Of a stretch of 64,000 nucleotides of DNA, positions 1 to 64,000 are shown one piece after another; positions within the stretch are counted from its first letter, which is position 1, and each line of letters opens with the position of its first letter. A program made the translations under genes and the position numbers. The DNA comes from Ostreococcus lucimarinus (lineage: Eukaryota): assembly GCA_000092065.1 (NCBI GenBank), contig CP000586.1; one strand, 5' to 3'. Under the pieces are notes generated by a model. It was given only the letters and a program-made list of their open reading frames with translations. It was not told where the DNA came from and did no database searches.

Positions 1-25
1 AGGCTTACCTCCCGAGCGAGCGATC

Positions 26-352
26 ATGAGCGGCGCCGATCCCGCCGAAGTGGCGCGAAAAGTGATCGAAAAACGCGCCGCCGATTTGGAAGCGTCGTAC
101 GCTTCCACGGGCGTGTACAACACCATGCTGCATAGAATTACAGACGCATCGACGATTGCGAAATCGACGTCGGTTTATAGCGACATAGGATTAGACAATT
201 ACGTGGACACGACCACGCTCGACGCGGCGCTGCACGAGATGAAGAATCGCAAGCACGTCAAGTTGACCCCAAAGCAAATCGCGCGACTCAAGGAGCGCAA
301 ACGCAAGCTCAAAGACAAGTTCAACAACGAATGGTTGCGAAGAGACGATTGA
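26..352 (+). CDS. hypothetical protein (108 aa ORF; basic C-terminus KLTPKQIARLKERKRKLKDKF); may be the terminal exon of a gene starting off-window
   Basis: ATG at 26. Clean ORF with coding-like codon bias, followed by an AT-richer 3' region at 353-498. I recognise no domain. Confidence 0.35.
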   Translation: MSGADPAEVARKVIEKRAADLEASYASTGVYNTMLHRITDASTIAKSTSVYSDIGLDNYVDTTTLDAALHEMKNRKHVKLTPKQIARLKERKRKLKDKFNNEWLRRDD

Positions 353-366
353 GCGAGCGCTTCGGT

Positions 367-401
367 GTGGCGAATTAGATATGGATGTGGCGAATTAGAT
401 A
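367..401. repeat. short tandem duplication (GTGGCGAATTAGATA x2, 20-bp period) in AT-richer 3' intergenic region
   Basis: Direct inspection of 361-410. Confidence 0.7.
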
Positions 402-498
402 GTTAAGATAGAAGAAGCCAGCTTACAAATGTCGTAGCGTTACACAGTTTGCAATATTGATTGTTCGCTAAAGATTGAAAAATGCGAAGTCGCTCGAA

Positions 499-1824
499 TC
501 AGATGTTGCTCAACCCGGTCGCCGCTCTAAACGCGTCGTTATACGCGGTGTAATTGGGATCATTTCGCCATACTTCGTTCTTACTTTGTTTGCGTTCTTC
601 TTTCGTGTTGTCTCGGTGCCTCCAAAACGCAGCGAGCATGCTGCCGAGGACGGAGTGCACCGTCGCGGAAATCGCGCACGGCACCGCGACCAACGGATCG
701 GCAAAGTGTGCGGAGGCGAGAACGACGCCGAGCGCCGAGTTTTGCATGCCAACTTCGATGCTCATCGTTCGCGAGGTCTTACTCGAGAATCCAGCGGAGC
801 GGGACAGGAAGTATCCCAAACCGAACCCGAGCGTATGCAGCAAGGCGACGGCGGCGATGAGCGTCGGTCCCGCGGCGAGAATCTGAGTCGACGTGCGACC
901 GATGATGGACGCGCAAATCAGCGCCACCGTGAGAACCGCAGTGATCGGCGCGAATGGCTCGAGCGTCTCGCTGAACTTGGGCGCGTACTTCTTCAACACC
1001 AAACCAGCGACGACTGGAAGCAACACGACTTTGCACGTGCTGACGAATAACCCGCCGCCGTCGACGGGGATCATCGTTCCCGCGAGATGCTGCGTCAACG
1101 TCGGCGTCATCACCGTCGCCATGAACGTGCTCACCGTGGTCAACACCACGCTCAGCGGCACGCTCGCACCGGCCAGAAACGTCACGACGTTCGACGCCGT
1201 CCCTCCCGGACAGCACCCGACCAAAATCAACCCCGCCGCGAGCGATTGATTCGCCAGAAACATTTTCCCGACCAAAAACGCCAGCGTCGGCATCACCGTG
1301 TACTGCAGCGCGACGCCCATCCCAATCTTCCACGGCTGCCCGAACACCGCGCGGAAATCGCTCAAATCGAGCGTGATCCCCATCCCCAGCATCGTCCCCG
1401 CGAGCGCGTACGTCACCGCGTCGCCTCGAAACCAGCTCACCGTTCCCGGCGCGCACATCCCCGCCAGCGCCCCGAGCGCGACGAACACCGGGAAATACCC
1501 CGTCGCCGTCGCGCACGCGTCGATCGCGCGCTCGCGCGTCGTCTTCGGCGTGTCCACGAAGAACCCGCTCTCCCTATCGCTCTCGTGCGTCGCCCGCGTC
1601 TTCGCGCGCGCGCCTCGCGCGCGCGCCTCGCGATCGCGCGCGTCGTCGCGCGTCGTCGCCGCCGCGCTCTCGATCGCGCGCGCGCGTCGATCCGCGCGCG
1701 TCGCGACGCGCGCGCGCGTCGCGCATCGCGCCGTCGCCGATTCGCGTCCCGTCGAATTCCGACGCGCGCGCGCGTCCGCGCGCCATCGCGCGCCGCGCGC
1801 GACGGCGCGCGTCGTCGTCAGCAT
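499..1824 (-). CDS. bile acid:sodium symporter (BASS/SBF) family transporter, probably plastid-targeted
   Basis: The ORF 499..2454 (-) ends in about 350 aa of multi-pass membrane protein matching the BASS/SBF family (GMGITLDL, LVGCCPGGTASNV, GMQNSALG). Upstream is an Arg/Ala/Ser-rich presequence. The start is placed at ATG 1824 (MLTTTRAV...) so the gene does not overlap the divergent RING gene. Alternative upstream Met codons are possible. Confidence 0.7.
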   Translation of the reverse strand: MLTTTRAVARGARWRADARARRNSTGRESATARCATRARVATRADRRARAIESAAATTRDDARDREARARGARAKTRATHESDRESGFFVDTPKTTRERAIDACATATGYFPVFVALGALAGMCAPGTVSWFRGDAVTYALAGTMLGMGITLDLSDFRAVFGQPWKIGMGVALQYTVMPTLAFLVGKMFLANQSLAAGLILVGCCPGGTASNVVTFLAGASVPLSVVLTTVSTFMATVMTPTLTQHLAGTMIPVDGGGLFVSTCKVVLLPVVAGLVLKKYAPKFSETLEPFAPITAVLTVALICASIIGRTSTQILAAGPTLIAAVALLHTLGFGLGYFLSRSAGFSSKTSRTMSIEVGMQNSALGVVLASAHFADPLVAVPCAISATVHSVLGSMLAAFWRHRDNTKEERKQSKNEVWRNDPNYTAYNDAFRAATGLSNI

Positions 1825-1915
1825 CGCGCGCGCGCGTTCGCGTCTCGAGCGCGCGCGCGCGGCGACGTCTCGCGCGCGGTGGAGTGATGCTGACGCGGCA
1901 TCACACCGCGACGCC

Positions 1916-2731
1916 ATGGCGTCGAGCGACGACGACGCGCTCGAGCGCGCGACGCGCGCGCGCGAGGACGACATCGCGCGCGTGCTCGGGACGAACCGAC
2001 AGGCGCGACGCGACGCGCGCGCGCGGCTGGACGCGGACGAGGCGCTCGCGCGAAGATTACAGCGCGAGGAGGACGAGGCGTACGCGGAAGAAGCGGCGCG
2101 GCGCGACGTCCGAGCCGCGCAGGCGGGCACGAATCCGTTCGCGGGATTCATGGAGGACGTTCTGGGCGCGGTGCGCGGCGCGGTGGACGGCGAGGTCGAG
2201 AGGGGGACGGGGAGACGCGCGCGGGCGGGCGACGGCGACGCGAGGCGAGACGACGCGCGCGGCGACGACGGCGACGGACGAGGGCGATTCACGCTCGAAA
2301 TCCCGATCGGGAGCGGTGGGGAGACGCTCAGGATCGATCCCGCGGCGATGTTCGGGGACGAGGACGCGGGCGGGGGGGTCGCAGGGTTCGGCGGTTTCGA
2401 CGGGTTCGACGACGCGTTTCGGAGGTTGGGCGCGCCGGGGAGCATCTTGGACATGTTGAACGCGATGCAAGGGATGAATTGGGGCGGGCGCGGGGGAGGG
2501 GGTGGAATGCGCGAAAACGAGCGCGCGGCGATGCCGACGGAGACGTACGCGCGAGGCGCCGATGAAAACGAGAACGAAACGTGCAGCGTGTGCCTTTCGC
2601 AAATGGAAACCGGCGAGGAGGCGAAGAGGCTCGGGTGTAAGCACGTGTATCATCCCGCGTGCATCGATCGATGGCTCGAACGAAGTAGGTTGTGTCCGGT
2701 GTGCAAACGAGACGTTTGTGCCGCGAGGTAG
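1916..2731 (+). CDS. RING-H2 zinc-finger protein (C3H2C3), E3 ubiquitin ligase-like
   Basis: The C-terminus CSVCLSQMETGEEAKRLGCKHVYHPACIDRWLERSRLCPVCKR is a canonical RING-H2. The ORF track extends to 1298, but that part is antisense to the BASS coding sequence. The first in-frame ATG after that is 1916 (MASSDDDALE...). Confidence 0.65.
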   Translation: MASSDDDALERATRAREDDIARVLGTNRQARRDARARLDADEALARRLQREEDEAYAEEAARRDVRAAQAGTNPFAGFMEDVLGAVRGAVDGEVERGTGRRARAGDGDARRDDARGDDGDGRGRFTLEIPIGSGGETLRIDPAAMFGDEDAGGGVAGFGGFDGFDDAFRRLGAPGSILDMLNAMQGMNWGGRGGGGGMRENERAAMPTETYARGADENENETCSVCLSQMETGEEAKRLGCKHVYHPACIDRWLERSRLCPVCKRDVCAAR

Positions 2732-2802
2732 GTTAGCAAAGCTGCTTATGCGTCGTTTAATTCAAATTACAATGCAGTCGCGCGCGCGTCTTCTACGGTC
2801 TT

Positions 2803-4377
2803 CTATCGGCGCGCCGCCATCCAATCGGGCACGAATGCGCGCCGTTTCTTGGTCGATCTCGCGTTATCGTCGTCGGTCGACGCGATCGTCGCCTTTTTCC
2901 TCGGCAAAGGCGCGGTGATGATGTCGAACGCGCGCTGACACCGCGCGTCCCAGTCTTGTCGAATCTTCGCTTCGCGCTCGAGCCACGTCATCTTCTTCGG
3001 CGGTTCGAAGACGACGCCGTTCTCCGCCGCGGCTAAACGCACGCTCGGTTTGTCGGGTACCTTGGGAGGCTTGATCGTGACGTCTTCCACGTTCACGCGC
3101 GATTTCAACACCCCGTGTTCGTCCTTGACTTTGCTCCAAAAGTCCGTGAGCGCTCTGCCGCCGAGTTCGTCGAGCGGGATCGGCGCGTCGGCGTCGCGCG
3201 GATAGAACCCTTCGGAGAACTCGCCCGTGCACAAATGCCCGAAATGAATCAAAGGATCGTGAACTTCTTCGGCGTCGCCATTTACGCGCGTGTTACCCAT
3301 GACGCACCCGGGGCGCACGGCGCGCACGAACGCTTCGAGCTCGTTGTACGGCGCGTGCAGAGAGTACGCCACCGAGACGATGCGCCCCGCGGCGGCGTTC
3401 TCATCGATCGGCACGTCCATGCCGTGCGCGTTGGCGCCGTCGTCGTCGACACGCCCCGTTCCAGTCGCAGTGCCACTTCTATCGCGCACCGCGCTCCATC
3501 CGGTGGGCAAAATCGCGAGCGGCGGCGCGTCCTCGTGCCGCAGTCCCGCGGCGAGCGAGCGCAGCGTCGACGGCCGAACGTGCTGTTTCGGTACGCATCG
3601 TATGTTTGTGCGCGCGCGCGCGTCCAAAGCCTCGTTCGCCGATCGCGTGATCAAAAGCGCCTTTTCGCACGCCCTCGTGCCGTGCATGAAACGCGCGTAC
3701 GACGACACCAAATACCTATTGTCCGCCAACTCCACCGGACACCCCACGGCTTCGCTCACCGCGCACGCCAAATCCTCCTTCCCGAGCGAATCCACGCCTA
3801 ATACGATCGGCCGATCCATGTTCGCCTCGCACAGCGCGATCACCTCCGCCGTCGCGCTTCCGCGATCGGGAAACACGCACGTCGGATGCGCGTACGTGTT
3901 ATCCAGGTACAACGCGTCGATCGGCGCCCGCGTCACGCATCTCGGCAGCGCCGCCCTCGTCCCGAAATCTTCCCGTCTAAAATCTCCCGTGTGCAGCACG
4001 CGTCCGCGCGGTCCATCGATCAGCACCATCGCGCTCCCCGGGCAGTGTCCCGCGTCGATCAGCGTCACCGTGACCGTCGTGTTCGCCGTCAATCGTATCG
4101 CCGTCGGTTCGCCGACTTCGAGCGCGCGCGCGTGTCGCCCCAGCGTCGGCCATCGCCTCACCAGCACCTCTCGCGTGATCTCCGTGCAGAAGATCTTCCC
4201 CCCCGCGCGCGCCGGCGACCATCCTCGGCGTCCCAATCCGACGACGTGATCCGCGTGCGCGTGCGTGCAAAAGTGCGCGCGCACGTTCGTCGCGCTCGTC
4301 GGTGCCCAGAAATCGATCGTCACGCTCGCGTCGCGCGACACCGCGATCGGAAGCGCGCGCAGGCCCGCGGTGGCCAT
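2803..4377 (-). CDS. DNA cross-link repair nuclease, SNM1/PSO2/Artemis family (metallo-beta-lactamase + DRMBL)
   Basis: Carries the HxHxDH motif (HFCTHAHADH), DAGHCPGS, TGDFR and a DRMBL-like C-terminal region. ATG at 4377. Convergent with the RING gene. Confidence 0.8.
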   Translation of the reverse strand: MATAGLRALPIAVSRDASVTIDFWAPTSATNVRAHFCTHAHADHVVGLGRRGWSPARAGGKIFCTEITREVLVRRWPTLGRHARALEVGEPTAIRLTANTTVTVTLIDAGHCPGSAMVLIDGPRGRVLHTGDFRREDFGTRAALPRCVTRAPIDALYLDNTYAHPTCVFPDRGSATAEVIALCEANMDRPIVLGVDSLGKEDLACAVSEAVGCPVELADNRYLVSSYARFMHGTRACEKALLITRSANEALDARARTNIRCVPKQHVRPSTLRSLAAGLRHEDAPPLAILPTGWSAVRDRSGTATGTGRVDDDGANAHGMDVPIDENAAAGRIVSVAYSLHAPYNELEAFVRAVRPGCVMGNTRVNGDAEEVHDPLIHFGHLCTGEFSEGFYPRDADAPIPLDELGGRALTDFWSKVKDEHGVLKSRVNVEDVTIKPPKVPDKPSVRLAAAENGVVFEPPKKMTWLEREAKIRQDWDARCQRAFDIITAPLPRKKATIASTDDDNARSTKKRRAFVPDWMAARR

Positions 4378-4619
4378 CCCGAGACGCCGAGACGTCGTCC
4401 CGCGCGCGGGTCGTCGCGGCGCGCGCGGTCGGCGACGCGACGCGACGCGCGACGCGTTTTACCGTCGCGACGCGCCGAACGGTCAACGACGATCTGACGC
4501 CACTCGACGCCGCGCGTCGGTGAAGCGCGCCCGTCGTCGACGCGCGCGCGACGCGCGCGCGGGAGACGCGAAACGAACGACGCGCGCGAGGCGATCGCGC
4601 GCGCGGCGAACGACGCGCG

Positions 4620-5897
4620 ATGGACCTGGACGCCGCGTTCGATGACGATCAAACGCGCGCGCTCGCGGAGCTCGAAAACGCGCCGCTCGACGACGTCCTG
4701 GCGCGGGCGCGCATGCTCGAGCACGAGCTCCGCGTGCTGCGCGATGAGAGCAATCGCCTGAACCTGGAGTGCCAGGGCGAGCGAGAGCGGGTGAAGGACA
4801 ACGAGGAGAAGATCAAGCTGAATAAGCAGCTGCCGTACTTGGTGGGGAACGTGGTGGAACTCTTGGACTTGGCGCCGGAGGAAGAGGAGCTGGAGGATCA
4901 AGCGACGGCGGACGTGGACGCGCAGCGACGAGGGAAGGCGGTGGTGCTGAAGACGACGACGAGGCAGACGATATTCTTGCCCGTGGTCGGGTTGGTGGAC
5001 GCGGAGACGCTGAAACCGGGGGACTTGGTGGGGGTGAATAAGGATTCGTATTTGATTTTGGACACGCTTCCGGCGGAGTACGATTCGCGAGTGAAGGCGA
5101 TGGAGGTGGACGAGAAGCCGACGGATGATTACACCGACATAGGGGGGCTTGAGAAACAAATTCGGGAGATGCGGGAAGCCATCGTGTTGCCGATGACGCA
5201 CGCGGCCAAGTTCGCGAAACTCGGTATTCGACCGCCGAAAGGGGTGCTTTTGTACGGACCGCCCGGGACGGGAAAGACGTTGATCGCGCGAGCGTGCGCG
5301 GCGCAGACGAACGCGGCGTATCTCAAGCTCGCGGGGCCGCTGTTGGTGCAAATGTTCATCGGCGACGGCGCAAAGTTGGTGCGAGACGCGTTCGCGTTGG
5401 CCAAGGAAAAGTCGCCAGCCATCATCTTCATCGATGAGATCGACGCCATCGGGACCAAGCGTTTCGATTCCGACACCAACGGTGATCGCGAAGTCCAGCG
5501 CACGATGTTAGAGCTCCTTAATCAGCTCGATGGGTTCTCGAGCGACGATAGAATCAAAATCATCGCCGCCACGAACCGAGCCGATATTCTCGATCCCGCG
5601 CTCATGCGCTCCGGTCGACTCGACCGTAAGATCGAGTTCCCTCATCCGAACGAAGATGCTCGAGCGCAAATCATGAAGATCCACTCCCGCAAGATGAACG
5701 TTAACCCCGAGGTGAACTTTGACGAGCTCGCTCGCGGCACCGAAGATTTCAACGGCGCCCAGCTCAAAGCCGTGTGCGTCGAAGCCGGCATGCTCGCCCT
5801 CCGTCGCGACGGCACGGAGATCACGCACGAAGATTTTAACGAGGGTATCATCCAAGTTCAGGCTAAGAAGAAGGCTGACTTGTTTTACTACGCCTAG
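4620..5897 (+). CDS. RPT1: 26S proteasome regulatory subunit 7 (Rpt1/PSMC2)
   Basis: Full-length AAA ATPase with GPPGTGKT Walker A. The C-terminus ...[15 protein letters not shown] matches the Rpt1/PSMC2 tail. Confidence 0.9.
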
Positions 5898-6039
5898 TTA
5901 GCGCCCCGTTTGAGTTGTAGTTTCGACGCCAGATTTTAGTACACCCTAAACCTGTTAGACGCTAGGGTTGACGTTGTATTTGACCCTACCTCTCGGCGCC
6001 ACATCTCGACGCGCCCGTCGCGGACGACGCGCGATCGCC

Positions 6040-6972
6040 ATGGTGCGCAAGCCGCGATGGGAAGAGATCGACGCCGACGCGTCCACGGCGTCCGTGAACG
6101 CCTCGCACGCGGGCTCGAGCGACGTCGACGGCGCGATCGAAGGCGTCAAGTCGATCTCGATCGGCGGCGCCTCCGCGACCGCGGCCGGCGAGTTACCGCC
6201 GAGCGAAAAGCACGGCCCGGACGCGGAGGGCGTGTGGACGTCCATCACGTATCAACTCAACGAGGCGGGGATGCGGACGAGGACGGTGAAAAAGTACAAG
6301 GAGCACGAGGTGACGAAGAAGGTGACGCCGGGGATGTTGGAGCGAAAAACCTGGGAAAAATTCGGCGACGCGAAGCGGTATAAACCGGGAGATGAGAGCA
6401 TGACGGCGGTGTCGTTAGAAGAGATATTTTTGGAGAAGACTCGCGCGCAGCCGAAGAGTGAGCTTGAGAAGGCTGAGGATCCGCTTGCGGCGATGGCGAG
6501 CGCGCAGACGTCGCTGTTGGTGTGCCGAACGTGCGGAAAGAAGGGCGACCACTGGACTTCGAAGTGTCCGTATAAGGATTTAGCCAACGATGGGAGTAAA
6601 CCGCCGGATGAGGAAGGCGGACTTGGGGCGAGAAAGCCCGGGGGGTACGTGCCGCCGTCGATGCGCGCAGGCGCGTCCGGGGCTGGGGCGTCGATGGATC
6701 GACGTCGGGACGAAAACTCTATTCGCGTGTCCAACTTGTCGGAGGATACGCGCGAGCAAGATTTGCAAGAGTTGTTCCGACCGTTCGGCCCTGTTACGCG
6801 CATTTACGTCGCCATCAACCGCGAGACTGGCGAGGCGCGTGGTTTTGCGTTCGTTAATATGGTAAGCAAAGAAGACGGCGAACGCGCCATCGCCAAGCTC
6901 GACGGCTACGGTTACGACAACCTCATTCTTCGCGTTGAATGGGCGGCGCCGCGCGAGGAGCGCCCGAGATAG
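6040..6972 (+). CDS. EIF3G: eukaryotic translation initiation factor 3 subunit G (eIF3g)
   Basis: Has the eIF3g zinc knuckle CRTCGKKGDHWTSKCPYK and a C-terminal RRM (RGFAFVNM). The ORF track starts at 5968; the first ATG in frame is 6040 (MVRKPRWEEID). Confidence 0.8.
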   Translation: MVRKPRWEEIDADASTASVNASHAGSSDVDGAIEGVKSISIGGASATAAGELPPSEKHGPDAEGVWTSITYQLNEAGMRTRTVKKYKEHEVTKKVTPGMLERKTWEKFGDAKRYKPGDESMTAVSLEEIFLEKTRAQPKSELEKAEDPLAAMASAQTSLLVCRTCGKKGDHWTSKCPYKDLANDGSKPPDEEGGLGARKPGGYVPPSMRAGASGAGASMDRRRDENSIRVSNLSEDTREQDLQELFRPFGPVTRIYVAINRETGEARGFAFVNMVSKEDGERAIAKLDGYGYDNLILRVEWAAPREERPR

Positions 6973-7028
6973 TAGTTGATGATTAAGACGAAAATACGTT
7001 ACATGCGTACTATGACACTTTAAGAGTC

Positions 7029-8654
7029 TCACTCGCGCTTTGTCTTCGACGCGTCGGCGAGCGCGACTTCGTGCGCGTTAAATTTAGCGAACAATATGTA
7101 CCCGATCGCGATGCCGGCGATCACGCCGAGAGCGAACGGTTTATCTCTGCGCGCGACTCGCCCGATAGCTGCGTCTTCCATCGCGGCGCACGACTGCGCG
7201 CACGACACCGGACCAGGGGGGTGGTAATCTGGACACGCCTTTGGCGCTCCGCGCTTGCCGCCTCCCGCGCCCAAAATCGCGCTCTCGGTGCACAAATTCC
7301 TCAGCCTCTGCAACGGTTCGGCGCCGAGCACGCGACTCACGTCGTCGATGGTTTTATCTGCGGTCATTCCAGCGAGTTCGGAGATGCTCACAGCGCTCGC
7401 CAACTGCTCTGCGGATTCCGGCGTGGCGCCGAGAATGGCCACCGCGGAGATGGTCCGATCGAGGGCGGGGACGATGTGCTCAACCTTCGCTTCGGTAGCT
7501 ATGATGTCTTCGCGGAGCACGCGAAGGCGCGGTCCGTGCGCTTCGCACTTCACGAGCGCTTCCGAATGAGCCCTCTGCGCGTCGTTCAATCGCGTCGTGC
7601 ACTGCTCGCGAAGCTGCTCCATCATGGCGACCTGCTTCTTTTCGTGCGCGACGCGCTTGCGCGTAATCTCCGCTTTATGTCTCGCCATTTCTTTTCGCCG
7701 CTTATCGTCGTCCTTTTGCGCCTTCTTCTTGTCTTTTCGAGCCTCTCTGGAGTTGGGCTTTTGAGTCGACGTTTCGCTCGGCTTGGCGCCAAACTTCTTG
7801 GCGAACTCTGCTTCGAGCGCGGTAACCTCGCGCGCCATCGCCTCTCGCGCGAGTTTAGCGTCCACTTGCATCGCCTCGCAAATTTCCTTGGACGTTTCCC
7901 ACTGCTCGCCCAACGTCGACGCGATCTCGCACTCGTTCTGCAGTTCGGCGTGCTTGGCCGCGTGCTCGAATCGCTGCTCGACGACGCTCCCGCACAACTT
8001 GTTCATCCTCAAATCGCAAAGCGACGCCAACGCGTGATCGTACGACGCCGCGCGAGACGCCCGTCGTCCCTTCCCACCTCCCAGCGGCACCACGCGCGCC
8101 TCCCGCGCGAACGCCGCGTCGCCCCAGTTCGCCGCCCGACGCAGCGTCGCCGCCGCGTCTCGCGCCGCCGCGCACAAAAACCTCCGCCCCGCCGGCAGCC
8201 TCGCGCACGCCTCCGCCGCGTTCTTCGCCCGCAGCTCCTCCTCGATCACGACGTAATTCAACCTCTCGCAGATCGCCAGCGGCGCGAGCGGGCACGGACC
8301 CGCCGGCAATCCTCGCGCGCCGCGTCCCGCCGCGCGCGCCTCCCTCCCCCCGCCCGCCGACGGCGCGCCGCCGTCCGTCGCCGTCGCGCGTCCCCACGTC
8401 GCACCGTCGCGCGCGAGCGCCGTCCCGCGTCCGCGCCCGCCCGCCGTCGCCGTCGCGATCGTCGTCATCACCGCGAGCGTCATCGCCCATCGCGCGTCGC
8501 GCGCGCGCGCGCGTCTTCGACGATTCCGCGACGCCCGCGCGACGTCGTCCGTCGATCGCGCGTCCTGCATCGCCGTCGTCGCGCGACACGCCCGTCGTCG
8601 GCGTCTCGCGTCGGAATCGCGCGTCGATCCGCGGTCCCGGAATCGCAACGGCAT
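7029..8654 (-). CDS. hypothetical coiled-coil protein with C-terminal transmembrane anchor (tail-anchored topology)
   Basis: Long ORF with ATG at 8654 and a low-complexity, GC-driven N-terminus. The central region is a K/E/R-rich coiled coil. The C-terminus has a hydrophobic helix (FALGVIAGIAIGYILFAKF) then a short tail. No domain recognised. Confidence 0.45.
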   Translation of the reverse strand: MPLRFRDRGSTRDSDARRRRRACRATTAMQDARSTDDVARASRNRRRRARARDARWAMTLAVMTTIATATAGGRGRGTALARDGATWGRATATDGGAPSAGGGREARAAGRGARGLPAGPCPLAPLAICERLNYVVIEEELRAKNAAEACARLPAGRRFLCAAARDAAATLRRAANWGDAAFAREARVVPLGGGKGRRASRAASYDHALASLCDLRMNKLCGSVVEQRFEHAAKHAELQNECEIASTLGEQWETSKEICEAMQVDAKLAREAMAREVTALEAEFAKKFGAKPSETSTQKPNSREARKDKKKAQKDDDKRRKEMARHKAEITRKRVAHEKKQVAMMEQLREQCTTRLNDAQRAHSEALVKCEAHGPRLRVLREDIIATEAKVEHIVPALDRTISAVAILGATPESAEQLASAVSISELAGMTADKTIDDVSRVLGAEPLQRLRNLCTESAILGAGGGKRGAPKACPDYHPPGPVSCAQSCAAMEDAAIGRVARRDKPFALGVIAGIAIGYILFAKFNAHEVALADASKTKRE

Positions 8655-9046
8655 CGCGATGCCGCGGTCGCGCGCGCGGGCGCGATCGCGCGTCGTCTAC
8701 GCGCCGAATGTCCGAACAAAACCCAAAAAGTATAAATGTATAAATCTTCGTCGAACGCGACCGTTCCCAGAGATGCATAGACCAATTCCCGTGGGACGCG
8801 TTTTTTTCTCCGAACGGCGAGTCATGACTCAAGATGGGGGACTCGGAAGGTGAAAAACGTCGCACCTGGGGTGCACGGCCGAAATTTGAAACAAAAAAGG
8901 GACGGTTTTCACGTCTCCATCGACGGCGACGTTCGCGTCGACGCGCGCGAGGTCACGGGCGCGCGACGTCGACGCGTTCGGGTTTCTTCGCGCCGCGTCG
9001 CGCGTCGACGCGCGCGCGCCATCGCGCGACGCGCGCGACGACGGCG

Positions 9047-9234
9047 ATGACGGCGACGACGGCGCGCGGCGACGCGCTCCGCGTCGGCACCGCGACGCGG
9101 CGCGGGAGACGCGCGACGCGACGCGCGACGACGACGACGATTCGCGCGGCGGCGACGGCGCCGGCGCGCGCGGTCACGCGCGAGGAGTGCGTGGCGTTCG
9201 TCAGGCGGGGGTGTAAACCGAGAGAGGCGTTCAG
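9047..9234 (+). CDS. GSH1: glutamate-cysteine ligase, plant type (GSH1), exon 1 (transit peptide + start of conserved core)
   Basis: In frame 2 the peptide ...TREECVAFVRRGCKPREAFR aligns with plant GCL ...TKEDLVAYLASGCKSKEKWR. It stops at an AG|GTGCGG donor at 9234/9235. ATG 9047 begins an Arg/Ala/Thr-rich presequence. Confidence 0.6.
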
Positions 9235-9484
9235 GTGCGGCGAGGAAAACGACGCGACACCGGGAGGCGCGCAAAGCGCGGAGGCGGGCGCGCGCGCGAC
9301 GCGCGATGGGCGAACGGGGGATGACGCTTTATCCAGACGCGCGGGACGGCGCGGGACGGCGCGCGCGGATGGCGCCGAGGACGCGCGGGGGACGAGAAGG
9401 AGACGCGCGCGATGCGCGCGCGTTCGATATCGACGCGGGGGGGGGCGAGCGCGAGGACTGACGACGCGACGGACGACGACGCAG
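9235..9484 (+). other. spliceosomal intron of GSH1 (250 nt; GTGCGG...ACTGAC...CAG), contains a G9 homopolymer at 9437-9445
   Basis: A donor and acceptor bracket the only frame change needed to join two segments that are each conserved against plant GCL. Confidence 0.6.
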
Positions 9485-10751
9485 GATCGGGACGGAGCAC
9501 GAAAAGTTTGGGTACGACGAGGCGACCAAGCGAAGGATGGATTATCCAGTCGTGCGGCACGTCCTGAGCTCGCTCGTCGAGCGACACGGGTGGACGCCGA
9601 TAAACGAAGCGGATAACATCATCGGGTGCACGAAGGACAAGCAAAGCGTGACGCTCGAGCCGGGTGGACAGTTTGAACTCTCGGGCGCGCCGCTGGAGAA
9701 CCTGACGCAGACGGACGAGGAGGTGCGATGGCACATCGAGACCGTGAACGCGCTGGCGCGGGAAAAGGGGCACAGATTCTTGGGAATCGGGTTTGACCCG
9801 AAGTGGTCGGTGGCCGAGGTGCCGATGATGCCGAAAGGGAGGTATAAGATTATGCGCGCGTACATGCCGAAGAAGGGCACTCGCGGACACGACATGATGT
9901 TTCGCACGTGCACGATTCAAGTCAACTTGGATTTCGAGAGCGAGCAAGACATGGTGCGCAAGTTCAGGACGTCCCTCGCGCTGCAACCTCTCGCGACGGC
10001 GATGTTCGCCAACTCCGCGTTCGTGGACGGCGCGGACACCGGGTATCAATCCATGCGCTCCGACGTGTGGCGGGACACGGACGACGATCGCACGGGCACG
10101 CTCGCGTGGGTTTTCGACGACGATTTCGGGTTTGAAAAGTACTGCGACTACGTCATGAACGTACCGATGTACTTTGTGTACAGAAACGGCACGTACGTGG
10201 ACGTTTCGGGGGAATCCTGGCTCGATTTTATGGAGGGAAAGCTTCCTCAACTTCCGGGCGACAAGCCGACGATCGACGACTGGGAGCAACACCTCACGAC
10301 TGTGTTTCCGGAGGTTCGTCTCAAGAAGTACATGGAGATGCGAGGTGCCGACGGTGGCTCTTACGAAGCCATCATGGCCCTTCCCGCGCTTTGGGTTGGA
10401 TTGTTGTATTCCGACAAAGCCTTGGACGCGGCCGAGGCGATGGTGAGCGACTGGACGCAAGTCGAGCGCGACGCGCTTCGCGTCGACGTCACCAAGGATG
10501 GATTGTCGGCCAAGTTTAGAGGCGGCACGGCGAACGATATCGCCAAGAAAATGGTCGAACTTTCTGTACAGGGCCTGCAAGAGCGCGGTTTAGGCGAAGA
10601 AGTGTACTTGCGTTACTTGCAAGACATCGTCGACGACGGTAAGAGCGTCGCGGCGCGCATGTCCGAGATGAACGCGCGCGAGTGGAACGGTGATCTCGAA
10701 AAAGTTTACGAGTACGCCACCTTCCCAGACACGCTTCCGAAGATCGTTTGA
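9485..10751 (+). CDS. GSH1: glutamate-cysteine ligase, plant type (GSH1), exon 2
   Basis: Exon 2 begins after CAG| at 9484. Joining to exon 1 gives ...[13 protein letters not shown]..., matching the plant GCL core ([10 protein letters not shown]). From there the conserved protein continues (MPKGRYKIMRAYMPKKGTRGHDMMFRTCTIQVNLDF..., FPEVRLKKYMEMRGADGG) to the stop at 10751. The ORF-track start at 9537 is an internal Met. Confidence 0.85.
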
Positions 10752-10793
10752 GTTCTCGGACGACGGTAAAATACACGATTCTTTGTAGTATAA

Positions 10794-11552
10794 CTAAATG
10801 CTAGGTAACGGCGCACAGTCGGTTGGTTTATTCGTCGCCCCTTCGCGTACGATTTTACTCACGGCTCGGAACTGAGGGTGGTTCGCGTCACCCATCATTT
10901 CGAAAACCACGCTCTCCGTGCACGTCAAGATCGCCCCAGCCCGCTCCATCCGTCGCAACGCCACCGCGCGGTCCTCCAATCGAATGCTCGACACCGCGTC
11001 CACGCACACGTAAACGACGCCGTTGGGCTCGTTCGCCAATAAATCGAGCACCGTTTGCACCACGCAAACGTGCGCCTCGAGTCCCACGACGACGTGACGA
11101 ACAGGCGCCTCGTCGAGTGAATTCCGTCCAACGAATGCCTTACCGACATCGTACATGCTGAACGCCGTCTTGGACACGCGGTGACGCCTCGCGCCCGCGA
11201 CGGCTCGGGCCGCGTCCCGCACCGACGCCACCGTCGGCCCGAGCTTCTCCGGCACTTGTTCAGTCATGATGACTCTCGTTCCCCATCCACTTTGCATGGC
11301 GTCGATCGCGCGCAACATCGTCGACGTGTTGTGCGCGACGTGATCGAATCCGGCGACGGCGCTCGAAAACTTTTCTTGAATATCGCACACCCACACGTGC
11401 AACCTCGGACTCGCGGGATCGATTTTGTCCGCGCGATTCATGGCTTCCGCGCGCGTCCCGGAGAGCGCTCTGGCGACTTTCGCGCCGCGTCGACGCGCGG
11501 AGACGGTCGCGGGAACGCGAGACGCGAGCGCGCGCGCGAGCGTCGGGAGCAT
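10794..11552 (-). CDS. isochorismatase-family hydrolase (ISOC-like), with N-terminal presequence
   Basis: Isochorismatase fold signatures are present (VWVCDIQEKF, VVVGLEAHVCVVQT, CTESVVFE). ATG at 11552. Confidence 0.7.
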   Translation of the reverse strand: MLPTLARALASRVPATVSARRRGAKVARALSGTRAEAMNRADKIDPASPRLHVWVCDIQEKFSSAVAGFDHVAHNTSTMLRAIDAMQSGWGTRVIMTEQVPEKLGPTVASVRDAARAVAGARRHRVSKTAFSMYDVGKAFVGRNSLDEAPVRHVVVGLEAHVCVVQTVLDLLANEPNGVVYVCVDAVSSIRLEDRAVALRRMERAGAILTCTESVVFEMMGDANHPQFRAVSKIVREGATNKPTDCAPLPSI

Positions 11553-11789
11553 GCGCGAGAGGCGAACTCTGAGGCGACGGGAGCGCGCGCGTTCGCGTAC
11601 ATCCTAGATCCGTTATATTGAAAATACGGGTGCGTAGGGGCGTTTATTTGCTCTAGAAGCTTATTTCGCTAGGTTTATATCGGTACAAGGACGCCGAGAC
11701 GCCGACGCGAACGCGCCGCTCGTCGTAGAGCGACGGAGTCGACGCGATTCGCGCGCGCTCGTCTCGAGCCCACCGGACGACCGCAGTTA

Positions 11790-12170
11790 TTAGATGAGCA
11801 ACTTTTCGATGGCATCCTTCAAGTTTTGAATCTGCTGCTTCAACTGCGACCCCTCGTTCGTGGTCACCGAGCAAGAAATCACCGGTCTCGACACCCCGCA
11901 CGCGCGTCCGAGCGCCTGCTTGCTCGGCACGAAGACGTACGGCACGTTTTTATCCTCCGCCAACAGCGGCAGGTGCAGCAGAATCTCCAACGGCTCCGTG
12001 TCCGCCGCCAGCACGACGAACTCCGATATCCCTCGGTTCAGCGTCTTCGTCGCCTCGTTCGCGCCCTTCTTCAGCTGCTTGTAATTGCTCGCCTGTTGCA
12101 CGATGTCCAGAATGGTGATCGTCAATTGCGCGTCCGCGAGCGGATACGCCTTCGGGTTACCCTCAGCCAT
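11790..12170 (-). CDS. SNU13: U4/U6.U5 snRNP 15.5 kDa protein SNU13 / NHP2-like 1 (L7Ae family)
   Basis: Near-identical to human NHP2L1 over its length ([13 protein letters not shown]...[21 protein letters not shown]...[27 protein letters not shown]). The ORF track starts at 12287; the conserved protein begins at ATG 12170 (MAEGNPKAY...). Confidence 0.9.
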
Positions 12171-12602
12171 GACGCGTTTCGATGCGGCAACCTGTTCACC
12201 CGCGCGATTCGCCACCGCGCGCGCGTCGTCCGTCAGTCTCGCGCGTCGTCGTCGCCCTTCGCGTGCCATCCCTAGTCGTTCGCGCATTCGTCCGATCGCG
12301 TCTTTCGCGTCTTTCGCCTCCTCCCGTCGTCGCGTCGTCGTCGTCGCGCGCCGTCGTCGCCTTCGCTCTCTCCGCGTCGTCGTCGTCGTCGTCGCTCGCG
12401 CACCTCGTTCGGCTTCACTGCTCGACGACGTCCGTCGCGAGCTCGGCAGTGCGGCGCCGTCGCGCGCGCGCCGCCGGTCGATTCGTGTGCGCGACGCAGG
12501 AGGGAGTTTATTAACGAACCCATCGACGCACGAATTCGTCGCGCGTCCGTGTCGTCGCGCGAGATCGCGACGCGGATCGCGGGCGACGCTTCGCGCGGCC
12601 GA

Positions 12603-14180
12603 ATGGCGGCGCGAACGGCGCGCGGTCGAACCGCGGCGTCGCGCGGCGCGCTCGACGCGCGCGGGCGACGCGAACGGGCGAGAGGCGCGACGAAAAGCGC
12701 ACCGGGACTAGGACGGGGACGGGGACGCGAGCGACGCGCGGCGACGACGGACGACGACACGATCGTCGGCGTCGCGACGGCGGTCGTGGGCGCGGTGGGA
12801 GGCGTGGCGATCGTGCGGCTGAGCGGATCGGACGCGCGGGCGATCGGGGGGCGGGTGTTTCGACGCGCGGGCGGAGCGACGCGGGCGAGCGCGAGCGCGA
12901 ACGCGGCGAACGCGTTCGACGAGAGTCATAAGGCGACGTACGGGGTCGTCGTGGACGGTGATGGGGAGATAATCGATGAGGTGATCGCGTTGGCGTTCAT
13001 AGCGCCGCGGAGTTACACGGCGGAGGACGTGGTGGAGTTGCACTGTCACGGCGGCGCGGTGTGCGTGCAACGCGCGATGGCGCGGTGTTTGGACGAGGGC
13101 GCGCGGTTGGCGAGGAATGGGGAGTTTACGTTGCGAGCGTTTTTGAATGGGCGGTTGGATTTGACGCAGGCGGAGGCGGTTCACGCGCTGGTGAGCGCGA
13201 AGACGACGGCGGCGGCGGATAGCGCGTTGGCGGCGATGCGAGGCGGGTTGACGACGCCCGTGAGCGAGGCGAGACGCGCGTGCGTAGATTTATTAGCCGA
13301 GCTCGAGGCGAGATTGGACTTTGACGACGAAATGGTGCCTTTGGACGTGCGGGCGATCGAAGCCAAAGCCGCGGGCGCGCGAGAGACGATTCGAAAGGTG
13401 CTGACGACGGCCAAACGCGGCGCGCTCCTGGAGACGGGCGTCACCGTGGCCATCGTCGGGCGCCCAAATGTGGGCAAGTCGCGCTTATTGAACGCGCTCA
13501 CTCGAAGTGAACGCTCGATCGTGACCTCGCGCGAAGGCACGACTCGAGATGTCGTCGAGGCGTCGGTGAACATTGGTGGACTTCCCGCCACGCTCTTGGA
13601 CACGGCGGGCATACGAAGCGAAACCGACGACGAAGTCGAGAAAATCGGCGTGGAACGTTCTCGCGCCGCCGCCGCGGGCGCTGACATCGTCGTGCTCGTC
13701 GTCGACGCCGAGCGCGGATGGGTGAGTGAGGACAGCGCTATTTGGCAGAGTGAAATCGCGAATAACGCCCGCGCGCGCGGTTCATCCGTGCTCGTGGTGA
13801 ACAAGACGGACATCGCCGACGCGTCGAACGCGACGCCGCCGCCGGAAGTTCTCGAAAGCTTCAGCACCGTCGTTCACGTGAGCGCGGCGACGGGCGACAA
13901 TTTAGAACATTTAGAGCACGCCATCGTGCGCACGGTGAGCGGCGGTGAAGTCGACGCCGAGGGTGGCGCGTGGGCCGCCAATCAACGTCAGGCCGAGGCG
14001 CTGCAAAACGCGTTGGATTCGCTCGATCGTCTTCGCGACACCATCGCCGCCGACATGCCGCTCGACTTTTGGACCATAGATCTGCGCGAGGCCGCGTTCG
14101 CGCTCGGTAGCGTCACGGGCGACGACGTCACCGAGGACGTGCTCGATACGATATTCGAAAGGTTTTGCATAGGAAAGTAG
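12603..14180 (+). CDS. tRNA modification GTPase MnmE/TrmE (GTPBP3/MSS1 homologue), organelle-targeted
   Basis: MnmE N-domain ([23 protein letters not shown]) and G-domain ([20 protein letters not shown]) are present. The protein ends with the diagnostic C-terminal CIGK. The ORF-track start at 12549 is GTG; the first ATG is 12603. Confidence 0.8.
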
Positions 14181-14218
14181 CGATTTATTGAATAAGTACG
14201 CGGGGAAATACTTACAGA

Positions 14219-16315
14219 CTAACTGTTTAATCGCCGCGCGCGTTCTGCTAAAGGAATCTGTGATATCGTATCGCTTTCATCGAAATCGAGACGACGTGCA
14301 CGCGTGGGTGATGGAAGGGGAACGTCGTCGCCCCTCAGGGATGCTCGTCGAGCCGAGCCTGATCGCGGCTCTTGCACGCCTGCGATCGTTGTTGAGGGAC
14401 TGCACCTCGGGATGGTGGACTTAATCACGTCTTGCATATCCGCACAGACGCGTAGACCTTTACCACACGATTGGCACCTCCAAGTTCTGTCATTTTGTTT
14501 AAGCGCCAGGTCATGAACTTCGAGCGTGTGCTCTGGCGGAAATGGTGCTCTACTACGAATCAACGTTTCAAGTATCTTCCCTTGCTGGTCATTGCGATAG
14601 TTCGCCGAGTTGTAGTTCCACCAGCCTCGAGGCGCATCTGGTGTAGTTTGACTCGTTCCGTCGTAGAAACTCTTCGCTACGGGAGACGTTCTCACTGCTT
14701 GCTGGTTGAATCCTGTCATCTTCAATCCGGAGAGACTACGGAGGCGAGACAACGCCACGTAGGCTTGTCCCGCGGCGAAGAAGTTTGAACAATCTACATA
14801 TGCCTCGTCGAGTGACATGCCTTGGGACTTGTGAGCCGTTACCCCCCAAGCAAGCGCGAGAGGAATCTGCTTTCGTATGTTTGAGCCGAGCCCAGCTGTT
14901 TCAAACTCGAAATCGTACGGAAGTATTGGTATGGCCTTCTCGTGAAAGTTGTTGAAAAAGACGTACGGAACAGCGATCTTGTCGTCTCGTTTCAATTGTC
15001 CTTCTAACCACTCGACTTGATCATCGAGAGCCTTTATTCCGTGCTCTAAACTCTCGGATGGGATGTCGCACGCCTTTTCCATGTTCGCCTTCATCTTTCT
15101 TATTTCGTCAAGACATATGACTGCTGACTCCATTCGCGCGATGAAACCACGCGCTCCGTTCACCAGCCGCTTCCGCGTGACGATACCATCGACAACGAGG
15201 CATACGTCCAAATTCTTCAGCATCATTACTTTTGCTCCCGTTTTCAACTCCAATTTTTGAGCGATACGGCACTTCTTCTTGGCGCTCAGGGATACCCATA
15301 AACGATGAAGCTCGCTCATGCGCCTGGCTCTCTCTTGCTCGTTATCAATATCGGGTACCTGGACTCTATCAACAGCAGTGAACGTATAACACTTAGATTG
15401 TAGAGTCATCAATGCCTTTTTGTTCACGCTCTCGGCTTTGTCGTTTGTGCCTACTATCCTCAGCGCCGAGGCTCCGACTTGCACCTCGCGCTCATTCTGC
15501 GTGTACAGCGCTTGGAATTCCTCCACCGCGCCTGGTTCGCCGGTGCGAATGTTTTTTAATGCATTGACAAATGCCATATCACCCTGCTGTCGATACACAG
15601 TCTCGAGGTACACAGTTTTGATGTTCGATTCTCGCCAAGTCCACGACTCAAACATCCACCCGCGATTCAGAAACAGCGCCGGACAGAACCCTCGCCCAGT
15701 CGCCATTCGCTCATCCGTATTATCCACCGGACCGAGTTGCAAAAAGTCACCGAAAAGTATCATTTGGATCCCACCACAGGGACGAGGATCGCTTCGAATT
15801 CGCTTCAAATGGTAGCTGAGTCTATCGAAAAGCTCGCCGCTGAGCATCGAGACTTCGTCGACGAGCAAGGCGTCGCATTCGCGCACCCGCTGCTTCGTCA
15901 AATCGCTAGCAAATCCAAACCCATCGACGGTCTTCGATAATCCCAAGCCACAGAACGCGAACAGCGTCGTCCCATTCACGGCCTCTGCCGCTATCGCCGT
16001 CGACGCCGTCGTCGCCGTCATTTTCCCCGCGCGCTTCAAACTCGTACGAATCGCCCGCAGCACCTTCGACTTCCCCGTCCCGCCCACGCCCGACACGAAC
16101 ACGTTTTCCCCGCGCAACGCGAGTTCGACGCATCGTTTCTGCGCGTCATCCAGGTCTCGCAGCGCGTCGTCGTCCTCGATCGCGTCGTTCACGGGTATGG
16201 CTAAGATCGACAACTCGCGCACGATCGTTTCGATCTCTCGTTCGCCCGCGCCGATGATGGCGTCGCGCGCGTGCGCCATCGACGCCGACGACGACCCGTC
16301 GCCGTCGCGCGTCAT
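14219..16315 (-). CDS. PIF1: ATP-dependent DNA helicase PIF1 family, with C-terminal Cys-rich extension
   Basis: Walker A GVGGTGKS and LLVDEVSM are present. The PIF1 signature (ILFGDFLQLGPV), AWGVTAHKSQGMSLDEAYVD and QAYVALSRLRSLSGLKMTGF are also present. The start is set at ATG 16315 so it does not overlap the divergent GST gene; the ORF track extends to 16525. A C-terminal WRCQSCGKGLRVC motif follows. Confidence 0.8.
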   Translation of the reverse strand: MTRDGDGSSSASMAHARDAIIGAGEREIETIVRELSILAIPVNDAIEDDDALRDLDDAQKRCVELALRGENVFVSGVGGTGKSKVLRAIRTSLKRAGKMTATTASTAIAAEAVNGTTLFAFCGLGLSKTVDGFGFASDLTKQRVRECDALLVDEVSMLSGELFDRLSYHLKRIRSDPRPCGGIQMILFGDFLQLGPVDNTDERMATGRGFCPALFLNRGWMFESWTWRESNIKTVYLETVYRQQGDMAFVNALKNIRTGEPGAVEEFQALYTQNEREVQVGASALRIVGTNDKAESVNKKALMTLQSKCYTFTAVDRVQVPDIDNEQERARRMSELHRLWVSLSAKKKCRIAQKLELKTGAKVMMLKNLDVCLVVDGIVTRKRLVNGARGFIARMESAVICLDEIRKMKANMEKACDIPSESLEHGIKALDDQVEWLEGQLKRDDKIAVPYVFFNNFHEKAIPILPYDFEFETAGLGSNIRKQIPLALAWGVTAHKSQGMSLDEAYVDCSNFFAAGQAYVALSRLRSLSGLKMTGFNQQAVRTSPVAKSFYDGTSQTTPDAPRGWWNYNSANYRNDQQGKILETLIRSRAPFPPEHTLEVHDLALKQNDRTWRCQSCGKGLRVCADMQDVIKSTIPRCSPSTTIAGVQEPRSGSARRASLRGDDVPLPSPTRARRLDFDESDTISQIPLAERARRLNS

Positions 16316-16423
16316 CGAGACGCGCGCGCGTCGGGCGCGACCGCCTGTGCGGCGCGCACGCGTCGAGCGCGTGGTGCCGAGTTTCGAGATGCGGCCGCAT
16401 CCCGCCGCGCGCGCGGCGCGCGC

Positions 16424-17134
16424 ATGCCGCCGACGCTCTGGACGCACACCCTGTGCCCGTACGCGCATCGCGCGTCGCTCGCGCTGTGCGAAAAGGGCCT
16501 GCGACCGCGCGCGTTCGAGCGACACGTCGACCTGTCGGACAAGCCCAAAGATTTGTTTCGAGTGAACCCGCGCGGTTTAGTGCCCGCGCTCGAGTGCGAG
16601 GACGGTGAGATCGTCACGGAGAGCTCGAGGATCATCGTCGTCGTGGACGAGCGCTTCGGCGAGCGACGATCGCTGACGCGCGGGCCGAGGGATGAGATTT
16701 TGGAGTTTGCGCGCGACGCCGACGCGGCGGGCGGCGGCTTCGTGAGCTCGGGATTGAGCTTCGTCGGCGGTGGGTGGGGCATTCGTCGCGGCATGCCGCG
16801 TCAGGGGCAGATTGAAACGTTTCAGCGGAGCGTGCGCGCGCTCGACGATCGTCTACGGGGGAGCGAGGGAAATTATTTATTCGGCGCCGACGTGAGTCTC
16901 GCGGATATAAGCATTTGGCCGTTCGCCGAGCGGTTTCAGCTCGCGATGCGCGAGTTTCAAGGGTACGACATCGCGGAAGGCGCGGAGTACTTTGCCGCAT
17001 GGCTCACGGCGATGTCTGCGCGGGACAGCGTGCGGTCGTTGCGGCCTGATGACGAGGCTTTGTTGCGGTCGTGGCGGCGCACGATGCGGCTTGATTACTT
17101 CGATTACGAAACCGCTTCTCGGGAGTCACCCTGA
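16424..17134 (+). CDS. glutathione S-transferase (thioredoxin-fold, CPYA active site; omega/lambda/DHAR-like)
   Basis: MPPTLWTHTLCPYAHRASLALCEKGL carries the N-terminal GST CPx motif, and a GST C-terminal-like helical domain follows. The ORF track starts at 16271 with a GC-rich lead-in; the first sensible ATG is 16424. Confidence 0.65.
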   Translation: MPPTLWTHTLCPYAHRASLALCEKGLRPRAFERHVDLSDKPKDLFRVNPRGLVPALECEDGEIVTESSRIIVVVDERFGERRSLTRGPRDEILEFARDADAAGGGFVSSGLSFVGGGWGIRRGMPRQGQIETFQRSVRALDDRLRGSEGNYLFGADVSLADISIWPFAERFQLAMREFQGYDIAEGAEYFAAWLTAMSARDSVRSLRPDDEALLRSWRRTMRLDYFDYETASRESP

Positions 17135-17165
17135 TCGTTAGAATTGTTGTGCACATTAAAACACA

Positions 17166-18119
17166 CTAGCTATTTGACGCCGATTTCGCCTTAAGCGTGG
17201 CCCATTGCAAGTGAAGCTGCTTTTGCAGCTCGGGGACGATGTCGACTCCGGTTTGGATGGCGCGCAAAATCACTGAAACGTTTGTCTTTTCGTCTTTCCG
17301 TAGCGCCTCTATATCTTCGCCGTACGCCTCGATGAACGCCTCACGATACATCTTTGCAAACTCTGTGGCGTCGTCGTCGTCGTCACCACCAGTCGCACCC
17401 GCGGTAGATTCCTGCTTCTCCAAGGCATCCATCGCCGCCTGCGCGCGCCCAAAGACCACGTTGTCGTGTTTGGCGATCGAGTCCCACATTCGACACTGAA
17501 AGTTTGCCGGATCCATGTGATCAACCATGACGTTCGACGACTTTCGCGCGCGTAAATCATCTTCTAAGGACAAGCTCGTCTCCAGCAACGTATCTCGCGC
17601 GCCCATGAGGGATAAATTCTTTCGCAGCGCCTTTTTAATAACCGCGCCGACGCGCATACTGAGTTCCTTGCACGCCTTTTCCATCACCTCTTCCTTCCCA
17701 TCTTTCTCTAACTTCGCCCTCGAGCTCGCGCTTAAGCACTCCGTCGTCGTGTATCTATCAACAGCGGCTCTCAGAGCCTCTCTCGCGCGCCTGAACTCTT
17801 CGCTCGCGTCGTCCTCTCCGACCGTCGCTTCGTCTTCGCTCGCGTCCGACGACTCGTCCGCGCTCGACTCCTCCTCTTCGCTCGTCGTCCCCGCCGAAGC
17901 CGACCTCTCACGCGTCGACATGACCGTATCCATCGCTTCTTTTTCGTCGTCGTCGTCGTCATCGTCATCGTCGCTCGCGCTCGGCGTCTTCCTCCGCGCC
18001 TTTTTACTCTTCTCCTTTTTCTCCTTTTCCTTTTTGCTCTTCTTTTCCTTTTTCGCCTTTTTCGCCTTCGGTTCGCGCGACGGCAGCGCCTCGCTCGCGC
18101 GCTCGCGCGTGCGCGTCAT
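17166..18119 (-). CDS. hypothetical protein: K-rich NLS-like N-terminus, poly-Asp/Glu acidic tracts, conserved C-terminal helical region (possible nucleolar/ribosome-biogenesis factor)
   Basis: Clean ORF. The track start at 18146 is GTG and the first ATG is 18119. Composition KAKKAKKEKKSKKEKEKKEKSKK then DDDDDDDDD. No specific family recognised. Confidence 0.45.
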   Translation of the reverse strand: MTRTRERASEALPSREPKAKKAKKEKKSKKEKEKKEKSKKARRKTPSASDDDDDDDDDEKEAMDTVMSTRERSASAGTTSEEEESSADESSDASEDEATVGEDDASEEFRRAREALRAAVDRYTTTECLSASSRAKLEKDGKEEVMEKACKELSMRVGAVIKKALRKNLSLMGARDTLLETSLSLEDDLRARKSSNVMVDHMDPANFQCRMWDSIAKHDNVVFGRAQAAMDALEKQESTAGATGGDDDDDATEFAKMYREAFIEAYGEDIEALRKDEKTNVSVILRAIQTGVDIVPELQKQLHLQWATLKAKSASNS

Positions 18120-18487
18120 CGCGATCGGCGTCGTCTCCTTCACCACGCCCTCGTCGCCCGTCTGTCGCGCCGCCTGCGTCGTCGTGAAGCAAAAAGTTGG
18201 TCAGAACGGCGGCTCGTCGGGACGCGTCGCCGGGCGCTCGTCAGCGTCGTCGCGCGCGCGCGAGCCGGCGCACCTGAAGCATGCGGGCGATCTCCGCTAA
18301 ACCGCCCTGGTCTCGCAAGTTCTGCGCCATGGTCGAAGCGGACTGACGCGCGCGAAGTGCGGACGGCGGTTGGGGCGGGACGAGACGCGGAGCGGTTGAC
18401 GCGAAGCGGTAAAACGGTACATGTGCGTTGCATTTCATCGCGCGCGTCGCGCGTCGCTGGATTTTGAGAACAAAACAGAGGGCGTGA

Positions 18488-18988
18488 CTACTTTCGCACC
18501 AGCGCGGTCTCCTCCTTGACGACGAAGAAATCCGTCTTCGGAAGCGTCAACGCGCCGATGACGCCGTGCACTTGCAAGTTCAACTCGGTCCCATCCCGGT
18601 ACAACGAAAACGGAGCCTCGATGGACAGGTTATCCGCAATCGGTCGCGTCGGTCGCAGATCGATCGATCGTCCTTGCTGAATCGCCGCCGCCAACCCGAC
18701 CCCCTTCATCGCCGCGCTCTGGGGCATGGCGTCAAAATTAATATACGGCCTTCCGTCCCAACTCACTCCGACCCCGACGTTCACCTCCGTGCGCGCGATG
18801 CCCTCTAAAACGTCAAACTTTTTTTGCAACTCAACGCCCGTGACGTCGACCGCGATCTTCCCAGGCTCCCCGAGCTCGTGCTCGAGCTTGGCGAACACGT
18901 GCGCCTGCTTGGAAGTGTAATCCGCCATGGCGCCGACGGTGACGGACGTCTTATCGTCCACCTTTTCGTGTCCGCGCAGATTGAACGT
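18488..18988 (-). CDS. hypothetical beta-rich protein, exon 2
   Basis: The ORF 18488..18961 (-) has no ATG; its track 'M' is GTG. The in-frame upstream sequence runs to a TAG at 18989-18991. That TAG lies 27 nt downstream of an ACTGAC branch motif, so it is taken as the intron acceptor, and exon 2 starts at 18988 (TFNLRGHEKVDDKTSV...). An alternative acceptor, AAAG|, would start exon 2 at 18961. Confidence 0.4.
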   Translation of the reverse strand, partial: TFNLRGHEKVDDKTSVTVGAMADYTSKQAHVFAKLEHELGEPGKIAVDVTGVELQKKFDVLEGIARTEVNVGVGVSWDGRPYINFDAMPQSAAMKGVGLAAAIQQGRSIDLRPTRPIADNLSIEAPFSLYRDGTELNLQVHGVIGALTLPKTDFFVVKEETALVRK

Positions 18989-19046
18989 CTACCATCACGC
19001 ATCGTTCGTTTCGTCAGTCCGTCGTTCGTTCGCGTCGCTCGTTCGT

Positions 19047-19081
19047 TCGCGTCTCGCGTCTCGCGTCTCGCGTCTCGCGTG
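19047..19081. repeat. heptanucleotide microsatellite (CGCGTCT)x4-5
   Basis: Direct inspection. It lies inside the proposed intron of the 18488-19324 gene. Confidence 0.85.
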
Positions 19082-19183
19082 GGAATTGAAGTTGAAATTC
19101 ATCGCGCGCGCGTCGCGTCGCGTCGCGTCGTCGCGCACCTTTGAGACTTTCAGCCCCCACACCGGAACATCGTGTAAACTCAC

Positions 19184-19324
19184 GCGCGGCACCTTTATCG
19201 TGCGCCACCACGGCGCGTCGCCGCTCTGCGCCGCGCCCGCGCTCGTCGCGGCGTCATCGCCGTTGGCGTTCGATCTCGCGGCGGACGGTTTCGTCGCGCT
19301 GTTCGGAGACGCGATGTCGCTCAT
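19184..19324 (-). CDS. hypothetical beta-rich protein, exon 1
   Basis: ATG at 19324 (MSDIASPNS...WWRTIKVPR). It is 47 codons long and ends exactly at a consensus GTGAGT donor at 19183-19178 on the minus strand. Phase 0 matches exon 2. Confidence 0.4.
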
Positions 19325-19658
19325 CGCGCGTTCGGTCGAGTTCGAGCGATGCGAACGCGCGTGCGGTGGGAGAGTCGCGAGCGAGACGCGTGCGCGTCGC
19401 GCGTCGAGGTGTGCGGACGGCGGGACGCGAGGATTCGCGCTAGACGAGACGACTCGAGAGCGCGCGAGCGCGGCTCGAAGAGGCGCACGCGCGAACGAGT
19501 GAATAAAGAACTAATTCGTTCTCGAATTACAATGCGAAAGCTCACTAAGTGCTGCTGACGCACCATCAAACGACGCCTTCACCACCTCAAAGTCGCGAGC
19601 GCGCGCTGACCAGCGCGCGCGCCGACAAAACACCCCCAGATTCCGACGGAAAAAACGT

Positions 19659-20459
19659 TTAAATCTTAACCGTGGCGCGCTGGGCGAGCTCGCGCGCGAT
19701 GATACGCTCGCGAGCGGCGGTCTTCGCTTGCGACTTCACACCCATGATACCACCACCCCACGTTCTGGACGTCTTTTGGAAGACATCGTTGTAGGAAGCC
19801 TTGATGGCTTCGACGAGCTTGGAGAACTCGAGCTTGTCTTCATTCTTGATCGCGGTGAGCGCCAAGGCGGTGGCGGTCTTCTTGTGAACGACCGCACCGA
19901 GACGAGCCTTACCCTTGACGATGCAGTACGGCACGTTCATTTGCTTGCACAAAGCCGGCAACCACACGACGAGTTCGACCGGGTCGACGTCGTGCGCGAT
20001 GACGACGAGTTGCGCCTTGCCTTGCTCGATGAGGTAGGTGATGTGGTTGATACCAAACTTCACCACGACCGGCTTCTTACTCTCAACATCGGCACCCGCG
20101 GCCTCGGCTTGCGCCATACCCGCGAGGCGTTCCTTCTTTTGCGCCGCGTCCTCCGGTCGGTACTTCATGAGCAGCTTGAACAAATTCGTCGCCAAGTTTT
20201 TATCCAACGTATTGTTGAACTGGTTCACAGCCGGCGGCACCTTCAATCGCTTTTGCAGCACCCGTCGCTGACGTTGAATGCGCACATACTTCGGCCACTT
20301 CACGTAACGGTTCAGCGGCGTCTTCACCGGCAGCGAGTTCCCGATGCCGAAATTCTTCGGCCGGCGCTCGAACAACGGGTTCGTCGGGCCCTTCGGTTCC
20401 TTCTTCGGTTGCTTCGCCTTGATCGCGGCCGGCGCGGGCGCGGGCTTCTTGCTCGGAGC
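19659..20459 (-). CDS. RPL7A: 60S ribosomal protein eL8 (L7a), exon 2
   Basis: Strong match to plant and animal L7a ([14 protein letters not shown]..., [29 protein letters not shown]..., [38 protein letters not shown]). The ORF-track start at 20375 is a TTG. The reading frame stays open upstream to a CAG| acceptor at 20460-20462, giving [31 protein letters not shown].... Confidence 0.85.
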
Positions 20460-20884
20460 CTGCGAAAACAGAAAAAGTGTGCGCGCGCGTCAGTCCACCG
20501 TTCGCGCGATGCGTCGCCCGCGTCGCCGCGTCCACTCGCGTCCACCCCCGCCGCGTTCGCGCCTAGGGCTTTCCCGATCCCCCGCCCCCCCGCGTCCGTC
20601 CTCCCGTCGCCCGCGATCGACCGCGCGCCCGCCGCGTCGCGCCGCGCGATCGATCGCGTCGATTTCATCCATCCGCCCGCGCGCCGCGCGCGCGCGCCCG
20701 ACCGCGACGCCGTTCGCCCGCGCGATCGCCCGCGCGTCCGTCGCGCCCGCGACCCTACCCGCGGCGTCCCATCGTCGCGCCGTCGTCGTCGCGCGCGCGC
20801 CGTCGCGCCGCGCGCGCGCCGTCGTTCGCGTCGCCGCCATCGTCGCCATCGTTCGCGTCGTCGCGTCGCGTCGTTCGCGCGCAC

Positions 20885-20887
20885 CAT
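20885..20887 (-). CDS. RPL7A: 60S ribosomal protein eL8 (L7a), exon 1 (start codon only)
   Basis: The minus strand reads gacgacATG|GTGCGCG at 20887-20879. The ATG is followed immediately by the same GTGCGC donor hexamer seen in other introns here. Joining to the phase-0 acceptor at 20459 gives [10 protein letters not shown].... Compare Arabidopsis MAPKKGVKVA.... An ACTGAC branch motif lies 30 nt upstream of the acceptor. The intron is 423 nt. Confidence 0.45.
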
Positions 20888-20981
20888 GTCGTCGCGCGTC
20901 CGTGAGAGACGGCGCGCGCGCGTCGACGCGCGCGCGCGTCGCGGCGCCGAAACGCGGCGTCGATGATCCGTGTTGTGCGCG

Positions 20982-21189
20982 ATGCTCGAGTCTCGCATTC
21001 GCCGACCGATGCGTCGCCACTCGGCGTCGCGCGACCGACGCGCGATGCGCGACGACGACGCCGCGACGCGCGACGACGACGCCGACGCGTCGCGCGACGC
21101 GCGCGCGACGTCGACGGCGCGCGACGTCGACGGCGACGCGACGCGACGCGACGCGGAGGATGGAGGCGCGCGAACGCGCGACGACGACG

Positions 21190-21225
<36 letters not shown>

Positions 21226-23102
21226 CGATCGGCGGGAAGCGGAAGAAACCGTCGGTGGGGTACAGGGACATGGCGCGCGGGCACGCGCGGGCGGAGCGCG
21301 GGAAGAAGGCGAGGGACGGCGACGGCGACGGCGAGGCGAGCGGCGAGGCGAACGCGCGAGCGCGGGAGACGAATTGGATCGCGAGCGCGCGAGCGAGGCG
21401 GGGAGAGACGATCCTGACGAAGACGCAGGTGGCGAAGTTGGCGGGGAAGCTGCCGTACGGGTTGGAGTTCTTGGGCGTGGATGGACCGATCGGGCACGTG
21501 TCGCGGGAGGGCGCGCTGTACGGGACGAGCGAGGAGGAGGCGCGGCGGTGGTCGGCGCGCGCGGCGGTCGCGTTGGGGCCGACTGGGGATGATTTTTTAC
21601 CGGACTTTGGGTTGGGTGTGGTTGGCGTCGGGCCCTCGACGTCGAAGCGCGGGATGACGAAGAAGGGCAAGGCGAATGGGGTGGGGATGGCGGCGCGCGC
21701 GCACGCGGCGCTCGCGGCGGATCCGTTTGCGGCGCTCGTCGTCGACGTCGAGGATCCGGTGCGTCCTCCCTCGCGCGGGATCGGTGGGATCGGTGTTGGC
21801 GGCGGTACGACGTCGCAGAGTAAGCGCGCGAGGGCGGAGGATCGCTCGAAGCGCGTCGCGCTGCGAAAGCGTCTGATAGAGCTCGAGAACTTGGTGAATA
21901 ATCTCGGCAAACGCGCGACGGATTTGGTCGAGCGGCGAGACGAGTTGAGCCTCATCGCCCAAACCGCCAACGCCAGCGTGAACGAGATCGACGCGAAGCG
22001 AAAGGTGTCATCGGTCTCTCGAGGGGTCTCGGCGATTCGGCAGAAGTTAGCGTGCAAACCGGACCAACAGCACGGGTTCAACACGCTTCGATACCGATGC
22101 TTATTGGAAATCGTGCACAAGCAGTGCTTGTCCGCGGTGCGGCAATTGATGGCCCACAAGTGGGGGTTTCCGTTCTCCGCGCCCGTGGACCCGGATGCGT
22201 TAGGTTTACCGACGTACAGGGAAATCATCACCGAGCCCATGGACTTGGGGACGATCAAAAAGCTCATAGAGAACGGCGGCAAGTACGTCATGGCGGAGGA
22301 GGTTGACGCCGACGTGCGTCTGACGTTTGCGAACGCGATGAAGTTCAACAATGAAGGCACAGACGTCCACACCATGGCTTGCGGGCTCTTGGACGAGTGG
22401 GAACCGAAGTGGGAGGCGATTAAGCAACGAATCGCCGACGTCGAAGCGTGCGTTTTAGTCGAGCGAGACATGGCGGTGGCGAAGAATGAAGCCGCGCAGC
22501 GACGCGCCGACGTGGTGAGCAAGGAGAAGGAGTGCGCCAAGGCCTCTGAAGCGCTCGATCTCGTAAGTATGCAGCTTCGAGAAGTCGAAACGCAGGTATT
22601 GGCGCTCATGCGCCCGTTGCAGCGCGAAGATCGTCTCGATTTGGCTTCCGATTTGCGATGTTTGCCGGAGAGCTTGCGCTCTGGCGCCAAGGACATCATC
22701 GCCGCAAACACCACCGGATGGAGCGCGCAGGCGCACTTAGAAGACATCGACGCCCACAACGAAATCACGTTACATCTCTTGGCCCGATACACGAAGACGA
22801 TGAATAGAAATAGACTAGCTGTGGTCGCAGGATGGTGCGGTAACGCCACGCCCGAGCACTTGCTCGAAAAGTTAAAGCAGGAACAAGACGTCTCCGCGGA
22901 CACCGTCAACTTCGTCATCGGCCAACCTTTAGACGACGCGACGAGTGGTTTAGGCATACGGTCCATCGATCACATGCAGGATGAGTTCGATTTCGATCCA
23001 TCCGCGTTCAACGACCTCCTCAACGGCGTGCCTCTCGACGTCGACGGAGACGCAATCGACATCGACATCGGCGCCGGCGACCACATGGACTTGGATCTGT
23101 AG
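20982..23102 (+). CDS. bromodomain-containing protein (BET/GTE-like: single bromodomain, NET/ET-like region, acidic C-terminus)
   Basis: Bromodomain WGFPFSAPVDPDALGLPTYREIITEPMDLGTIKKLIENGGKYVMAEEVDADVRLTFANAMKFNNEGTDVHTMA, followed by coiled-coil and ET-like segments. The N-terminal 140 aa are low-complexity and include poly-Thr from (ACG)n. The true start could be further downstream; the first ATG in the ORF is 20982. Confidence 0.65.
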
Positions 23103-23329
23103 CACCGTGATCGGACGACGATATCGATAATGTAATATGACCGCGTGATGAATGATGAACGCGCGGCGCACCGACGGCCGCGTGCCGCATTCTTCGCCGC
23201 GCGCGAGGCTTCCTCGCGCTCGGCGATTCGCCAAATCCGCACTCCCGCGCTCGAACCAACCTCTCGCGTCAACGCCCGTCGCGCTCGATTCATCATCGCT
23301 CGACCGACGCGCGTGCATCGGTCGTCGTC

Positions 23330-25255
23330 ATGGTGCTCTCGCTCCGGCCGCGGCAGCGCCACGCGGTGATAGAGCTGCTCAACTTGACGAAGAATTCAAA
23401 CAAATCATCGATCGCGGCTTCGTTCGGCGCCAACGCCGACGCGGACGCGGACGAAGCGAACAACTACAAGCTTCTGATCCTAGACGCGTTTACGCACGAC
23501 GTCATCGCGCCTCTGGTGACGGTGAAGGACCTGCGCGATCACGGGGTGACGCTGCACCTGCGGCTGCGACAGGAGCGCGAGCAGATACCAGACGTGCCGG
23601 CGGTGTACTTTGTCTCGCCCACGCCCGAGAACGTCAAGGCGATCTCGGGTGATTTTGCAAACTCTCTGTACGATGCGTATCACCTGAACTTCGCGAGCGC
23701 GCTGCCGGCGAGCGCGTTGGAGGAATTGGCGACGAGCGCGGTGCGCGGCGGCGTGGACGGACGAGTCAAGTGCGTGCGAGATCAGTACTTGGGGTATGTG
23801 TCGTTGGAGGATGACTTGTTTGACCTCGCGATTGATGATGGATATCGGTTGTTGCACGATCCGCGCGTGGCGGAGAAGGATGTAGAGCGATTGATCGCGA
23901 ACGTGACGACGGGCTTGTTTAGCGCGTGCGTCACGCTCGGGCAAGTGCCGGTGATTCGATCGCAGCGCGGTGGCGCTGCTGAGATGGTGGCGAAAGAGTT
24001 GGAATCGCGAATTAGAGATGCTTTGGCGCAGAGAGACAATCCCTTCGAGGGCGGACTTCGCGCGCAGTACGGCGGGAGCTCGGTGCAGCGACCGTTGTTG
24101 TGCCTGTTTGATCGAAATTTTGACTTGACGGCAATGTTGCAGCACGCTTGGACGTATCAGCCCCTCGTGCACGACGTTTTGCGAATGCGCTTGAACCGCG
24201 TGGACGTCGATGCCGACGCCCCGACCGGGGTCACCACCGGTGCCAAGCCTAAAAGTTACACGTTGGAGCACAGCGATCCGTTTTGGGCGGAAAACGCTAG
24301 CGCGCAGTTTCCGAAGGTTGCCGAGGAAGTCGAGGCAGAGCTGGCGAAGTATAAAGAGGCGATCAAGCGTGTGAATGCACAAGCTGCGATGGCCGACGGC
24401 GACGCTGATGCACTGGGGAATAGCACGGCGAAGCTCGCGGACGCGGTGCAGTCGCTCCCCGAGCTTCAAGAGAAGAAGCGCGTCATCGACAAGCACACCA
24501 ACATCGCCACCGCCTTGCTTGGAAGCATCAAGCAACGTGGATTAGATGAGTATTACGCCATAGAAGAAGATTTGCTCGTCGGTAAAGGTGATAGGCCGTC
24601 GGTGATGAGTCTATTGCAAGCTACAGGTCGCGGAAGCGCCGAGGACAAGGTTAGACTCGCAATCGTGTACACGCTTTCGGCGACGGAAGGCATCTTGCCG
24701 CAAGACGCCGAGGAAATTGAAGGCGCGCTACGCGCGAGCGGAGCCAATACATCGGCGTTAGCGTACGTCAAGCGCATGATGAGCTTGAATGCAAGTCTGA
24801 AGAATATGTCTGGCGGCGGCGACGCCGGTCATCGACGCTCCAACTCGAGCCAAGGCAACATCTTAGAGTGGGCCGATAAGCTTTACGGTCAAAGTATCAA
24901 CACCATCACCAAGGGTGTGAAGAACTTGCTCAGCGGCGAGCGCGTGCTCCCCATCGCTGTCGCTTTTGACGCGCTCATGGCGAACCAGCCCGGTCCGGAG
25001 ACGGCGGATTACGCGTACCTCGACCCCAAAGCCCCGCACGGCAAACCCGTCGGGCCTCGCGAGGGCGATCCCGCGTTTCACGATGGCATCGTTTTCGTCA
25101 TCGGTGGCGGTAACTACCTCGAGTACCGATCCCTCGTCGAGCTCAAGTCGCGCGAGCGCGCCAACGTGCGTTCCGTCGTCTACGGCTCCACTTCGCTGTG
25201 TCACAGCGAAACCTTTCTCAGCACCTTAGCCAGCCTAGGCGCCGCCGCGTCGTGA
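23330..25255 (+). CDS. SLY1: SLY1 / SCFD1 (Sec1/Munc18-family SNARE regulator)
   Basis: Full-length Sec1-family protein. The N-terminus MVLSLRPRQRHAVIELLNL resembles the Sly1 N-terminus. Family-typical segments occur throughout (LILDAFTHDVIAPL, LLCLFDRNFD, IVFVIGGGNYLEYRSL). Confidence 0.85.
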   Translation: MVLSLRPRQRHAVIELLNLTKNSNKSSIAASFGANADADADEANNYKLLILDAFTHDVIAPLVTVKDLRDHGVTLHLRLRQEREQIPDVPAVYFVSPTPENVKAISGDFANSLYDAYHLNFASALPASALEELATSAVRGGVDGRVKCVRDQYLGYVSLEDDLFDLAIDDGYRLLHDPRVAEKDVERLIANVTTGLFSACVTLGQVPVIRSQRGGAAEMVAKELESRIRDALAQRDNPFEGGLRAQYGGSSVQRPLLCLFDRNFDLTAMLQHAWTYQPLVHDVLRMRLNRVDVDADAPTGVTTGAKPKSYTLEHSDPFWAENASAQFPKVAEEVEAELAKYKEAIKRVNAQAAMADGDADALGNSTAKLADAVQSLPELQEKKRVIDKHTNIATALLGSIKQRGLDEYYAIEEDLLVGKGDRPSVMSLLQATGRGSAEDKVRLAIVYTLSATEGILPQDAEEIEGALRASGANTSALAYVKRMMSLNASLKNMSGGGDAGHRRSNSSQGNILEWADKLYGQSINTITKGVKNLLSGERVLPIAVAFDALMANQPGPETADYAYLDPKAPHGKPVGPREGDPAFHDGIVFVIGGGNYLEYRSLVELKSRERANVRSVVYGSTSLCHSETFLSTLASLGAAAS

Positions 25256-25417
25256 TCGTCACGGCGCGTGCATTGTATCTCATTCACCACCGTCTTAGCG
25301 TCGAATTCGCCTCCGCACGCCCGATCGCCTCGCGTCGCGTCGCGCGAGACGACTCCGCCTCGTCGAGGCGACTGCACCACACAGAAACGCGTCGCCCGCG
25401 TCACTTGCGCGCGCGCG

Positions 25418-25442
25418 ATGCGAGGCAAACTCGAAGTCAATG
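25418..25442 (+). CDS. C2-domain protein, exon 1 (micro-exon MRGKLEVN + 1 nt)
   Basis: The main ORF at 25562 starts with GTG and has no upstream in-frame ATG before a stop. ATGCGAGGCAAACTCGAAGTCAATG|GTGCGCGC at 25418-25448 supplies a start and a GTGCGC donor. An ACTGAC branch at 25530 and a CAG| acceptor at 25566-25568 follow. The joined protein MRGKLEVNVLSAIRLRDTQTFGKQDPYVVLK... is a typical C2-domain start. Confidence 0.55.
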
Positions 25443-25568
25443 GTGCGCGCGCGAGCGCGAGAAATAGCGAAACGCGCGACGCTCGCGACGCTCGCGAAAC
25501 GCGCGCGCGACGAACGAACGCGCGACGGTGACTGACAAGATGAGTTGATTAATGTCTCCGCGTGGCAG
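25443..25568 (+). other. spliceosomal intron of the C2-domain gene (126 nt; GTGCGC...ACTGAC...GCAG)
   Basis: See the C2 exon features. Confidence 0.5.
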
Positions 25569-26401
25569 TTTTAAGCGCGATCCGACTGCGAGACACGCAA
25601 ACGTTCGGGAAACAAGACCCGTACGTCGTGCTGAAATGCGGCGGTCACGCGGATACGTTCCGAACCAAGGTGTGCCGAGACGGAGGCACGGCGCCGAAGT
25701 GGAACGAACGATTCACGTTCGCGCTCGCGGGCACGGAGGGGAATGAGCTGAACTTGAGAATTTGGAATAGGAACACGATGACGAGCGATAAGTGCATCGG
25801 AAGCGCGACGGTGAAGCTAGATGCGGTGTTTAAGAATGAGACCGATGATGTGGATGTAGAGGTGTTTGATACGAAGGGAAGAGCGGCGGGAGTGATTAAC
25901 TTGGTGCTGACGTTTACGCCGAGCGGTTCGTACGTGGTGCAGCAGCAGCAGCAGCAGCCGGCGTACGTGGTACAGCAGCAGCAGCAGCAGCCGGCGTACG
26001 TGGTGCAGCAGCAACAGCAGCAGCCGGCGTACTTGGTGCAGCAGCAGCAGCAGCAGCCGCACGTGGTGCAGCAGCAGCAGAAACCGCGTGGGCTCGTGAG
26101 GCGTCTGACAGGCAGAGGCCAGTACACGCTTGGCGATATTTACGACATAGGGGCCCAACCGCGGCCGGCACAGCCTCAGCAAGCCACGCCGAACGTGACG
26201 TACGTGCAGCTTCCTGCCTATGCGGCGCAACATGCGCCAGAGGCGCCGCCGGGCTACACGCCCACGCCGATCGGCGTCGTTCACGGAGGATACGCTGGCG
26301 GCGGCAACCACATGATGCCGCCGCCGCCAGGTTGGAATAACGCCCCGCAATCAGGCGGGCACGCGCAGTACGGCAACGACGACGACGAATGGGGAGTATG
26401 A
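25569..26401 (+). CDS. C2-domain protein, exon 2; C-terminal Gln-rich tandem repeats (YVVQQQQQQPA x4) and Pro/Gly/Tyr-rich tail
   Basis: C2 signatures are present (GKQDPYVVLKCGG, TAPKWNERFTFAL, LNLRIWNRN). A 33-bp coding repeat x4 lies at 25931-26062, and the tail is low-complexity P/Q/Y/G. Confidence 0.75.
25931..26080 (+). repeat. coding tandem repeat, 33-bp unit x4.5 (TACGTGGTGCAGCAGCAGCAGCAGCAGCCGGCG), encoding YVVQQQQQQPA repeats
   Basis: Direct inspection shows copies at 25931, 25964, 25997 and 26030 with 1-3 substitutions, plus a partial fifth copy. Confidence 0.9.
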
Positions 26402-26565
26402 GCATGAAGATGATCGATAAGAATGTCGACGTGTAATCTCAAGTCTAGAAATTTCGCATGGTAGCGGCGCATTCCGGATGGATAGTGGTTGTCATTAAAT
26501 CAGCGGTACTCGCGCGGGGCGGGTTAAAAATCGTGTCGAGTCGATGGAAATCGCGCGTGATCGAA

Positions 26566-27633
26566 TCACACCGGGCGGCCGAACAATTTCTTGATGCCGA
26601 CGTCCGGGGTGTCCTGCTTGACGAGGGACTCGCCGACCAAGACCGCGCCGACGCCGGAATCTTGCAACAAGTTGACGTCGTCGATGGTGAAGATTCCAGA
26701 CTCGCCAACCATGGTGATGCCGCGTCTCTTAACCTCCTCGCCGAGCGGCCCGTTCATGAGATCGGTGGTGACGCTCAAGCTGACCTCAAACGTTCCCAAA
26801 TCCCGGTTGTTGATGCCGAGCAAATCGATGGGAAAGTCTCCGTCCAACACGCGCTTCATCTCCCCGTACGTGTGCACCTCGATCAAGCACTTCATGCCCA
26901 GCGAGTGCGCAATCTTAATGAAGTACTTCAAATCTTGGTTGGGCAAAACCGCGGCGATCAACAAAATCGCGTCGGCGCCGTACTTGCGCGCGAGATAAAT
27001 TTGATACGCGTCCACGATGAACTCCTTGCAGAGCAACGGGCACGTCACCCCAGCCTCGCGAATGAGCGCCAAGTTTTCAAATCCACCCTGAAAGAACTTT
27101 TCATCCGTCAACACGCTCAAACACGCCGCCCCACCCTCCTCGTACGCCTTCGCGATTTTCACCGGATCAAAATTCGGCTGAATCACCCCCTTCGACGGCG
27201 ACGCCTTCTTCACCTCCGCGATCAGTCCCGGCTGTTTCGTCGCCGCCAACTGATCCGTGATCGCCTTCACAAAATCCCTCGTCGGCGGCGCGTTCACCAG
27301 CGCCGTTCGCACCAACTGCAACGGGAATTTCTCCTTGCGTTCCGCGAGTTCCACGTCTTTATACCACACGATCTCCTCCAAGATGTTCTTCGGCTTGTTG
27401 TTCTCGTTCGTCACCCGCTCGCCCGTCGGCGCGACTTCCTCGATCACGAACTCAAACTGTCCGACGCCCAGGTCGTGCTTGGACGGTCCGTTCGGCGGTC
27501 GTCGTCGGATGCTCACCGCGCCGTCGTCCACGCCCGAGGGCGCGCTCGCGCGCGGGCGCGTCGCGCGTCGCGCGCGTCGCGCGTCCCGTCGCGCGCCCGT
27601 CGCGAGCGTCGCGCGTCCCGTCGCGGCGGACAT
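26566..27633 (-). CDS. TRPC: indole-3-glycerol phosphate synthase (TrpC), plastid-targeted
   Basis: IGPS signatures are present: ILEEIVWYKDVELA, IAEVKKASPSKGVI, ACLSVLTDEKFFQG, and the GINNRDL motif (LLGINNRDLGTFEV). An N-terminal Arg/Ala-rich presequence precedes them. ATG at 27633. Confidence 0.85.
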   Translation of the reverse strand: MSAATGRATLATGARRDARRARRATRPRASAPSGVDDGAVSIRRRPPNGPSKHDLGVGQFEFVIEEVAPTGERVTNENNKPKNILEEIVWYKDVELAERKEKFPLQLVRTALVNAPPTRDFVKAITDQLAATKQPGLIAEVKKASPSKGVIQPNFDPVKIAKAYEEGGAACLSVLTDEKFFQGGFENLALIREAGVTCPLLCKEFIVDAYQIYLARKYGADAILLIAAVLPNQDLKYFIKIAHSLGMKCLIEVHTYGEMKRVLDGDFPIDLLGINNRDLGTFEVSLSVTTDLMNGPLGEEVKRRGITMVGESGIFTIDDVNLLQDSGVGAVLVGESLVKQDTPDVGIKKLFGRPV

Positions 27634-27786
27634 CGAGCGCGTCGCCGGTCGTTCGCGCGCGCGTGTGACGCCGCCGGCGCGTCGTTCGCGCGCCCGGATA
27701 ACCTCGTCGAGTCATGACTCGTCGAGAGTCCCTCCCGGGCCGCGCGTCCCTCGCGCGCGCCGCATCGCGCGACGCCGACGCGAGGC

Positions 27787-28632
27787 ATGCTCGCGCGCGG
27801 CGCTTCGGCGGCGGTGCATCGCGCGAGCGCGAAAGGTGCGCGCGACGCGCGCGCGCGACGGGACGATTCGCGCCGCGCGCGACGCGACGACGATTCGATT
27901 CGCCGACGTCCGTTGAGGGTTTCCGCGCGCGACGTCCGACGCGACGGCGGGACGCGCGGCGCGCGGGAGAGACGGCGCGAGGGAGGGACGGCGCGAAGGC
28001 GACGCGCGCGCGCGGCGGGCGACGTCGCGCGCGCGGACGAAGCGCGCGCGAACTCGGAGACTGACGAAGGCGACGCGGCGACAGGGACGCGAACGGGACG
28101 CTCGAGGACGGCGCGTCGAGCGAACGCGAGCGCGAGCGCGACGCGGGACTCGGCGTCGAACGATGAATCGACGACGTCGTCTTTCGTCGCGTTGACTGGA
28201 TTCGTGCGCGCGCGGGAGGTGATGGCGGTGGCGAGCGACGCGGCGCGACGCCAACGCGCGCTCGGCCGGGAGATGGTGAGCGCGAAGTCGACGACGAAGA
28301 TGTCCGCCGTCGCGCCGTTGTTCACGCTCGCGGCGGTGACGATGGTGGACAGGAAAATGATACAGTTAGTGACGCAGTCTGTGGCGTCGTTCATCAAGTT
28401 GTATCTCTTGTTGCTCTTCGTGCGGGTGTTGCTGACGTGGTTTCCAAACGTCAACTGGATGCGCCAGCCGTGGACGATGCTTCGTCAAGTCACCGATCCG
28501 TACCTGAACTTGTTCAGGAACCTGATTCCACCCGTGATGGGGCAGATTGACTTCACGCCCATCCTCGGTTTCATGGTTCTGCAATTCCTCGCGCGCGTCC
28601 TCTCGGCGGATTCCGGGATGGGTAAATTCTAG
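27787..28632 (+). CDS. YggT/Ycf19 family membrane protein (YlmG-like), with long N-terminal presequence
   Basis: The C-terminal approximately 90 aa match the YggT family (LFVRVLLTWFPNVNW, QVTDPYLNLFRNLIPP, IDFTPILGFMVLQF). The start is uncertain: ATG 27787 or a later Met such as MAVASD. Confidence 0.6.
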   Translation: MLARGASAAVHRASAKGARDARARRDDSRRARRDDDSIRRRPLRVSARDVRRDGGTRGARERRREGGTARRRRARAAGDVARADEARANSETDEGDAATGTRTGRSRTARRANASASATRDSASNDESTTSSFVALTGFVRAREVMAVASDAARRQRALGREMVSAKSTTKMSAVAPLFTLAAVTMVDRKMIQLVTQSVASFIKLYLLLLFVRVLLTWFPNVNWMRQPWTMLRQVTDPYLNLFRNLIPPVMGQIDFTPILGFMVLQFLARVLSADSGMGKF

Positions 28633-28743
28633 TACGCTCGTGATGTAACGAAGAAGGCTCGTATTTTTGACTGGACGAGACGTTCGCGCGGTTGAACAAT
28701 TTCGATGCGTGCGTGAAATGAATCGTGTATTGTACAGAATGTT

Positions 28744-30888
28744 CTAAACCCCGTCGACGTCGCCGTCGTCGTCGTACTCGAGAATGTTATACTTTCGCTG
28801 CGACGCCTTCAAAGCCCAGTGGCGGTGCGCCAACCAGGCGCCGATGGCGAGCGTCGCGCACACGAACGTCGCCATGACGTACGTCGTGTCTCGCCACGTG
28901 CGCAAATCATCCGTCAGATGCGCGAGCTTTCCCGCCAGCGACGACAGATCGTCATCGCTCTCGATTCGATCGCGAACGATGAAGAAGGCGTCGAGCACGC
29001 CGCCATCCGCGCTGGCGTCTTGATATTCGCCGTACAAGTGCGTGCGATTGAACGCGGTGAGCCGAACGTAGCCGTACTCATAGAGCTCCTTCTCCATAAA
29101 CGATGCGCCGATCGCGTTTTTCGTGTGAGGTGCGCCGCCTGTGCCGACGAGTACGCTCACTGGTGCGCCGCCGGGATGGGAATACGTCGCCACGCCGTCA
29201 ACGAGTCTACTAAACGCCGCGCACCCTTCGTCCGCGGAGACATTGAACGAGGTCGATCCTCTCCACGCGCACGAGCGCTGGTAGGCATGATTGTGTCCCC
29301 AAAACACCGCGTTGACATCGTACTCGACCAACAGCGGCCAGACGTGCGTTTGGATCTCTCGCATTACGCTCAAGTCACTCGGGTTTTTCATCCCTGGTTT
29401 CGTCTCGCGATCTTCGGGACCGTCGGTGCTGTCGACCAAACCCGGTCGGTGTCCGCCGAGCACGACCCACGGCGTCTTTGCGCGATCGATGCTCGAAAGT
29501 TCGCGCTTGAGCCACTCGCCTTGCGCCGAAGCGGGCGAAAAGTTGACTTCGGTATTCATCGACACGACGCGAATCGATCCGAAAGTCACCGCGAACCAAT
29601 CGGCGTCTGGGCCGGCGCGAGGCGTAGGGTACAAGCGCGTCGCCGGCACCGCGCATTCGCCGCCGCTGTCGTCGACGCCGTACTCGTCCGCAACGCGAGA
29701 CTCTGGCCAATTCGAGCTGTCAGCTTCGTGGTTGCCGAGATTGGAGATGAACGGCACGCGAGACGCCCACGGCGTGATTTGTGCCGCCCATTCGTCCCAA
29801 ACGCTGGCGTATCCCGTGGCGTAGGACAAGTCGCCGAAGAGAAACACGGCGTCGATGGCATCATCGCGCGCGTCGCGCTCCAAGGCGGCGCTGACGTTGA
29901 GCGAAGGTTGACCGTACGCGCGCCACGTTTCGGCGTCGTCGTTCGATCCACGACCCATATCCGCGAACAACGCGAGCGTTGTCTTCGCATCTTTGCTTTC
30001 TGCCGGAGGCATGCGCATCGTGAACCGATCGCTCTCGCCGTGAGCGTCGCGCGCGAAGTACTCGATCGAGTCGCCTGGGCGCGCTACGATGGCCGCGGTG
30101 TGCACGTACCCCGGATGTCTGTATCCAAAACTGTTCGCCGGCGCCCCGCACAAATCGCGCGCGTCGTACGTCGTCGTCGTCGCCGGAACGTGCGCGTACG
30201 CGCCGTTACCCACGCGATACGTCAATCGCGCGCCGTGACTGGCGTTTCGTCCGCTTTGCCACGTCACGCGAGCCGACGCGCCGCGTTCGGTCGTCGATCC
30301 CCCCCAACCCGTCGGGAGCGTCACCCGCGGCCACACCGGCGCCAGTGCGTCCTCGACGTGAACCGGCGCGCTCCTCGCCACCTCCATCATAGTCGTCGCG
30401 TTCGGCGCGTTCGCGAACAATACGAAATCGTACGTCGCCGCGCGATGCGTCAACGTCTCAAACACCACGCTCGCCGACCCCGTCGTCGCGTAACCGTCCA
30501 CGCGTCCCAACACCGCGTATTTTACCGGCGCCGTCTTCGTCGGGTCCGCGCCCGCCGGCGAGTACGCTCCGATCCAATGCTCCGCGAACGTCGCGTTCGC
30601 CGTCGCCGTCGTCGAAACCGTCGCGCGAACGCGTCCGCCCGACCGCGTCGTCGTCGCGTTCGTCGTCAGCGTGAATCCGAGATCGGTCGACGATAACACC
30701 CTCGACCGGGCGACGATTCGACGCCCGTCTATGCGCCAGAGCGCGTTGTGCGCGGCGCGTTCGAGCGCTCGCGCGTCGACATCAAAGAAGGAAGATTTCG
30801 AAACGTCACGCGCGTCGAGCGCGCCGCTCGCGCCGTGGACGACGCAGAGGAAGATTACGAAGGCGACGATGCGGGTCGCGCGCGCCAT
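28744..30888 (-). CDS. purple acid phosphatase (metallophosphoesterase) with signal peptide and C-terminal TM anchor
   Basis: PAP metal-ligand motifs GDLSYATGY, GNHE and GHNH(AY) are present in a metallophosphoesterase domain. An N-terminal signal-like segment MARATRIVAFVIFLCVVHGASGA starts at ATG 30888; the ORF track extends to 31092. A C-terminal hydrophobic helix VMATFVCATLAIGAWLA precedes the stop. Confidence 0.8.
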   Translation of the reverse strand: MARATRIVAFVIFLCVVHGASGALDARDVSKSSFFDVDARALERAAHNALWRIDGRRIVARSRVLSSTDLGFTLTTNATTTRSGGRVRATVSTTATANATFAEHWIGAYSPAGADPTKTAPVKYAVLGRVDGYATTGSASVVFETLTHRAATYDFVLFANAPNATTMMEVARSAPVHVEDALAPVWPRVTLPTGWGGSTTERGASARVTWQSGRNASHGARLTYRVGNGAYAHVPATTTTYDARDLCGAPANSFGYRHPGYVHTAAIVARPGDSIEYFARDAHGESDRFTMRMPPAESKDAKTTLALFADMGRGSNDDAETWRAYGQPSLNVSAALERDARDDAIDAVFLFGDLSYATGYASVWDEWAAQITPWASRVPFISNLGNHEADSSNWPESRVADEYGVDDSGGECAVPATRLYPTPRAGPDADWFAVTFGSIRVVSMNTEVNFSPASAQGEWLKRELSSIDRAKTPWVVLGGHRPGLVDSTDGPEDRETKPGMKNPSDLSVMREIQTHVWPLLVEYDVNAVFWGHNHAYQRSCAWRGSTSFNVSADEGCAAFSRLVDGVATYSHPGGAPVSVLVGTGGAPHTKNAIGASFMEKELYEYGYVRLTAFNRTHLYGEYQDASADGGVLDAFFIVRDRIESDDDLSSLAGKLAHLTDDLRTWRDTTYVMATFVCATLAIGAWLAHRHWALKASQRKYNILEYDDDGDVDGV

Positions 30889-31117
30889 CGGCGGCGCGCG
30901 CGGCGCGGCGTCGACGAATAAAGTCACGAGACGCCGCAGACGCGAGCCGCGCCGACGACGAGTCGCGGCGAGCGAGCGAGCGACGTAAACGCGTTCGTTT
31001 GGGTTGAAATAAAAAATACTGTAATCAGCGCTGACTAGATCAGGCGTAATCCGCGAGCGAGCGATGTCAGGGTACAAGAACAACAACAACAACAGACGGT
31101 GAGGTTGGTCGGTTTGA

Positions 31118-33109
31118 TCACGCGGCGAGGAGCTCGGTGCGCTCGGCGCAACGGCGCCAGACGTCGGCGGCGACGCCGGATTCGGCGTTCGGGGACGTCG
31201 CGCGCGCGAGTCTGGCCGTGGATAGTAAAGGTTTGATCGGCACCGACGGGCGCTTCAAGAAATCCACCGCTTCGCGCGCGGCGGATTCGTCCTTGAAGGC
31301 GCCGGTGGAGAGCAACACGCTCGACGCTTGCTCGAGCGAAAGCGCGGGAATTTCCACGGCGGCGTCGATGACGCCGCCGGCGCCGAGACCGAGACGTTTG
31401 AGCGTCTTTGGTGACGACGTCGTGAGCATCACGAGCAAGTGTCGGCCTGGAGGTGGCTTACGCTGTAGCAAAGCGCTGAGCGTCGCGAGCGCCTTCGGGT
31501 GCGCGACGTTGAGAGACTCGCTTCCATCCGCCGGGGCGACGCCGACGAGCGTCTCCACGGAGTCGACGACCAAGCAACTCAGCGTAGACTTGAGCGCATC
31601 TTCGAACGAGGCCTTGAGCGCGGCGGTGAGCACGTCGTCTGTGGAGCCGGAACCACCCGGCGCGTTGGCGATGACGGTGTCCGGCTTGACTACTTTGACG
31701 TACGGGAACTCGCTCGCCAACGCCACCGTGGCGGCGAGCGCGGTCTTCCCGCTCCCCGTGGGTCCACTGACCATGCACGTCATGTGATCGGTCGCGCCGT
31801 CCTGTAACGCCTTGACGAACGACTTCAATTGATTTTCTGCGACGACGTGCTCCGATTGCGATTCGAGCGTAACGTACCCATCCGGGCGCATCGCTTCGAG
31901 TGTCGCGGCGTCGGCGCCCATCGCCGGCGGCACTTCCTCGAGTGCGTTCAGGAAGTCCTCCATGAGCACTACCGGCGCTTCCGCGCTCTCTGCTTGGTCG
32001 AATTCCGCGCTCTTCTTAATGTGTCTCGTCAACGAATACGACGTTGCCGCGGTGACGAGGCCCTTCAACTCGGCGCCGCTGTAGTTGACCGTGCTCTTCG
32101 CCAATTCTTCCAAGTTCACGCAAGGTCCGAGCAAGCCTTCGCTAGCCATAGAGTCGGTGTGAATTTTCAAAATTTGCTGTCGACCGGTGGCGTCCGGCAA
32201 GCCGACTTCGACTTGCAACTCTAAACGACCCGGGCGCAAAAGCGCGGGATCGAGCAAGTCTCTTCGGTTGGTGATACCCACGATCAAAATGTTATTCAGC
32301 GCGTGCATACCGTCGAGCTTGGTCAAAAGCTGATTCACGACGTTGTCGTGCACGATGCTCGCCGTCTCCCCTCCCGTGCCTCTCGCCTTCATCACCGCGT
32401 CGATTTCGTCGAAGACGATGATGTGCAACTTGCTCTTGTCGCCCCTCAACTTTGCCTCCTTCTCCGCATCTTCGAACAACATCCGCACGTTCTCCTCGCT
32501 TTGACCGACAAACTTTTGCAAAATTTCCGGTCCATTCACGATCTTCGGCTTGTGCGCGTTCAGCATGTTCCCCAACTGTCTCGCCACGAGCGTCTTCCCC
32601 GTCCCCGGCGGCCCGTACAGCAGCACCCCTCGCACGTGTTGCAATTTCAACCTTCTCGCGATGTTCGCGTCCACCATCCTCGACGCGAACACTCGTCTGA
32701 ATATATTCGCAAACTCCTTATCCAATCCTCCCACGCCGTGTTCGACGAACGAGCTTCCATCTCGCATCATTCGCGCCAGGTGCGCCTGCGAGCTGTGCTT
32801 TTCGCTCTCGTCTTGCTCGGGCACCGTGTTCGCGTTCCCAGCCGCCGGTCCCGTCTTCGCCAGCGTCGGCGTGATCCCGGGCGGCGCCGCGCCGCGTATC
32901 GCGCTCTTCGGTTTCGGTTTTTCAAACTTTCGCGGCGTCGGCGCGTCCGTCGTCGCGTCGACTTCGAAATCTTCCGCGCGCCACTGCACGAGGCGCTTTT
33001 GCGTCGCCAGCGCCGTCGTCGCCGCGCCGTCGACGTCGCGTCGCGCGGCGGTGCGCTGAGGCGCGCGAGCGCGCGCGAGCGCGCGCGCGAGGTCACGCGC
33101 GCGATGCAT
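31118..33109 (-). CDS. N-ethylmaleimide-sensitive factor (NSF/Sec18)-like AAA+ ATPase, D1+D2 only (no N-domain)
   Basis: The D1 linker GGLDKEFANIFRRVFASR is present, and D1 follows ([45 protein letters not shown]...FDEIDA...LLRPGRLE) with very high similarity to NSF. A degenerate D2 (GPTGSGKTALAA) is present. The approximately 140 aa N-terminus is unrelated to the NSF N-domain and is Arg/Ala-rich. Confidence 0.8.
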   Translation of the reverse strand: MHRARDLARALARARAPQRTAARRDVDGAATTALATQKRLVQWRAEDFEVDATTDAPTPRKFEKPKPKSAIRGAAPPGITPTLAKTGPAAGNANTVPEQDESEKHSSQAHLARMMRDGSSFVEHGVGGLDKEFANIFRRVFASRMVDANIARRLKLQHVRGVLLYGPPGTGKTLVARQLGNMLNAHKPKIVNGPEILQKFVGQSEENVRMLFEDAEKEAKLRGDKSKLHIIVFDEIDAVMKARGTGGETASIVHDNVVNQLLTKLDGMHALNNILIVGITNRRDLLDPALLRPGRLELQVEVGLPDATGRQQILKIHTDSMASEGLLGPCVNLEELAKSTVNYSGAELKGLVTAATSYSLTRHIKKSAEFDQAESAEAPVVLMEDFLNALEEVPPAMGADAATLEAMRPDGYVTLESQSEHVVAENQLKSFVKALQDGATDHMTCMVSGPTGSGKTALAATVALASEFPYVKVVKPDTVIANAPGGSGSTDDVLTAALKASFEDALKSTLSCLVVDSVETLVGVAPADGSESLNVAHPKALATLSALLQRKPPPGRHLLVMLTTSSPKTLKRLGLGAGGVIDAAVEIPALSLEQASSVLLSTGAFKDESAAREAVDFLKRPSVPIKPLLSTARLARATSPNAESGVAADVWRRCAERTELLAA

Positions 33110-33365
33110 CGTCGCTCTCGCGTCGCTCTCGCGTCGGCGTCGGGGCGCGCGCGGCGCGATGACGACGCAGGCTCCCTCGGGACGCTTTTCGGCGCGATGA
33201 CGTCGATTCGGATGACGCGACGACGAACAAAGGCGGGCTGGGATTGAAAGAAGAATGGCTGGCTAAGACGCGCTCGCGGCAGATCGAACGAGGCGCGCGC
33301 GAGCGCGCGAGTGAGCGCTCGCGGCGCCGCGCGCGCGCGCGACGACGACGACGCGCGTCGGGGGA

Positions 33366-34466
33366 TTAACGGTGGCCGAAGGCGTCGTCGCCGTCCAAAC
33401 CGAAGGCGCGCTTGGCGGCTTCGTACGTCGTCCAACAGATGGCGGCGGCTGGGATGTGGAAGAGCACGCGCGCGCTCATGCCGCGAGTGAGGGCGAGCGC
33501 GCCTTCGTCGCGAACGATGGCGCGCGCGACGTCCATCGGGCTGGCGGAACGCACGGCGGCGCTTCGCGCGCGTTGCGCGGCGAGCTCTTGCGGACAAATC
33601 TTGGGCGCGCCTCGCGCCGTGCACACGCTGTTGTACGTCGTTTCCACCGTCTTGGCGACGTCGCAATCGAGTAAAACACATTGCGTTTGCATGCGAGTCT
33701 TGACGACGTCCATGGGCGTCGTCGCCGCCGCCGCTAGACCCCCGGCGACGCCCCCGGCGGCGAATTGCACGGCGAACCCCTCCTTCTCCGCCTCGCTCGC
33801 CTTGAACAGCGCCGTCTTCGCGCTTTCGTACGCCGCGAAGTGGATCGCCGTGAAAGGGACATTCATCGCTAACGTCGTGGGGTAACTTCTATAAAACGCC
33901 CGCACGCCTTCGTTCCGAAACGTCTTCGCCACGCAATCCAGCGCCCCCTTGTACGGCGAATCCGAGATTTGCAGTCGTTGCTTCACCGTATCCACGGGGT
34001 TTTGCAACCCATCCGCGAGCACCGTCGCGCACACTCCCGCGAGCGCGTGCGCGACGGGGGCGTGTTCGTTCACGTTCCCACCCCCGAACGCCACCTTGCA
34101 CTTTTCGTACGTCGCGAAGTACACCGCGTGCGCCGGCCCCGCGCCCAACCCCGCGGCGGACACCCCTCGATACAGCGACCGCACCGCGTTCGCCGCGTTC
34201 GCCGCGGACGCGCGCGCCGTGAGCGTCCCGATCGCTTGCGCGTACGACGTCCCGCTCGCCGCCACCTGCAGGCGCGTTTTAATCGTATCCACCGGGAACA
34301 TCGCCGTGTGCTCGACGGCGCCCGCGAGCGCGCCCGAAGCCATGTGCGCGTAAAACGCCGTCTCCGCGGGCGAATGCGCGACGCACGCGCCGTCGACGGA
34401 CGCGCGCGCCGTCGTCGCGCTCGACGACGCCCGCGCGGCGCGCTCGAGCGCGTCCGAGGGCGTCAT
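33366..34466 (-). CDS. mitochondrial carrier family protein, mitoferrin (Mrs3/4)-like
   Basis: Three carrier repeats with PVDTIKTRLQ, PVDTVKQRLQ and PMDVVKTRMQTQ; the HMxAG...MFPVD start is typical of mitoferrins. The ORF track extends to 35534, but that part is antisense to the ABHD17 gene. The start is set at ATG 34466 (MTPSDALE...). Confidence 0.75.
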   Translation of the reverse strand: MTPSDALERAARASSSATTARASVDGACVAHSPAETAFYAHMASGALAGAVEHTAMFPVDTIKTRLQVAASGTSYAQAIGTLTARASAANAANAVRSLYRGVSAAGLGAGPAHAVYFATYEKCKVAFGGGNVNEHAPVAHALAGVCATVLADGLQNPVDTVKQRLQISDSPYKGALDCVAKTFRNEGVRAFYRSYPTTLAMNVPFTAIHFAAYESAKTALFKASEAEKEGFAVQFAAGGVAGGLAAAATTPMDVVKTRMQTQCVLLDCDVAKTVETTYNSVCTARGAPKICPQELAAQRARSAAVRSASPMDVARAIVRDEGALALTRGMSARVLFHIPAAAICWTTYEAAKRAFGLDGDDAFGHR

Positions 34467-34886
34467 GCGGCGCGATAACGCGTCGTCTCGATCGTCGTGA
34501 CGGCGATCGCGTTCGAGCGCCGACGTCGCCGCGGTCTCGTCGTCGACGGCGCGCGCGGTGCGGCGCGAGGCCGGGCGGTGCGGCGCGCGTCGATGGCGCG
34601 CGTCGGGCGCGGTTTCGTCGCGCGCGCGCGTCGCGACGCGTCGATGAGTGGCGTCGGCGAGTAAACCCTCGAGTTTTCGTCGCGCGCGCGTCAAAAAACG
34701 TCGCGACGCGACGCGCGCGGCGCGCGAGCGACGCCGCGGCGCGGTGAAACGGGCGACGCGAACGCGGCGCGCGAACACGCGCGCGAACGCGCGATTCGGG
34801 CGGCGAAGCGCGGCGAAAAGCGCGCGCGAAGACGCTCGATTTGAACTCGAGCTCGAGCGGTTGGACCGGACGCGGTCGGAGCGACG

Positions 34887-35942
34887 ATGCCGACGCAGTG
34901 CGTGAGCACGGCGGTGATTGGGACGGCGTTTTGCGTGAAACGATGCTCGAGCGAGCGTCTGGCGCGAGATTTGGCGTTTTTCCCGCCGGAACCGCCGAGC
35001 TACGCGCTCGGAGAGCGAGAGGCGAGCGACGACGGGGACGGCGAGCGCGCGGGGACGAGCGATAGTGGAGAGCTCAGAGCGATCGCGAACGAGGAACACG
35101 TGCCGGCGACGTACGCGGCAGCGTTTCAACGCGTGTTGGACGATTTTCGCGTGGATTTGGTGACGACGGCGAGAGGGAACGAGGTGGTGGCGATGACGTG
35201 CGAAGCGCCGCCGACGAGGATATCGGCGGCGAGCGAGGACGACGCTCGAGCGATGCAAGACGGCGCGAACCTGACGTTGATTTACTCGCACGGCAATGCG
35301 GTTGATGCGGGGGAGGTGGCGCCGTTCGCGCGGAAGTTGTCGCAGCAATTGAATTGTCGAGTGGTGACGTACGATTACTCGGGATACGGGCAGAGTCGCG
35401 GCGAGCCGAGCGTGGCTGATACGTACGCGGACATCGATGCCGTCGTCGCGCACGTCATCGAACGCTTCGGAGTGTCGCGCGAGGAAATTATTTTGCTCGG
35501 ACAGTCCATTGGAAGCGGGCCGACGTGTTTTCACGCGGGCAAGCGCGAAAACGCGGGATTCGGCGCGGTCGTTTTGGTTTCTCCGCTTCTAAGTGCCTTG
35601 AACGTCGTGAGCTCGCCGCAAGCGTGGTGCACGCCGGCCAAGGTGTTCAGAAAGATGGACGTGTACAAGAATTATCAAGTCGTGAAGAACATCCAGTGTC
35701 CGATTCTGTTGATTCACGGCGATCAAGACAACGTCGTACACGTGTCTCACGGCGAGACGCTTTGGGAAACCATTCGCAAGAGCGCGAAAACGAACGAATC
35801 GCTTCTCGAACCGTACTGGATTCGAGGCGCCGGCCACGATGATACGTACGATCGTAATCCAGCCGAATTCATTCGAAGATTGCGCGAGGTGTGCGCGCTC
35901 GTACGCGAGAATTGGTACCGCCGCGTCGAAACGGCGCCGTGA
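34887..35942 (+). CDS. alpha/beta-hydrolase, ABHD17 (FAM108)-like with Cys-rich N-terminus
   Basis: The N-terminus CVKRCSSERLARDLAFFPPEPPSYAL resembles the ABHD17 palmitoylated N-terminus (CCPPCP...LAFLPPEPTY). The nucleophile elbow GQSIGSG and a catalytic His region (GAGHDDT) are present. Confidence 0.7.
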   Translation: MPTQCVSTAVIGTAFCVKRCSSERLARDLAFFPPEPPSYALGEREASDDGDGERAGTSDSGELRAIANEEHVPATYAAAFQRVLDDFRVDLVTTARGNEVVAMTCEAPPTRISAASEDDARAMQDGANLTLIYSHGNAVDAGEVAPFARKLSQQLNCRVVTYDYSGYGQSRGEPSVADTYADIDAVVAHVIERFGVSREEIILLGQSIGSGPTCFHAGKRENAGFGAVVLVSPLLSALNVVSSPQAWCTPAKVFRKMDVYKNYQVVKNIQCPILLIHGDQDNVVHVSHGETLWETIRKSAKTNESLLEPYWIRGAGHDDTYDRNPAEFIRRLREVCALVRENWYRRVETAP

Positions 35943-36030
35943 ATCGACGCGAGAATGTTGAATGTTGTTGTTGTTGTAACACTACCTAGACTACCGCTAA
36001 TTGTTCGAACCATCTTCAGGCGCGCACGCA

Positions 36031-36966
36031 TCACGAATCTTCGATGACGTCGAACGCGCCGCTCGCATCCGGAAACGACTTTTGCGCGAACGTCTTCACG
36101 CGTCGAGCGCATCGCAACAGCGTATCGCTCGTGTCCTCGATCGCCACGTACCGTCGCTCGTCCGCCGTCGCGCTCACGCACACCCACGCCTCGTGACCTG
36201 GCTTGACGTACGCGTGCTCTATCGCGTCACCATCGCTCGCGCGCTCGACGTCTCGTCGCAACAGCGCGAGCGTGGACGCCGTGCGCGGATCCATCTCCGT
36301 CCTCGCGCCCGCCGGCGCCGCCGTCGTCAATTCCAAACCTCCCTCGTTCCGCGCGCGCTCGCGACCGTAAAAAACCGCGTATTTATCTAATCCACGCGAC
36401 GTCGCCCCCTCGTCTTCGGCCGCCGCCGCCGCCGCCGCGCCGCTCGCGTTCGCGTTCGCGTTCGCCGCCCGTCGCGGCGCCGTCGCCGTCGCCACCGCCC
36501 GCGTCCACGCCTCCCGTCGCGCGATCCGATCGTCCGCCGCCGCCCCGTTCGTTCGCACGCCCTCTTCGTACGCCTCGACCACGCGCGCGAGCATCGCCCT
36601 GAGTTCGCCGTCGCTCGTCGACCACCGCGGCGCCGCGCCTTCGTCGACGCGCGCGCACGCGTACGAATTCGTCCCGCGCGCCCGCACGCTCGCCACGCGC
36701 GCGCCGCGCGTTCGCGCGACGCTAAACTCCAGCGCGTCCTCGTCGCTCGCGTCGCGCGGCGCGAACGCGCGCGCGATCGACCGCGACGCCAACACGAAAC
36801 CGACGAGTTCGCTCAGCGCGCGCGACGCCGCCGCGCCCTCCGCGCCGTCGCGCGCGCGCGCCGCGCGCGACGACGACGCGAGGACTTTCTCGTGCGTCTC
36901 GCCCTCGCGCGCGGGCGCGATGTCGTCGTCGAACGCGACGACGACGACGTCGCGTCGCGACGCCAT
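36031..36966 (-). CDS. hypothetical protein
   Basis: Clean 311-aa ORF from ATG 36966; the track start at 36990 is GTG. It contains an Ala-rich low-complexity centre. No family recognised. Confidence 0.35.
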   Translation of the reverse strand: MASRRDVVVVAFDDDIAPAREGETHEKVLASSSRAARARDGAEGAAASRALSELVGFVLASRSIARAFAPRDASDEDALEFSVARTRGARVASVRARGTNSYACARVDEGAAPRWSTSDGELRAMLARVVEAYEEGVRTNGAAADDRIARREAWTRAVATATAPRRAANANANASGAAAAAAAEDEGATSRGLDKYAVFYGRERARNEGGLELTTAAPAGARTEMDPRTASTLALLRRDVERASDGDAIEHAYVKPGHEAWVCVSATADERRYVAIEDTSDTLLRCARRVKTFAQKSFPDASGAFDVIEDS

Positions 36967-37452
36967 CGCGGCGCGATGTGCCGACGGCACGACATGACGC
37001 GCGCGCGACCGCGCGACCGCGCGAGCGCGGGCGAACGCGCGCGAACGCGCGCCGCGCGTCTGCGGCGCGCGCTGTGCGCCTGCGCCGCGCTCGGCGCGGC
37101 GTGCGCGGTCGCGGCGGCGGCGCTCGGGTCGTCCGAAAGGGTGTTGAACGCGCGACTGAGCGAAGCCGCGCGGCGCGCGACGCCGGAAGCGGGGCTCGCG
37201 CGCGGGCGCATACGAGCGGTGAGCGAAGCGCGGTTCGCGTCGACGCGCGGCGCGAAGCGCGGGAGGTGGAGGACGCGCGCGCGGGACGACGCGGGAGGCG
37301 ACGCGGCGACGAGGCGCGGGGAGACGGACGACGCGGACGAGACGACGGAACGCAGGTACGACGCGTTCATGCGCGCGGTGGATGAATACGAGGACGTCGA
37401 GGAGGCGGAGGAAGAGGAGGAGGACGACGGCGAGGAGGCGCGGCGGTGGGCG

Positions 37453-37548
37453 GCGATGTTGGGGAAACGGCGCGACGAGTAGTCGTCGTCGCCGCCCGCG
37501 GCGATGTTGGGGAAACGGCGCGACGAGTAGTCGTCGTCGCCGCCCGCG
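37453..37548. repeat. perfect 48-bp tandem duplication (GCGATGTTGGGGAAACGGCGCGACGAGTAGTCGTCGTCGCCGCCCGCG x2)
   Basis: Direct inspection: 37453-37500 equals 37501-37548. It lies in the spacer between the NCS1 3' end and the 36031-36966 gene's 5' end. Confidence 0.9.
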
Positions 37549-37572
37549 GCGCGTACTATGCGTCTAATCGAT

Positions 37573-39351
37573 TTACATTTTAGCTTTATTCGTCGCGCGC
37601 GCCGCGCGCTCGAGGAGCAAGTACAGACCACCGCCGAGAAAGAAACTCACGAACCAGGCGTTGGCGTAAAGCCCGCGGAAGAAGGCGGAGCACGCGGGAT
37701 TGGCGCCGACGGCGTGCAAGAAGCCGGGCACGCAGACGCCGGCGCCGACGACGAAACTCGCCAACGCGCGCACGTTGAAGCCGTTGGCGTACCAGTACTG
37801 CGATTTCGCGTCCATGCTATACAGCGCGTCGATGTCCAGGGTTTGCTCGCGAACGAAGAAGTAGTCGGCGATCATGATGCCCGTGATCGGGCCGAGCAAC
37901 GCGGCGTATCCAATCAACCAGACGAAGATGAACCCGTCGCCCGCGGCGAGCTTCCAAGGCATGCACAACGTCCCGAGCGCGGCGGTGATGAAGCCGGCTT
38001 TTCGGAAGCTCATTGAACGGGGACATGCGTTCACCAACGCGTTCGCCGGCGCCACGACGTTGGCCGCGATGTTCGTCGAGAGCGTCGCTAACGACAGACC
38101 GCCCATCGCGAGAAACGTCGTGAGCGGTCCGGTGTTTATGCGCGAAACCAGTTCGATCGGATCGCTGATCGCGCCACCGAAGATGACGACGGTGCATGAC
38201 GTCACCGCCAGCGCTATGAATGAAAACATCGTCATGAACGCCGGCAAACCGACGGCTTGCCCGACGATTTGATCGCGTTGCGATTTCGCGTACCTGGTAA
38301 AGTCTGAAATATTGAGAGAAAGCGTCGACCAAAACCCGACCGTCGCGGTGAGAACGGGGAGCAACGCGCTCCAAAACTCGCCCGCTCGCGCGCCTCCGAC
38401 CGCGAACGCGCTCGGTGCGTCGAATATCGGCCCCACGCCTCCCGCCGCCGTCACCGCCCACGCGAACAACGCGAGCGAGAGCGAAATCAACACCGGCGCC
38501 GCGTACTCCTCGACGCGTCTGATCGACTCTATCCCGTGATACACCACCCACAATTGCGCCGCGAGAAACGTCAAGTAACACACCAACGCCTCGACGCTCA
38601 ACCCGAGCCACGGTAAAACCGTCCCGTTCGCCGCGAATCCCATCGCTCGCGTCATCGTCGCCAGCGCCTGTCCGCCCACGTTGGTCTGTATTCCGAACCA
38701 CCCGCACCCCACGATCGCGCGCGCGAACGTCGCCACGCTCGCTCCTCGCACCCCGAACGCGCTGCGGCAGTACACCGGGAATCCTATCCCGTATTTCGTC
38801 CCCGCCGCGCCGTTCGCGATCATCGGCGCCAGCACGAGCGCGTTCGCGCTCGCCACCACCGCCATCGCCTCCCCCGCCGCGAATCCCACGTCCACCACCT
38901 GCGCCACGAGCGTCCACGCGGGCACGCACACGACCAATCCGACCCACAGCGACGCCACGTCGCGCAGCGCGAACGTCCGCGCGCTCGCCAGCACGGGTTT
39001 TAAATCATCATTCGTCAGCGACGCGTCGGGCGACTCGGGTTCGACCGCCGCGATCGCCCACCGCGCCGCGCGCTCGGACGCGCGCGCCGCGCATCGCCGA
39101 CGACGCGACGGCGCGACGCGCGCGCGCGCGCGAAGAGGCGCGCGCGCGACGAGACGCACCGTCGTCGTCATGCAATGCCGTCGTCCGCGACGCGAACGGC
39201 GCGACGACGCGCCACACCGCGGCGCGCATGGCGTCCGTCGGGTTCGACGACGACGACGACGACGCGGACGATGGGTTCTGGGCGCGCGCGGGGAGGTGCG
39301 CGCGACGCGCGACGCGACGCGCGACCGCGAGCGGACGCGTCGATTCGTCAT
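37573..39351 (-). CDS. nucleobase:cation symporter-1 (NCS1; purine/uracil/allantoin permease, PLUTO-like), plastid-targeted
   Basis: A 12-TM permease with NCS1 motifs follows an approximately 100 aa Arg-rich presequence. The ATG is at 39351; the TTG at 39354 is the track start. Confidence 0.75.
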   Translation of the reverse strand: MTNRRVRSRSRVASRVARTSPRAPRTHRPRRRRRRRTRRTPCAPRCGASSRRSRRGRRHCMTTTVRLVARAPLRARARVAPSRRRRCAARASERAARWAIAAVEPESPDASLTNDDLKPVLASARTFALRDVASLWVGLVVCVPAWTLVAQVVDVGFAAGEAMAVVASANALVLAPMIANGAAGTKYGIGFPVYCRSAFGVRGASVATFARAIVGCGWFGIQTNVGGQALATMTRAMGFAANGTVLPWLGLSVEALVCYLTFLAAQLWVVYHGIESIRRVEEYAAPVLISLSLALFAWAVTAAGGVGPIFDAPSAFAVGGARAGEFWSALLPVLTATVGFWSTLSLNISDFTRYAKSQRDQIVGQAVGLPAFMTMFSFIALAVTSCTVVIFGGAISDPIELVSRINTGPLTTFLAMGGLSLATLSTNIAANVVAPANALVNACPRSMSFRKAGFITAALGTLCMPWKLAAGDGFIFVWLIGYAALLGPITGIMIADYFFVREQTLDIDALYSMDAKSQYWYANGFNVRALASFVVGAGVCVPGFLHAVGANPACSAFFRGLYANAWFVSFFLGGGLYLLLERAARATNKAKM

Positions 39352-39620
39352 CAAGATGACGCGCCGACGACGACGACGACGACGACGCGCGCGATGGCGC
39401 GACGAACGCGTCGCGACGACGACGACGATGCGCGCGCGAACGTGACTGACGAAATCGCGACGACGACGACGACGACGACAGCGTGTTGGACGCGGTGGAG
39501 GAGAGCCTGACGCAGCGGCGACGCGGCGACGAGACGGCGACGACGACGAAGGCGACGACGAACGCGCGCGGAACGACGCGCGGAGACGATGGGACGACCG
39601 CGAGCGAGGAGTTGCGACAG

Positions 39621-41675
39621 ATGCTGATCGAGCGCGACGCGCGGTTGGGGATGCTGCGGTCGAAGTTGGATATGGTGGAGCGCGAGAATGAAAATTTGAA
39701 GCGAAACGGCGCGAGCGCGAGCGGCGACGGCGGCGGAGGGGCGCGGGGGGGGGCGGGGGAGGTGAATTACGGCGCGGTGGGGGGGGCGAATGGGGCGAAC
39801 GCTCGCGCGGCGCCGACGTCGACGAACGCGGCGAGCGTCGTGGCGAAGGCGGAGGTGCAGGATTTAAAGCAGCAGTTGGCGACGCTTCGATCGAAGTTGG
39901 CGTTTAAAGAGGAAGAGATCACCGAGGCGCGCAGGCTGGAGGACGACGCGCGAGCGAAGTTGCGCGCGGCGAATGACGAGCGCACGAAACTCGCCGCGGA
40001 AGTTCGCGCCGAACGCCGGGCGAGGGCGTCGGCGGGACAAAAGCGACCGTCGCGAGACGAGAGCCAAGAGACGGCGGCGAACAAGCGACAGAGAACGGGC
40101 GGCGCAAGCGGTGGGGATGTGTTAGGAAGCGAAGCGCGAGTTGGTGAACGTACGACTGGAATGAGCGCTGGTGGCAGTCATCGACGCGCGCGCGAAGGTT
40201 TGAGCGTGGCGTCGCCGCCCGAAACGCTCGCGTTGGCGCTTCCGATGGCGCCGCCCGACGTCGCGGCGACGCTGTACCAACGCGGCGTCAGCGGGTATTA
40301 CTCGAGCGATAACGTCTTCGCGCGGTTGATGAACGACGTTCCGCTCGATGTGAGTTCTTTTTTAGCGAAACCAAACGAATCATCGGTCGTGAGTGCGGAG
40401 TTGGTGAACCCCGTGCGCGCGGCGCTCATGAATTTGGCGACGAATCCGGATTCGACGGTGGCGCTCACGCGCGCGCTCGTCGAGTCCATCGTAGAAACAT
40501 CGAATTCCATCACGTCTTCGGCGCACTACGCGCACGTGACGTCGATATTGCGAATTCTTTCCGCGCTCGCGATGATTGATGGGCGAAGCCTGAGCATCGT
40601 GCTCGGCGCGTGCGGGGCGCAGAGAAATCAAACCGTCGCGACGGTCACAGCGCACGGGTCGCCGCCAGCGTCTTTGGCGGGGATTCCCGGTTTAGGCGGA
40701 GCGGGCATGGGTACGCTCGTCGCGCATCCGCGCGCACACAGCGGTCGTATCTTCGTTCCGGCGTCCATGAGTTCGACGAATCACGCGTCCGCGCCGACGC
40801 CAAAACCGACGAAGACGACGAAGAGCAGGTTGTCGGGGAGCCAAGGGGGAGAGGCACCGGAGGTGGCGCCGTTTTTGGAGACATTGATACAGTTACTCAC
40901 CGATGCGAAGTGTGATGGTCAGTGGCGCGTCGTCGACGCCGTGATCGTGGCGCTCATTCGATTCGCGAGCGGTGTGGGCGTGGAGAATGGCCGGGGCGCG
41001 TTTGGCGCCGTGGCGCAAAAGCACAGCGGCTTTGGATCGTGCCTGAAATCGATCGCCCCGAACAGCACACGGTTCTTGGCGCTCATGCTCATTCGAATGT
41101 TGGCGCCCACGCCCGAATTTCAGTCGTTCCTCTGTGAACCACTCGACGTCGAGCGAGGGATTGAAAAGCCGCCGACGCCTGAACGGCGCAAGCGAGCGAC
41201 GTTGTTCGCCGCGATTCTGAGTTGCCTCCGAGCAGATTGCGTGGAGGAAAACGGCTTGATCTTCGTCATTAAGTCCTCATACGTGGCGCACGCCACGCCT
41301 GAGCAGAGCGGCACGCTTCAAGAGGCGGCGCTCCGCGTGTTAAGAACGCTCGCCTTCATCGGCTGGTCCGAGTACGGCGCCGCCGCCGTCGCCGTCAACG
41401 CCCTCGACGTCCTCGCCGCCGTCGCCGTCGAAGAGTACGTCTCCCCGCTCCCCGTGGCGCACTCCAAATCATCAACAGCCCTTCACCAAGCCACCAGGCT
41501 CGTCCACGCCCTGCTCGACGAGCACTACGACGCCCATCTTCCTCGCCTCTTGGGCGCTCGCAAGAGTCAGCGCGTCATCGCCCGTCTCGCCCACCTGAGT
41601 TCCGCCAGCGGCGGCGGTCGCGAATCTCGCATGGCCGATTGGCTCGGCCGCATTTTACTCAAGGTGCGCGAGTGA
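39621..41675 (+). CDS. hypothetical protein: N-terminal coiled coil + C-terminal helical-repeat (ARM/HEAT-like) region
   Basis: The track start at 39483 is GTG and the first ATG is 39621 (MLIERDARLGMLRSKLDMVERENENLKRN). The protein is long, with a Gly-rich linker. No specific family can be assigned from sequence alone. Confidence 0.45.
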   Translation: MLIERDARLGMLRSKLDMVERENENLKRNGASASGDGGGGARGGAGEVNYGAVGGANGANARAAPTSTNAASVVAKAEVQDLKQQLATLRSKLAFKEEEITEARRLEDDARAKLRAANDERTKLAAEVRAERRARASAGQKRPSRDESQETAANKRQRTGGASGGDVLGSEARVGERTTGMSAGGSHRRAREGLSVASPPETLALALPMAPPDVAATLYQRGVSGYYSSDNVFARLMNDVPLDVSSFLAKPNESSVVSAELVNPVRAALMNLATNPDSTVALTRALVESIVETSNSITSSAHYAHVTSILRILSALAMIDGRSLSIVLGACGAQRNQTVATVTAHGSPPASLAGIPGLGGAGMGTLVAHPRAHSGRIFVPASMSSTNHASAPTPKPTKTTKSRLSGSQGGEAPEVAPFLETLIQLLTDAKCDGQWRVVDAVIVALIRFASGVGVENGRGAFGAVAQKHSGFGSCLKSIAPNSTRFLALMLIRMLAPTPEFQSFLCEPLDVERGIEKPPTPERRKRATLFAAILSCLRADCVEENGLIFVIKSSYVAHATPEQSGTLQEAALRVLRTLAFIGWSEYGAAAVAVNALDVLAAVAVEEYVSPLPVAHSKSSTALHQATRLVHALLDEHYDAHLPRLLGARKSQRVIARLAHLSSASGGGRESRMADWLGRILLKVRE

Positions 41676-41810
41676 CCGACCTTTTTAGCGCATCCGCAGT
41701 CGTCGCGACGGCGAGTCGCCCTCGCACCGGCGGCGCCGCGATTTAGCGATTTAAACCCGTCTCCAGCTGTCGTCGATCCTCTGTCCCCGCACACGCGCGC
41801 GCGAGCCGTC

Positions 41811-44438
41811 ATGTCCGCGACCGACGCCGTGGACGAGCGCCAGCGAATCACGCGAAGCGCGCCCACCGCGCACCGCGTCGCCGTCGCCGTGATCGCCGCG
41901 CGCGTCGCGTTCGACCCGCTCGGATTCGGCGGTCGCCGCGCCGGCGTCTGGGAGGACGCCCTCGCGCGCGCGCCGACGCGCGTGGACGAAGACCCGGCGC
42001 GATGCGTGCGCGACGTGCGCGCGGCGCACGCGAAGTGCGCGGTCGACGCGCTCGCGGGCGGAGGGACGCGCGAACGGAGCGCGACGGAGACGACGCGGGC
42101 GCTGCGAGCGGCGCTGGAAGACGCGACGGCGAGCGAGACGAACGAAGACGCGACGGAACGCGCGGCGCGCGATGCGATCGTGCGATGGGGATTGGAGAGG
42201 TTTTTGGACGAATTGATGGAGGTGTCGGAGAGTTTGGACGATTTGGAGGCGTTTTTTGAGGACGCGCGATGCGTGGCGGCGAACGCGCGCGCGGAGGATT
42301 ACGAGGCGGAATACGGATTCGAGACGCGGGACGTCGAGGGGTGGACGCCGATCGGAATGTTTTTGAAGCGGTGTTATCTGGGGTTTAATTTATTGCCGTT
42401 TGAGGCGACGCTGACGTTGCTGGATGAGGTGCGGGCGTACGCGGAGGAGGTCGCGCGGGCAATCCAAGGCGACGAAAACGAGCCGCCGAGCGGGAGAACG
42501 TGCGCGGCGCCGGATGTGCTGACGACGCTCGTCACGCGCGCCGTCGAGGCGTACGATACGCACGCCGTAGATGCCGATCGAGTTTTACCGCCGGAAGCGC
42601 TCGAGGATCTGCGGGATTTGGCGCCCGAAGTGCCGACGCTGCACTACTTGCGTCACGCAGCGGCGTTGCGACGGAAAGATTACCCAGCGGCGGTGGAGCA
42701 TTTACATCGACACTTTGACATCAGCGGCGAGCACAACGAGTTGAGAGCGGATTTAGGAGGCGATAACGTTTTAGTGGGCGGGTTTGAAAGCGCCAACGCC
42801 GGGCGCGAGCGGTTGCAGACGGCGTTATTGGCGCTCGCGTCCACGCAGCTGGCGTTTTCGCACGCGGACGAGGCGACGTTTGCGATTTCCGAAGCCGTGC
42901 GCACGGCGCAGCAGAATGGTGACGAGGCGTCGTTGGCGCACGCTCTCGCGCTCACAACGGCATTGTTGTCGCGAGCACCTTTGGACGCGTCGAGTCATCG
43001 AGCGTCGCACCAAGACGAGCAACTGCCGACGCTGCTCCGACGATTGACGGCGCAAGCGGCGGAGCTGGCGTCGCCGCATCTCATCGCCTACGCCTCGCTC
43101 GCACTCACAAAGTACGCGATCGACAACCCGTCTCGGGCACTTGGGTCACATTCGCACGCGCCCGGCGGTGGTGCCTTGTCTCGCGCGGCTCGAGGTGGCG
43201 TAGACATCGTGACGACGCCGGCGCTCGCGACGCGAAACCTCGTCGACATCGAGTTAACGCGACACTTCACTCAACTCGTCTCCGCCACGCCCGCATCCGC
43301 GGCGTCGTTAGCATTAGCGCGTGAGTCATCGGGTGACGGCGTGCTCGGCGCTGGGAACGATTTGTACCCACCGCCCAAAGGTTTCGCGTCGACGCCGACG
43401 TGTGGGTACACGCTGAGCGCCACGGCGACGGCGCTCAGGAGCTTGACGGGTACTGCGTCTACGCTCGCTGCGGAGGGTTGGAGCACGTATGGGTGCAAAT
43501 ATATCGGTCGACTGTACGCTGTTCGTCAGCTTTACCTCGATCGCGAAGCCTCGGCGGATGAAACCGCGACGAGTTGCGCGACGCTCATCGCTGCGGCGAG
43601 CGAGTGCGAAGGCGTTGAAGCCGCCGACGAAGTGTGTCGACACGTCGAAGAAATATTCGGCAAAGATGGATGCGAAAACAAGTTTTCTGCCCTGGCGTTT
43701 TTAAGGCTACACTACGACCGCGCCGTAGGCGTTGGTTCGTACGCGACCGCGAGACGCGCCGCTCAGCGCATGCTCGCCGTCATCGACGCGAAGTCGGGAG
43801 CAGACAACGCGGCGTACTTTGAAGCGAGGCGGATGAACGCAAACCTGGACAGGCTGATGAAGAACTTCGATGATGCCCAAAAAGAGTTGAACGCACTCAT
43901 CGCTGACGCCGAGAAAGTGAAGGACGAGCACGCGGCGATGTGGGCCAAAATCTCACTCGCCGAGACGCATCTGAGCGCCGGCGCGCCAACGTTGGCGTTG
44001 ATGCGCGCTCTACCGCTCGAGCTCGAAGCGTCCGAAAGTGGTGTCGAGCCGATTCAAACGCGTGCCTTGTGCATAATGTGCGAGTCTTGGCTCGAGCTCG
44101 GAAACTCGCACGCGCAACTCGCGCGCGACGCGTTGGACGCGCGCGCGCTTGAGCTCCTATCGAGCGACGATTTGCGCTTGCAAGCCAGAGCGTACGTCGC
44201 GTGCGCGCGCGCGCTCATCGCCACGACCGTCGATTCTGGTCATGCATCGATCGCATCTCGCGTCATCGATGCCCTCGAGCGCGCTGCGGAGCGTTACGCC
44301 AAGCTCGGCGCCCATCGCGACGCGGCGATGACGTACGCTCGTCTCGCCAAGGCGCGCGCGCGATTCGACATGGATACCGTCGCTGCCGCCGCCAAGTGCC
44401 GCGAACACGCGAACGCCTCGTTATATTTCGCTACGTAG
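41811..44438 (+). CDS. TPR-containing protein, anaphase-promoting complex subunit 5 (APC5)-like
   Basis: An 875-aa helical-repeat protein. The segment ...YLRHAAALRRKDYPAAVEHLHRHFD resembles the APC5 ...LHRYFD region, and C-terminal TPR-like repeats are present. The assignment is tentative. Confidence 0.45.
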   Translation: MSATDAVDERQRITRSAPTAHRVAVAVIAARVAFDPLGFGGRRAGVWEDALARAPTRVDEDPARCVRDVRAAHAKCAVDALAGGGTRERSATETTRALRAALEDATASETNEDATERAARDAIVRWGLERFLDELMEVSESLDDLEAFFEDARCVAANARAEDYEAEYGFETRDVEGWTPIGMFLKRCYLGFNLLPFEATLTLLDEVRAYAEEVARAIQGDENEPPSGRTCAAPDVLTTLVTRAVEAYDTHAVDADRVLPPEALEDLRDLAPEVPTLHYLRHAAALRRKDYPAAVEHLHRHFDISGEHNELRADLGGDNVLVGGFESANAGRERLQTALLALASTQLAFSHADEATFAISEAVRTAQQNGDEASLAHALALTTALLSRAPLDASSHRASHQDEQLPTLLRRLTAQAAELASPHLIAYASLALTKYAIDNPSRALGSHSHAPGGGALSRAARGGVDIVTTPALATRNLVDIELTRHFTQLVSATPASAASLALARESSGDGVLGAGNDLYPPPKGFASTPTCGYTLSATATALRSLTGTASTLAAEGWSTYGCKYIGRLYAVRQLYLDREASADETATSCATLIAAASECEGVEAADEVCRHVEEIFGKDGCENKFSALAFLRLHYDRAVGVGSYATARRAAQRMLAVIDAKSGADNAAYFEARRMNANLDRLMKNFDDAQKELNALIADAEKVKDEHAAMWAKISLAETHLSAGAPTLALMRALPLELEASESGVEPIQTRALCIMCESWLELGNSHAQLARDALDARALELLSSDDLRLQARAYVACARALIATTVDSGHASIASRVIDALERAAERYAKLGAHRDAAMTYARLAKARARFDMDTVAAAAKCREHANASLYFAT

Positions 44439-44599
44439 CACCGTCTTCCACCCTGCGCTCGCTCACGATTGTAACATAACGAAATGATTTGTACGCTCGT
44501 CTTCGTCTTCGCGCTTCAACCCGACGCCTTACCAACCGTCGTCCCCCATCGTGCGACGCGCGTCCCCGACACGCCTCGCGCGCGCGCCGACGGGCCGCG

Positions 44600-44740
44600 A
44601 TGGGGGACGCCATCGTAGCGGCGACGCAGTTGAATGACGTTCGCGTCATCATCGCGTTGTTCATCGTCGGTGCGACGTCGATCGCGCTGACGCTTCACTG
44701 GGTGCTTCGAACGGTGTTGCCCTGGTTTATAGGACTCGCG
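44600..44740 (+). CDS. SABRE/KIP/BLTP2 (Fmp27/Hobbit)-like bridge lipid-transfer protein, exon 1 (N-terminal TM anchor)
   Basis: ATG at 44600. MGDAIVAATQLNDVRVIIALFIVGATSIALTLHWVLRTVLPWFIGLA is 47 codons and ends at a GTGCGT donor at 44741. It corresponds to the N-terminal TM helix of SABRE proteins. Confidence 0.55.
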
Positions 44741-44900
44741 GTGCGTCATTGCGCGGCTTCGACGCCTCGAAACGGTCGCGCGATTTCCTTTACGTCGATG
44801 CGACGCGCGAAAGGACGGACGGCGCACGATGGCGGCGGAAGATCGATGAATGATTACTCGACGTGGGACAGTCGACTGACGACGCGAATGGCGACGACAG
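44741..44900 (+). other. spliceosomal intron of the SABRE/BLTP2-like gene (160 nt; GTGCGT...ACTGAC...ACAG)
   Basis: Both exons are in phase 0. The branch motif lies 23 nt upstream of the AG. Confidence 0.55.
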
Positions 44901-47900
44901 GCGAGCTTCGTCAATCGAAGCGGGTTGCGATTGAGTATCGATAGTTTCGGGATCACGAGCGTGCGTGGAGTGAGCGTGAGCTTTAACAAGCCCGGCACGG
45001 CGCTGCGTAGGGTGCAGATTGCGGAGATTGCGTACGTGGGGAACGCGTCGACCATCGTGACGTGGTTGTTGAATTTCGCGTTGCGCAAGGCGAGCGGGAA
45101 GCATTTACGGGATGATTTGCCGCGCGTGGGTGAAAAGAATGGTAAAACCAGAAGTAAAAGTGATGATGGGTTCGCGGAGATGACGCCTCGTGGTAACGAT
45201 AGTCCGTCATCGGATGGAACGCCGGCGAGCGGACGAAGACGGTTCATACGCTTTGGCGTCGGATCGCTCAAGGCGGCGTTCGTGGTGTCGGGCGTAGAAA
45301 TTACGACGCGGAGTAAAGCCGACATAAATACGGAGGATGGGTTGCAAAAGCAGTCGTCTGATTTAGGTCGCGCAAAAATGACGAACACTAAAAAGAAGGC
45401 GATGACGCGCGGCAAGTGGAGATTGATGAAGGGCATCGCGTCCTTTGTCGACATCACGGTCGTATCGCTGACGGTGCGCGAAGAAGATGATGATGACGTC
45501 GACATGTTGTTTTGTGATAAACTCACGTTTGAAGCGTCTGGCAAGGCCGGAGCTTCGCTGAAATTCCTCATCACGGCACGTATGCTGCGAGGCAAGGATG
45601 GTTGGAGCATGACAGACACCAACGTGAACCTCGTCGCGGAGTTTGATTCCGAGACGAAAACTATCGTACCTGTGCACGCGGGATTGAGTGGTTCGACCTT
45701 GTCTCTCGTGAAGCGTGTTGGCGAGCGAGCGAAGAAGATCGAGACGAAAACAGATTTGGCGCCGATTACCGTCAAACAACAGCAAGGTCCGCACAAGGCT
45801 GTGAGGGGTCTACTCAAAGTGCCGAGGAAATGCAAGATAGAATTTAAACGCGTCGTGATGGAGAATAAGAACCAGGAAGCACCGTTGACTGGCGTGATGA
45901 CGCATATGCAATTCTCGGTCGAGAGAGTGAGCGCGTCCAAAAAGGGATTTCGTCTCTTTCGAAAGCAACAGCAAGTCGTCTCGCCGTTTGCCTCCACGGC
46001 GTTCGAGGCGGACGCGTGGGCAGAGGTGAATATGTCCGTGGCGGATGCAAAATTAGTGCATGGAAAGCATCAGACATTAGCTCTCATCAACGCGCCGAGT
46101 GCCTCGGTATTCTTGTCGCTTTCAGAGAAAGCACTCGGCGACGGCGGCAAATTGCCCGCCACCGCAACGTTTACGGTGGATTCGTGCGATTTTAGGCACC
46201 ATGCCGATGCGGCAGATTTAGTCGCTGCGTTAAAGGCGCAGAAAACGAAATCAAGAAACGGCTCCACTAAGTCGACGAACACAAAAAAGAACTCGGCGCC
46301 GTGGGACGTCGTCGATGCGCAGATGATGTGCAAAACGTCGCTATGCGCGAGAATGTACGACGAGCACGGGGCAACATCGTGTCAGTTTCTCACCGAGCAG
46401 ATTCGTGGTCGATATGGAAATTTAGTCGATGAAGGGACGTGTATGCTAGTTAGTTCGAGCGCGTCAGACAAGCGCGGCGTGTGCACGATGTCACGCGTAC
46501 AAGTGACGGTTCCCGGTTACCACCCCGTCGTGCAGATTGAAGCCATCAGCGTTGCGCTATCCGAAGCTGCCGGAAACGCGGTTGAGTTGTCGGAAACTAC
46601 CATCGATTTGAACATGAACGAAGCAGGTGAACTCGCAAAGAAGATTGATGCCGTCGCGAAGCGCGCCAAGGCAACCATGGCGAGCGCAAAAGGCGATTCG
46701 TCTGACAAGGCGACGTCTTCAAATAAGGTGAAGAAATCTACACGCGTCATCTTGGTCGACACAGCGATGCGTGCTCGATGCACGATGACGCCTTACTCGA
46801 CGTTCGGTGAGATACCGCAAAACTCGCGCGGCGATGAGCCTGTAGAGTGCGCGCTCGACATAAGTTGTCCGCTCGCAGAGATGTCGCAGCCGGAGGCAAA
46901 CTTAACGAGAATGGCGGCGGGTGGTTTCACAGTCTCTATGTACGACACCATTCAAAGACCCGCCAAAGCCGAAGAGGCGAAGAAAGATTCGCGGTGGGTC
47001 GGACGAGTCAATTACGAAGAAGTCGCGGTAGAGAACAACCGCGTGATGCTAGTCGGAAGTCTCGATGTTGAGTACAAACAAGGCGCCAACAAGCGCGCGG
47101 CAGTATCCGTGGAAGGCGTCGAATTTGATTGGGAACCGGATGCGCATTTTCTCGCACTAGAAATTTCAAACCTGGCAAAGGCTGCAAAGCCAGCAAAGAT
47201 GTCGACTGACGGTACGCAAAACGCCTCGAAGGATCAAACAAAATTGGATCTTTCGTTTGACGTGCGCAAAGTCAGCGGCTCGTTCTTTGTCACGCCGGGC
47301 GCGTGCGCGCAAGTATCATTTGGACTTATGGACGCGCGCCCACTCGAAAAAACGTGCTGCGTGAGAGATGTGACTTTTGGTATGAACGGATACACGATAA
47401 CGGAGTTAGAATTGATCTCCGTAACTCAAGACGAGTGCGAACGCACGTTGCCTCATGTCGCAGCGATCACACACGAAGACGCCGAAGACATCGCCAGGCG
47501 CCGCAAGTTTCAAATTGTGGTTGAGAAGGCAAAGCTCATGCTTCCCGCAAACTTAGACCTCGGCGACGCCATGGTAGCCATGATTATAGGCGAAGCGGTA
47601 TTCTCCGACGTCGTGAAAACGACTGGGAAGCGCGCAAAGAAGGAGCGAATTTCGTTGGCTGCCAATTTACCCGCCTGCGCCGAATCGTCTCCGTCAAAAC
47701 CGGCGACTGAAATCAATGTCAAGGTCAGCAGTATCGAAATTGAAGTCGAAGACTCGAATGATTTGGAGCGTTTTATGCGTGCAAAGCAAGCTGCATTGGG
47801 ATCTTGCATCGCGGCCGCGGAGTTTACGTCTTCCACTGAAGAGGCGATGCGAAGCATCACCACGACGTATCTCCAGCATAAGGAATTCTTAGCAAACGGC

Positions 47901-50900
47901 GGTGGCTCCGCGTTGCACATGGATATAGGCAGCGTCACCTCTACGGCAGTGTGGGGAGGTGGTAAAGGCGATGGTGATGAGCTCACAGCGAAAGCAGGCG
48001 CGCACGTACGTCGTGTGGATGCTCCGTATAGCGATTCTGTGTCTTTGCAGATGCAAAACGTTTTGACGATGCACACAAGCGTAACCGAAATGCGCGTCTG
48101 CGTGGCGGATTTGACCGCACGTCCTATTTTCATGTGTAGTGAAGCCACGATCGCAGGGACATTTGTGCAGGCTAGACAATACGCCCCGCGCATATTGACG
48201 GGACAAGTTGCCCTCCCTGTCGGACGAAGACGATGGGCGAAGACAAACGGACCCGACACGCCTTCGCGACCGACGGCGATGTGGTACACAGATGCGACTT
48301 TTGACATCAAAGAAGCTGATATATTTGTGGCGACGTGCATTGAGCCGTATTTGTTCAATGTGTCGCGAGAGCTCACGACGAGACTCGTCCTTCCACGCCT
48401 GCACAAGCACATTCCAGGAGGCGGAGGTGGACGTCCGCCGACGAAGGAATACGATCGAAACAATCCCAGACCGCCGAGCATGCCCTGGTGGGATATTTTG
48501 AGAAGTCAGTGGCGCGGATTAATGCGTATAACGATGATTCAGTCCGGTGCGAAGGTGGATAGTCAAGGACAGATTGAGCATCTCGGCGCGCACGGGGGAG
48601 ACTCGTTTGCGAGCGAGCTAGAGATTTTCGCCGACATGTGGGAGTTCGACATGAAGCCGCGCAACGTGGTCATTCGTAGCGCGAACTTCACGATATCAAG
48701 AATTCAAGATGATGAAGAGTGTACCGAAGCTTCGACGCCACGCGCGGATGAACCATCGCCGAAGCATAAGTTGGTCATCTTCCCGGTCATGTGCGTCAAG
48801 GCAGATTACGAATTCAAAGCCCTCCTCGATGGCGGCGATGGTCATCGTACGCACTACAGACACGACTCAACGACTGGAAAGGAGCTTTTCTCCAGAGATT
48901 TGACGCGCTCAAGTGCTTGTTTTGTGAATCTCGATGTCGATCTGGCGTCCATGGAAGAGTTCGTCACGAAAATGGTCAACGCCGCGACCATGGATCGCTT
49001 CGTCGAATACGTGAGAAATCTTACCACTGACGTGCCATCGTTCGAACACCAGGGCCACTATTCGAATCCGACCATAGCGCTGACACCAGATGACGTTGAG
49101 TTCATGAAACAATGGGAACATGGGATGAAGAAGCCAATGGTCGCGCTGCGGTCGATCTGGAACTTGCGACCGTGGGGCGCCCCGCGACGGGTAAAACACC
49201 CAGAATCGATAAGTTTGGTTGACTTGTTCGCAAGCATCGACACTGTCATCACCTCGAGCGTCATTCATGTGGTGAACGCTTCGAGCGACGAGACAGCTAA
49301 TGCGTACGGGGCGTGTTTCTGTCTCAAATCGGTGCATTGCGTCGCGAAAAAAGCGCCTCGGACCAAGGTGGAATTCACCCTGCGAGCAGATTCGTCGCAA
49401 TTCCACGTGCCTGAGCGTGACGGCAGTCTCGAACGTAAGGGATCGAGTCCACGTCGCCTCGCTAATCTTCGCGCTGGATCTATTACCAACAGACTGAACT
49501 TTGCAGAGCTCGACGACGTCGTCAAAGAGATGTTGCAAGGAAGCGCCAAGAGCCCGTCACAGGCAGATGATGGATCGGCTTCGCGCCCGACGTCCACGGA
49601 TCCAACGTTGGTATTAGACACGAAAAGACTCGAGATTACTCAGCGCAATGAAGATTCAGTGGCCAGCCAGGGCATTCAGATCGAAGTTGACGCTCCTCGG
49701 ATCTTAATTGAAGCCGAACAGCGGAACGCTATCCTCGGCTGGATCAACGCCATTTGGACGGCGGCGCAGACGGAAAGACGCGAGCCGACTTGGACCGAGC
49801 TCAATCGCATCCTAAAGTCAGCGGATAAACTGTCGGGAGTGAGTCGACGTCGCCGTGAATTAGACGATATCATGGGCGATGGACCAAGTTTGCACGCGCT
49901 AAGTGCGGAAGAGACGCTCGAAAAGAATTACGAATCACCGAAACGTGCGACGGAAGCTGTTGTGCTCTTCGTCATTCAAATCACCGCTCCGCAAATCAAT
50001 TTTAAGGGCAAAGATGCCGCTGGTCGAATGTTACTCGCAGCCGAAGGCGGACTTGTGGTTGGTAGACGAATGGACGACGGCGGTTCGACGGGTCGTCGTC
50101 TCGTCACGGTATCTTTACAACAAGTTCAAGCGTACGTGGCGCCGACGAACGTCGACTTAAACGCCGGTGTGCAGTGGTTGCGGGAAAATCATTCTTCGGT
50201 GGATGGCATACATACTTCTTTGGTTCGTGACGACGTATTCGAAAGTGGCGACGGTCGCAAAGAATCAGGTTCGCTCTTGCGACGCATTTTCGCTCCAGGT
50301 TCGATGGTTTTTGAGCACGCAAACGCCGTCACAGCGACGCAAAGTCGCATAACCGACGCCGAGTTGTACGCGTACAACGAGCCGACGGAGGCTGATGTTC
50401 AGGCTTTCGGTAAGCGCACGGCGAGCGAGACCAAAGGGGAAGCGGTGAGCCAATTTTCAATGCGTTCTCCCGAAATCGTCGCGGAAATGAATTCGAGCCA
50501 GTACGTTGTTTTGATCGACGTCATGGCGAGCCTATTCTTGACACCAGCGGCTTTGGAGCGTCCTCGACCGAGCTTTCAGGCTTCAAAGGTTTTGATGAGT
50601 CGTGATCGAACGTTGAGTGACACGGTTGCGCTTGAATCTTCAGCTATCGTCGCGAAACCGATGATGAAGTTGATGGCCGCTCGCTGGGCGGTGGAGAGTA
50701 TGGAGAAGAATTATCGCCGCGCGGTCGCTCTGGCGCCGAGCGAAAAGCAGAAAGTCCTTCGTGAAATCGATGTCCTTTGGTCCGCTGCGCAGAAGGCTGA
50801 GTTGCGCGTCCTCGCTGCGGTGCATCAAGCCGAAGAGAACGATAGGCTCTATCGGCGGCACTCCGCGATTCGATTAAGTCTCGAAATCGAACACGCGGCT

Positions 50901-52160
50901 TGGACTTTGTGGCAGGGTGGGAGTCCTTTCATCTCCGCTCAGCTCTCGCGACTGTCGCTTTCGCGCGAACGCCAGGTTGACTCTTCTGGGATGCTGCGAT
51001 TTAAGCTGCACGGTTTAAGTATGGTGTCGCTCGATGAAGGCTGCGTCGATCAGATGTTTTCTCGCTGGATTCCACCGGGAAGCGTGCACGAATCACGCGC
51101 GCGTAACGACGCGCCGTTGATTGACTTTTTCTCCATCCGCGCGGGATCGGCGCCGGAGAAACCGGTATACGACCATTTGGAGCTGAGTGTGCAACCGTTC
51201 GAGGTGGACATCAAGCACTCGCAGTACAAAATGATTTACCAATATCTCTTTCCAATGACGAAGTCCAGCGATCACGACGCGTTTGAGAATGTTTACAGGC
51301 GTCCGGCGCTCGCCAAGAATGCGGAGATGTCGCCGCGCGAGAGCTTGATTCGGGCGCAATCTATAAACGCAAAGGGTGTGCATCTGACGCCGCTTGAATT
51401 GCCGTCGGAGATGTCGGCGTCAAAGCATCGGCGACGATGGCGTTGGAACGAAGAAAAAGATGAAGTTCTCGAAGAGTTTGAAGACGTGCATGCGAAAAAG
51501 GGCGAAAAGGGTATTGATCACAAAACCGTACTTTTGCGCTATTTCAGAATTCATCCTCTGCACATGGAGATGACGTACGAAGGCAAATCACGCGGGTTCA
51601 GAGACTTGCAACTCGGCGTCGACGCCTTTGCGTACGAAAACTTTTCCGGTCGCTGGCGTGACTTGACGTCAGAGCTTAAAAACCACATCGTATGGAGCGT
51701 GTTGAAATCGCTCGTCGGCTTTCGAGGAAAGTTTGTCGAGAGCAAGATCGATGACACGCAGTCCATCTTCATGCGCGTCGCGGAGCGGTTGAAGAAAACT
51801 GCCAACTTGCTCCCGAAGCCCAAACCAGAAACTTCCAGCGGCGCCGAGCACGATTCCGAGTCGGAGACGGCCGTCGACGACCGAATTAAGTCGCAGACGT
51901 CCCAGGCCGAACTCTTTCGCACCGGATGGAACGACGTCGACGTCGATATCGAAGTACCGCGCGGCGATGGTCGAAAAGCGCCGTCGCGACGCTTCTCGAG
52001 GAAGAAGAAGAAACCTCGCCGCATCCGCCCAATCAAAAACACCAAGAAATTCCTCGCCACGGTCGGCATTGGCTCCTACACGCCGAGCGGTGCCGAGGGA
52101 ACGCCTTCTTTGCGCAGCCGCACCGAAGTCATCGACGCGTGGTCCACCCCAAACTTGTAA
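44901..52160 (+). CDS. SABRE/KIP/BLTP2 (Fmp27/Hobbit)-like bridge lipid-transfer protein, exon 2 (about 2,419 aa)
   Basis: The giant ORF has TTG as its track start at 44925. The frame is open back to an ACAG| acceptor at 44900, with an ACTGAC branch 23 nt upstream. The N-terminal region aligns with plant SABRE (ASVEFRVGGWNCVRDVVVKF ~ LSIDSFGITSVRGVSVSF; RGKWMVLANMARFLSVSVTDLVV ~ RGKWRLMKGIASFVDITVVSLTV). The size and architecture fit BLTP2. Confidence 0.85.
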   Translation, partial: ASFVNRSGLRLSIDSFGITSVRGVSVSFNKPGTALRRVQIAEIAYVGNASTIVTWLLNFALRKASGKHLRDDLPRVGEKNGKTRSKSDDGFAEMTPRGNDSPSSDGTPASGRRRFIRFGVGSLKAAFVVSGVEITTRSKADINTEDGLQKQSSDLGRAKMTNTKKKAMTRGKWRLMKGIASFVDITVVSLTVREEDDDDVDMLFCDKLTFEASGKAGASLKFLITARMLRGKDGWSMTDTNVNLVAEFDSETKTIVPVHAGLSGSTLSLVKRVGERAKKIETKTDLAPITVKQQQGPHKAVRGLLKVPRKCKIEFKRVVMENKNQEAPLTGVMTHMQFSVERVSASKKGFRLFRKQQQVVSPFASTAFEADAWAEVNMSVADAKLVHGKHQTLALINAPSASVFLSLSEKALGDGGKLPATATFTVDSCDFRHHADAADLVAALKAQKTKSRNGSTKSTNTKKNSAPWDVVDAQMMCKTSLCARMYDEHGATSCQFLTEQIRGRYGNLVDEGTCMLVSSSASDKRGVCTMSRVQVTVPGYHPVVQIEAISVALSEAAGNAVELSETTIDLNMNEAGELAKKIDAVAKRAKATMASAKGDSSDKATSSNKVKKSTRVILVDTAMRARCTMTPYSTFGEIPQNSRGDEPVECALDISCPLAEMSQPEANLTRMAAGGFTVSMYDTIQRPAKAEEAKKDSRWVGRVNYEEVAVENNRVMLVGSLDVEYKQGANKRAAVSVEGVEFDWEPDAHFLALEISNLAKAAKPAKMSTDGTQNASKDQTKLDLSFDVRKVSGSFFVTPGACAQVSFGLMDARPLEKTCCVRDVTFGMNGYTITELELISVTQDECERTLPHVAAITHEDAEDIARRRKFQIVVEKAKLMLPANLDLGDAMVAMIIGEAVFSDVVKTTGKRAKKERISLAANLPACAESSPSKPATEINVKVSSIEIEVEDSNDLERFMRAKQAALGSCIAAAEFTSSTEEAMRSITTTYLQHKEFLANGGGSALHMDIGSVTSTAVWGGGKGDGDELTAKAGAHVRRVDAPYSDSVSLQMQNVLTMHTSVTEMRVCVADLTARPIFMCSEATIAGTFVQARQYAPRILTGQVALPVGRRRWAKTNGPDTPSRPTAMWYTDATFDIKEADIFVATCIEPYLFNVSRELTTRLVLPRLHKHIPGGGGGRPPTKEYDRNNPRPPSMPWWDILRSQWRGLMRITMIQSGAKVDSQGQIEHLGAHGGDSFASELEIFADMWEFDMKPRNVVIRSANFTISRIQDDEECTEASTPRADEPSPKHKLVIFPVMCVKADYEFKALLDGGDGHRTHYRHDSTTGKELFSRDLTRSSACFVNLDVDLASMEEFVTKMVNAATMDRFVEYVRNLTTDVPSFEHQGHYSNPTIALTPDDVEFMKQWEHGMKKPMVALRSIWNLRPWGAPRRVKHPESISLVDLFASIDTVITSSVIHVVNASSDETANAYGACFCLKSVHCVAKKAPRTKVEFTLRADSSQFHVPERDGSLERKGSSPRRLANLRAGSITNRLNFAELDDVVKEMLQGSAKSPSQADDGSASRPTSTDPTLVLDTKRLEITQRNEDSVASQGIQIEVDAPRILIEAEQRNAILGWINAIWTAAQTERREPTWTELNRILKSADKLSGVSRRRRELDDIMGDGPSLHALSAEETLEKNYESPKRATEAVVLFVIQITAPQINFKGKDAAGRMLLAAEGGLVVGRRMDDGGSTGRRLVTVSLQQVQAYVAPTNVDLNAGVQWLRENHSSVDGIHTSLVRDDVFESGDGRKESGSLLRRIFAPGSMVFEHANAVTATQSRITDAELYAYNEPTEADVQAFGKRTASETKGEAVSQFSMRSPEIVAEMNSSQYVVLIDVMASLFLTPAALERPRPSFQASKVLMSRDRTLSDTVALESSAIVAKPMMKLMAARWAVESMEKNYRRAVALAPSEKQKVLREIDVLWSAAQKAELRVLAAVHQAEENDRLYRRHSAIRLSLEIEHAAWTLWQGGSPFISAQLSRLSLSRERQVDSSGMLRFKLHGLSMVSLDEGCVDQMFSRWIPPGSVHESRARNDAPLIDFFSIRAGSAPEKPVYDHLELSVQPFEVDIKHSQYKMIYQYLFPMTKSSDHDAFENVYRRPALAKNAEMSPRESLIRAQSINAKGVHLTPLELPSEMSASKHRRRWRWNEEKDEVLEEFEDVHAKKGEKGIDHKTVLLRYFRIHPLHMEMTYEGKSRGFRDLQLGVDAFAYENFSGRWRDLTSELKNHIVWSVLKSLVGFRGKFVESKIDDTQSIFMRVAERLKKTANLLPKPKPETSSGAEHDSESETAVDDRIKSQTSQAELFRTGWNDVDVDIEVPRGDGRKAPSRRFSRKKKKPRRIRPIKNTKKFLATVGIGSYTPSGAEGTPSLRSRTEVIDAWSTPNL

Positions 52161-52310
52161 CGTTGTAATACTACTCGCGGCGTCAAACTGCAGAAAGGGG
52201 AACGAGCACGAAAAAGAGACGATTTGTCTCTCCGAGTGCGCAATCGCTCGCCCGGCGTCACTTCGCGCCTCGCGCGCGCGGCGAACGCGCATCCCGAGAC
52301 GAAGCACACG

Positions 52311-53456
52311 ATGCCCACGTCACCGCTCGCCGATCGCGCGCCGCTGAGCGACGCCGACGCGAACGCGAACGCGAACGATGATGGATTCATGAGCCACGCG
52401 CCGCGCGCCATCAAATTACGAAACGTCGCGACGCACCACCCGGTGCGTAAACTCGGCCCGAGCACGGGCGTCGAGGCGATCTTGGGCGGTGATGAAAACG
52501 CGCCGTTCGCGCAGAACGCGCAGAGGAAGTGGAACGAGAACCGGGCGAGACAGCACGCGGGGGCGAATCTGTTCGGCGCGGCGTCGCCGGCGAAGCGAGA
52601 CGCGCGAGAGGAAAGAATCAAAGATGCGAATGGGAAACTCGCGGACGTCGGCGCGAGGTACGACATCGTGAGCGCGAAGACGTTAACGCTGCAAGAGTTG
52701 AGACAGGCGTGCCGGGCGCGAGGGGTGAATCCTGGGGGAAGTAAGGATGCGCTGTGCGAACGGTTGGAGGACGCGATAAAGGCGGGCGCGCCGCCGCTGA
52801 CGTTAGATTCGAGACCGACGACGCAACGAAGTGCGATTGGAGCGGGTGCGCGATTTACGAGTAAGGCGTGCGAAGTGCGGGCGCCGTCGATGGCGCAGCG
52901 CGAACTGCGCGAGTCGCAACAGATTTGGCGAAGCCAGCAAAACGGACACGACATCTTCGGGACGTCCTTCGGCGACGCGGAGACAAAGAAGCGGAAAGTC
53001 GTCGAGGGACCGAAGACGACGTTTTCATTCGAAGCCATCACGCAGTCGTACGTCGACGAGGGCGCTGTCGCGACGAAGGAGGCCGACGTCGCGCCCAAGC
53101 GTGCGAAGCGCGAAGCGCCGGCTTCCACGAATCCCATCACCGACGCCTTCGTTGAAGCGCCCAAGGCGGAGGTCGAGACGATGGCGGACCATCGCAAATC
53201 GGCGTGGTCGAATTTCCAAGGCGCGGGTTTGTTCTCCGAACACTGGACGACCGCGGAAGACGAAGCAGCGGCCGACGAGGCGCTCGTGAAATCATCCACC
53301 ACCGAAACCGGCGCGTGGAAGACGCTCGAAGAAGAGCAAGACGAGCAGGACGAAGACGAGGCCGAGGCCATCGCCGAGCGCGAGGCCGACGAAGCCGTCG
53401 CGGCGGCAGAGCGCGAGTTAGCCGAAGAGCTCGCTCGCGAAGAGCAATCCGACTAG
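52311..53456 (+). CDS. SAP-domain protein with acidic C-terminus
   Basis: SAP motif LTLQELRQACRARGVNPGGSKDALCERLEDAIK. The track start at 52224 is TTG; the first ATG is 52311. Confidence 0.55.
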   Translation: MPTSPLADRAPLSDADANANANDDGFMSHAPRAIKLRNVATHHPVRKLGPSTGVEAILGGDENAPFAQNAQRKWNENRARQHAGANLFGAASPAKRDAREERIKDANGKLADVGARYDIVSAKTLTLQELRQACRARGVNPGGSKDALCERLEDAIKAGAPPLTLDSRPTTQRSAIGAGARFTSKACEVRAPSMAQRELRESQQIWRSQQNGHDIFGTSFGDAETKKRKVVEGPKTTFSFEAITQSYVDEGAVATKEADVAPKRAKREAPASTNPITDAFVEAPKAEVETMADHRKSAWSNFQGAGLFSEHWTTAEDEAAADEALVKSSTTETGAWKTLEEEQDEQDEDEAEAIAEREADEAVAAAERELAEELAREEQSD

Positions 53457-53785
53457 CGGCGGCCGAGCGCAAGTGAGCTTAAGAGCTCGCGAGCCTAAGA
53501 GCTCGCTCGCGAAGAGCCATCCGACGCGTCGGCGCCGAACGCTCGCGACTTCGTCTCGCCGCACGCGCGCGCGAGCCGACACACGCCGAAACGCCCTTCG
53601 TCGCGCGTTCTTTTTCATGTAATCTCATCGTCACCGACTCACGCGTCTCGCGCCCTCCCGTCGCGATCCGTCATCCGCGCCGTCTCTCGCGCCGCGCCTC
53701 CGCCCGGCGCCTCGGCGCGGTGCTTTTTGAGATCCATCGTCATCCGCACATCGACGCCCGCGCCCCCCACGCGCGCGAGCGCGCG

Positions 53786-54991
53786 ATGAAGATCAAGTGC
53801 GGTCAGTGCGGAGAGGTGTTCGCGGACATCGCGCGCGCGAAATCGCACGGCGCGACGACCGGACACGACAGTTTCGAAGCCGCGAACGATGACGATGCGA
53901 CCGCGACCGCGACGGCACACGCGACGAACGCGACGCCCGTCGACGGTGACGCCGCGCCGGACGCGGTGAAAGAAGACGCGACGACGCGCGATGAGGCGTC
54001 GACGCTGAAAGAACCGAGCGTGCGCGAGGATTTATTGCAAGAATTGACGGAATTGATGGGATTCGGGAGAAACAAAGCCGTGCGCGCGTTGTACTACTCG
54101 AAGGCGGATTCCGCGGAACGGGCGATCGATTGGATAGAGCGACACGAAGACGATGCGGACGTGAACGAACCGTTGTTGGTGGAAGATGAAGGCTTGAAGG
54201 CGCGAGAGGTGAAGACGGTGAGTAAGATGACGCCGGAGGAAGCCAAGGCAAAGGCGGACGAGTTGCGTAGAAACGCGGCCGCTAAAAAGGCGGAGCGGTT
54301 GTTGGAGGAGAAGGAGATGGAACGACTGCGAGAGCAAGAACGGATCCGGAGCGGGAAAGAATTGTTGGAGGCGAAGAAGTTGGAAGATGATCTCAGTTTG
54401 AAGCGAAATGCCGAGCAGAGGGCGGCGGAGAAGGCGGAGATGGATCGAGCGCGCGCCGCGATTCGCGTGAAAATCGACGAAGACAGACGAGAGCGTCGAC
54501 GAAAGCTCGGATTGCCGGAGGAGTTATCGCCCGAGGAGATGGAGGAGGAGCGTCAACGCGAGGAGGCGCGTGCGCAGGCGGCGCAAGAGGAGATAGCTCG
54601 CAAGGCTGCGGCGGGGATGTACGTCAAACCGGTTTCGAAATTGGAAAATTTACGCAAGCACTTGGTGGACATTAAAAAGGCGTTCGCCGAAGACGCCGAC
54701 GCCGTGACGACGTGCTTTAAGACGCTGTTGACGTACCTCGGCAACATCGCCCGCGATCCGAGCGAAGAAAAGTATCGCTCTATCAAGCTCTCCAACGCCG
54801 CGTTTCAAAAGCGCGTCGCCGCCGTGGGGGGCGAAATCTATCTCTTGGAATTTGGTTTCGTCGAAACTGTCGACGACGCCGGAGAAAAGCGTCTCGTGTT
54901 ACCGCGCGACGGCGCCGACCCGGTGTTATTGCGCACCGCGGGCGAGGAGCTTCACGGCGCGATTGAGAATCCATTCTTTGGCGCGCTTTAG
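53786..54991 (+). CDS. C2H2-like zinc finger + UBA + coiled coil + PUB(PUG) domain protein
   Basis: A zinc finger (KIKCGQCGEVFADIARAKSHGATTGH) precedes a UBA domain (LLQELTELMGFGRNKAVRALYYSKADSAERAIDWI). A K/E coiled coil and a PUB domain (TLLTYLGNIARDPSEEKYRSIKLSNAAFQKRV) follow. ATG at 53786. Confidence 0.6.
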   Translation: MKIKCGQCGEVFADIARAKSHGATTGHDSFEAANDDDATATATAHATNATPVDGDAAPDAVKEDATTRDEASTLKEPSVREDLLQELTELMGFGRNKAVRALYYSKADSAERAIDWIERHEDDADVNEPLLVEDEGLKAREVKTVSKMTPEEAKAKADELRRNAAAKKAERLLEEKEMERLREQERIRSGKELLEAKKLEDDLSLKRNAEQRAAEKAEMDRARAAIRVKIDEDRRERRRKLGLPEELSPEEMEEERQREEARAQAAQEEIARKAAAGMYVKPVSKLENLRKHLVDIKKAFAEDADAVTTCFKTLLTYLGNIARDPSEEKYRSIKLSNAAFQKRVAAVGGEIYLLEFGFVETVDDAGEKRLVLPRDGADPVLLRTAGEELHGAIENPFFGAL

Positions 54992-55136
54992 CCACGATAT
55001 TCCGTATCTCTTGAAATGAAACACCGACCACATTCGTTCCTTCGTCGGCGTTCGGTTCGCCGCGCTCTCCGGCGCCTCATTCTCCAGCGCGCGACGACGA
55101 CCGCGACCGCGCCGCCGCGCGTCGCCGCGTCGATCG

Positions 55137-56063
55137 ATGGCGCGGAAGAAGACAAAGAAGCGTCCGGTCATCGCGCGCGACGACGTCGAGTCGCGCGCGA
55201 CGCTCAAAAGCGACGATGAAACGGAAGATTACGACGACGCGGATTCGTCGCCCGCGCGCGTTCCGAACGGCGTGGACGCCTCGCGCGTCGCGTTCGGCGC
55301 GCGGGCGTCGCCGTCGCGCGTCCGAGGCGAAGACGAAGGACCGGTGAAGCTGTGCGTCACGGTGCGGCCGCAGGTCGTCGTCGACGACGACGAAGCGTCG
55401 ATGCGGATAGATATTTTAGAAGAGGTCGTGGAGGATTTGAAGCTCGAGCTCGACGGGTACCGAGCGGCGGCGCGGGAGTTGGCGATCGAGATCGAGGCGA
55501 AGGATAGAGCGCTCGAGGCGAGCGCGAGGGACACGCGACACGAAAAGACGGAGGGACGCGCGCTGGCCGTGCGCGAGGCCACGGCGAGATTGACGGATAG
55601 ATTGGAAAAGGCGGAGAAAGCGGTCGAGCGCGAACGCGGGGATGGCGATCGAGGACGCAAAGCTTTGGAGACGCTGAAGAAAATGGAAGCCGAACTCGAG
55701 CGGCGGATGTGCGACCAAGACGAGGCGTTCGAGCTCAAGTGGGCGCAGCGCGTGGCGGAGGCTAACGCCGATCGAGACGCGTTTCGTGGTAAACTCGCCA
55801 AGCTGGAGGGCGAGATGGAGACGGTTAAAATCTCGGAAGAACGCGCTCGGAGCGAATTGGTTTCGGCGAAACGTCAAATCGACGAGTTACAGCTCCGTCT
55901 AGCCCGAGCGCTTTCCGCGCCCGCACCGCGCGGAAACGAGCGCACGGACGATCCACGCGACGTCGTCGACGACGACGCGTCGAAACCTCGTCGTGGTTTC
56001 TTTTCCTTCATCACGGGCGTGCCCGAGGCGCCGAAATCGGACCGTCCCGTCGTCGACGCCTAG
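55137..56063 (+). CDS. hypothetical coiled-coil protein
   Basis: ATG at 55137. The N-terminus is basic (MARKKTKKRP), and coiled-coil heptads run through the middle. No family recognised. Confidence 0.4.
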   Translation: MARKKTKKRPVIARDDVESRATLKSDDETEDYDDADSSPARVPNGVDASRVAFGARASPSRVRGEDEGPVKLCVTVRPQVVVDDDEASMRIDILEEVVEDLKLELDGYRAAARELAIEIEAKDRALEASARDTRHEKTEGRALAVREATARLTDRLEKAEKAVERERGDGDRGRKALETLKKMEAELERRMCDQDEAFELKWAQRVAEANADRDAFRGKLAKLEGEMETVKISEERARSELVSAKRQIDELQLRLARALSAPAPRGNERTDDPRDVVDDDASKPRRGFFSFITGVPEAPKSDRPVVDA

Positions 56064-56305
56064 CCCGCGCCGTCTCGACGTTCAACCCATCGCAACGCAT
56101 CACAGACACCGACGACCGACGCGTATTAATCCATGCATCCGCCCACGCGTCTCGCGCCCGATCGCTCGCGCGCGCGGCGCCCCGCGTCCCGGTCTTCGTC
56201 TCTCGCGCGTCGCGTCGATTTAAATCAGTTGGGACAGCCGCGCGCGCGGGCCATCGCACTTGACCGTCATTCCTCGACGCGCCTCGCGCGCCGTCGCGCG
56301 CGCCG

Positions 56306-59176
56306 ATGACCGAGACCGCGCTCGTCATCGCGCGGACGCCCGCGGATAAGTACCGCGTGCGAGCGTGCGCGCAATGCGACAGAAAAGGCGACGCACTCGC
56401 GATTCATTGGCGACGCGGGCACGACCCATCGTCCGCGCTGTTCGGGAAGGATCTGTGCGATAAGTGCGGTAAAGCCGAGAGCCGACGGTTGGTGAAGGAG
56501 CGAGGCGCGGTCCCGCGCGTGGTGTTTCGAGGAACGACGGACGGCGCGACGAGGGCGCCGAGGGCGTCGGGGAAGACGTCGGGGACGAGACGACGAAGGG
56601 CGCCGGCGGTTGGCGGAGAGAAGACGCCGCCGGCGAAGGCGAGATCGCGACCGGAGACGAAGCTCGGCGCTAAGAAAGCGGTGAGAAAGGCGAAGACGTC
56701 GCACGCTGGGTTGGGGTCGATCGCGGTGGTGCGTGAAAAGCTGAGACAATTGGCGACGGAGGAACCGTATTACGCGTGCGAATCCTGGCGGCGAACGCCG
56801 TACGACATCACTCCGTACGATGTGCTGCCGGATGGTGCGTACGTCGCGGGCGTCGGTGTCGAAGATGAGGACGCGAAAGTGTTGTTTGATCGGTTGAACA
56901 CGTCGGTGAGGGATGGATGGACGGATTACGTGCCCGTGAGCGTGAGCGACGGGACCGCGGCGGCGGCGACGGGACAGCAACCGTCGATGAAGGCGCACAG
57001 TGGACTGGAATTAGATTTGTCCACGGAGAAGTTGCGCACGCCGTTGCGTTTGGGGGTGGATGTGGAGGAAAGATCGCTGTGGGGGATGGATTGTTTCACG
57101 CGCGAAGCGATTTTGGCCAGCATATCTGGGGTGACGTGGTACGCGGGCGACGAGAATCGGCCCAGGCGAGTGGAGTATTTGCAACAGCGATTTCTACCGA
57201 AGTTGCACACGCTCGGCGCTGATGGCTGGGATGCGTCGCGTGTGGCGCAGTGCGTGCTCGATGATGCGATAAAGAATGGTGAGAAACACACGGCGATGGC
57301 TTCGCGCGCGTTGCTGAGAGTTATTGCGGAGTGCGACGACGACTACGCCCGGGCGCCGGCGCCGAAAAAGAAGAAGGCAAACTCTACGACGACTACGGGA
57401 GAAGTCAAGGCGGAGGATCATACAGAAGAAATCGTCGAATCCCATGATCCGCGCGCTAGGCGCGAGAGATTTCGAATCCATCCCAAAGGTACGGGTGTGG
57501 TATGCATAAATCCCAACGGCTTGAAGGCGGGTACGTTCGTGAATCACTACATCGGTGAAATTTATTCGCCGTGGAAGTGGTACGAACGGCAAGACGCCAT
57601 AAAAAAGTGTTACCCCGGCATGGAGCTTCCCTCGTTCTTCAACATCACGCTGGAGCGTCCGCCGCACGATGATCGTGGGCGGCACGTCAGCTTCGTCGAA
57701 GCGATGCACAAAGGCTGCTTTGCGTCGCGGCTTTCGCACTCGTGCGAACCGAATTGTCAAACGGTGACGTTCGCAAAGGGAGGCAAGCTTACCCTCGGTA
57801 TGTTCACCACGCAAGACATCGCGTACGGCGAAGAGATGACGTGGGACTATAGTTGCATCACCGAAAGCGCCGAGGAATACCGTACTGGATTTTGTCTGTG
57901 CTCGTCTCCAACGTGCCGAGGTTCGTTCCTCACGTATTCGGGCTCGGGCGCGTTCACGGCGGTGGTGAACAAAAAGCACGCATTTTTACATCGCAACGCC
58001 ATACTTTTCAAGGCGAGCACGTCTGCGTTGACGAATGTTGATCGTAAGATGCTACATGACAGCGGTATCCGCGAATGTGCGCTCGAACATTGTCCGGACT
58101 GGGTCGTCAAGTGGGCGGCGTTGACTCTCGAGTACATCAAGCTAGAGGAGAACGAACTCCCGAACGAGTTGATGAGCTTGCCCGCGACGCGTTTCGGTCG
58201 GTACAACGAACTCGGGGCAAAAAGCGAAGCAACTGGGGTGGCGGCAACGAGGATCACGAACCTTATCGTTACGCTCGATAAAATCCGGTACGTGTTGACG
58301 CGATCCGGACAGGAACGAGCTCCATTCTTTCGAGTTTTGACAGAGAGCGAAGTGATCGAGCACCTTTGGAGCGGTGACGAGTCCATATTACGACGAATCT
58401 TGCGCTCAATATTAGCCGGCGCAGGGGCGAAGAAAGGGTCAAATTCTGTTGGCAAGAGTCGATTAGTCATGGCGAAGATGCCAAAAACCGGCGACGCTCG
58501 CGTCGACGCGGCGATGAAAGCGATTCAGGAACGCATCGACATTGATGAACGACCGAAGACCGCTAGTGGTGCGTGTGAGTCAATGCTCGAGATTTGTACG
58601 ATTTTAAGGCGAATCGACGCGACTTTTTACGCGCAAGTGTCAGATTTGTTGTGGTTTTACGCCAACACTCGCAACTGGTTCACACACGCCAAGCTCGATA
58701 ACGTCATTTCGCCCGCGGTGAACATCGATGATGTGGCGAGCGTGATACCGACGACGCAGCGAAAGCACATCCCTAACGCATTCCGTGGTAACAGGGAGGC
58801 GATGCTGCAAAAACGGTACGGTGCTCTTTACGTATGGGGGCAGTTGGTGACGTGGTACAAGCAAACCATTTACAGTCCCGATTCTTCGCTCAGCGCCGAT
58901 CGTCGCGGGACTTTGTCGTTGCCAGATCCCGAGAGTTGTTGCAGCGCCGCGCCGTCGGCGTACGTGAACAAAGAGCGAAAGGAACTGTTCAAGGCTCTCC
59001 GCAAGAACAAGCATCAGTCTTGGCCGACGGCGACGTCGTGGAGTTTCAAAAATCCAGCCAAGGTGTACGGCTCACCGATGTTCGACGACGCGTTGCGAGA
59101 GATGTACCCGAAAGAGTACGCCTCGACCACGTCCTTCACCACTTTACTCGACAAGCACGAACGTCAGTCTATGTAG
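56306..59176 (+). CDS. SET-domain lysine methyltransferase (SET + post-SET centrally placed; N-terminal Cys/His cluster; long C-terminal extension)
   Basis: The SET domain runs FVNHYIGEIY...RFASRLSHSCEPNC...EEMTWDY, and the post-SET is CLCSSPTCRGS. The N-terminus CAQCDRKGDALAIHWRRGHDPSSALFGKDLCDKCGK looks like a zinc finger. About 330 aa of non-repetitive sequence follow the post-SET. Confidence 0.75.
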   Translation: MTETALVIARTPADKYRVRACAQCDRKGDALAIHWRRGHDPSSALFGKDLCDKCGKAESRRLVKERGAVPRVVFRGTTDGATRAPRASGKTSGTRRRRAPAVGGEKTPPAKARSRPETKLGAKKAVRKAKTSHAGLGSIAVVREKLRQLATEEPYYACESWRRTPYDITPYDVLPDGAYVAGVGVEDEDAKVLFDRLNTSVRDGWTDYVPVSVSDGTAAAATGQQPSMKAHSGLELDLSTEKLRTPLRLGVDVEERSLWGMDCFTREAILASISGVTWYAGDENRPRRVEYLQQRFLPKLHTLGADGWDASRVAQCVLDDAIKNGEKHTAMASRALLRVIAECDDDYARAPAPKKKKANSTTTTGEVKAEDHTEEIVESHDPRARRERFRIHPKGTGVVCINPNGLKAGTFVNHYIGEIYSPWKWYERQDAIKKCYPGMELPSFFNITLERPPHDDRGRHVSFVEAMHKGCFASRLSHSCEPNCQTVTFAKGGKLTLGMFTTQDIAYGEEMTWDYSCITESAEEYRTGFCLCSSPTCRGSFLTYSGSGAFTAVVNKKHAFLHRNAILFKASTSALTNVDRKMLHDSGIRECALEHCPDWVVKWAALTLEYIKLEENELPNELMSLPATRFGRYNELGAKSEATGVAATRITNLIVTLDKIRYVLTRSGQERAPFFRVLTESEVIEHLWSGDESILRRILRSILAGAGAKKGSNSVGKSRLVMAKMPKTGDARVDAAMKAIQERIDIDERPKTASGACESMLEICTILRRIDATFYAQVSDLLWFYANTRNWFTHAKLDNVISPAVNIDDVASVIPTTQRKHIPNAFRGNREAMLQKRYGALYVWGQLVTWYKQTIYSPDSSLSADRRGTLSLPDPESCCSAAPSAYVNKERKELFKALRKNKHQSWPTATSWSFKNPAKVYGSPMFDDALREMYPKEYASTTSFTTLLDKHERQSM

Positions 59177-59306
59177 GTGACATGCGCCGCGCGTAACCTT
59201 TGCTTAGTTTGTATCGACTTCACGCGCGTCGATTCCCCGCGTCTCGCCCCGTCGCACTCGCCGTCGAGACGCGCGCCGCACACTCCCGCGCGCGACGACG
59301 CGCGAG

Positions 59307-60155
59307 ATGTCGTTTCATCCCAAGCCCGACGTCCCGGACGCGCTGGAGAGAGTCTCGCGATGCGATATCCTGATCGCCCCCGCGCCTGGGACGTGCGGGA
59401 ACGTGGGTCAGCTCGCGTGCGATGTCTTGGCGCTCAACCTGAATCTTTCGCGCGTCGGCGTCCTCGACTTCGAACACTTGATCCCGGTGTGTGGCCGCGA
59501 TGCGCTGTACGATGACGTCGGGGATGGTGACGTCGCGGGCGCTTTGGCGTGCGCGTGCGAGGTGTACGTCGGAGAAGTGGACTTCGCGGCGGACGCGAAG
59601 GCGCGGGAAACGCGAACCGTCGTCGTCGCGCAGATCCGCAGCGACGCCAACATCGGTGCGCGACGATTATTTTGCGAAGAGTACGTCAACTTTTTGACGA
59701 CATTTACTCATCCCGAGCGCGTGGTGCTGCTGTCGAGCTTACCGTCGACGTACGGCGCGAGCGCGGCGCAAATCGGCGGGACGAAGTGGCGGCGGTTCGG
59801 CGGCGACGATGACTTCAAGTCCATGTGCGCCGCGAACGAATTGATCGAGCTCGAAAAAAATGTGTATCCACCTTCCGAAGAGATCGCGGAGTCCGTGGAC
59901 CCGCACTGGGCGCTCGTGGATACGATAGGAACGAACACGCGCGTGGGGTGCGTCGTGGCGGTGTGCAGCGAGGGCGACAACAGCGTCGACGGCGCGGGGA
60001 TGGCGCTTGCGGCGGCGCGCGCGTGTGGGATAGATGTAGGTACAGAACCGAAGGCGCCGATTCCTGGAGCGACGTACATCGGGCCGTGGCGCGTGCCGCG
60101 ATCTTGGGAAGGCGCGTTCGGGTTGCGAGAAGTTAGCCGCGACATGTTCTCGTAG
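59307..60155 (+). CDS. PSMG2: proteasome assembly chaperone 2 (PSMG2/PAC2)
   Basis: The PAC2 fold motifs GNVGQLA, VVLLSSL, SEGDN and WRVPRSWEGAFG match human PSMG2 (GNVGQLA, VLSS, SEGDN, W.IPSSW.LLFG). Confidence 0.7.
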   Translation: MSFHPKPDVPDALERVSRCDILIAPAPGTCGNVGQLACDVLALNLNLSRVGVLDFEHLIPVCGRDALYDDVGDGDVAGALACACEVYVGEVDFAADAKARETRTVVVAQIRSDANIGARRLFCEEYVNFLTTFTHPERVVLLSSLPSTYGASAAQIGGTKWRRFGGDDDFKSMCAANELIELEKNVYPPSEEIAESVDPHWALVDTIGTNTRVGCVVAVCSEGDNSVDGAGMALAAARACGIDVGTEPKAPIPGATYIGPWRVPRSWEGAFGLREVSRDMFS

Positions 60156-60198
60156 ACGGATGTCATTTTCAATGTGCTGTTGTTACACGGAACGCATC

Positions 60199-61182
60199 CT
60201 AATCGTTACCGACGCGCAAGCTTTGCACGAGTTTCACGTACCCTGGCTCGTCCGGGGTGATAAAACCGTGCCGCACGCAAAAATCGATGATCACGAGGCA
60301 GCAGTTTGGCTTGAAGTCCTCCGTTGTCGCCATGATGTCGATCACTTTGGAAATTTCGTATCGCTCGAAACTTTCCACCTCGCCGTCGTCTGGAGTCGGC
60401 ACGAAATCCAGCGGGAGCTCTAAATCGTAGCAGAACAGCACGTCTCGCTTGCAGCAACCCTGGTAATTCATCGAATAACTCACCGCGCCGACCGCCGTGG
60501 CGTTCTTTGCCAACGACTCGGGCACGCTCGCCTCCTCTCCGCACTCCTTGACGACGCACACGCTCGGAGGCATGCCGTCGGGCAATCCTCCGGCGACGAG
60601 GTGATCGAGCTTGGAAGGAAACGTTTGTTTGTTCTTCGCTCGCTTCCCTACCCACAGCTCTTTGGTGCCGTCCGGTAACGTCACGAACCCGTTCACGTGG
60701 ACGCCGTACGCTCGCACGCCCAAGAGCGACGCCGCCGCGCGTTCGACGCGCAACAACGGCGGCACGCCGTACCCCATCGTGACGGGAAAAATCTCATCCC
60801 GCCAACCCGTGATGACGCCCTTATCTCTCAGCGCCTCCAGCGCCGGTCGCAGCGCGTCCGTGCGCTTATCCGGGGTATCCACCTCCCGCGCGAAAACCAC
60901 CGTCCCGCTCGCGTCCCGCTCGAGCGTCCCCGACCCGCTCGCGCCCAACAGCTCGTCCGCGAACCACGGCTGAAGCGCGCCCACGGCGTGACCGTCGACG
61001 ACGAAAGGCACGTATTTGGCGTGGTCCGCGGCGGTGATTTCGTTACACGCGTCCACGCGCGGCTGTAAACGCTCGGCGTTTGAGAGCGCGCGCGCCATCG
61101 CCGCGCGCGCGCGAGCGTTCGAAACGACGCACGCCGCGCGCCGCGTCAACACCGCGCCGCGCGCCGACGCGCCGCGCGACAT
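60199..61182 (-). CDS. Nudix hydrolase (NUDX20/24-like: N-terminal DUF + Nudix box), organelle-targeted
   Basis: The Nudix box is GLPDGMPPSVCVVKECGEEASVP. The upstream domain resembles plant NUDX20/24. The ORF track extends to 61299 with an Arg-rich lead-in; the ATG chosen is 61182 (MSRGASARG...), and later Met codons are possible. Confidence 0.6.
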   Translation of the reverse strand: MSRGASARGAVLTRRAACVVSNARARAAMARALSNAERLQPRVDACNEITAADHAKYVPFVVDGHAVGALQPWFADELLGASGSGTLERDASGTVVFAREVDTPDKRTDALRPALEALRDKGVITGWRDEIFPVTMGYGVPPLLRVERAAASLLGVRAYGVHVNGFVTLPDGTKELWVGKRAKNKQTFPSKLDHLVAGGLPDGMPPSVCVVKECGEEASVPESLAKNATAVGAVSYSMNYQGCCKRDVLFCYDLELPLDFVPTPDDGEVESFERYEISKVIDIMATTEDFKPNCCLVIIDFCVRHGFITPDEPGYVKLVQSLRVGND

Positions 61183-61932
61183 GTGCGTCGTCCGACGTCG
61201 ACGCCGACGTCGAGTCGGCGTGTGCCGCGCGCGCGTCTCCTCGCGTCTTCGAATCATCCCTCGACGCGCGTCGCGCCGCCTCCGCGCGCCCGCGCGCACC
61301 GATCGAAATCACGCTTTTCTCACGCGTCGGCGCCTCCGCGCCGCATCGCTCGCATCGCCGGCGTCCAGAACGCTCGACACGCCGCGTCGACGCCCGCCGC
61401 GCTCACAAGCGTCCACGCCACCCCCCCCACGCACCCGTCCTCGCGCGCGTCCTCGTCCAGCCCGAACGACAGCCACTTCCCCATCGGCCACGCGCACGCG
61501 CTCGGCAGCGCGAACATCACCGCGCGCGCGTTCGCGCCCACGAACGCCAGTCCGCAGACCGCCTTCATCGCGCTCGCCCCGTGCGCGCATCGCAGCGCCG
61601 CGCGCGTCGCCGGCGTCCGCCTCGCCTCGAGCGCCGCGAGTCGCGCGCGTAATTTTTCCACCCGTCGTTCGTACGTCGCGTCGGCGCGCGACGCGCGTCG
61701 CGCGAGCGACCGCGACGCCCGCGCGATCGCGCGCTGCAGCGCGAGCAACGGTTCGAGGTCGAAGCGACGCGTCAGCGCGTGCTTGGCGCAGTCGACGACG
61801 ACGAAGGCGACCAAGATCGTCCACGGGCTCGACGCGAGCGCGCGCGCGGTATTTTCACCCATCGAACGAACGCGCGCGCGTAAACGCGTCGCGGTCGGAC
61901 GCGCGTCGAGCCGGCGACGATTCGATGATCGG

Positions 61933-63117
61933 ATGGATGCGCCAACACTAACTAATGGACGAATGCGCGGGTCGCGTCGCCACACCATGCCGCGTCGACC
62001 GAACGCGCCGCGCGAGGCGCCCGGGAAGTACGGCGCGATGGCGCGCGATGAAGAGAGCGGCGTGCGCGCGGCGTGGACGTCCGCGGACGACGCGAACGAC
62101 GACGACGCGGGACGAAGGATGCGAACGCGGTCGAAGCGAAAGGGCGCGCGACCGGGACCGCCGAAAGCGGAACCGCCGAAAAAACTGGCGAAACGGATCG
62201 TGGGGTTCTTTTACGACAATCTGTGGATCGCGTTCGTGGCGTACGCGCTGGGGGCGATGTGTATTCTGCAAAAGATTCCGGGGGAGCGCGATTTCGCGAA
62301 GCCGGCGGACGCGGCGTATTTCGTGGCGATCAGCGCGACGACGGTGGGGTACGGGGACATGTCGCCGAAGACGGACGAGGGAAAGGTGTTCGTGATGGTG
62401 CTGCTCGTCACGGGCGTCGCCATCGCGGGGGTGGCGATGACGAAGGTTACGGATTGGATTTTAAAGGCGCAGGAGCGCGCGATGAACGCGGTGATGGAAC
62501 GTTCAAAGGCGCGCATGGCGGTTGATATGGCAAAGTTGCGCGCGCAGGTCGGTGCGGACGCGGGCGCGGATCAGGACGAAGAGTTGAAGCGAGCGCTGGC
62601 GAACAAAGAGGAACGCACGTTCAGGGCGAAGCAGCTGTCTCCGCTCGCGCGAGCGTTGGTCGCCATCGCCGTCGTCGTCATTCTGGGCGCCGTCGTGATG
62701 CATCGACTCGAGAATATTAGCTTTTTAGACGGGTGTTATTGGTCCATCGTCACCAGCACGACCGTCGGATACGGTGACGTGACGCCGAAGACGCAGAGCG
62801 GGAGGATTTTCGCCTCGTTTTACTGCTTCATCACCGTCGGCGTCATGGCGTGGGCCATCGGACAAATAGCGAGCTCGAGCGTCGAGTCCCAAGTCGAGAA
62901 ACACGCCCAACTGAAGGCGTTTAAACTCACCCCCGAGTGGCTCGCCGCGCAAGGAGGCGATAAGGGTTACGTGGACGAGTTTGATTTCGCAAAGGCGATG
63001 TTATTAGCCATGGGCAAGTGCGAACAGAGCGATTTCGACACCGTCGCCGCTCGATTCAACGAGCTCGACGTCAACGGCGATCGCACGCTCGACGCCAAGG
63101 ACTTGCTCGGCGCGTAA
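61933..63117 (+). CDS. two-pore-domain K+ channel (TPK/KCO-type) with C-terminal EF-hand
   Basis: Two pore loops carry the K+ selectivity filter (ISATTVGYGDMSP and IVTSTTVGYGDVTP). Four TM segments are present, and a C-terminal EF-hand loop ELDVNGDRTLDAKDL follows. The ORF track starts at 61183, which is antisense to the Nudix gene; the first plausible ATG is 61933. Confidence 0.7.
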   Translation: MDAPTLTNGRMRGSRRHTMPRRPNAPREAPGKYGAMARDEESGVRAAWTSADDANDDDAGRRMRTRSKRKGARPGPPKAEPPKKLAKRIVGFFYDNLWIAFVAYALGAMCILQKIPGERDFAKPADAAYFVAISATTVGYGDMSPKTDEGKVFVMVLLVTGVAIAGVAMTKVTDWILKAQERAMNAVMERSKARMAVDMAKLRAQVGADAGADQDEELKRALANKEERTFRAKQLSPLARALVAIAVVVILGAVVMHRLENISFLDGCYWSIVTSTTVGYGDVTPKTQSGRIFASFYCFITVGVMAWAIGQIASSSVESQVEKHAQLKAFKLTPEWLAAQGGDKGYVDEFDFAKAMLLAMGKCEQSDFDTVAARFNELDVNGDRTLDAKDLLGA

Positions 63118-63224
63118 CTGCGCGATCATGTTTTAATAGTACTCATTCGCGACTCTGTATCGCGCGCTCACGCAACCGCGACGCCCTCCTCAGCTCGCAC
63201 AACTGCCCCCACACTCGCCCGCGC

Positions 63225-63734
63225 ATGCGCTCGTTGAACGCGATCGCACGAGCGTATCGCGTCGTCCGCGCCGCGCCGTCGCGTCGAGCGAACAACGATC
63301 GACCTCGTCGCGCGATGGCGCACGCGCGTAAGCCCGGCGTCGCGTCGGACGACGAGTTTGAACGATTTTTTAGCGCAAATCAAGGCAAAACGGTCGTCGT
63401 CCTTGACGCGCGCAACAGCGATTTTAGCGTCGAACCGTCGGACGAGCAGTTTGGTGGACCTCAGGGGAGCGCTCCGATCGCGGATTGCGGCACCAGCGCG
63501 CGTCCGAACGCGGTGAACTGCGCTTTTGATCGCTCGGCGAACGCGCTGCGCGATTTGCAAGTCCTCGAAGCGAAGACGGGCGGGAATAAGTCGACGCCGA
63601 TCATCACGCACTGCGGCGGTGGCGGACGTGGGCAGAAGGCGAAAGAGTATTTAATATCGCAGGGGTACTCGAACGTCATCAACGGCGGTGGGCCCGCCGT
63701 CGAAGCGCTCTGGAAGACGTTTGGTTCGATGTGA
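63225..63734 (+). CDS. rhodanese-domain protein (sulfurtransferase/phosphatase-like, active-site Cys)
   Basis: Rhodanese fold with the catalytic loop THCGGGGRG. The N-terminal approximately 30 aa are presequence-like. The ORF track starts at 63018; the ATG chosen is 63225. Confidence 0.55.
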   Translation: MRSLNAIARAYRVVRAAPSRRANNDRPRRAMAHARKPGVASDDEFERFFSANQGKTVVVLDARNSDFSVEPSDEQFGGPQGSAPIADCGTSARPNAVNCAFDRSANALRDLQVLEAKTGGNKSTPIITHCGGGGRGQKAKEYLISQGYSNVINGGGPAVEALWKTFGSM

Positions 63735-63801
63735 TTCGCGACGCTCGAGTCGAGTCGCGGGTGCGGTTCTAGCAGAAATTTGTCATTCATTCATGCAGTT
63801 T

Positions 63802-64000
63802 TTAAGGCACGCTCGCCGCGAGCGCCTCTTCTTCTTGCGCGCGGAAGGCGCGGTGGGAACGCCGCGCCGCTCGTGCCTTGCTCGCTGAATCCCAATCGAC
63901 GATGACGAACGTCCACGACAAGCTGTGCGCGCACGCGCACGTCAGCCACATCCAGTACCCCCACCCGAGATAGTCGACGAACGCATCCTTCGCGATATAG
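63802..64000 (-). CDS. 3' fragment of an unidentified gene on the minus strand (window truncates it)
   Basis: The minus-strand frame is open from the window edge to TAA at 63804-63802. It reads ...YIAKDAFVDYLGWGYWMWLTCACAHSLSWTFVIVDWDSASKARAARRSHRAFRAQEEEALAASVP, a hydrophobic and aromatic-rich segment. It is absent from the ORF track because it has no start in the window. Confidence 0.25.
   Translation of the reverse strand, partial: YIAKDAFVDYLGWGYWMWLTCACAHSLSWTFVIVDWDSASKARAARRSHRAFRAQEEEALAASVP

What the first reader, a model, noticed from the sequence alone, without database searches (positions are those of the whole stretch)
31118..33109. NSF-like AAA+ protein with D1 and D2 but no N-domain, replaced by an Arg/Ala-rich leader
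From GGLDKEFANIFRRVFASR onward the protein is NSF at ortholog-level similarity through D1 and D2. The approximately 205-aa NSF N-domain, which binds alpha-SNAP and SNAREs, is missing. Only 256 bp separate this ORF's start from the stop codon of the next gene, so a missed 600-nt N-domain exon cannot fit here. The 140-aa replacement N-terminus (MHRARDLARALARARAPQRTAARRD...) looks like an organellar targeting sequence. This is either an N-domain-less NSF paralogue, possibly organelle-directed, or the only NSF of the organism has an unusual architecture. Both would be notable.
Basis: partly seen in the sequence, partly recalled or inferred. Interest (0 to 1): 0.6.

Follow-up and report, generated by a model that had tools for sequence, protein, structure and literature searches.

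The report
NSF paralogue without its N-domain
Besides its normal vesicle-fusion ATPase (NSF), this tiny marine green alga has a second, conserved NSF-like motor in which the adaptor-binding N-domain is replaced by a disordered arm that begins like an organelle-import signal, so it probably does a different, still unknown job.

Summary
Window 31118-33109 (-) is one uninterrupted 663-aa ORF of Ostreococcus lucimarinus CCE9901. Residues ~114-663 are NSF-type D1+D2. Residues 1-113 show no N-domain similarity by Pfam, HMM, profile-profile comparison or AlphaFold2 (pLDDT <50). It is a paralogue, not the organism's only NSF. A full-length 719-aa NSF lies on another chromosome-scale contig of an assembly 99.85% identical to the window, and O. 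tauri has a named 755-aa NSF that includes the N-domain.

N-less orthologues sit in conserved microsynteny in Ostreococcus, Bathycoccus-like and Micromonas genomes, and transcript-derived ORFs have the same architecture. The family forms its own clade (98% NJ bootstrap) and does not group with the Mamiellales canonical NSFs. "Ortholog-level" similarity is overstated: D1 is 59% and D2 34% identical to the alga's own NSF.

D1 ATPase and pore-loop motifs are invariant in the family. The D2 P-loop is degenerate in some Micromonas. The N-terminal arm has a basic, acid-poor presequence-like start (~40 aa) followed by three conserved short motifs.

Best reading: a SNAP-independent hexameric unfoldase, probably imported into an organelle (mitochondrion slightly favoured). 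The function has not been tested. This is a new variant of a known kind. Its existence was tabulated in 2016, but I found no description of the architecture.

The parts
31118..33109 (-). Complete single-exon ORF of the N-domain-less NSF paralogue (663 aa; stop codon 31118-31120)
   Evidence: The exact protein is found on 647 blocks of public assemblies. aa 114-663 are identical to XP_001418564.1 of O. lucimarinus CCE9901.
32990..33109 (-). aa 1-40: presequence-like N-terminus (MHRARDLARALARARAPQRTAARR...). Basic, Ala-rich, predicted amphipathic helix aa 2-14.
   Evidence: In the first 30 aa, R+K is 4-10 (2 in one lineage, P0007) and D+E is 0-3 across the 20 N-less proteins examined, against R+K 1-3 and D+E 2-3 in six of seven canonical NSFs. 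The sequence is not conserved but its character is. AF2 predicts a helix at aa 2-14.
32981..32995 (-). aa 39-43, RLVQW: start of the conserved part. R-x-[VI] lies just before the first conserved block and may be a processing site.
   Evidence: R-x-[VI]-Q-W in 20/34 Ostreococcus-type sequences. R-x-I-[NT]-TKSP in 84/84 Micromonas-type sequences. Reading it as a cleavage site is inference.
32771..32989 (-). aa 41-113: disordered arm that replaces the N-domain
   Evidence: pLDDT <50. No Pfam hit. No N-domain similarity.
32906..32923 (-). Conserved short motif EKPKPK (aa 63-68)
   Evidence: Found in 142/143 classified N-less sequences of three genera.
32816..32851 (-). Conserved short motif GPAAGNANTVPE (aa 87-98)
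   Evidence: G87, G91 and N94 are invariant in alignment A1. A motif-like match occurs in 143/143 classified sequences.
32768..32791 (-). SQAHLARM (aa 107-114): conserved helix leading into the N-D1 linker
   Evidence: Q108, H110 and L111 are invariant. AF2 predicts a helix at aa 101-116.
31925..32770 (-). aa 114-395: N-D1 linker (GVGGLDKEF) and D1 AAA+ domain. The D1/D2 boundary is approximate.
   Evidence: Aligned to NSF from residue 212. Pfam AAA at aa 162-303 plus AAA_lid_3 at aa 331-366.
32591..32614 (-). D1 Walker A, GPPGTGKT (aa 166-173)
   Evidence: Identical in 175/176 N-less sequences.
32495..32515 (-). D1 pore loop KFVGQSE (aa 199-205). Phe200 corresponds to NSF Tyr294.
   Evidence: [KR]FVGQSE in 170/176 sequences. 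Alignment to NSF KYVGESE.
32399..32413 (-). D1 Walker B, FDEID (aa 233-237)
   Evidence: 173/176 sequences.
32219..32236 (-). D1 arginine-finger region RPGRLE (aa 292-297)
   Evidence: R292, P293, G294, R295, L296 and E297 are invariant in A1.
31121..31924 (-). aa 396-663: D2 AAA+ domain, fast-evolving
   Evidence: Aligned to NSF D2 up to residue 716. 34% identical to the alga's own canonical D2, and 23-42% identical among N-less genera.
31742..31765 (-). D2 P-loop GPTGSGKT (aa 449-456). Intact here.
   Evidence: The Lys is replaced in about 53/176 family members, all Micromonas subclades.
33110..33365 (.). 256-bp intergenic spacer to the upstream gene. Too short for a 600-nt N-domain exon.
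33366..34466 (-). Context: upstream same-strand SLC25 (mitoferrin-like) carrier gene. This neighbour is conserved in three genera.
   Evidence: Pfam Mito_carr, E 4.8e-66. Synteny.

Best explanation
This is a second, functional member of the NSF lineage of double-ring AAA+ ATPases. It is conserved in Mamiellales green picoalgae (Ostreococcus, Bathycoccus, Micromonas). It has lost the SNAP/SNARE-binding N-domain and gained a disordered N-terminal arm.

Shown by the data:
- It coexists with a canonical full-length NSF.
- All D1 catalytic and substrate-threading motifs are kept.
- D2 is NSF-type but evolves fast.
- The arm has a basic, acid-poor presequence-like start followed by three short motifs conserved across genera.

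Inferred:
- The protein is made as a precursor and imported into an organelle, with the mitochondrion slightly favoured over the plastid.
- The first ~40 aa are removed after import.
- It assembles into a hexamer through D2.
- It uses ATP hydrolysis in D1 and pore-loop Phe200 to pull apart or unfold a substrate.
- It finds that substrate or an adaptor through the conserved motifs of the flexible arm rather than through SNAPs.

If so, it is not a SNARE-recycling enzyme of the secretory pathway. It would be an NSF-derived unfoldase or disassemblase with a new client.
For: Paralogy and architecture: (D1+D2 present, no N-domain). (a canonical NSF in the same genus, and in an assembly 99.85% identical to the window).

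Real and expressed: an uninterrupted ORF. Transcript-derived ORFs have the same architecture. There are hundreds of metagenomic copies.

Orthology across genera: the block a/b-hydrolase | SLC25 carrier | N-less NSF is conserved in microsynteny, with no N-domain DNA upstream. The clade is monophyletic at 98% NJ bootstrap. In a profile search of 1.84 billion representatives, only four clusters score above 800 bits, against at most 604 bits for canonical NSFs.

Active motor: D1 Walker A in 175/176, Walker B in 173/176 and the aromatic pore loop in 170/176 sequences. Sensor and Arg-finger residues are invariant.

Arm: disordered. The EKPKPK, GPAGNxN..PE and QxHL motifs are conserved in nearly all classified members.

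Presequence-like start: net-positive, acid-poor and Ala/Ser/Thr-rich in nearly all of the 20 N-less proteins examined, including two outside Mamiellales. Six of seven canonical NSF N-termini are different. R-x-[VI] precedes the first conserved block in Micromonas (84/84) and most Ostreococcus (20/34).

From established knowledge of NSF (not tested here): NSF without its N-domain still forms hexamers and hydrolyses ATP, but cannot bind SNAP-SNARE complexes.
Against: No localisation predictor (TargetP, PredAlgo) or experiment was available, so targeting rests on composition alone. Green-algal plastid and mitochondrial presequences are hard to tell apart.

O. lucimarinus has Asp at position 6 and three acidic residues in the first 30. 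The R-x-[VI] motif is weak in Bathycoccus-type sequences (3/25) and absent in some Ostreococcus lineages.

No substrate or adaptor is known. As far as I know, no NSF-type activity has been described inside mitochondria or plastids.

The D2 P-loop lysine is lost in about 30% of family sequences, so NSF-like, ATP-dependent hexamerisation through D2 may not hold for all members.

The phylogeny is neighbour-joining only and has no Cdc48 outgroup. The deep position of the clade may be long-branch attraction.
Confidence: 0.6

Rival explanations
1. A cytosolic NSF isoform. The N-terminal arm is not a transit peptide. It recruits a different adaptor, or the motor acts directly on some SNARE or non-SNARE complexes in the endomembrane system, next to the canonical NSF.
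For: D1 is clearly of NSF type and fully intact. The conserved linear motifs in the arm could be adaptor-binding sites. Targeting is inferred only from composition. Other eukaryotes are tabulated with two or three NSF genes (Kienle et al. 2016, Table S1).
Against: The N-terminal ~40 aa are poorly conserved in sequence. Even so, nearly all of the 20 N-less proteins examined keep a basic, acid-poor, hydroxylated composition there, which is typical of cleaved presequences and not of binding motifs. There is no hydrophobic signal peptide. The canonical NSF is retained and much more conserved.
Confidence: 0.22
2. A regulatory subunit that mixes into hexamers with canonical NSF and changes how many N-domains each ring carries.
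For: The two share an NSF-type D1-D2 fold. Both genes are present in the same genomes.
Against: D2 is the oligomerisation domain in NSF. It is only 34% identical to the canonical D2 and diverges quickly between genera (23-42%), while canonical D2 is 64-75% conserved. That is not what a co-assembling interface would show. The presequence-like N-terminus points to a different compartment.
Confidence: 0.06
3. Gene-model artefact. A canonical N-domain is supplied by an unrecognised upstream exon or by trans-splicing.
For: The reference annotation of this gene is itself wrong at the 5' end: the 550-aa model starts at Met114.
Against: The spacer to the upstream gene is 256 bp. No N-domain coding DNA exists in the 64-kb window or upstream of the Micromonas and Bathycoccus-type orthologues. 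Transcript-derived complete ORFs lack the N-domain. The arm carries conserved motifs in frame with D1 in three genera.
Confidence: 0.02
4. A decaying duplicate (pseudogene in the making) with no function of its own.
For: The branch is long, D2 evolves fast, and the D2 P-loop is lost in some lineages.
Against: The intact ORF is kept in syntenic position across three genera. D1 catalytic motifs are invariant in about 175 sequences. Arm motifs are conserved. Transcripts exist.
Confidence: 0.02

Closest known systems
NSF / Sec18 (vesicle-fusing ATPase)
   Same: Tandem D1-D2 AAA+ architecture. The best sequence and structure matches are NSF and Sec18. D1 Walker A/B, the aromatic pore loop and the Arg fingers are intact. 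D2 is NSF-type.
   Different: No N-domain. It is a separate clade from the canonical NSF kept in the same genomes. Identity to the alga's own NSF is only 59% in D1 and 34% in D2. It has a presequence-like N-terminus and a disordered arm with its own conserved motifs.
Engineered N-domain-deleted NSF (D1-D2 constructs; from the NSF literature, my own knowledge)
   Same: The same domain content, D1 plus D2.
   Different: The laboratory truncations are inactive in SNAP-SNARE binding and disassembly. The algal protein is a natural, conserved gene with a replacement arm, which implies a different way of finding its client.
SELMA sCdc48 of complex red plastids (discussed in Kienle et al. 2016, PMC5070193)
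   Same: A precedent for a Cdc48-family double-ring ATPase paralogue redirected to an endosymbiotic organelle by an N-terminal targeting extension.
   Different: sCdc48 derives from Cdc48, keeps its N-domain and works in an ERAD-like import machine. Here the parent is NSF, the N-domain is gone, and localisation is only predicted.
Plant Spaf-like (SPATA5L1-like) proteins lacking the N-domain (Kienle et al. 2016)
   Same: Another Cdc48-family member that lost its N-domain in a plant lineage.
   Different: It belongs to a different subfamily. The loss is described as absent in Mamiellales. It is not related to NSF.
Lineage-specific NSF duplicates (Drosophila, kinetoplastids, Naegleria, Ectocarpus, Paramecium; Table S1 of PMC5070193)
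   Same: More than one NSF gene per genome. The same table lists O. tauri with two.
   Different: The paper's text does not mention domain loss or a changed N-terminus for any of them. I did not examine their sequences.

Membership tests
NSF/Sec18 (canonical vesicle-fusing ATPase) | Two tandem AAA+ domains of NSF type (D1 active, D2 NSF-like) | tested here: met
   Pfam finds AAA twice plus the lid domain. PDB phmmer ranks Sec18 and NSF first, aligned over aa 114-631. The top 50 Foldseek hits are all NSF or Sec18.
NSF/Sec18 (canonical vesicle-fusing ATPase) | D1 catalytic and threading residues: Walker A Lys, Walker B Asp-Glu, aromatic pore loop, Arg fingers | tested here: met
   [20 protein letters not shown] and RPGRLE are present here and nearly invariant in 176 family members.
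NSF/Sec18 (canonical vesicle-fusing ATPase) | N-terminal two-subdomain N-domain (double-psi barrel plus alpha-beta roll) that binds SNAPs and SNAREs | tested here: not met
   No CDC48_N or CDC48_2 hit. The N-domain HMM and hhalign are negative. AF2 predicts disorder. No N-domain DNA in the window.
NSF/Sec18 (canonical vesicle-fusing ATPase) | Orthology: groups with canonical NSFs of related species, as the usual single-copy gene | tested here: not met
   A separate canonical orthologue exists. The N-less clade is monophyletic (98%) and never groups with the Mamiellales canonical NSFs (0% bootstrap). It lacks 6 of 7-8 scorable Mamiellales-canonical signature residues.
NSF/Sec18 (canonical vesicle-fusing ATPase) | D2 nucleotide-binding P-loop that supports hexamer formation | tested here: inconclusive
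   Intact in Ostreococcus (GPTGSGKT). The Lys is replaced in about 53/176 sequences, in Micromonas subclades.
NSF/Sec18 (canonical vesicle-fusing ATPase) | SNAP-dependent disassembly of SNARE complexes | not testable with these tools
   Needs biochemistry.
Cdc48/p97 | Closest similarity to Cdc48 in both rings, with a Cdc48-type N-domain | tested here: not met
   Cdc48/p97/VAT score about 280-300 bits, against 410-420 bits for NSF/Sec18. Their best aligned stretch covers only the D1 region (query aa ~125-400). The NCBIfam CDC48 model scores 210 bits against a cutoff of 803. There is no N-domain.
Organelle-imported nuclear-encoded proteins (cleavable N-terminal presequence) | Basic, acid-poor, hydroxylated or Ala-rich N-terminus of variable sequence that precedes the conserved mature part | tested here: inconclusive
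   The composition fits in nearly all of the 20 N-less proteins examined, and does not fit six of seven canonical NSFs. An R-x-[VI] motif precedes the conserved block in many. No dedicated predictor or experiment was available.

The most novel reading that the evidence does not exclude
This would be the first NSF-lineage ATPase that works inside an endosymbiotic organelle, mitochondrion or plastid. It would be recruited to a non-SNARE (or organellar SNARE-like) client through the conserved linear motifs of its disordered arm. Related N-domain-less, presequence-bearing NSF-like proteins seen in other unidentified algae (P0547, P0514, P0521/P0522) would then be members of a wider, unrecognised family of organellar NSF-like proteins.
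Probability: 0.4. Interest if true: 0.75.

Novelty: new variant of a known kind. Interest (0 to 1): 0.52.

Why it matters
NSF is regarded as an almost universal, mostly single-copy enzyme. Its N-domain is what couples it to SNAPs and SNAREs. A conserved natural NSF that has discarded this domain shows that the NSF motor can be re-used for another client. If it is imported into an organelle, it would add an unexpected unfoldase to mitochondrial or plastid biology in ecologically dominant picoalgae.

O. tauri and Micromonas can be transformed, so localisation and knock-down are feasible.

There is also a practical point. The reference annotation (XP_001418564.1) is truncated, and the name "vesicle-fusing ATPase" is likely to mislead pathway reconstructions.

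Tried and rejected
- **Divergent N-domain.** I tested whether the N-terminus is a diverged N-domain. An HMM of 25 canonical N-domains with --max, hhalign, Pfam at E<=10 and AlphaFold2 were all negative.
- **N-domain exon nearby.** I looked for an N-domain exon in the window and upstream of the Micromonas and Bathycoccus-type orthologues with tblastn. There is none.
- **Wasted search.** One database search was lost on a 120-aa fragment of a canonical N-domain. It returned only two short proteins.
- **Naming organisms.** Cluster look-ups named only O. lucimarinus, O. mediterraneus, O. tauri and M. commoda. The taxa of P0547, P0514, P0521/P0522 and P0583 stay unknown. P0547 is on no contig on record. 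P0514 is on a 4.4-kb metagenome contig.
- **Literature.** Searches for an N-less or organellar NSF, and for the accession numbers, found nothing. The one exception is Table S1 of Kienle et al. 2016, which lists two NSFs for O. tauri without comment.
- **Viral origin.** The NSF homologues on IMG/VR contigs have N-domain-sized N-termini and only 33-43% identity. They are not the source of this family.
- **Signature residues.** These cannot date the duplication precisely. The N-less proteins keep the ancestral state at 6 sites where Mamiellales canonical NSFs are derived. They share the green-lineage state at 2 of only 3 informative sites.
- **Mitochondrion versus plastid.** I found no way to separate the two from sequence alone.
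Full report
**What is there**

The window is Ostreococcus lucimarinus CCE9901. Residues 114-663 of the ORF at 31118-33109 (-) are identical to XP_001418564.1/A4RZF0, a 550-aa model that starts at an internal Met. The ORF is a single open frame of 663 aa starting with ATG.

Pfam finds two AAA domains and an AAA lid, and no CDC48_N or CDC48_2. Against the PDB, the best matches are Sec18 (E 7e-125) and NSF (E 1.5e-121). They align only from query residue 114/115 to NSF residue 212, that is, over D1 and D2. Cdc48/p97 scores clearly lower. Foldseek with the AlphaFold2 model returns only NSF/Sec18 D1-D2 chains at the top.

**The missing N-domain**

The first ~113 residues have no detectable relation to the NSF N-domain.
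- An HMM built from 25 canonical N-domains and run without filters matches only the last ~10 linker residues.
- Profile-profile comparison gives 7% probability over 11 columns.
- Pfam on the N-terminus alone at E<=10 finds nothing.
- AlphaFold2 with a 19-sequence alignment gives pLDDT <50 for residues 15-130. Only a short helix at 2-14 and a helix at 101-116 lead into D1.

The upstream gene on the same strand, an SLC25 carrier, ends 256 bp before the ATG. tblastn with three canonical N-domains finds nothing in the whole 64-kb window. The replaced region is nearer 113-126 aa than 140.

**Paralogue, not the only NSF**

A search with a canonical Mamiellales NSF returned seven Ostreococcus-type clusters of 716-751 aa. 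One of them contains O. tauri XP_022838457.1 (755 aa, "Vesicle-fusing ATPase"). That protein aligns to hamster NSF residues 8-720 in one stretch (659 bits), N-domain included.

The canonical 719-aa protein P0403 lies on a 956,834-bp contig of JGI assembly 3300050343. The exact 663-aa window protein lies on an 823,818-bp contig of the same assembly, and that locus is 99.85% identical to the window over 8 kb. I infer that O. lucimarinus has both genes.

The N-less protein is 59% (D1) and 34% (D2) identical to the canonical Ostreococcus NSF. Canonical NSFs are 78-88% (D1) and 51-75% (D2) identical among green lineages. "Ortholog-level similarity" is therefore an overstatement.

**A conserved family**

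N-less relatives fall into three groups:
- Ostreococcus-type: 654-685 aa, 73-99% identical to the query.
- Micromonas-type: 747-890 aa, about 48% identical, including M. commoda XP_002500312.1.
- A low-GC group: about 735-766 aa. I call it Bathycoccus-type on composition and on its sequence relationships, not from a named record.

Transcript-derived ORFs have the same architecture: O. mediterraneus A0A7S0Z8H2 (677 aa) and an MMETSP "complete" ORF of 757 aa.

The gene sits in the same microsyntenic block in all three groups, a/b-hydrolase | SLC25 carrier | N-less NSF. No N-domain coding DNA lies upstream in any of them.

A profile of the family was scored against 1.84 billion representative proteins. 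Four clusters exceed 800 bits, and then there is a drop to at most 604 bits for canonical NSFs.

In neighbour-joining trees of the D1-D2 core:
- The N-less clade is monophyletic (98% bootstrap).
- It never joins the Mamiellales canonical NSFs (0%).
- It attaches outside the green canonical NSFs on a long branch. With no outgroup and no ML method, that deep position may be an artefact.

Signature residues show that the N-less proteins lack most substitutions specific to Mamiellales canonical NSFs. They share two of only three informative green-lineage states. The duplication therefore predates the Ostreococcus-Bathycoccus-Micromonas split. It probably happened within the green lineage, but its age is open.

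A 563-aa protein of unknown origin (P0547), also N-less and starting MARRF..., is sister to the clade (96%). Further N-domain-less NSF-like proteins of unknown taxa exist (P0514, P0521/P0522, P0583).

**Anatomy and likely mechanism**

D1 is under strong constraint. Counts in 176 family sequences are:
- GPPGTGKT: 175.
- FDEID: 173.
- An aromatic pore loop, [KR]FVGQSE: 170.

The sensor and arginine-finger residues are invariant in the 19-sequence alignment A1. An ATP-driven threading motor is therefore preserved.

D2 evolves fast. It keeps its P-loop in Ostreococcus and has lost the lysine in about 30% of sequences, all Micromonas subclades.

The N-terminal arm has two parts. The first ~40 residues vary in sequence but are nearly always basic, acid-poor and rich in Ala, Ser and Thr. 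Six of seven canonical NSF N-termini are not like this. That is the behaviour of a cleavable organelle presequence.

The first conserved block begins right after an R-x-[VI] motif in all Micromonas and most Ostreococcus sequences. This resembles a mitochondrial processing site, but it is only a hint. The rest of the arm is disordered and carries three short motifs conserved across the genera: EKPKPK, GPAGNxN..PE and QxHL.

From what is known of NSF, loss of the N-domain abolishes SNAP-SNARE binding but not hexamer formation or ATP hydrolysis. My best explanation is therefore a SNAP-independent hexameric unfoldase or disassemblase that finds its client through the arm motifs. It is probably imported into an organelle, with the mitochondrion slightly favoured over the plastid. 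The motor and the architecture are shown by the data. Localisation, processing, oligomeric state and client are inferred.

**Rivals**
- A cytosolic isoform with another adaptor remains possible (about 0.2).
- Mixed hexamers with canonical NSF are unlikely, given the divergent and fast-evolving D2.
- A missed exon is contradicted by synteny, transcripts and conservation.
- A decaying duplicate is contradicted by the same evidence.

**Comparison with what is known**

The protein works like, and descends from, NSF/Sec18. It fails two defining features of the canonical family: the N-domain and orthology. So it should not be filed or named as the vesicle-fusing ATPase.

The nearest precedents are:
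- Engineered N-deleted NSF, which has the same domains but is inactive on SNAREs.
- The plastid-directed sCdc48 of SELMA, an organelle-retargeted relative that keeps its N-domain.
- N-domain loss in plant Spaf-like proteins.

The last two are discussed by Kienle et al. 2016 (PMC5070193). That paper states that NSF is "mostly present as singleton". Its Table S1 lists two NSFs for O. tauri, with no remark on architecture. Other literature and accession searches found nothing.

**Verdict**

This is a real, conserved, expressed and previously uncharacterised variant of a well-known enzyme family. Interest is moderate. A specialist would find a natural N-less, presequence-bearing NSF notable, and it is easy to test. 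Function and localisation are still inferred.

Noticed in passing
window 31118-32770 versus 31118-33109 (-): The reference protein model XP_001418564.1/A4RZF0 (550 aa) starts at Met114 of the 663-aa ORF. It therefore omits the presequence-like start and all conserved arm motifs. Metagenome gene calls and orthologues support the 663-aa form.
   Followed up: yes
window 33366-35942; L036 1959-8427; L037 2157-7921: The gene order a/b-hydrolase (-) | SLC25 mitoferrin-like carrier (+) | N-less NSF (+) is conserved in Ostreococcus, a Bathycoccus-type contig and a Micromonas chromosome-scale contig. The steady adjacency to a mitochondrial iron-carrier gene may be chance or co-regulation.
   Followed up: partly
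alignment A1 columns ~725-735 and ~930-980; proteins P0011, P0012, P0013, P0053, P0065: In Micromonas subclades the D2 P-loop lysine is replaced (GSGTS, GCGSS, GAGTS). Bathycoccus-type proteins carry a long acidic insertion in D2. D2 is much less constrained than D1 in this family.
   Followed up: partly
proteins P0547, P0514 (locus L026 417-2513), P0521/P0522, P0583: Other NSF-like D1-D2 proteins lack a recognisable N-domain, and several start like transit peptides. They occur in unidentified organisms. P0547 groups with the Mamiellales N-less clade (96% NJ bootstrap). P0583 sits near fungal Sec18 sequences. N-domain loss in NSF paralogues may be recurrent.
   Followed up: partly
L029 2419-4497 (+); L034 811-2556 (+): Contigs labelled as giant-virus MAGs in IMG/VR encode NSF homologues (692 and 581 aa) with N-domain-sized N-termini. 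This could be viral NSF genes or host contamination.
   Followed up: no
window 4620-5897 (+): A second AAA+ gene in the window is a proteasomal Rpt-type ATPase (AAA plus Prot_ATP_ID_OB_C). It is unrelated to the finding.
   Followed up: yes
window 44925-52160 (+): A very long ORF (2411 aa) matches the Hobbit/FMP27/BLTP2 bridge-like lipid-transfer protein family.
   Followed up: no
cluster of P0003: Several 366-367-aa proteins named as an SLC25 iron transporter are listed as members of the 90%-identity cluster of an N-less NSF. This is probably a clustering artefact from fused gene calls across the short spacer between the two neighbouring genes.
   Followed up: no

What the first reader, a model, noticed from the sequence alone, without database searches (positions are those of the whole stretch)
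44600..52160. Giant (about 2,460 aa) SABRE/BLTP2-like bridge lipid-transfer protein with TM first exon
The 7.2-kb ORF dominates this part of the window. Its N-terminal region aligns motif by motif with plant SABRE/KIP (RGKW...SVTDLVV block). The TM anchor lies in a separate 141-nt exon (44600-44740) joined through a 160-nt intron. The rest of the protein is non-repetitive and presumably forms the long hydrophobic groove of BLTP family members. This is the largest gene here and a good target for structure prediction.
Basis: partly seen in the sequence, partly recalled or inferred. Interest (0 to 1): 0.5.

Follow-up and report, generated by a model that had tools for sequence, protein, structure and literature searches.

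The report
Ostreococcus BLTP2/SABRE lipid-bridge gene, already annotated

Summary
Joining 44600-44740 to 44901-52160 gives a 2,466-aa protein identical to RefSeq XP_001418322.1 ("predicted protein", Ostreococcus lucimarinus CCE9901).

- **Family.** Pfam PF10344 (Hobbit/FMP27/BLTP2) matches residues 1725-2345 at E=1e-41. A profile-profile alignment to plant SABRE is collinear from the transmembrane helix to the C-terminus (E=8.5e-67). The O. tauri ortholog is already named "FMP27, C-terminal" and "aberrant pollen transmission 1".
- **Intron.** The 160-nt intron sits at the same phase-0 position in nine Ostreococcus lineages, with conserved splice signals. A transcriptome-derived peptide from Ostreococcus sp. 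RCC789 shows the spliced junction.
- **Selection.** dN/dS is 0.24 against the closest relative.

The most likely function is an ER-anchored lipid-transfer rod with a polybasic C-terminal tail. That function is inferred from family membership, not tested here. The result is sound but ordinary and already known, so interest is low.

The parts
44600..44740 (+). Exon 1 (141 nt, 47 codons): start codon plus the N-terminal membrane anchor
   Evidence: It holds the first in-frame ATG after a stop. A homologous exon is present in 8 other lineages. It matches the first 47 residues of XP_001418322.1 exactly.
44639..44707 (+). Codons for the single predicted transmembrane helix (residues 14-36, VRVIIALFIVGATSIALTLHWVL)
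   Evidence: This is the highest hydropathy in the protein, KD 2.27 against at most 1.64 elsewhere. The same is true in 7 of the 8 lineages compared (all but L007).
44741..44900 (+). Intron (160 nt, phase 0): donor GTGCGT, branch-like CTGAC at 44876-44880, acceptor CAG
   Evidence: Read-through meets a stop and the length is not a multiple of 3. Donor GT[GA]CG occurs at the same position in all lineages, and CTGAC/CTAAC precedes the acceptor in all but L008. The closest relative has a 1-nt indel in the intron but none in the exons. The junction is seen in a transcript-derived ortholog peptide.
44901..52160 (+). Exon 2 (7,260 nt including the TAA stop at 52158-52160): residues 48-2466, the rod-forming body of the protein
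   Evidence: The reading frame is open throughout. It is collinear with orthologs of 2,454-2,490 aa. dN/dS is 0.24 against the closest relative.
45411..45479 (+).
   Evidence: It is conserved in all Ostreococcus orthologs. It pairs with SABRE 'NIARFLSVSITDLVLK' in profile alignments, weakly on its own (E=0.16) but inside the end-to-end alignment.
47109..47159 (+). 'VEFDWEPDAHFLAL' motif (residues 784-800), shared with plant SABRE 'ISITWEPDMCLSF'
   Evidence: E792, P793 and D794 are invariant in the 11-sequence alignment that includes two plant proteins. The motif is aligned in hhalign.
47760..47897 (+). Predicted antiparallel helix pair 1 (residues about 1001-1046)
   Evidence: AF2 model helices 954-975 and 979-999, with a numbering offset of +47. 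The local pLDDT is low.
49932..51794 (+). Region matched by Pfam PF10344 Hobbit/FMP27/BLTP2 (residues 1725-2345), the former Apt1/FMP27 C-terminal part
   Evidence: E=1e-41, profile positions 1736-2348 of 2372. BLASTP to SABRE gives 3e-23 and 2e-13.
50622..50861 (+). Predicted long antiparallel helix pair 2 (residues about 1955-2034)
   Evidence: AF2 model helices 806-838 and 844-885, with a numbering offset of +1149, pLDDT about 70-80.
51528..51716 (+). Last beta-meander plus terminal helix (residues 2257-2319, ...GRWRDLTSELKNHIVWSVLKSLV), the most conserved block of the family
   Evidence: BLASTP gives 36% identity to SABRE, E=2e-13. W2299, H2309, W2312, L2315, K2316 and S2317 are invariant between algae and plants. 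The model shows four strands followed by a helix.
51972..52052 (+). Polybasic C-terminal tail (residues 2405-2431, 15 K/R in 27), containing the conserved motif KPRRxRPxKNxKKF
   Evidence: The motif is present in all 8 orthologs.

Best explanation
The locus is the single-copy Ostreococcus lucimarinus ortholog of BLTP2 (plant SABRE/KIP/APT1, fly Hobbit, yeast Fmp27/Hob1). It is a two-exon gene.

**Shown here**
- The exact gene model, and its identity to the RefSeq protein.
- Family membership by profile search.
- End-to-end collinearity with plant SABRE.
- A conserved N-terminal transmembrane helix encoded by a separate first exon.
- A conserved intron.
- Purifying selection.
- A fold for the N-terminal half that best matches solved bridge-like lipid-transfer proteins.

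**Inferred from what is published for the family**
- The transmembrane helix anchors the protein in the ER. The more positive C-terminal flank (R37) puts the body in the cytosol.
- Residues about 48-2320 form a rod of repeating beta-groove units whose hydrophobic face lets glycerophospholipids slide between membranes.
- The far end, with its terminal helix and conserved polybasic tail, docks on an acidic-lipid-rich partner membrane, most likely the plasma membrane. This allows bulk ER-to-PM lipid flow, as reported for phosphatidylethanolamine in yeast and human cells.
For: **Gene model**
- The spliced product is identical to XP_001418322.1.

**Family**
- PF10344 is the only Pfam family found, at E=1e-41.
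- hhalign to SABRE: residues 1122-2340 at E=4e-42 directly, and 21-2340 at E=8.5e-67 with intermediate sequences added.
- Distant hits of the N-terminal profile are themselves PF10344 proteins, including ones from Volvox and Gonium.
- The O. tauri ortholog is named 'FMP27, C-terminal' and 'aberrant pollen transmission 1'.

**TM helix and intron**
- Both are conserved in 9 lineages, and a transcript-derived peptide shows the junction.

**Fold**
- Next come the Vps13 and Atg2 N-terminal lipid-transfer domains.
- The C-terminal model's top hits are again 9cap_A and Vps13.
- Predicted strands alternate hydrophobic and polar residues more than within-strand shuffles do (2.17 against 1.64 +/- 0.16; 0 of 1,000 shuffles reach it).

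**Selection and tail**
- dN/dS is 0.24.
- The polybasic tail is conserved.

**Family biology from papers**
- The N-terminal TMH anchors Hobbit in the ER, and the groove is built of RBG domains (PMC7613979).
- The basic C-terminal region is needed for PM contact (PMC12406788).
- BLTP2 and Fmp27 move PE to the PM (PMC12270902).
Against: - No experiment or transcript from O. lucimarinus itself was available.
- Both structure models are of low to moderate confidence (mean pLDDT 52 and 44, from alignments of 7 and 9 sequences). Groove continuity and lining were not measured.
- TM-scores to 9cap_A are low (0.30).
- Residues 1-1121 have no significant direct sequence match to any named family member: Pfam gives nothing, and the direct hhalign pieces score E=0.025-0.16.
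- The PM adaptor used in animals and fungi (Bbo/Hoi1/FAM102) is reported absent from green plants (PMC13104988). The partner membrane and docking mode in this alga are therefore open.
Confidence: 0.9

Rival explanations
1. The family is the same, but the bridge is different. In this wall-less, about 1-micrometre alga with one chloroplast, the protein might link the ER to a membrane other than the plasma membrane (chloroplast envelope, Golgi or endosome-like compartment, or the division site). Its fast-evolving N-terminal half could reflect lineage-specific partners.
For: - The N-terminal profile finds only 39 proteins among 1.84 billion representatives, so this half is unusually divergent.
- The PM adaptor Bbo/Hoi1/FAM102 is reported missing in green plants, and the plant 'handle' helices are arranged differently (PMC13104988).
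- Plant SABRE has been tied to ER domains at the cell plate (reference list of PMC13104988).
Against: - The conserved polybasic tail is the type of element that mediates PM phosphoinositide binding in animal BLTP2 (PMC12406788).
- Nothing in the sequence points to a plastid or other specific target.
- No localisation data exist.
Confidence: 0.12
2. It belongs to a different bridge-like lipid-transfer family (BLTP1/Tweek/Csf1, VPS13, ATG2 or BLTP3/SHIP164) and only resembles BLTP2.
For: The best solved-structure match is BLTP1 (LPD-3), followed by Vps13 and Atg2.
Against: - The sequence search of PDB chains with the whole protein found nothing, so no BLTP2-family chain was available to compete in the structure searches.
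- Pfam finds only PF10344, with no Chorein_N, VPS13, ATG2 or Csf1/FSA families.
- The protein is collinear end to end with SABRE.
- Its length of 2,466 aa fits BLTP2 rather than BLTP1 (about 5,000 aa, PMC7613979).
- It has an N-terminal TMH, which VPS13, ATG2 and SHIP164 lack (PMC7613979).
Confidence: 0.02
3. Exon 1 is not part of this gene (a separate small ORF, or the tail of the upstream gene), and the real protein starts inside the big ORF without a membrane anchor.
For: - Prokaryote-style gene callers start the protein at an internal GTG (P0001, 2,394 aa).
- No O. lucimarinus transcript was examined.
Against: - The upstream ANAPC5 gene ends with its own stop at 44438.
- The exon-1 hydrophobic peptide, donor, branch site and acceptor are conserved in 9 lineages, while the intron varies in length (139-196 nt), frame and indels.
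- The spliced peptide is seen in a transcriptome of a relative, and the two-exon model on L006 is 96.6% identical to it with no large gaps.
- An N-terminal TMH is a family feature (PMC7613979).
Confidence: 0.03

Closest known systems
Ostreococcus tauri XP_022839307.1 'FMP27, C-terminal' / OUS48261.1 'aberrant pollen transmission 1' (2,481 aa)
   Same: - It is the direct ortholog, at 56% identity over the full length.
- Gene neighbours are the same: ANAPC5 upstream and a SAP-domain gene downstream.
- It has the same two-exon structure, with the TM helix in exon 1.
   Different: Only sequence divergence and a 179-nt rather than 160-nt intron. That protein already carries a family name, whereas the O. 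lucimarinus one is labelled 'predicted protein'.
Plant SABRE / KIP / maize APT1 (for example Gossypium raimondii SABRE, 2,609 aa)
   Same: - N-terminal TM helix.
- Similar length.
- Collinear profile alignment 21-2340 against 6-2467 (E=8.5e-67).
- Shared WEPD, PWWD, VAPTxVDxxAGVQWL and terminal W..L....K.H..W.VLKS motifs.
   Different: - Only 18-23% identity.
- The N-terminal 1,100 residues are not detectably similar without intermediate sequences.
- Plants have several paralogs, whereas only one cluster was found for this alga.
Animal BLTP2 (KIAA0100) / Drosophila Hobbit / yeast Fmp27-Hob1
   Same: - Same Pfam family.
- ER-anchoring TMH, rod of RBG domains, and a basic C-terminal region (PMC7613979, PMC12406788).
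   Different: - No direct pairwise hits were obtained in the searches run here.
- The adaptor system (Bbo/Hoi1/FAM102), which binds a two-helix 'handle', is reported absent from green plants (PMC13104988). Whether the alga's helix pairs play that role is unknown.
C. elegans LPD-3 (BLTP1), PDB 9cap
   Different: It is a different family with 9% identity and a much longer protein. The match shows the fold class, not orthology.

Membership tests
BLTP2 / Hobbit / SABRE / Fmp27 (Pfam PF10344) | Family profile match above the curated threshold | tested here: met
   PF10344 at E=1e-41, 142.7 bits against a cut-off of 24.5, covering residues 1725-2345. No other family was found.
BLTP2 / Hobbit / SABRE / Fmp27 (Pfam PF10344) | Single N-terminal transmembrane helix as ER anchor (PMC7613979) | tested here: met
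   One hydrophobic segment at residues 14-36 (KD 2.27), which is the strongest in the protein and in 7 of the 8 lineages compared (L007 is the exception). ER localisation itself was not testable.
BLTP2 / Hobbit / SABRE / Fmp27 (Pfam PF10344) | Full-length collinear homology to named members, not just a shared C-terminal domain | tested here: met
   hhalign 21-2340 against SABRE 6-2467, E=8.5e-67, 2,050 columns, with intermediate algal sequences added. Without them only 1122-2340 is significant.
BLTP2 / Hobbit / SABRE / Fmp27 (Pfam PF10344) | Rod built of repeating beta-groove (RBG) units along the whole length | tested here: inconclusive
   The N-terminal model shows about six or seven units of roughly five strands plus a helix, by my own count on a moderate model. 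Its top hits are BLTP1, Vps13 and Atg2, but pLDDT is 52. The C-terminal model has pLDDT 44 and weaker hits to the same structures.
BLTP2 / Hobbit / SABRE / Fmp27 (Pfam PF10344) | Hydrophobic lining of the groove | tested here: inconclusive
   Only an indirect sequence test was possible. Predicted strands alternate hydrophobic and polar residues more than shuffles do (z=3.4). Model coordinates could not be analysed.
BLTP2 / Hobbit / SABRE / Fmp27 (Pfam PF10344) | [quoted passage not shown] | tested here: inconclusive
   Two helix pairs are predicted, at about residues 1001-1046 and 1955-2034. The first has low confidence.
BLTP2 / Hobbit / SABRE / Fmp27 (Pfam PF10344) | Basic C-terminal region used for partner-membrane binding (PMC12406788) | tested here: met
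   Residues 2405-2431 carry 15 K/R in 27, and the motif KPRRxRPxKNxKKF is conserved in 8 orthologs. Binding itself was not testable.
BLTP2 / Hobbit / SABRE / Fmp27 (Pfam PF10344) | Lipid binding and transfer at ER contact sites | not testable with these tools
   This needs biochemistry and imaging.
BLTP1 / Tweek / Csf1 | Much longer protein (about 5,000 aa) with the TMH followed by an amphipathic helix and its own family profiles (PMC7613979) | tested here: not met
   The protein is 2,466 aa and has no BLTP1/Csf1 Pfam hit. The structural similarity to LPD-3 is at fold level only, with 9% identity.
VPS13 / ATG2 / BLTP3 (SHIP164) | Chorein_N start without a TM helix, and family-specific profiles (PMC7613979) | tested here: not met
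   A TM helix is present, and there are no Chorein_N, VPS13 or ATG2 Pfam hits.

The most novel reading that the evidence does not exclude
The unusually fast-evolving N-terminal half, and the reported lack of the Bbo/Hoi1/FAM102 adaptor in the green lineage, might mean that Ostreococcus BLTP2 docks by a lineage-specific mechanism. It could even bridge the ER to a membrane other than the plasma membrane, for example the chloroplast envelope or the division site. One of the smallest free-living eukaryotes would then be a minimal model for how a BLTP chooses its target.
Probability: 0.08. Interest if true: 0.5.

Novelty: already known. Interest (0 to 1): 0.12.

Why it matters
It matters little as a discovery. 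The gene model is already in RefSeq, the precomputed Pfam assignment already says Hobbit/BLTP2, and the O. tauri ortholog is already named after FMP27/APT1.

It has modest value in three ways:
- It shows that a minimal picoeukaryote keeps a single BLTP2 under purifying selection, which fits a core cellular role.
- It documents a conserved 'TM helix in its own first exon' layout across Ostreococcus. Prokaryote-style gene callers on metagenomes systematically miss this exon: most database copies start 70-120 residues too late, and one reads through the intron.
- It shows that the N-terminal half of the algal proteins is too divergent for Pfam to detect.

Tried and rejected
- A second homologous-protein run, with an 11-sequence alignment, returned the same 13 proteins and added nothing.
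- Pfam scans of residues 1-494 and 495-1731 on their own gave no family hit.
- A sequence search of PDB chains with the whole protein found nothing.
- The Foldseek afdb50 library was unavailable, so the models could not be compared with AlphaFold models of SABRE or BLTP2 themselves.
- An exact look-up of the 2,466-aa protein in the contig index found no record, so the chromosome record and its annotated exons could not be displayed.
- Tandem Repeats Finder and Rfam over 44000-53000 found nothing.
- A pseudogene or non-coding reading was rejected: the ORF is an intact 7.2 kb, orthologs run at 45-91% identity, and dN/dS is 0.24.
- The antisense ORFs overlapping the gene (for example 44516-45997 on the minus strand, 493 aa) were rejected as by-products of high GC. 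They were not examined further.
- The C-terminal AF2 model was too poor (pLDDT 44) to use for more than secondary-structure layout.
Full report
**What is in the sequence**

The + strand carries an uninterrupted reading frame from 44901 to the TAA stop at 52158-52160. It is listed as ORF 44925-52160 from its first TTG. Upstream, the ATG at 44600 is the first ATG in its frame after a stop. It opens a 141-nt segment that ends at 44740, directly before GTGCGT.

The stretch 44741-44900 is 160 nt. It contains CTGAC at 44876-44880 and ends CAG. Reading through it meets a stop, and its length is not a multiple of three.

Joining 44600-44740 to 44901-52160 gives a 7,401-nt CDS and a 2,466-aa protein. 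The only strongly hydrophobic segment is residues 14-36, with a Kyte-Doolittle 19-mer mean of 2.27 against at most 1.64 anywhere else.

**Where the window comes from, and what is already annotated**

The spliced protein is identical, residue for residue, to XP_001418322.1 / ABO96615.1, a "predicted protein" of Ostreococcus lucimarinus CCE9901.

The O. tauri ortholog (56% identity, 2,481 aa) is deposited under the names "FMP27, C-terminal" and "aberrant pollen transmission 1". All related database proteins carry a precomputed PF10344 assignment.

**Family membership**

- **Pfam.** hmmscan of the whole protein finds one family only, PF10344 Hobbit/FMP27/BLTP2. The match has E=1e-41 and 142.7 bits (cut-off 24.5). 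It covers residues 1725-2345, aligned to profile positions 1736-2348 of 2372.
- **BLASTP.** Comparison with Gossypium SABRE gives three collinear blocks: 1737-2174 (3e-23), 2255-2334 (2e-13) and 960-1253 (3e-7).
- **N-terminal two thirds.** These are much more divergent. Scanned alone, residues 1-494 and 495-1731 hit no Pfam family.
- **Library search.** A profile of residues 48-1200 from seven Ostreococcus lineages finds only 39 proteins at E<=0.001 among 1.84 billion cluster representatives.
- **What the distant hits are.** The long distant hits are PF10344 proteins themselves. P0137, P0141 and P0142 score E=1e-35 to 1e-41 at their C-termini, and P0163 scores 6e-10. Sub-threshold matches in P0164 and P0154 map to central profile positions of about 1100-1270. 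P0164 and P0168 are proteins of Volvox reticuliferus and Gonium pectorale respectively.
- **Profile-profile, direct.** Eight spliced Ostreococcus proteins against two plant SABREs give 1122-2340 to 1152-2467 at E=4e-42.
- **Profile-profile, with intermediates.** After four intermediate Mamiellophyceae-like sequences are added, a single alignment runs from residue 21 to 2340 against SABRE 6-2467, with 2,050 columns and E=8.5e-67. In it IASFVDITVVSL pairs with IARFLSVSITDL.

**The transmembrane first exon and the intron**

I fetched the orthologous loci of eight other lineages: L005-L011 at 45-56% protein identity and L012 at 91%.

- **Gene order.** ANAPC5 lies upstream and a SAP-domain gene downstream wherever the fetched contig reaches that far.
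- **Exon 1.** Every locus has an ATG-initiated exon of 138-156 nt encoding a hydrophobic helix. It ends immediately before GT[GA]CG.
- **Intron signals.** The introns are 139-196 nt long. A CTGAC or CTAAC sits about 20-35 nt before the acceptor in all lineages but L008, and all introns end in a YAG or AAG acceptor. Exon 2 begins with (A/V)(S/T)....
- **Intron variability.** Intron lengths fall in all three residue classes modulo 3. Seven of the eight compared contain in-frame stops.
- **Spliced products.** Splicing yields 2,454-2,490-aa proteins in every case.
- **Closest relative (L012).** Exon 1 is 94% identical and the intron 91%. The intron carries a 1-nt indel while the exons have none.
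- **Transcript evidence.** P0119 is a peptide from the MMETSP0930 transcriptome of Ostreococcus sp. RCC789. It carries the spliced junction ...VLPRSLAII|ASFGNSSG. It is 96.6% identical, with gaps of only 1, 1 and 3 residues, to my two-exon model on locus L006. This also argues against further introns.
- **Upstream gene.** The ANAPC5 gene ends with its own stop at 44438.

No transcript of O. lucimarinus itself was available. The junction in this species therefore rests on comparative evidence and on the RefSeq model.

**Fold**

*N-terminal model.* AlphaFold2 on residues 48-1200 with a 7-sequence alignment gave a moderate model. Mean pLDDT is 52 and pTM 0.46, with model residues about 470-880 mostly at pLDDT 60-87. 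It consists of long beta-strands in meanders separated by helices. By my own count that is about six or seven units of roughly five strands plus a helix.

| Search of solved structures with the N-terminal model | Best hit | Next hits |
|---|---|---|
| Foldseek | LPD-3/BLTP1 complex, 9cap_A, E=1.9e-12, 1,171 columns | Vps13 N-terminal fragment 6cbc (6e-4); Atg2 N-terminal domain 6a9e/6a9j (about 1e-3); bacterial LptD |

*C-terminal model.* Residues 1150-2345 with 9 sequences gave a poor model (pLDDT 44). It shows a long antiparallel helix pair (residues about 1955-2034), further strands, and a final four-strand meander followed by a helix in the most conserved block (2257-2319). Its top Foldseek hits are again 9cap_A (1.4e-3) and Vps13 6cbc (2.9e-3).

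*Strand pattern.* Predicted strands alternate hydrophobic and polar residues more than within-strand shuffles do: 2.17 against 1.64 +/- 0.16, with 0 of 1,000 shuffles reaching the observed value. This fits one hydrophobic sheet face but is not specific to a groove.

*Limits.* I could not measure the groove directly. I also could not compare the models with AlphaFold models of SABRE or BLTP2, because that library was unavailable.

**How it most likely works**

Published work on the family provides the following:
- Hobbit/BLTP2 proteins start with a transmembrane helix that anchors them in the ER. Their body is a rod of repeating beta-groove domains with a hydrophobic inner face, and antiparallel helix pairs project from the rod (PMC7613979).
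- BLTP2 and Fmp27 raise plasma-membrane phosphatidylethanolamine and transport PE in vivo (PMC12270902).

The alga's protein has matching sequence features:
- the N-terminal helix;
- two predicted helix pairs;
- the conserved terminal helix;
- a tail with 15 K/R in 27 residues, containing the motif KPRRxRPxKNxKKF in all eight orthologs.

I therefore infer an ER-anchored lipid bridge whose far end docks on an acidic membrane, probably the plasma membrane. The anchor, the docking and the lipid flow are all inference. The adaptor used in animals and fungi is reported absent from green plants (PMC13104988), so the docking partner in this alga is the least certain step.

The gene is under purifying selection. 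dN/dS is 0.24 overall against L012, ranging from 0.12-0.13 in the middle to 0.30-0.38 at the ends.

**Comparison with known families, and verdict**

It is a member of BLTP2/SABRE/Hobbit/Fmp27. It is not BLTP1, VPS13, ATG2 or BLTP3: it has none of their profiles, the wrong length for BLTP1, and a transmembrane start that the other three lack (PMC7613979).

Nothing found departs from the family plan. The only mildly notable points are the strong divergence of the N-terminal half and the systematic truncation of this gene by prokaryote-style gene callers in metagenome data.

A full-text search for papers mentioning Ostreococcus together with BLTP2/SABRE terms listed none. The gene is nevertheless already modelled and assigned to the family in public databases.

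Noticed in passing
window 44600-52160 compared with neighbouring genes: The giant gene is clearly less GC-rich than its neighbours. It has GC 0.54 and third-position GC 0.61, against third-position GC of 0.73-0.85 for flanking genes. This might reflect weak codon bias in a lowly expressed gene.
   Followed up: no
window 14219-16468 (- strand): A 749-aa PIF1-like helicase ORF (Pfam PF05970, 7e-27). It has similarly low third-position GC (0.62) and lies in the lowest-GC stretch of the window (14001-16000, GC 0.52). It could be a mobile-element helicase or simply another weakly biased gene.
   Followed up: partly
L009 688-985 (ortholog locus); proteins P0007/P0078: In one Ostreococcus-like lineage the homologous intron is 141 nt, in frame and free of stops. 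Metagenome gene callers therefore read through it and report a 2,532-aa protein with 47 spurious residues. In the other lineages the same callers drop exon 1 and start 70-120 residues late.
   Followed up: yes
window 41811-44438, 52311-53456 and loci L005-L011: The gene order ANAPC5 - BLTP2 - SAP-domain gene is conserved across Ostreococcus-like lineages at 45-56% protein identity, wherever the fetched contigs extend that far.
   Followed up: partly
window 39621-41675 (+) and 55137-56063 (+): Two conserved ORFs of 684 aa and 308 aa flank the region. Neither has any Pfam family at E<=0.001.
   Followed up: no
window 44516-45997 (- strand): A 493-aa antisense ORF overlaps exon 1, the intron and the start of exon 2. 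It is most likely a by-product of the high GC content and was not tested.
   Followed up: no
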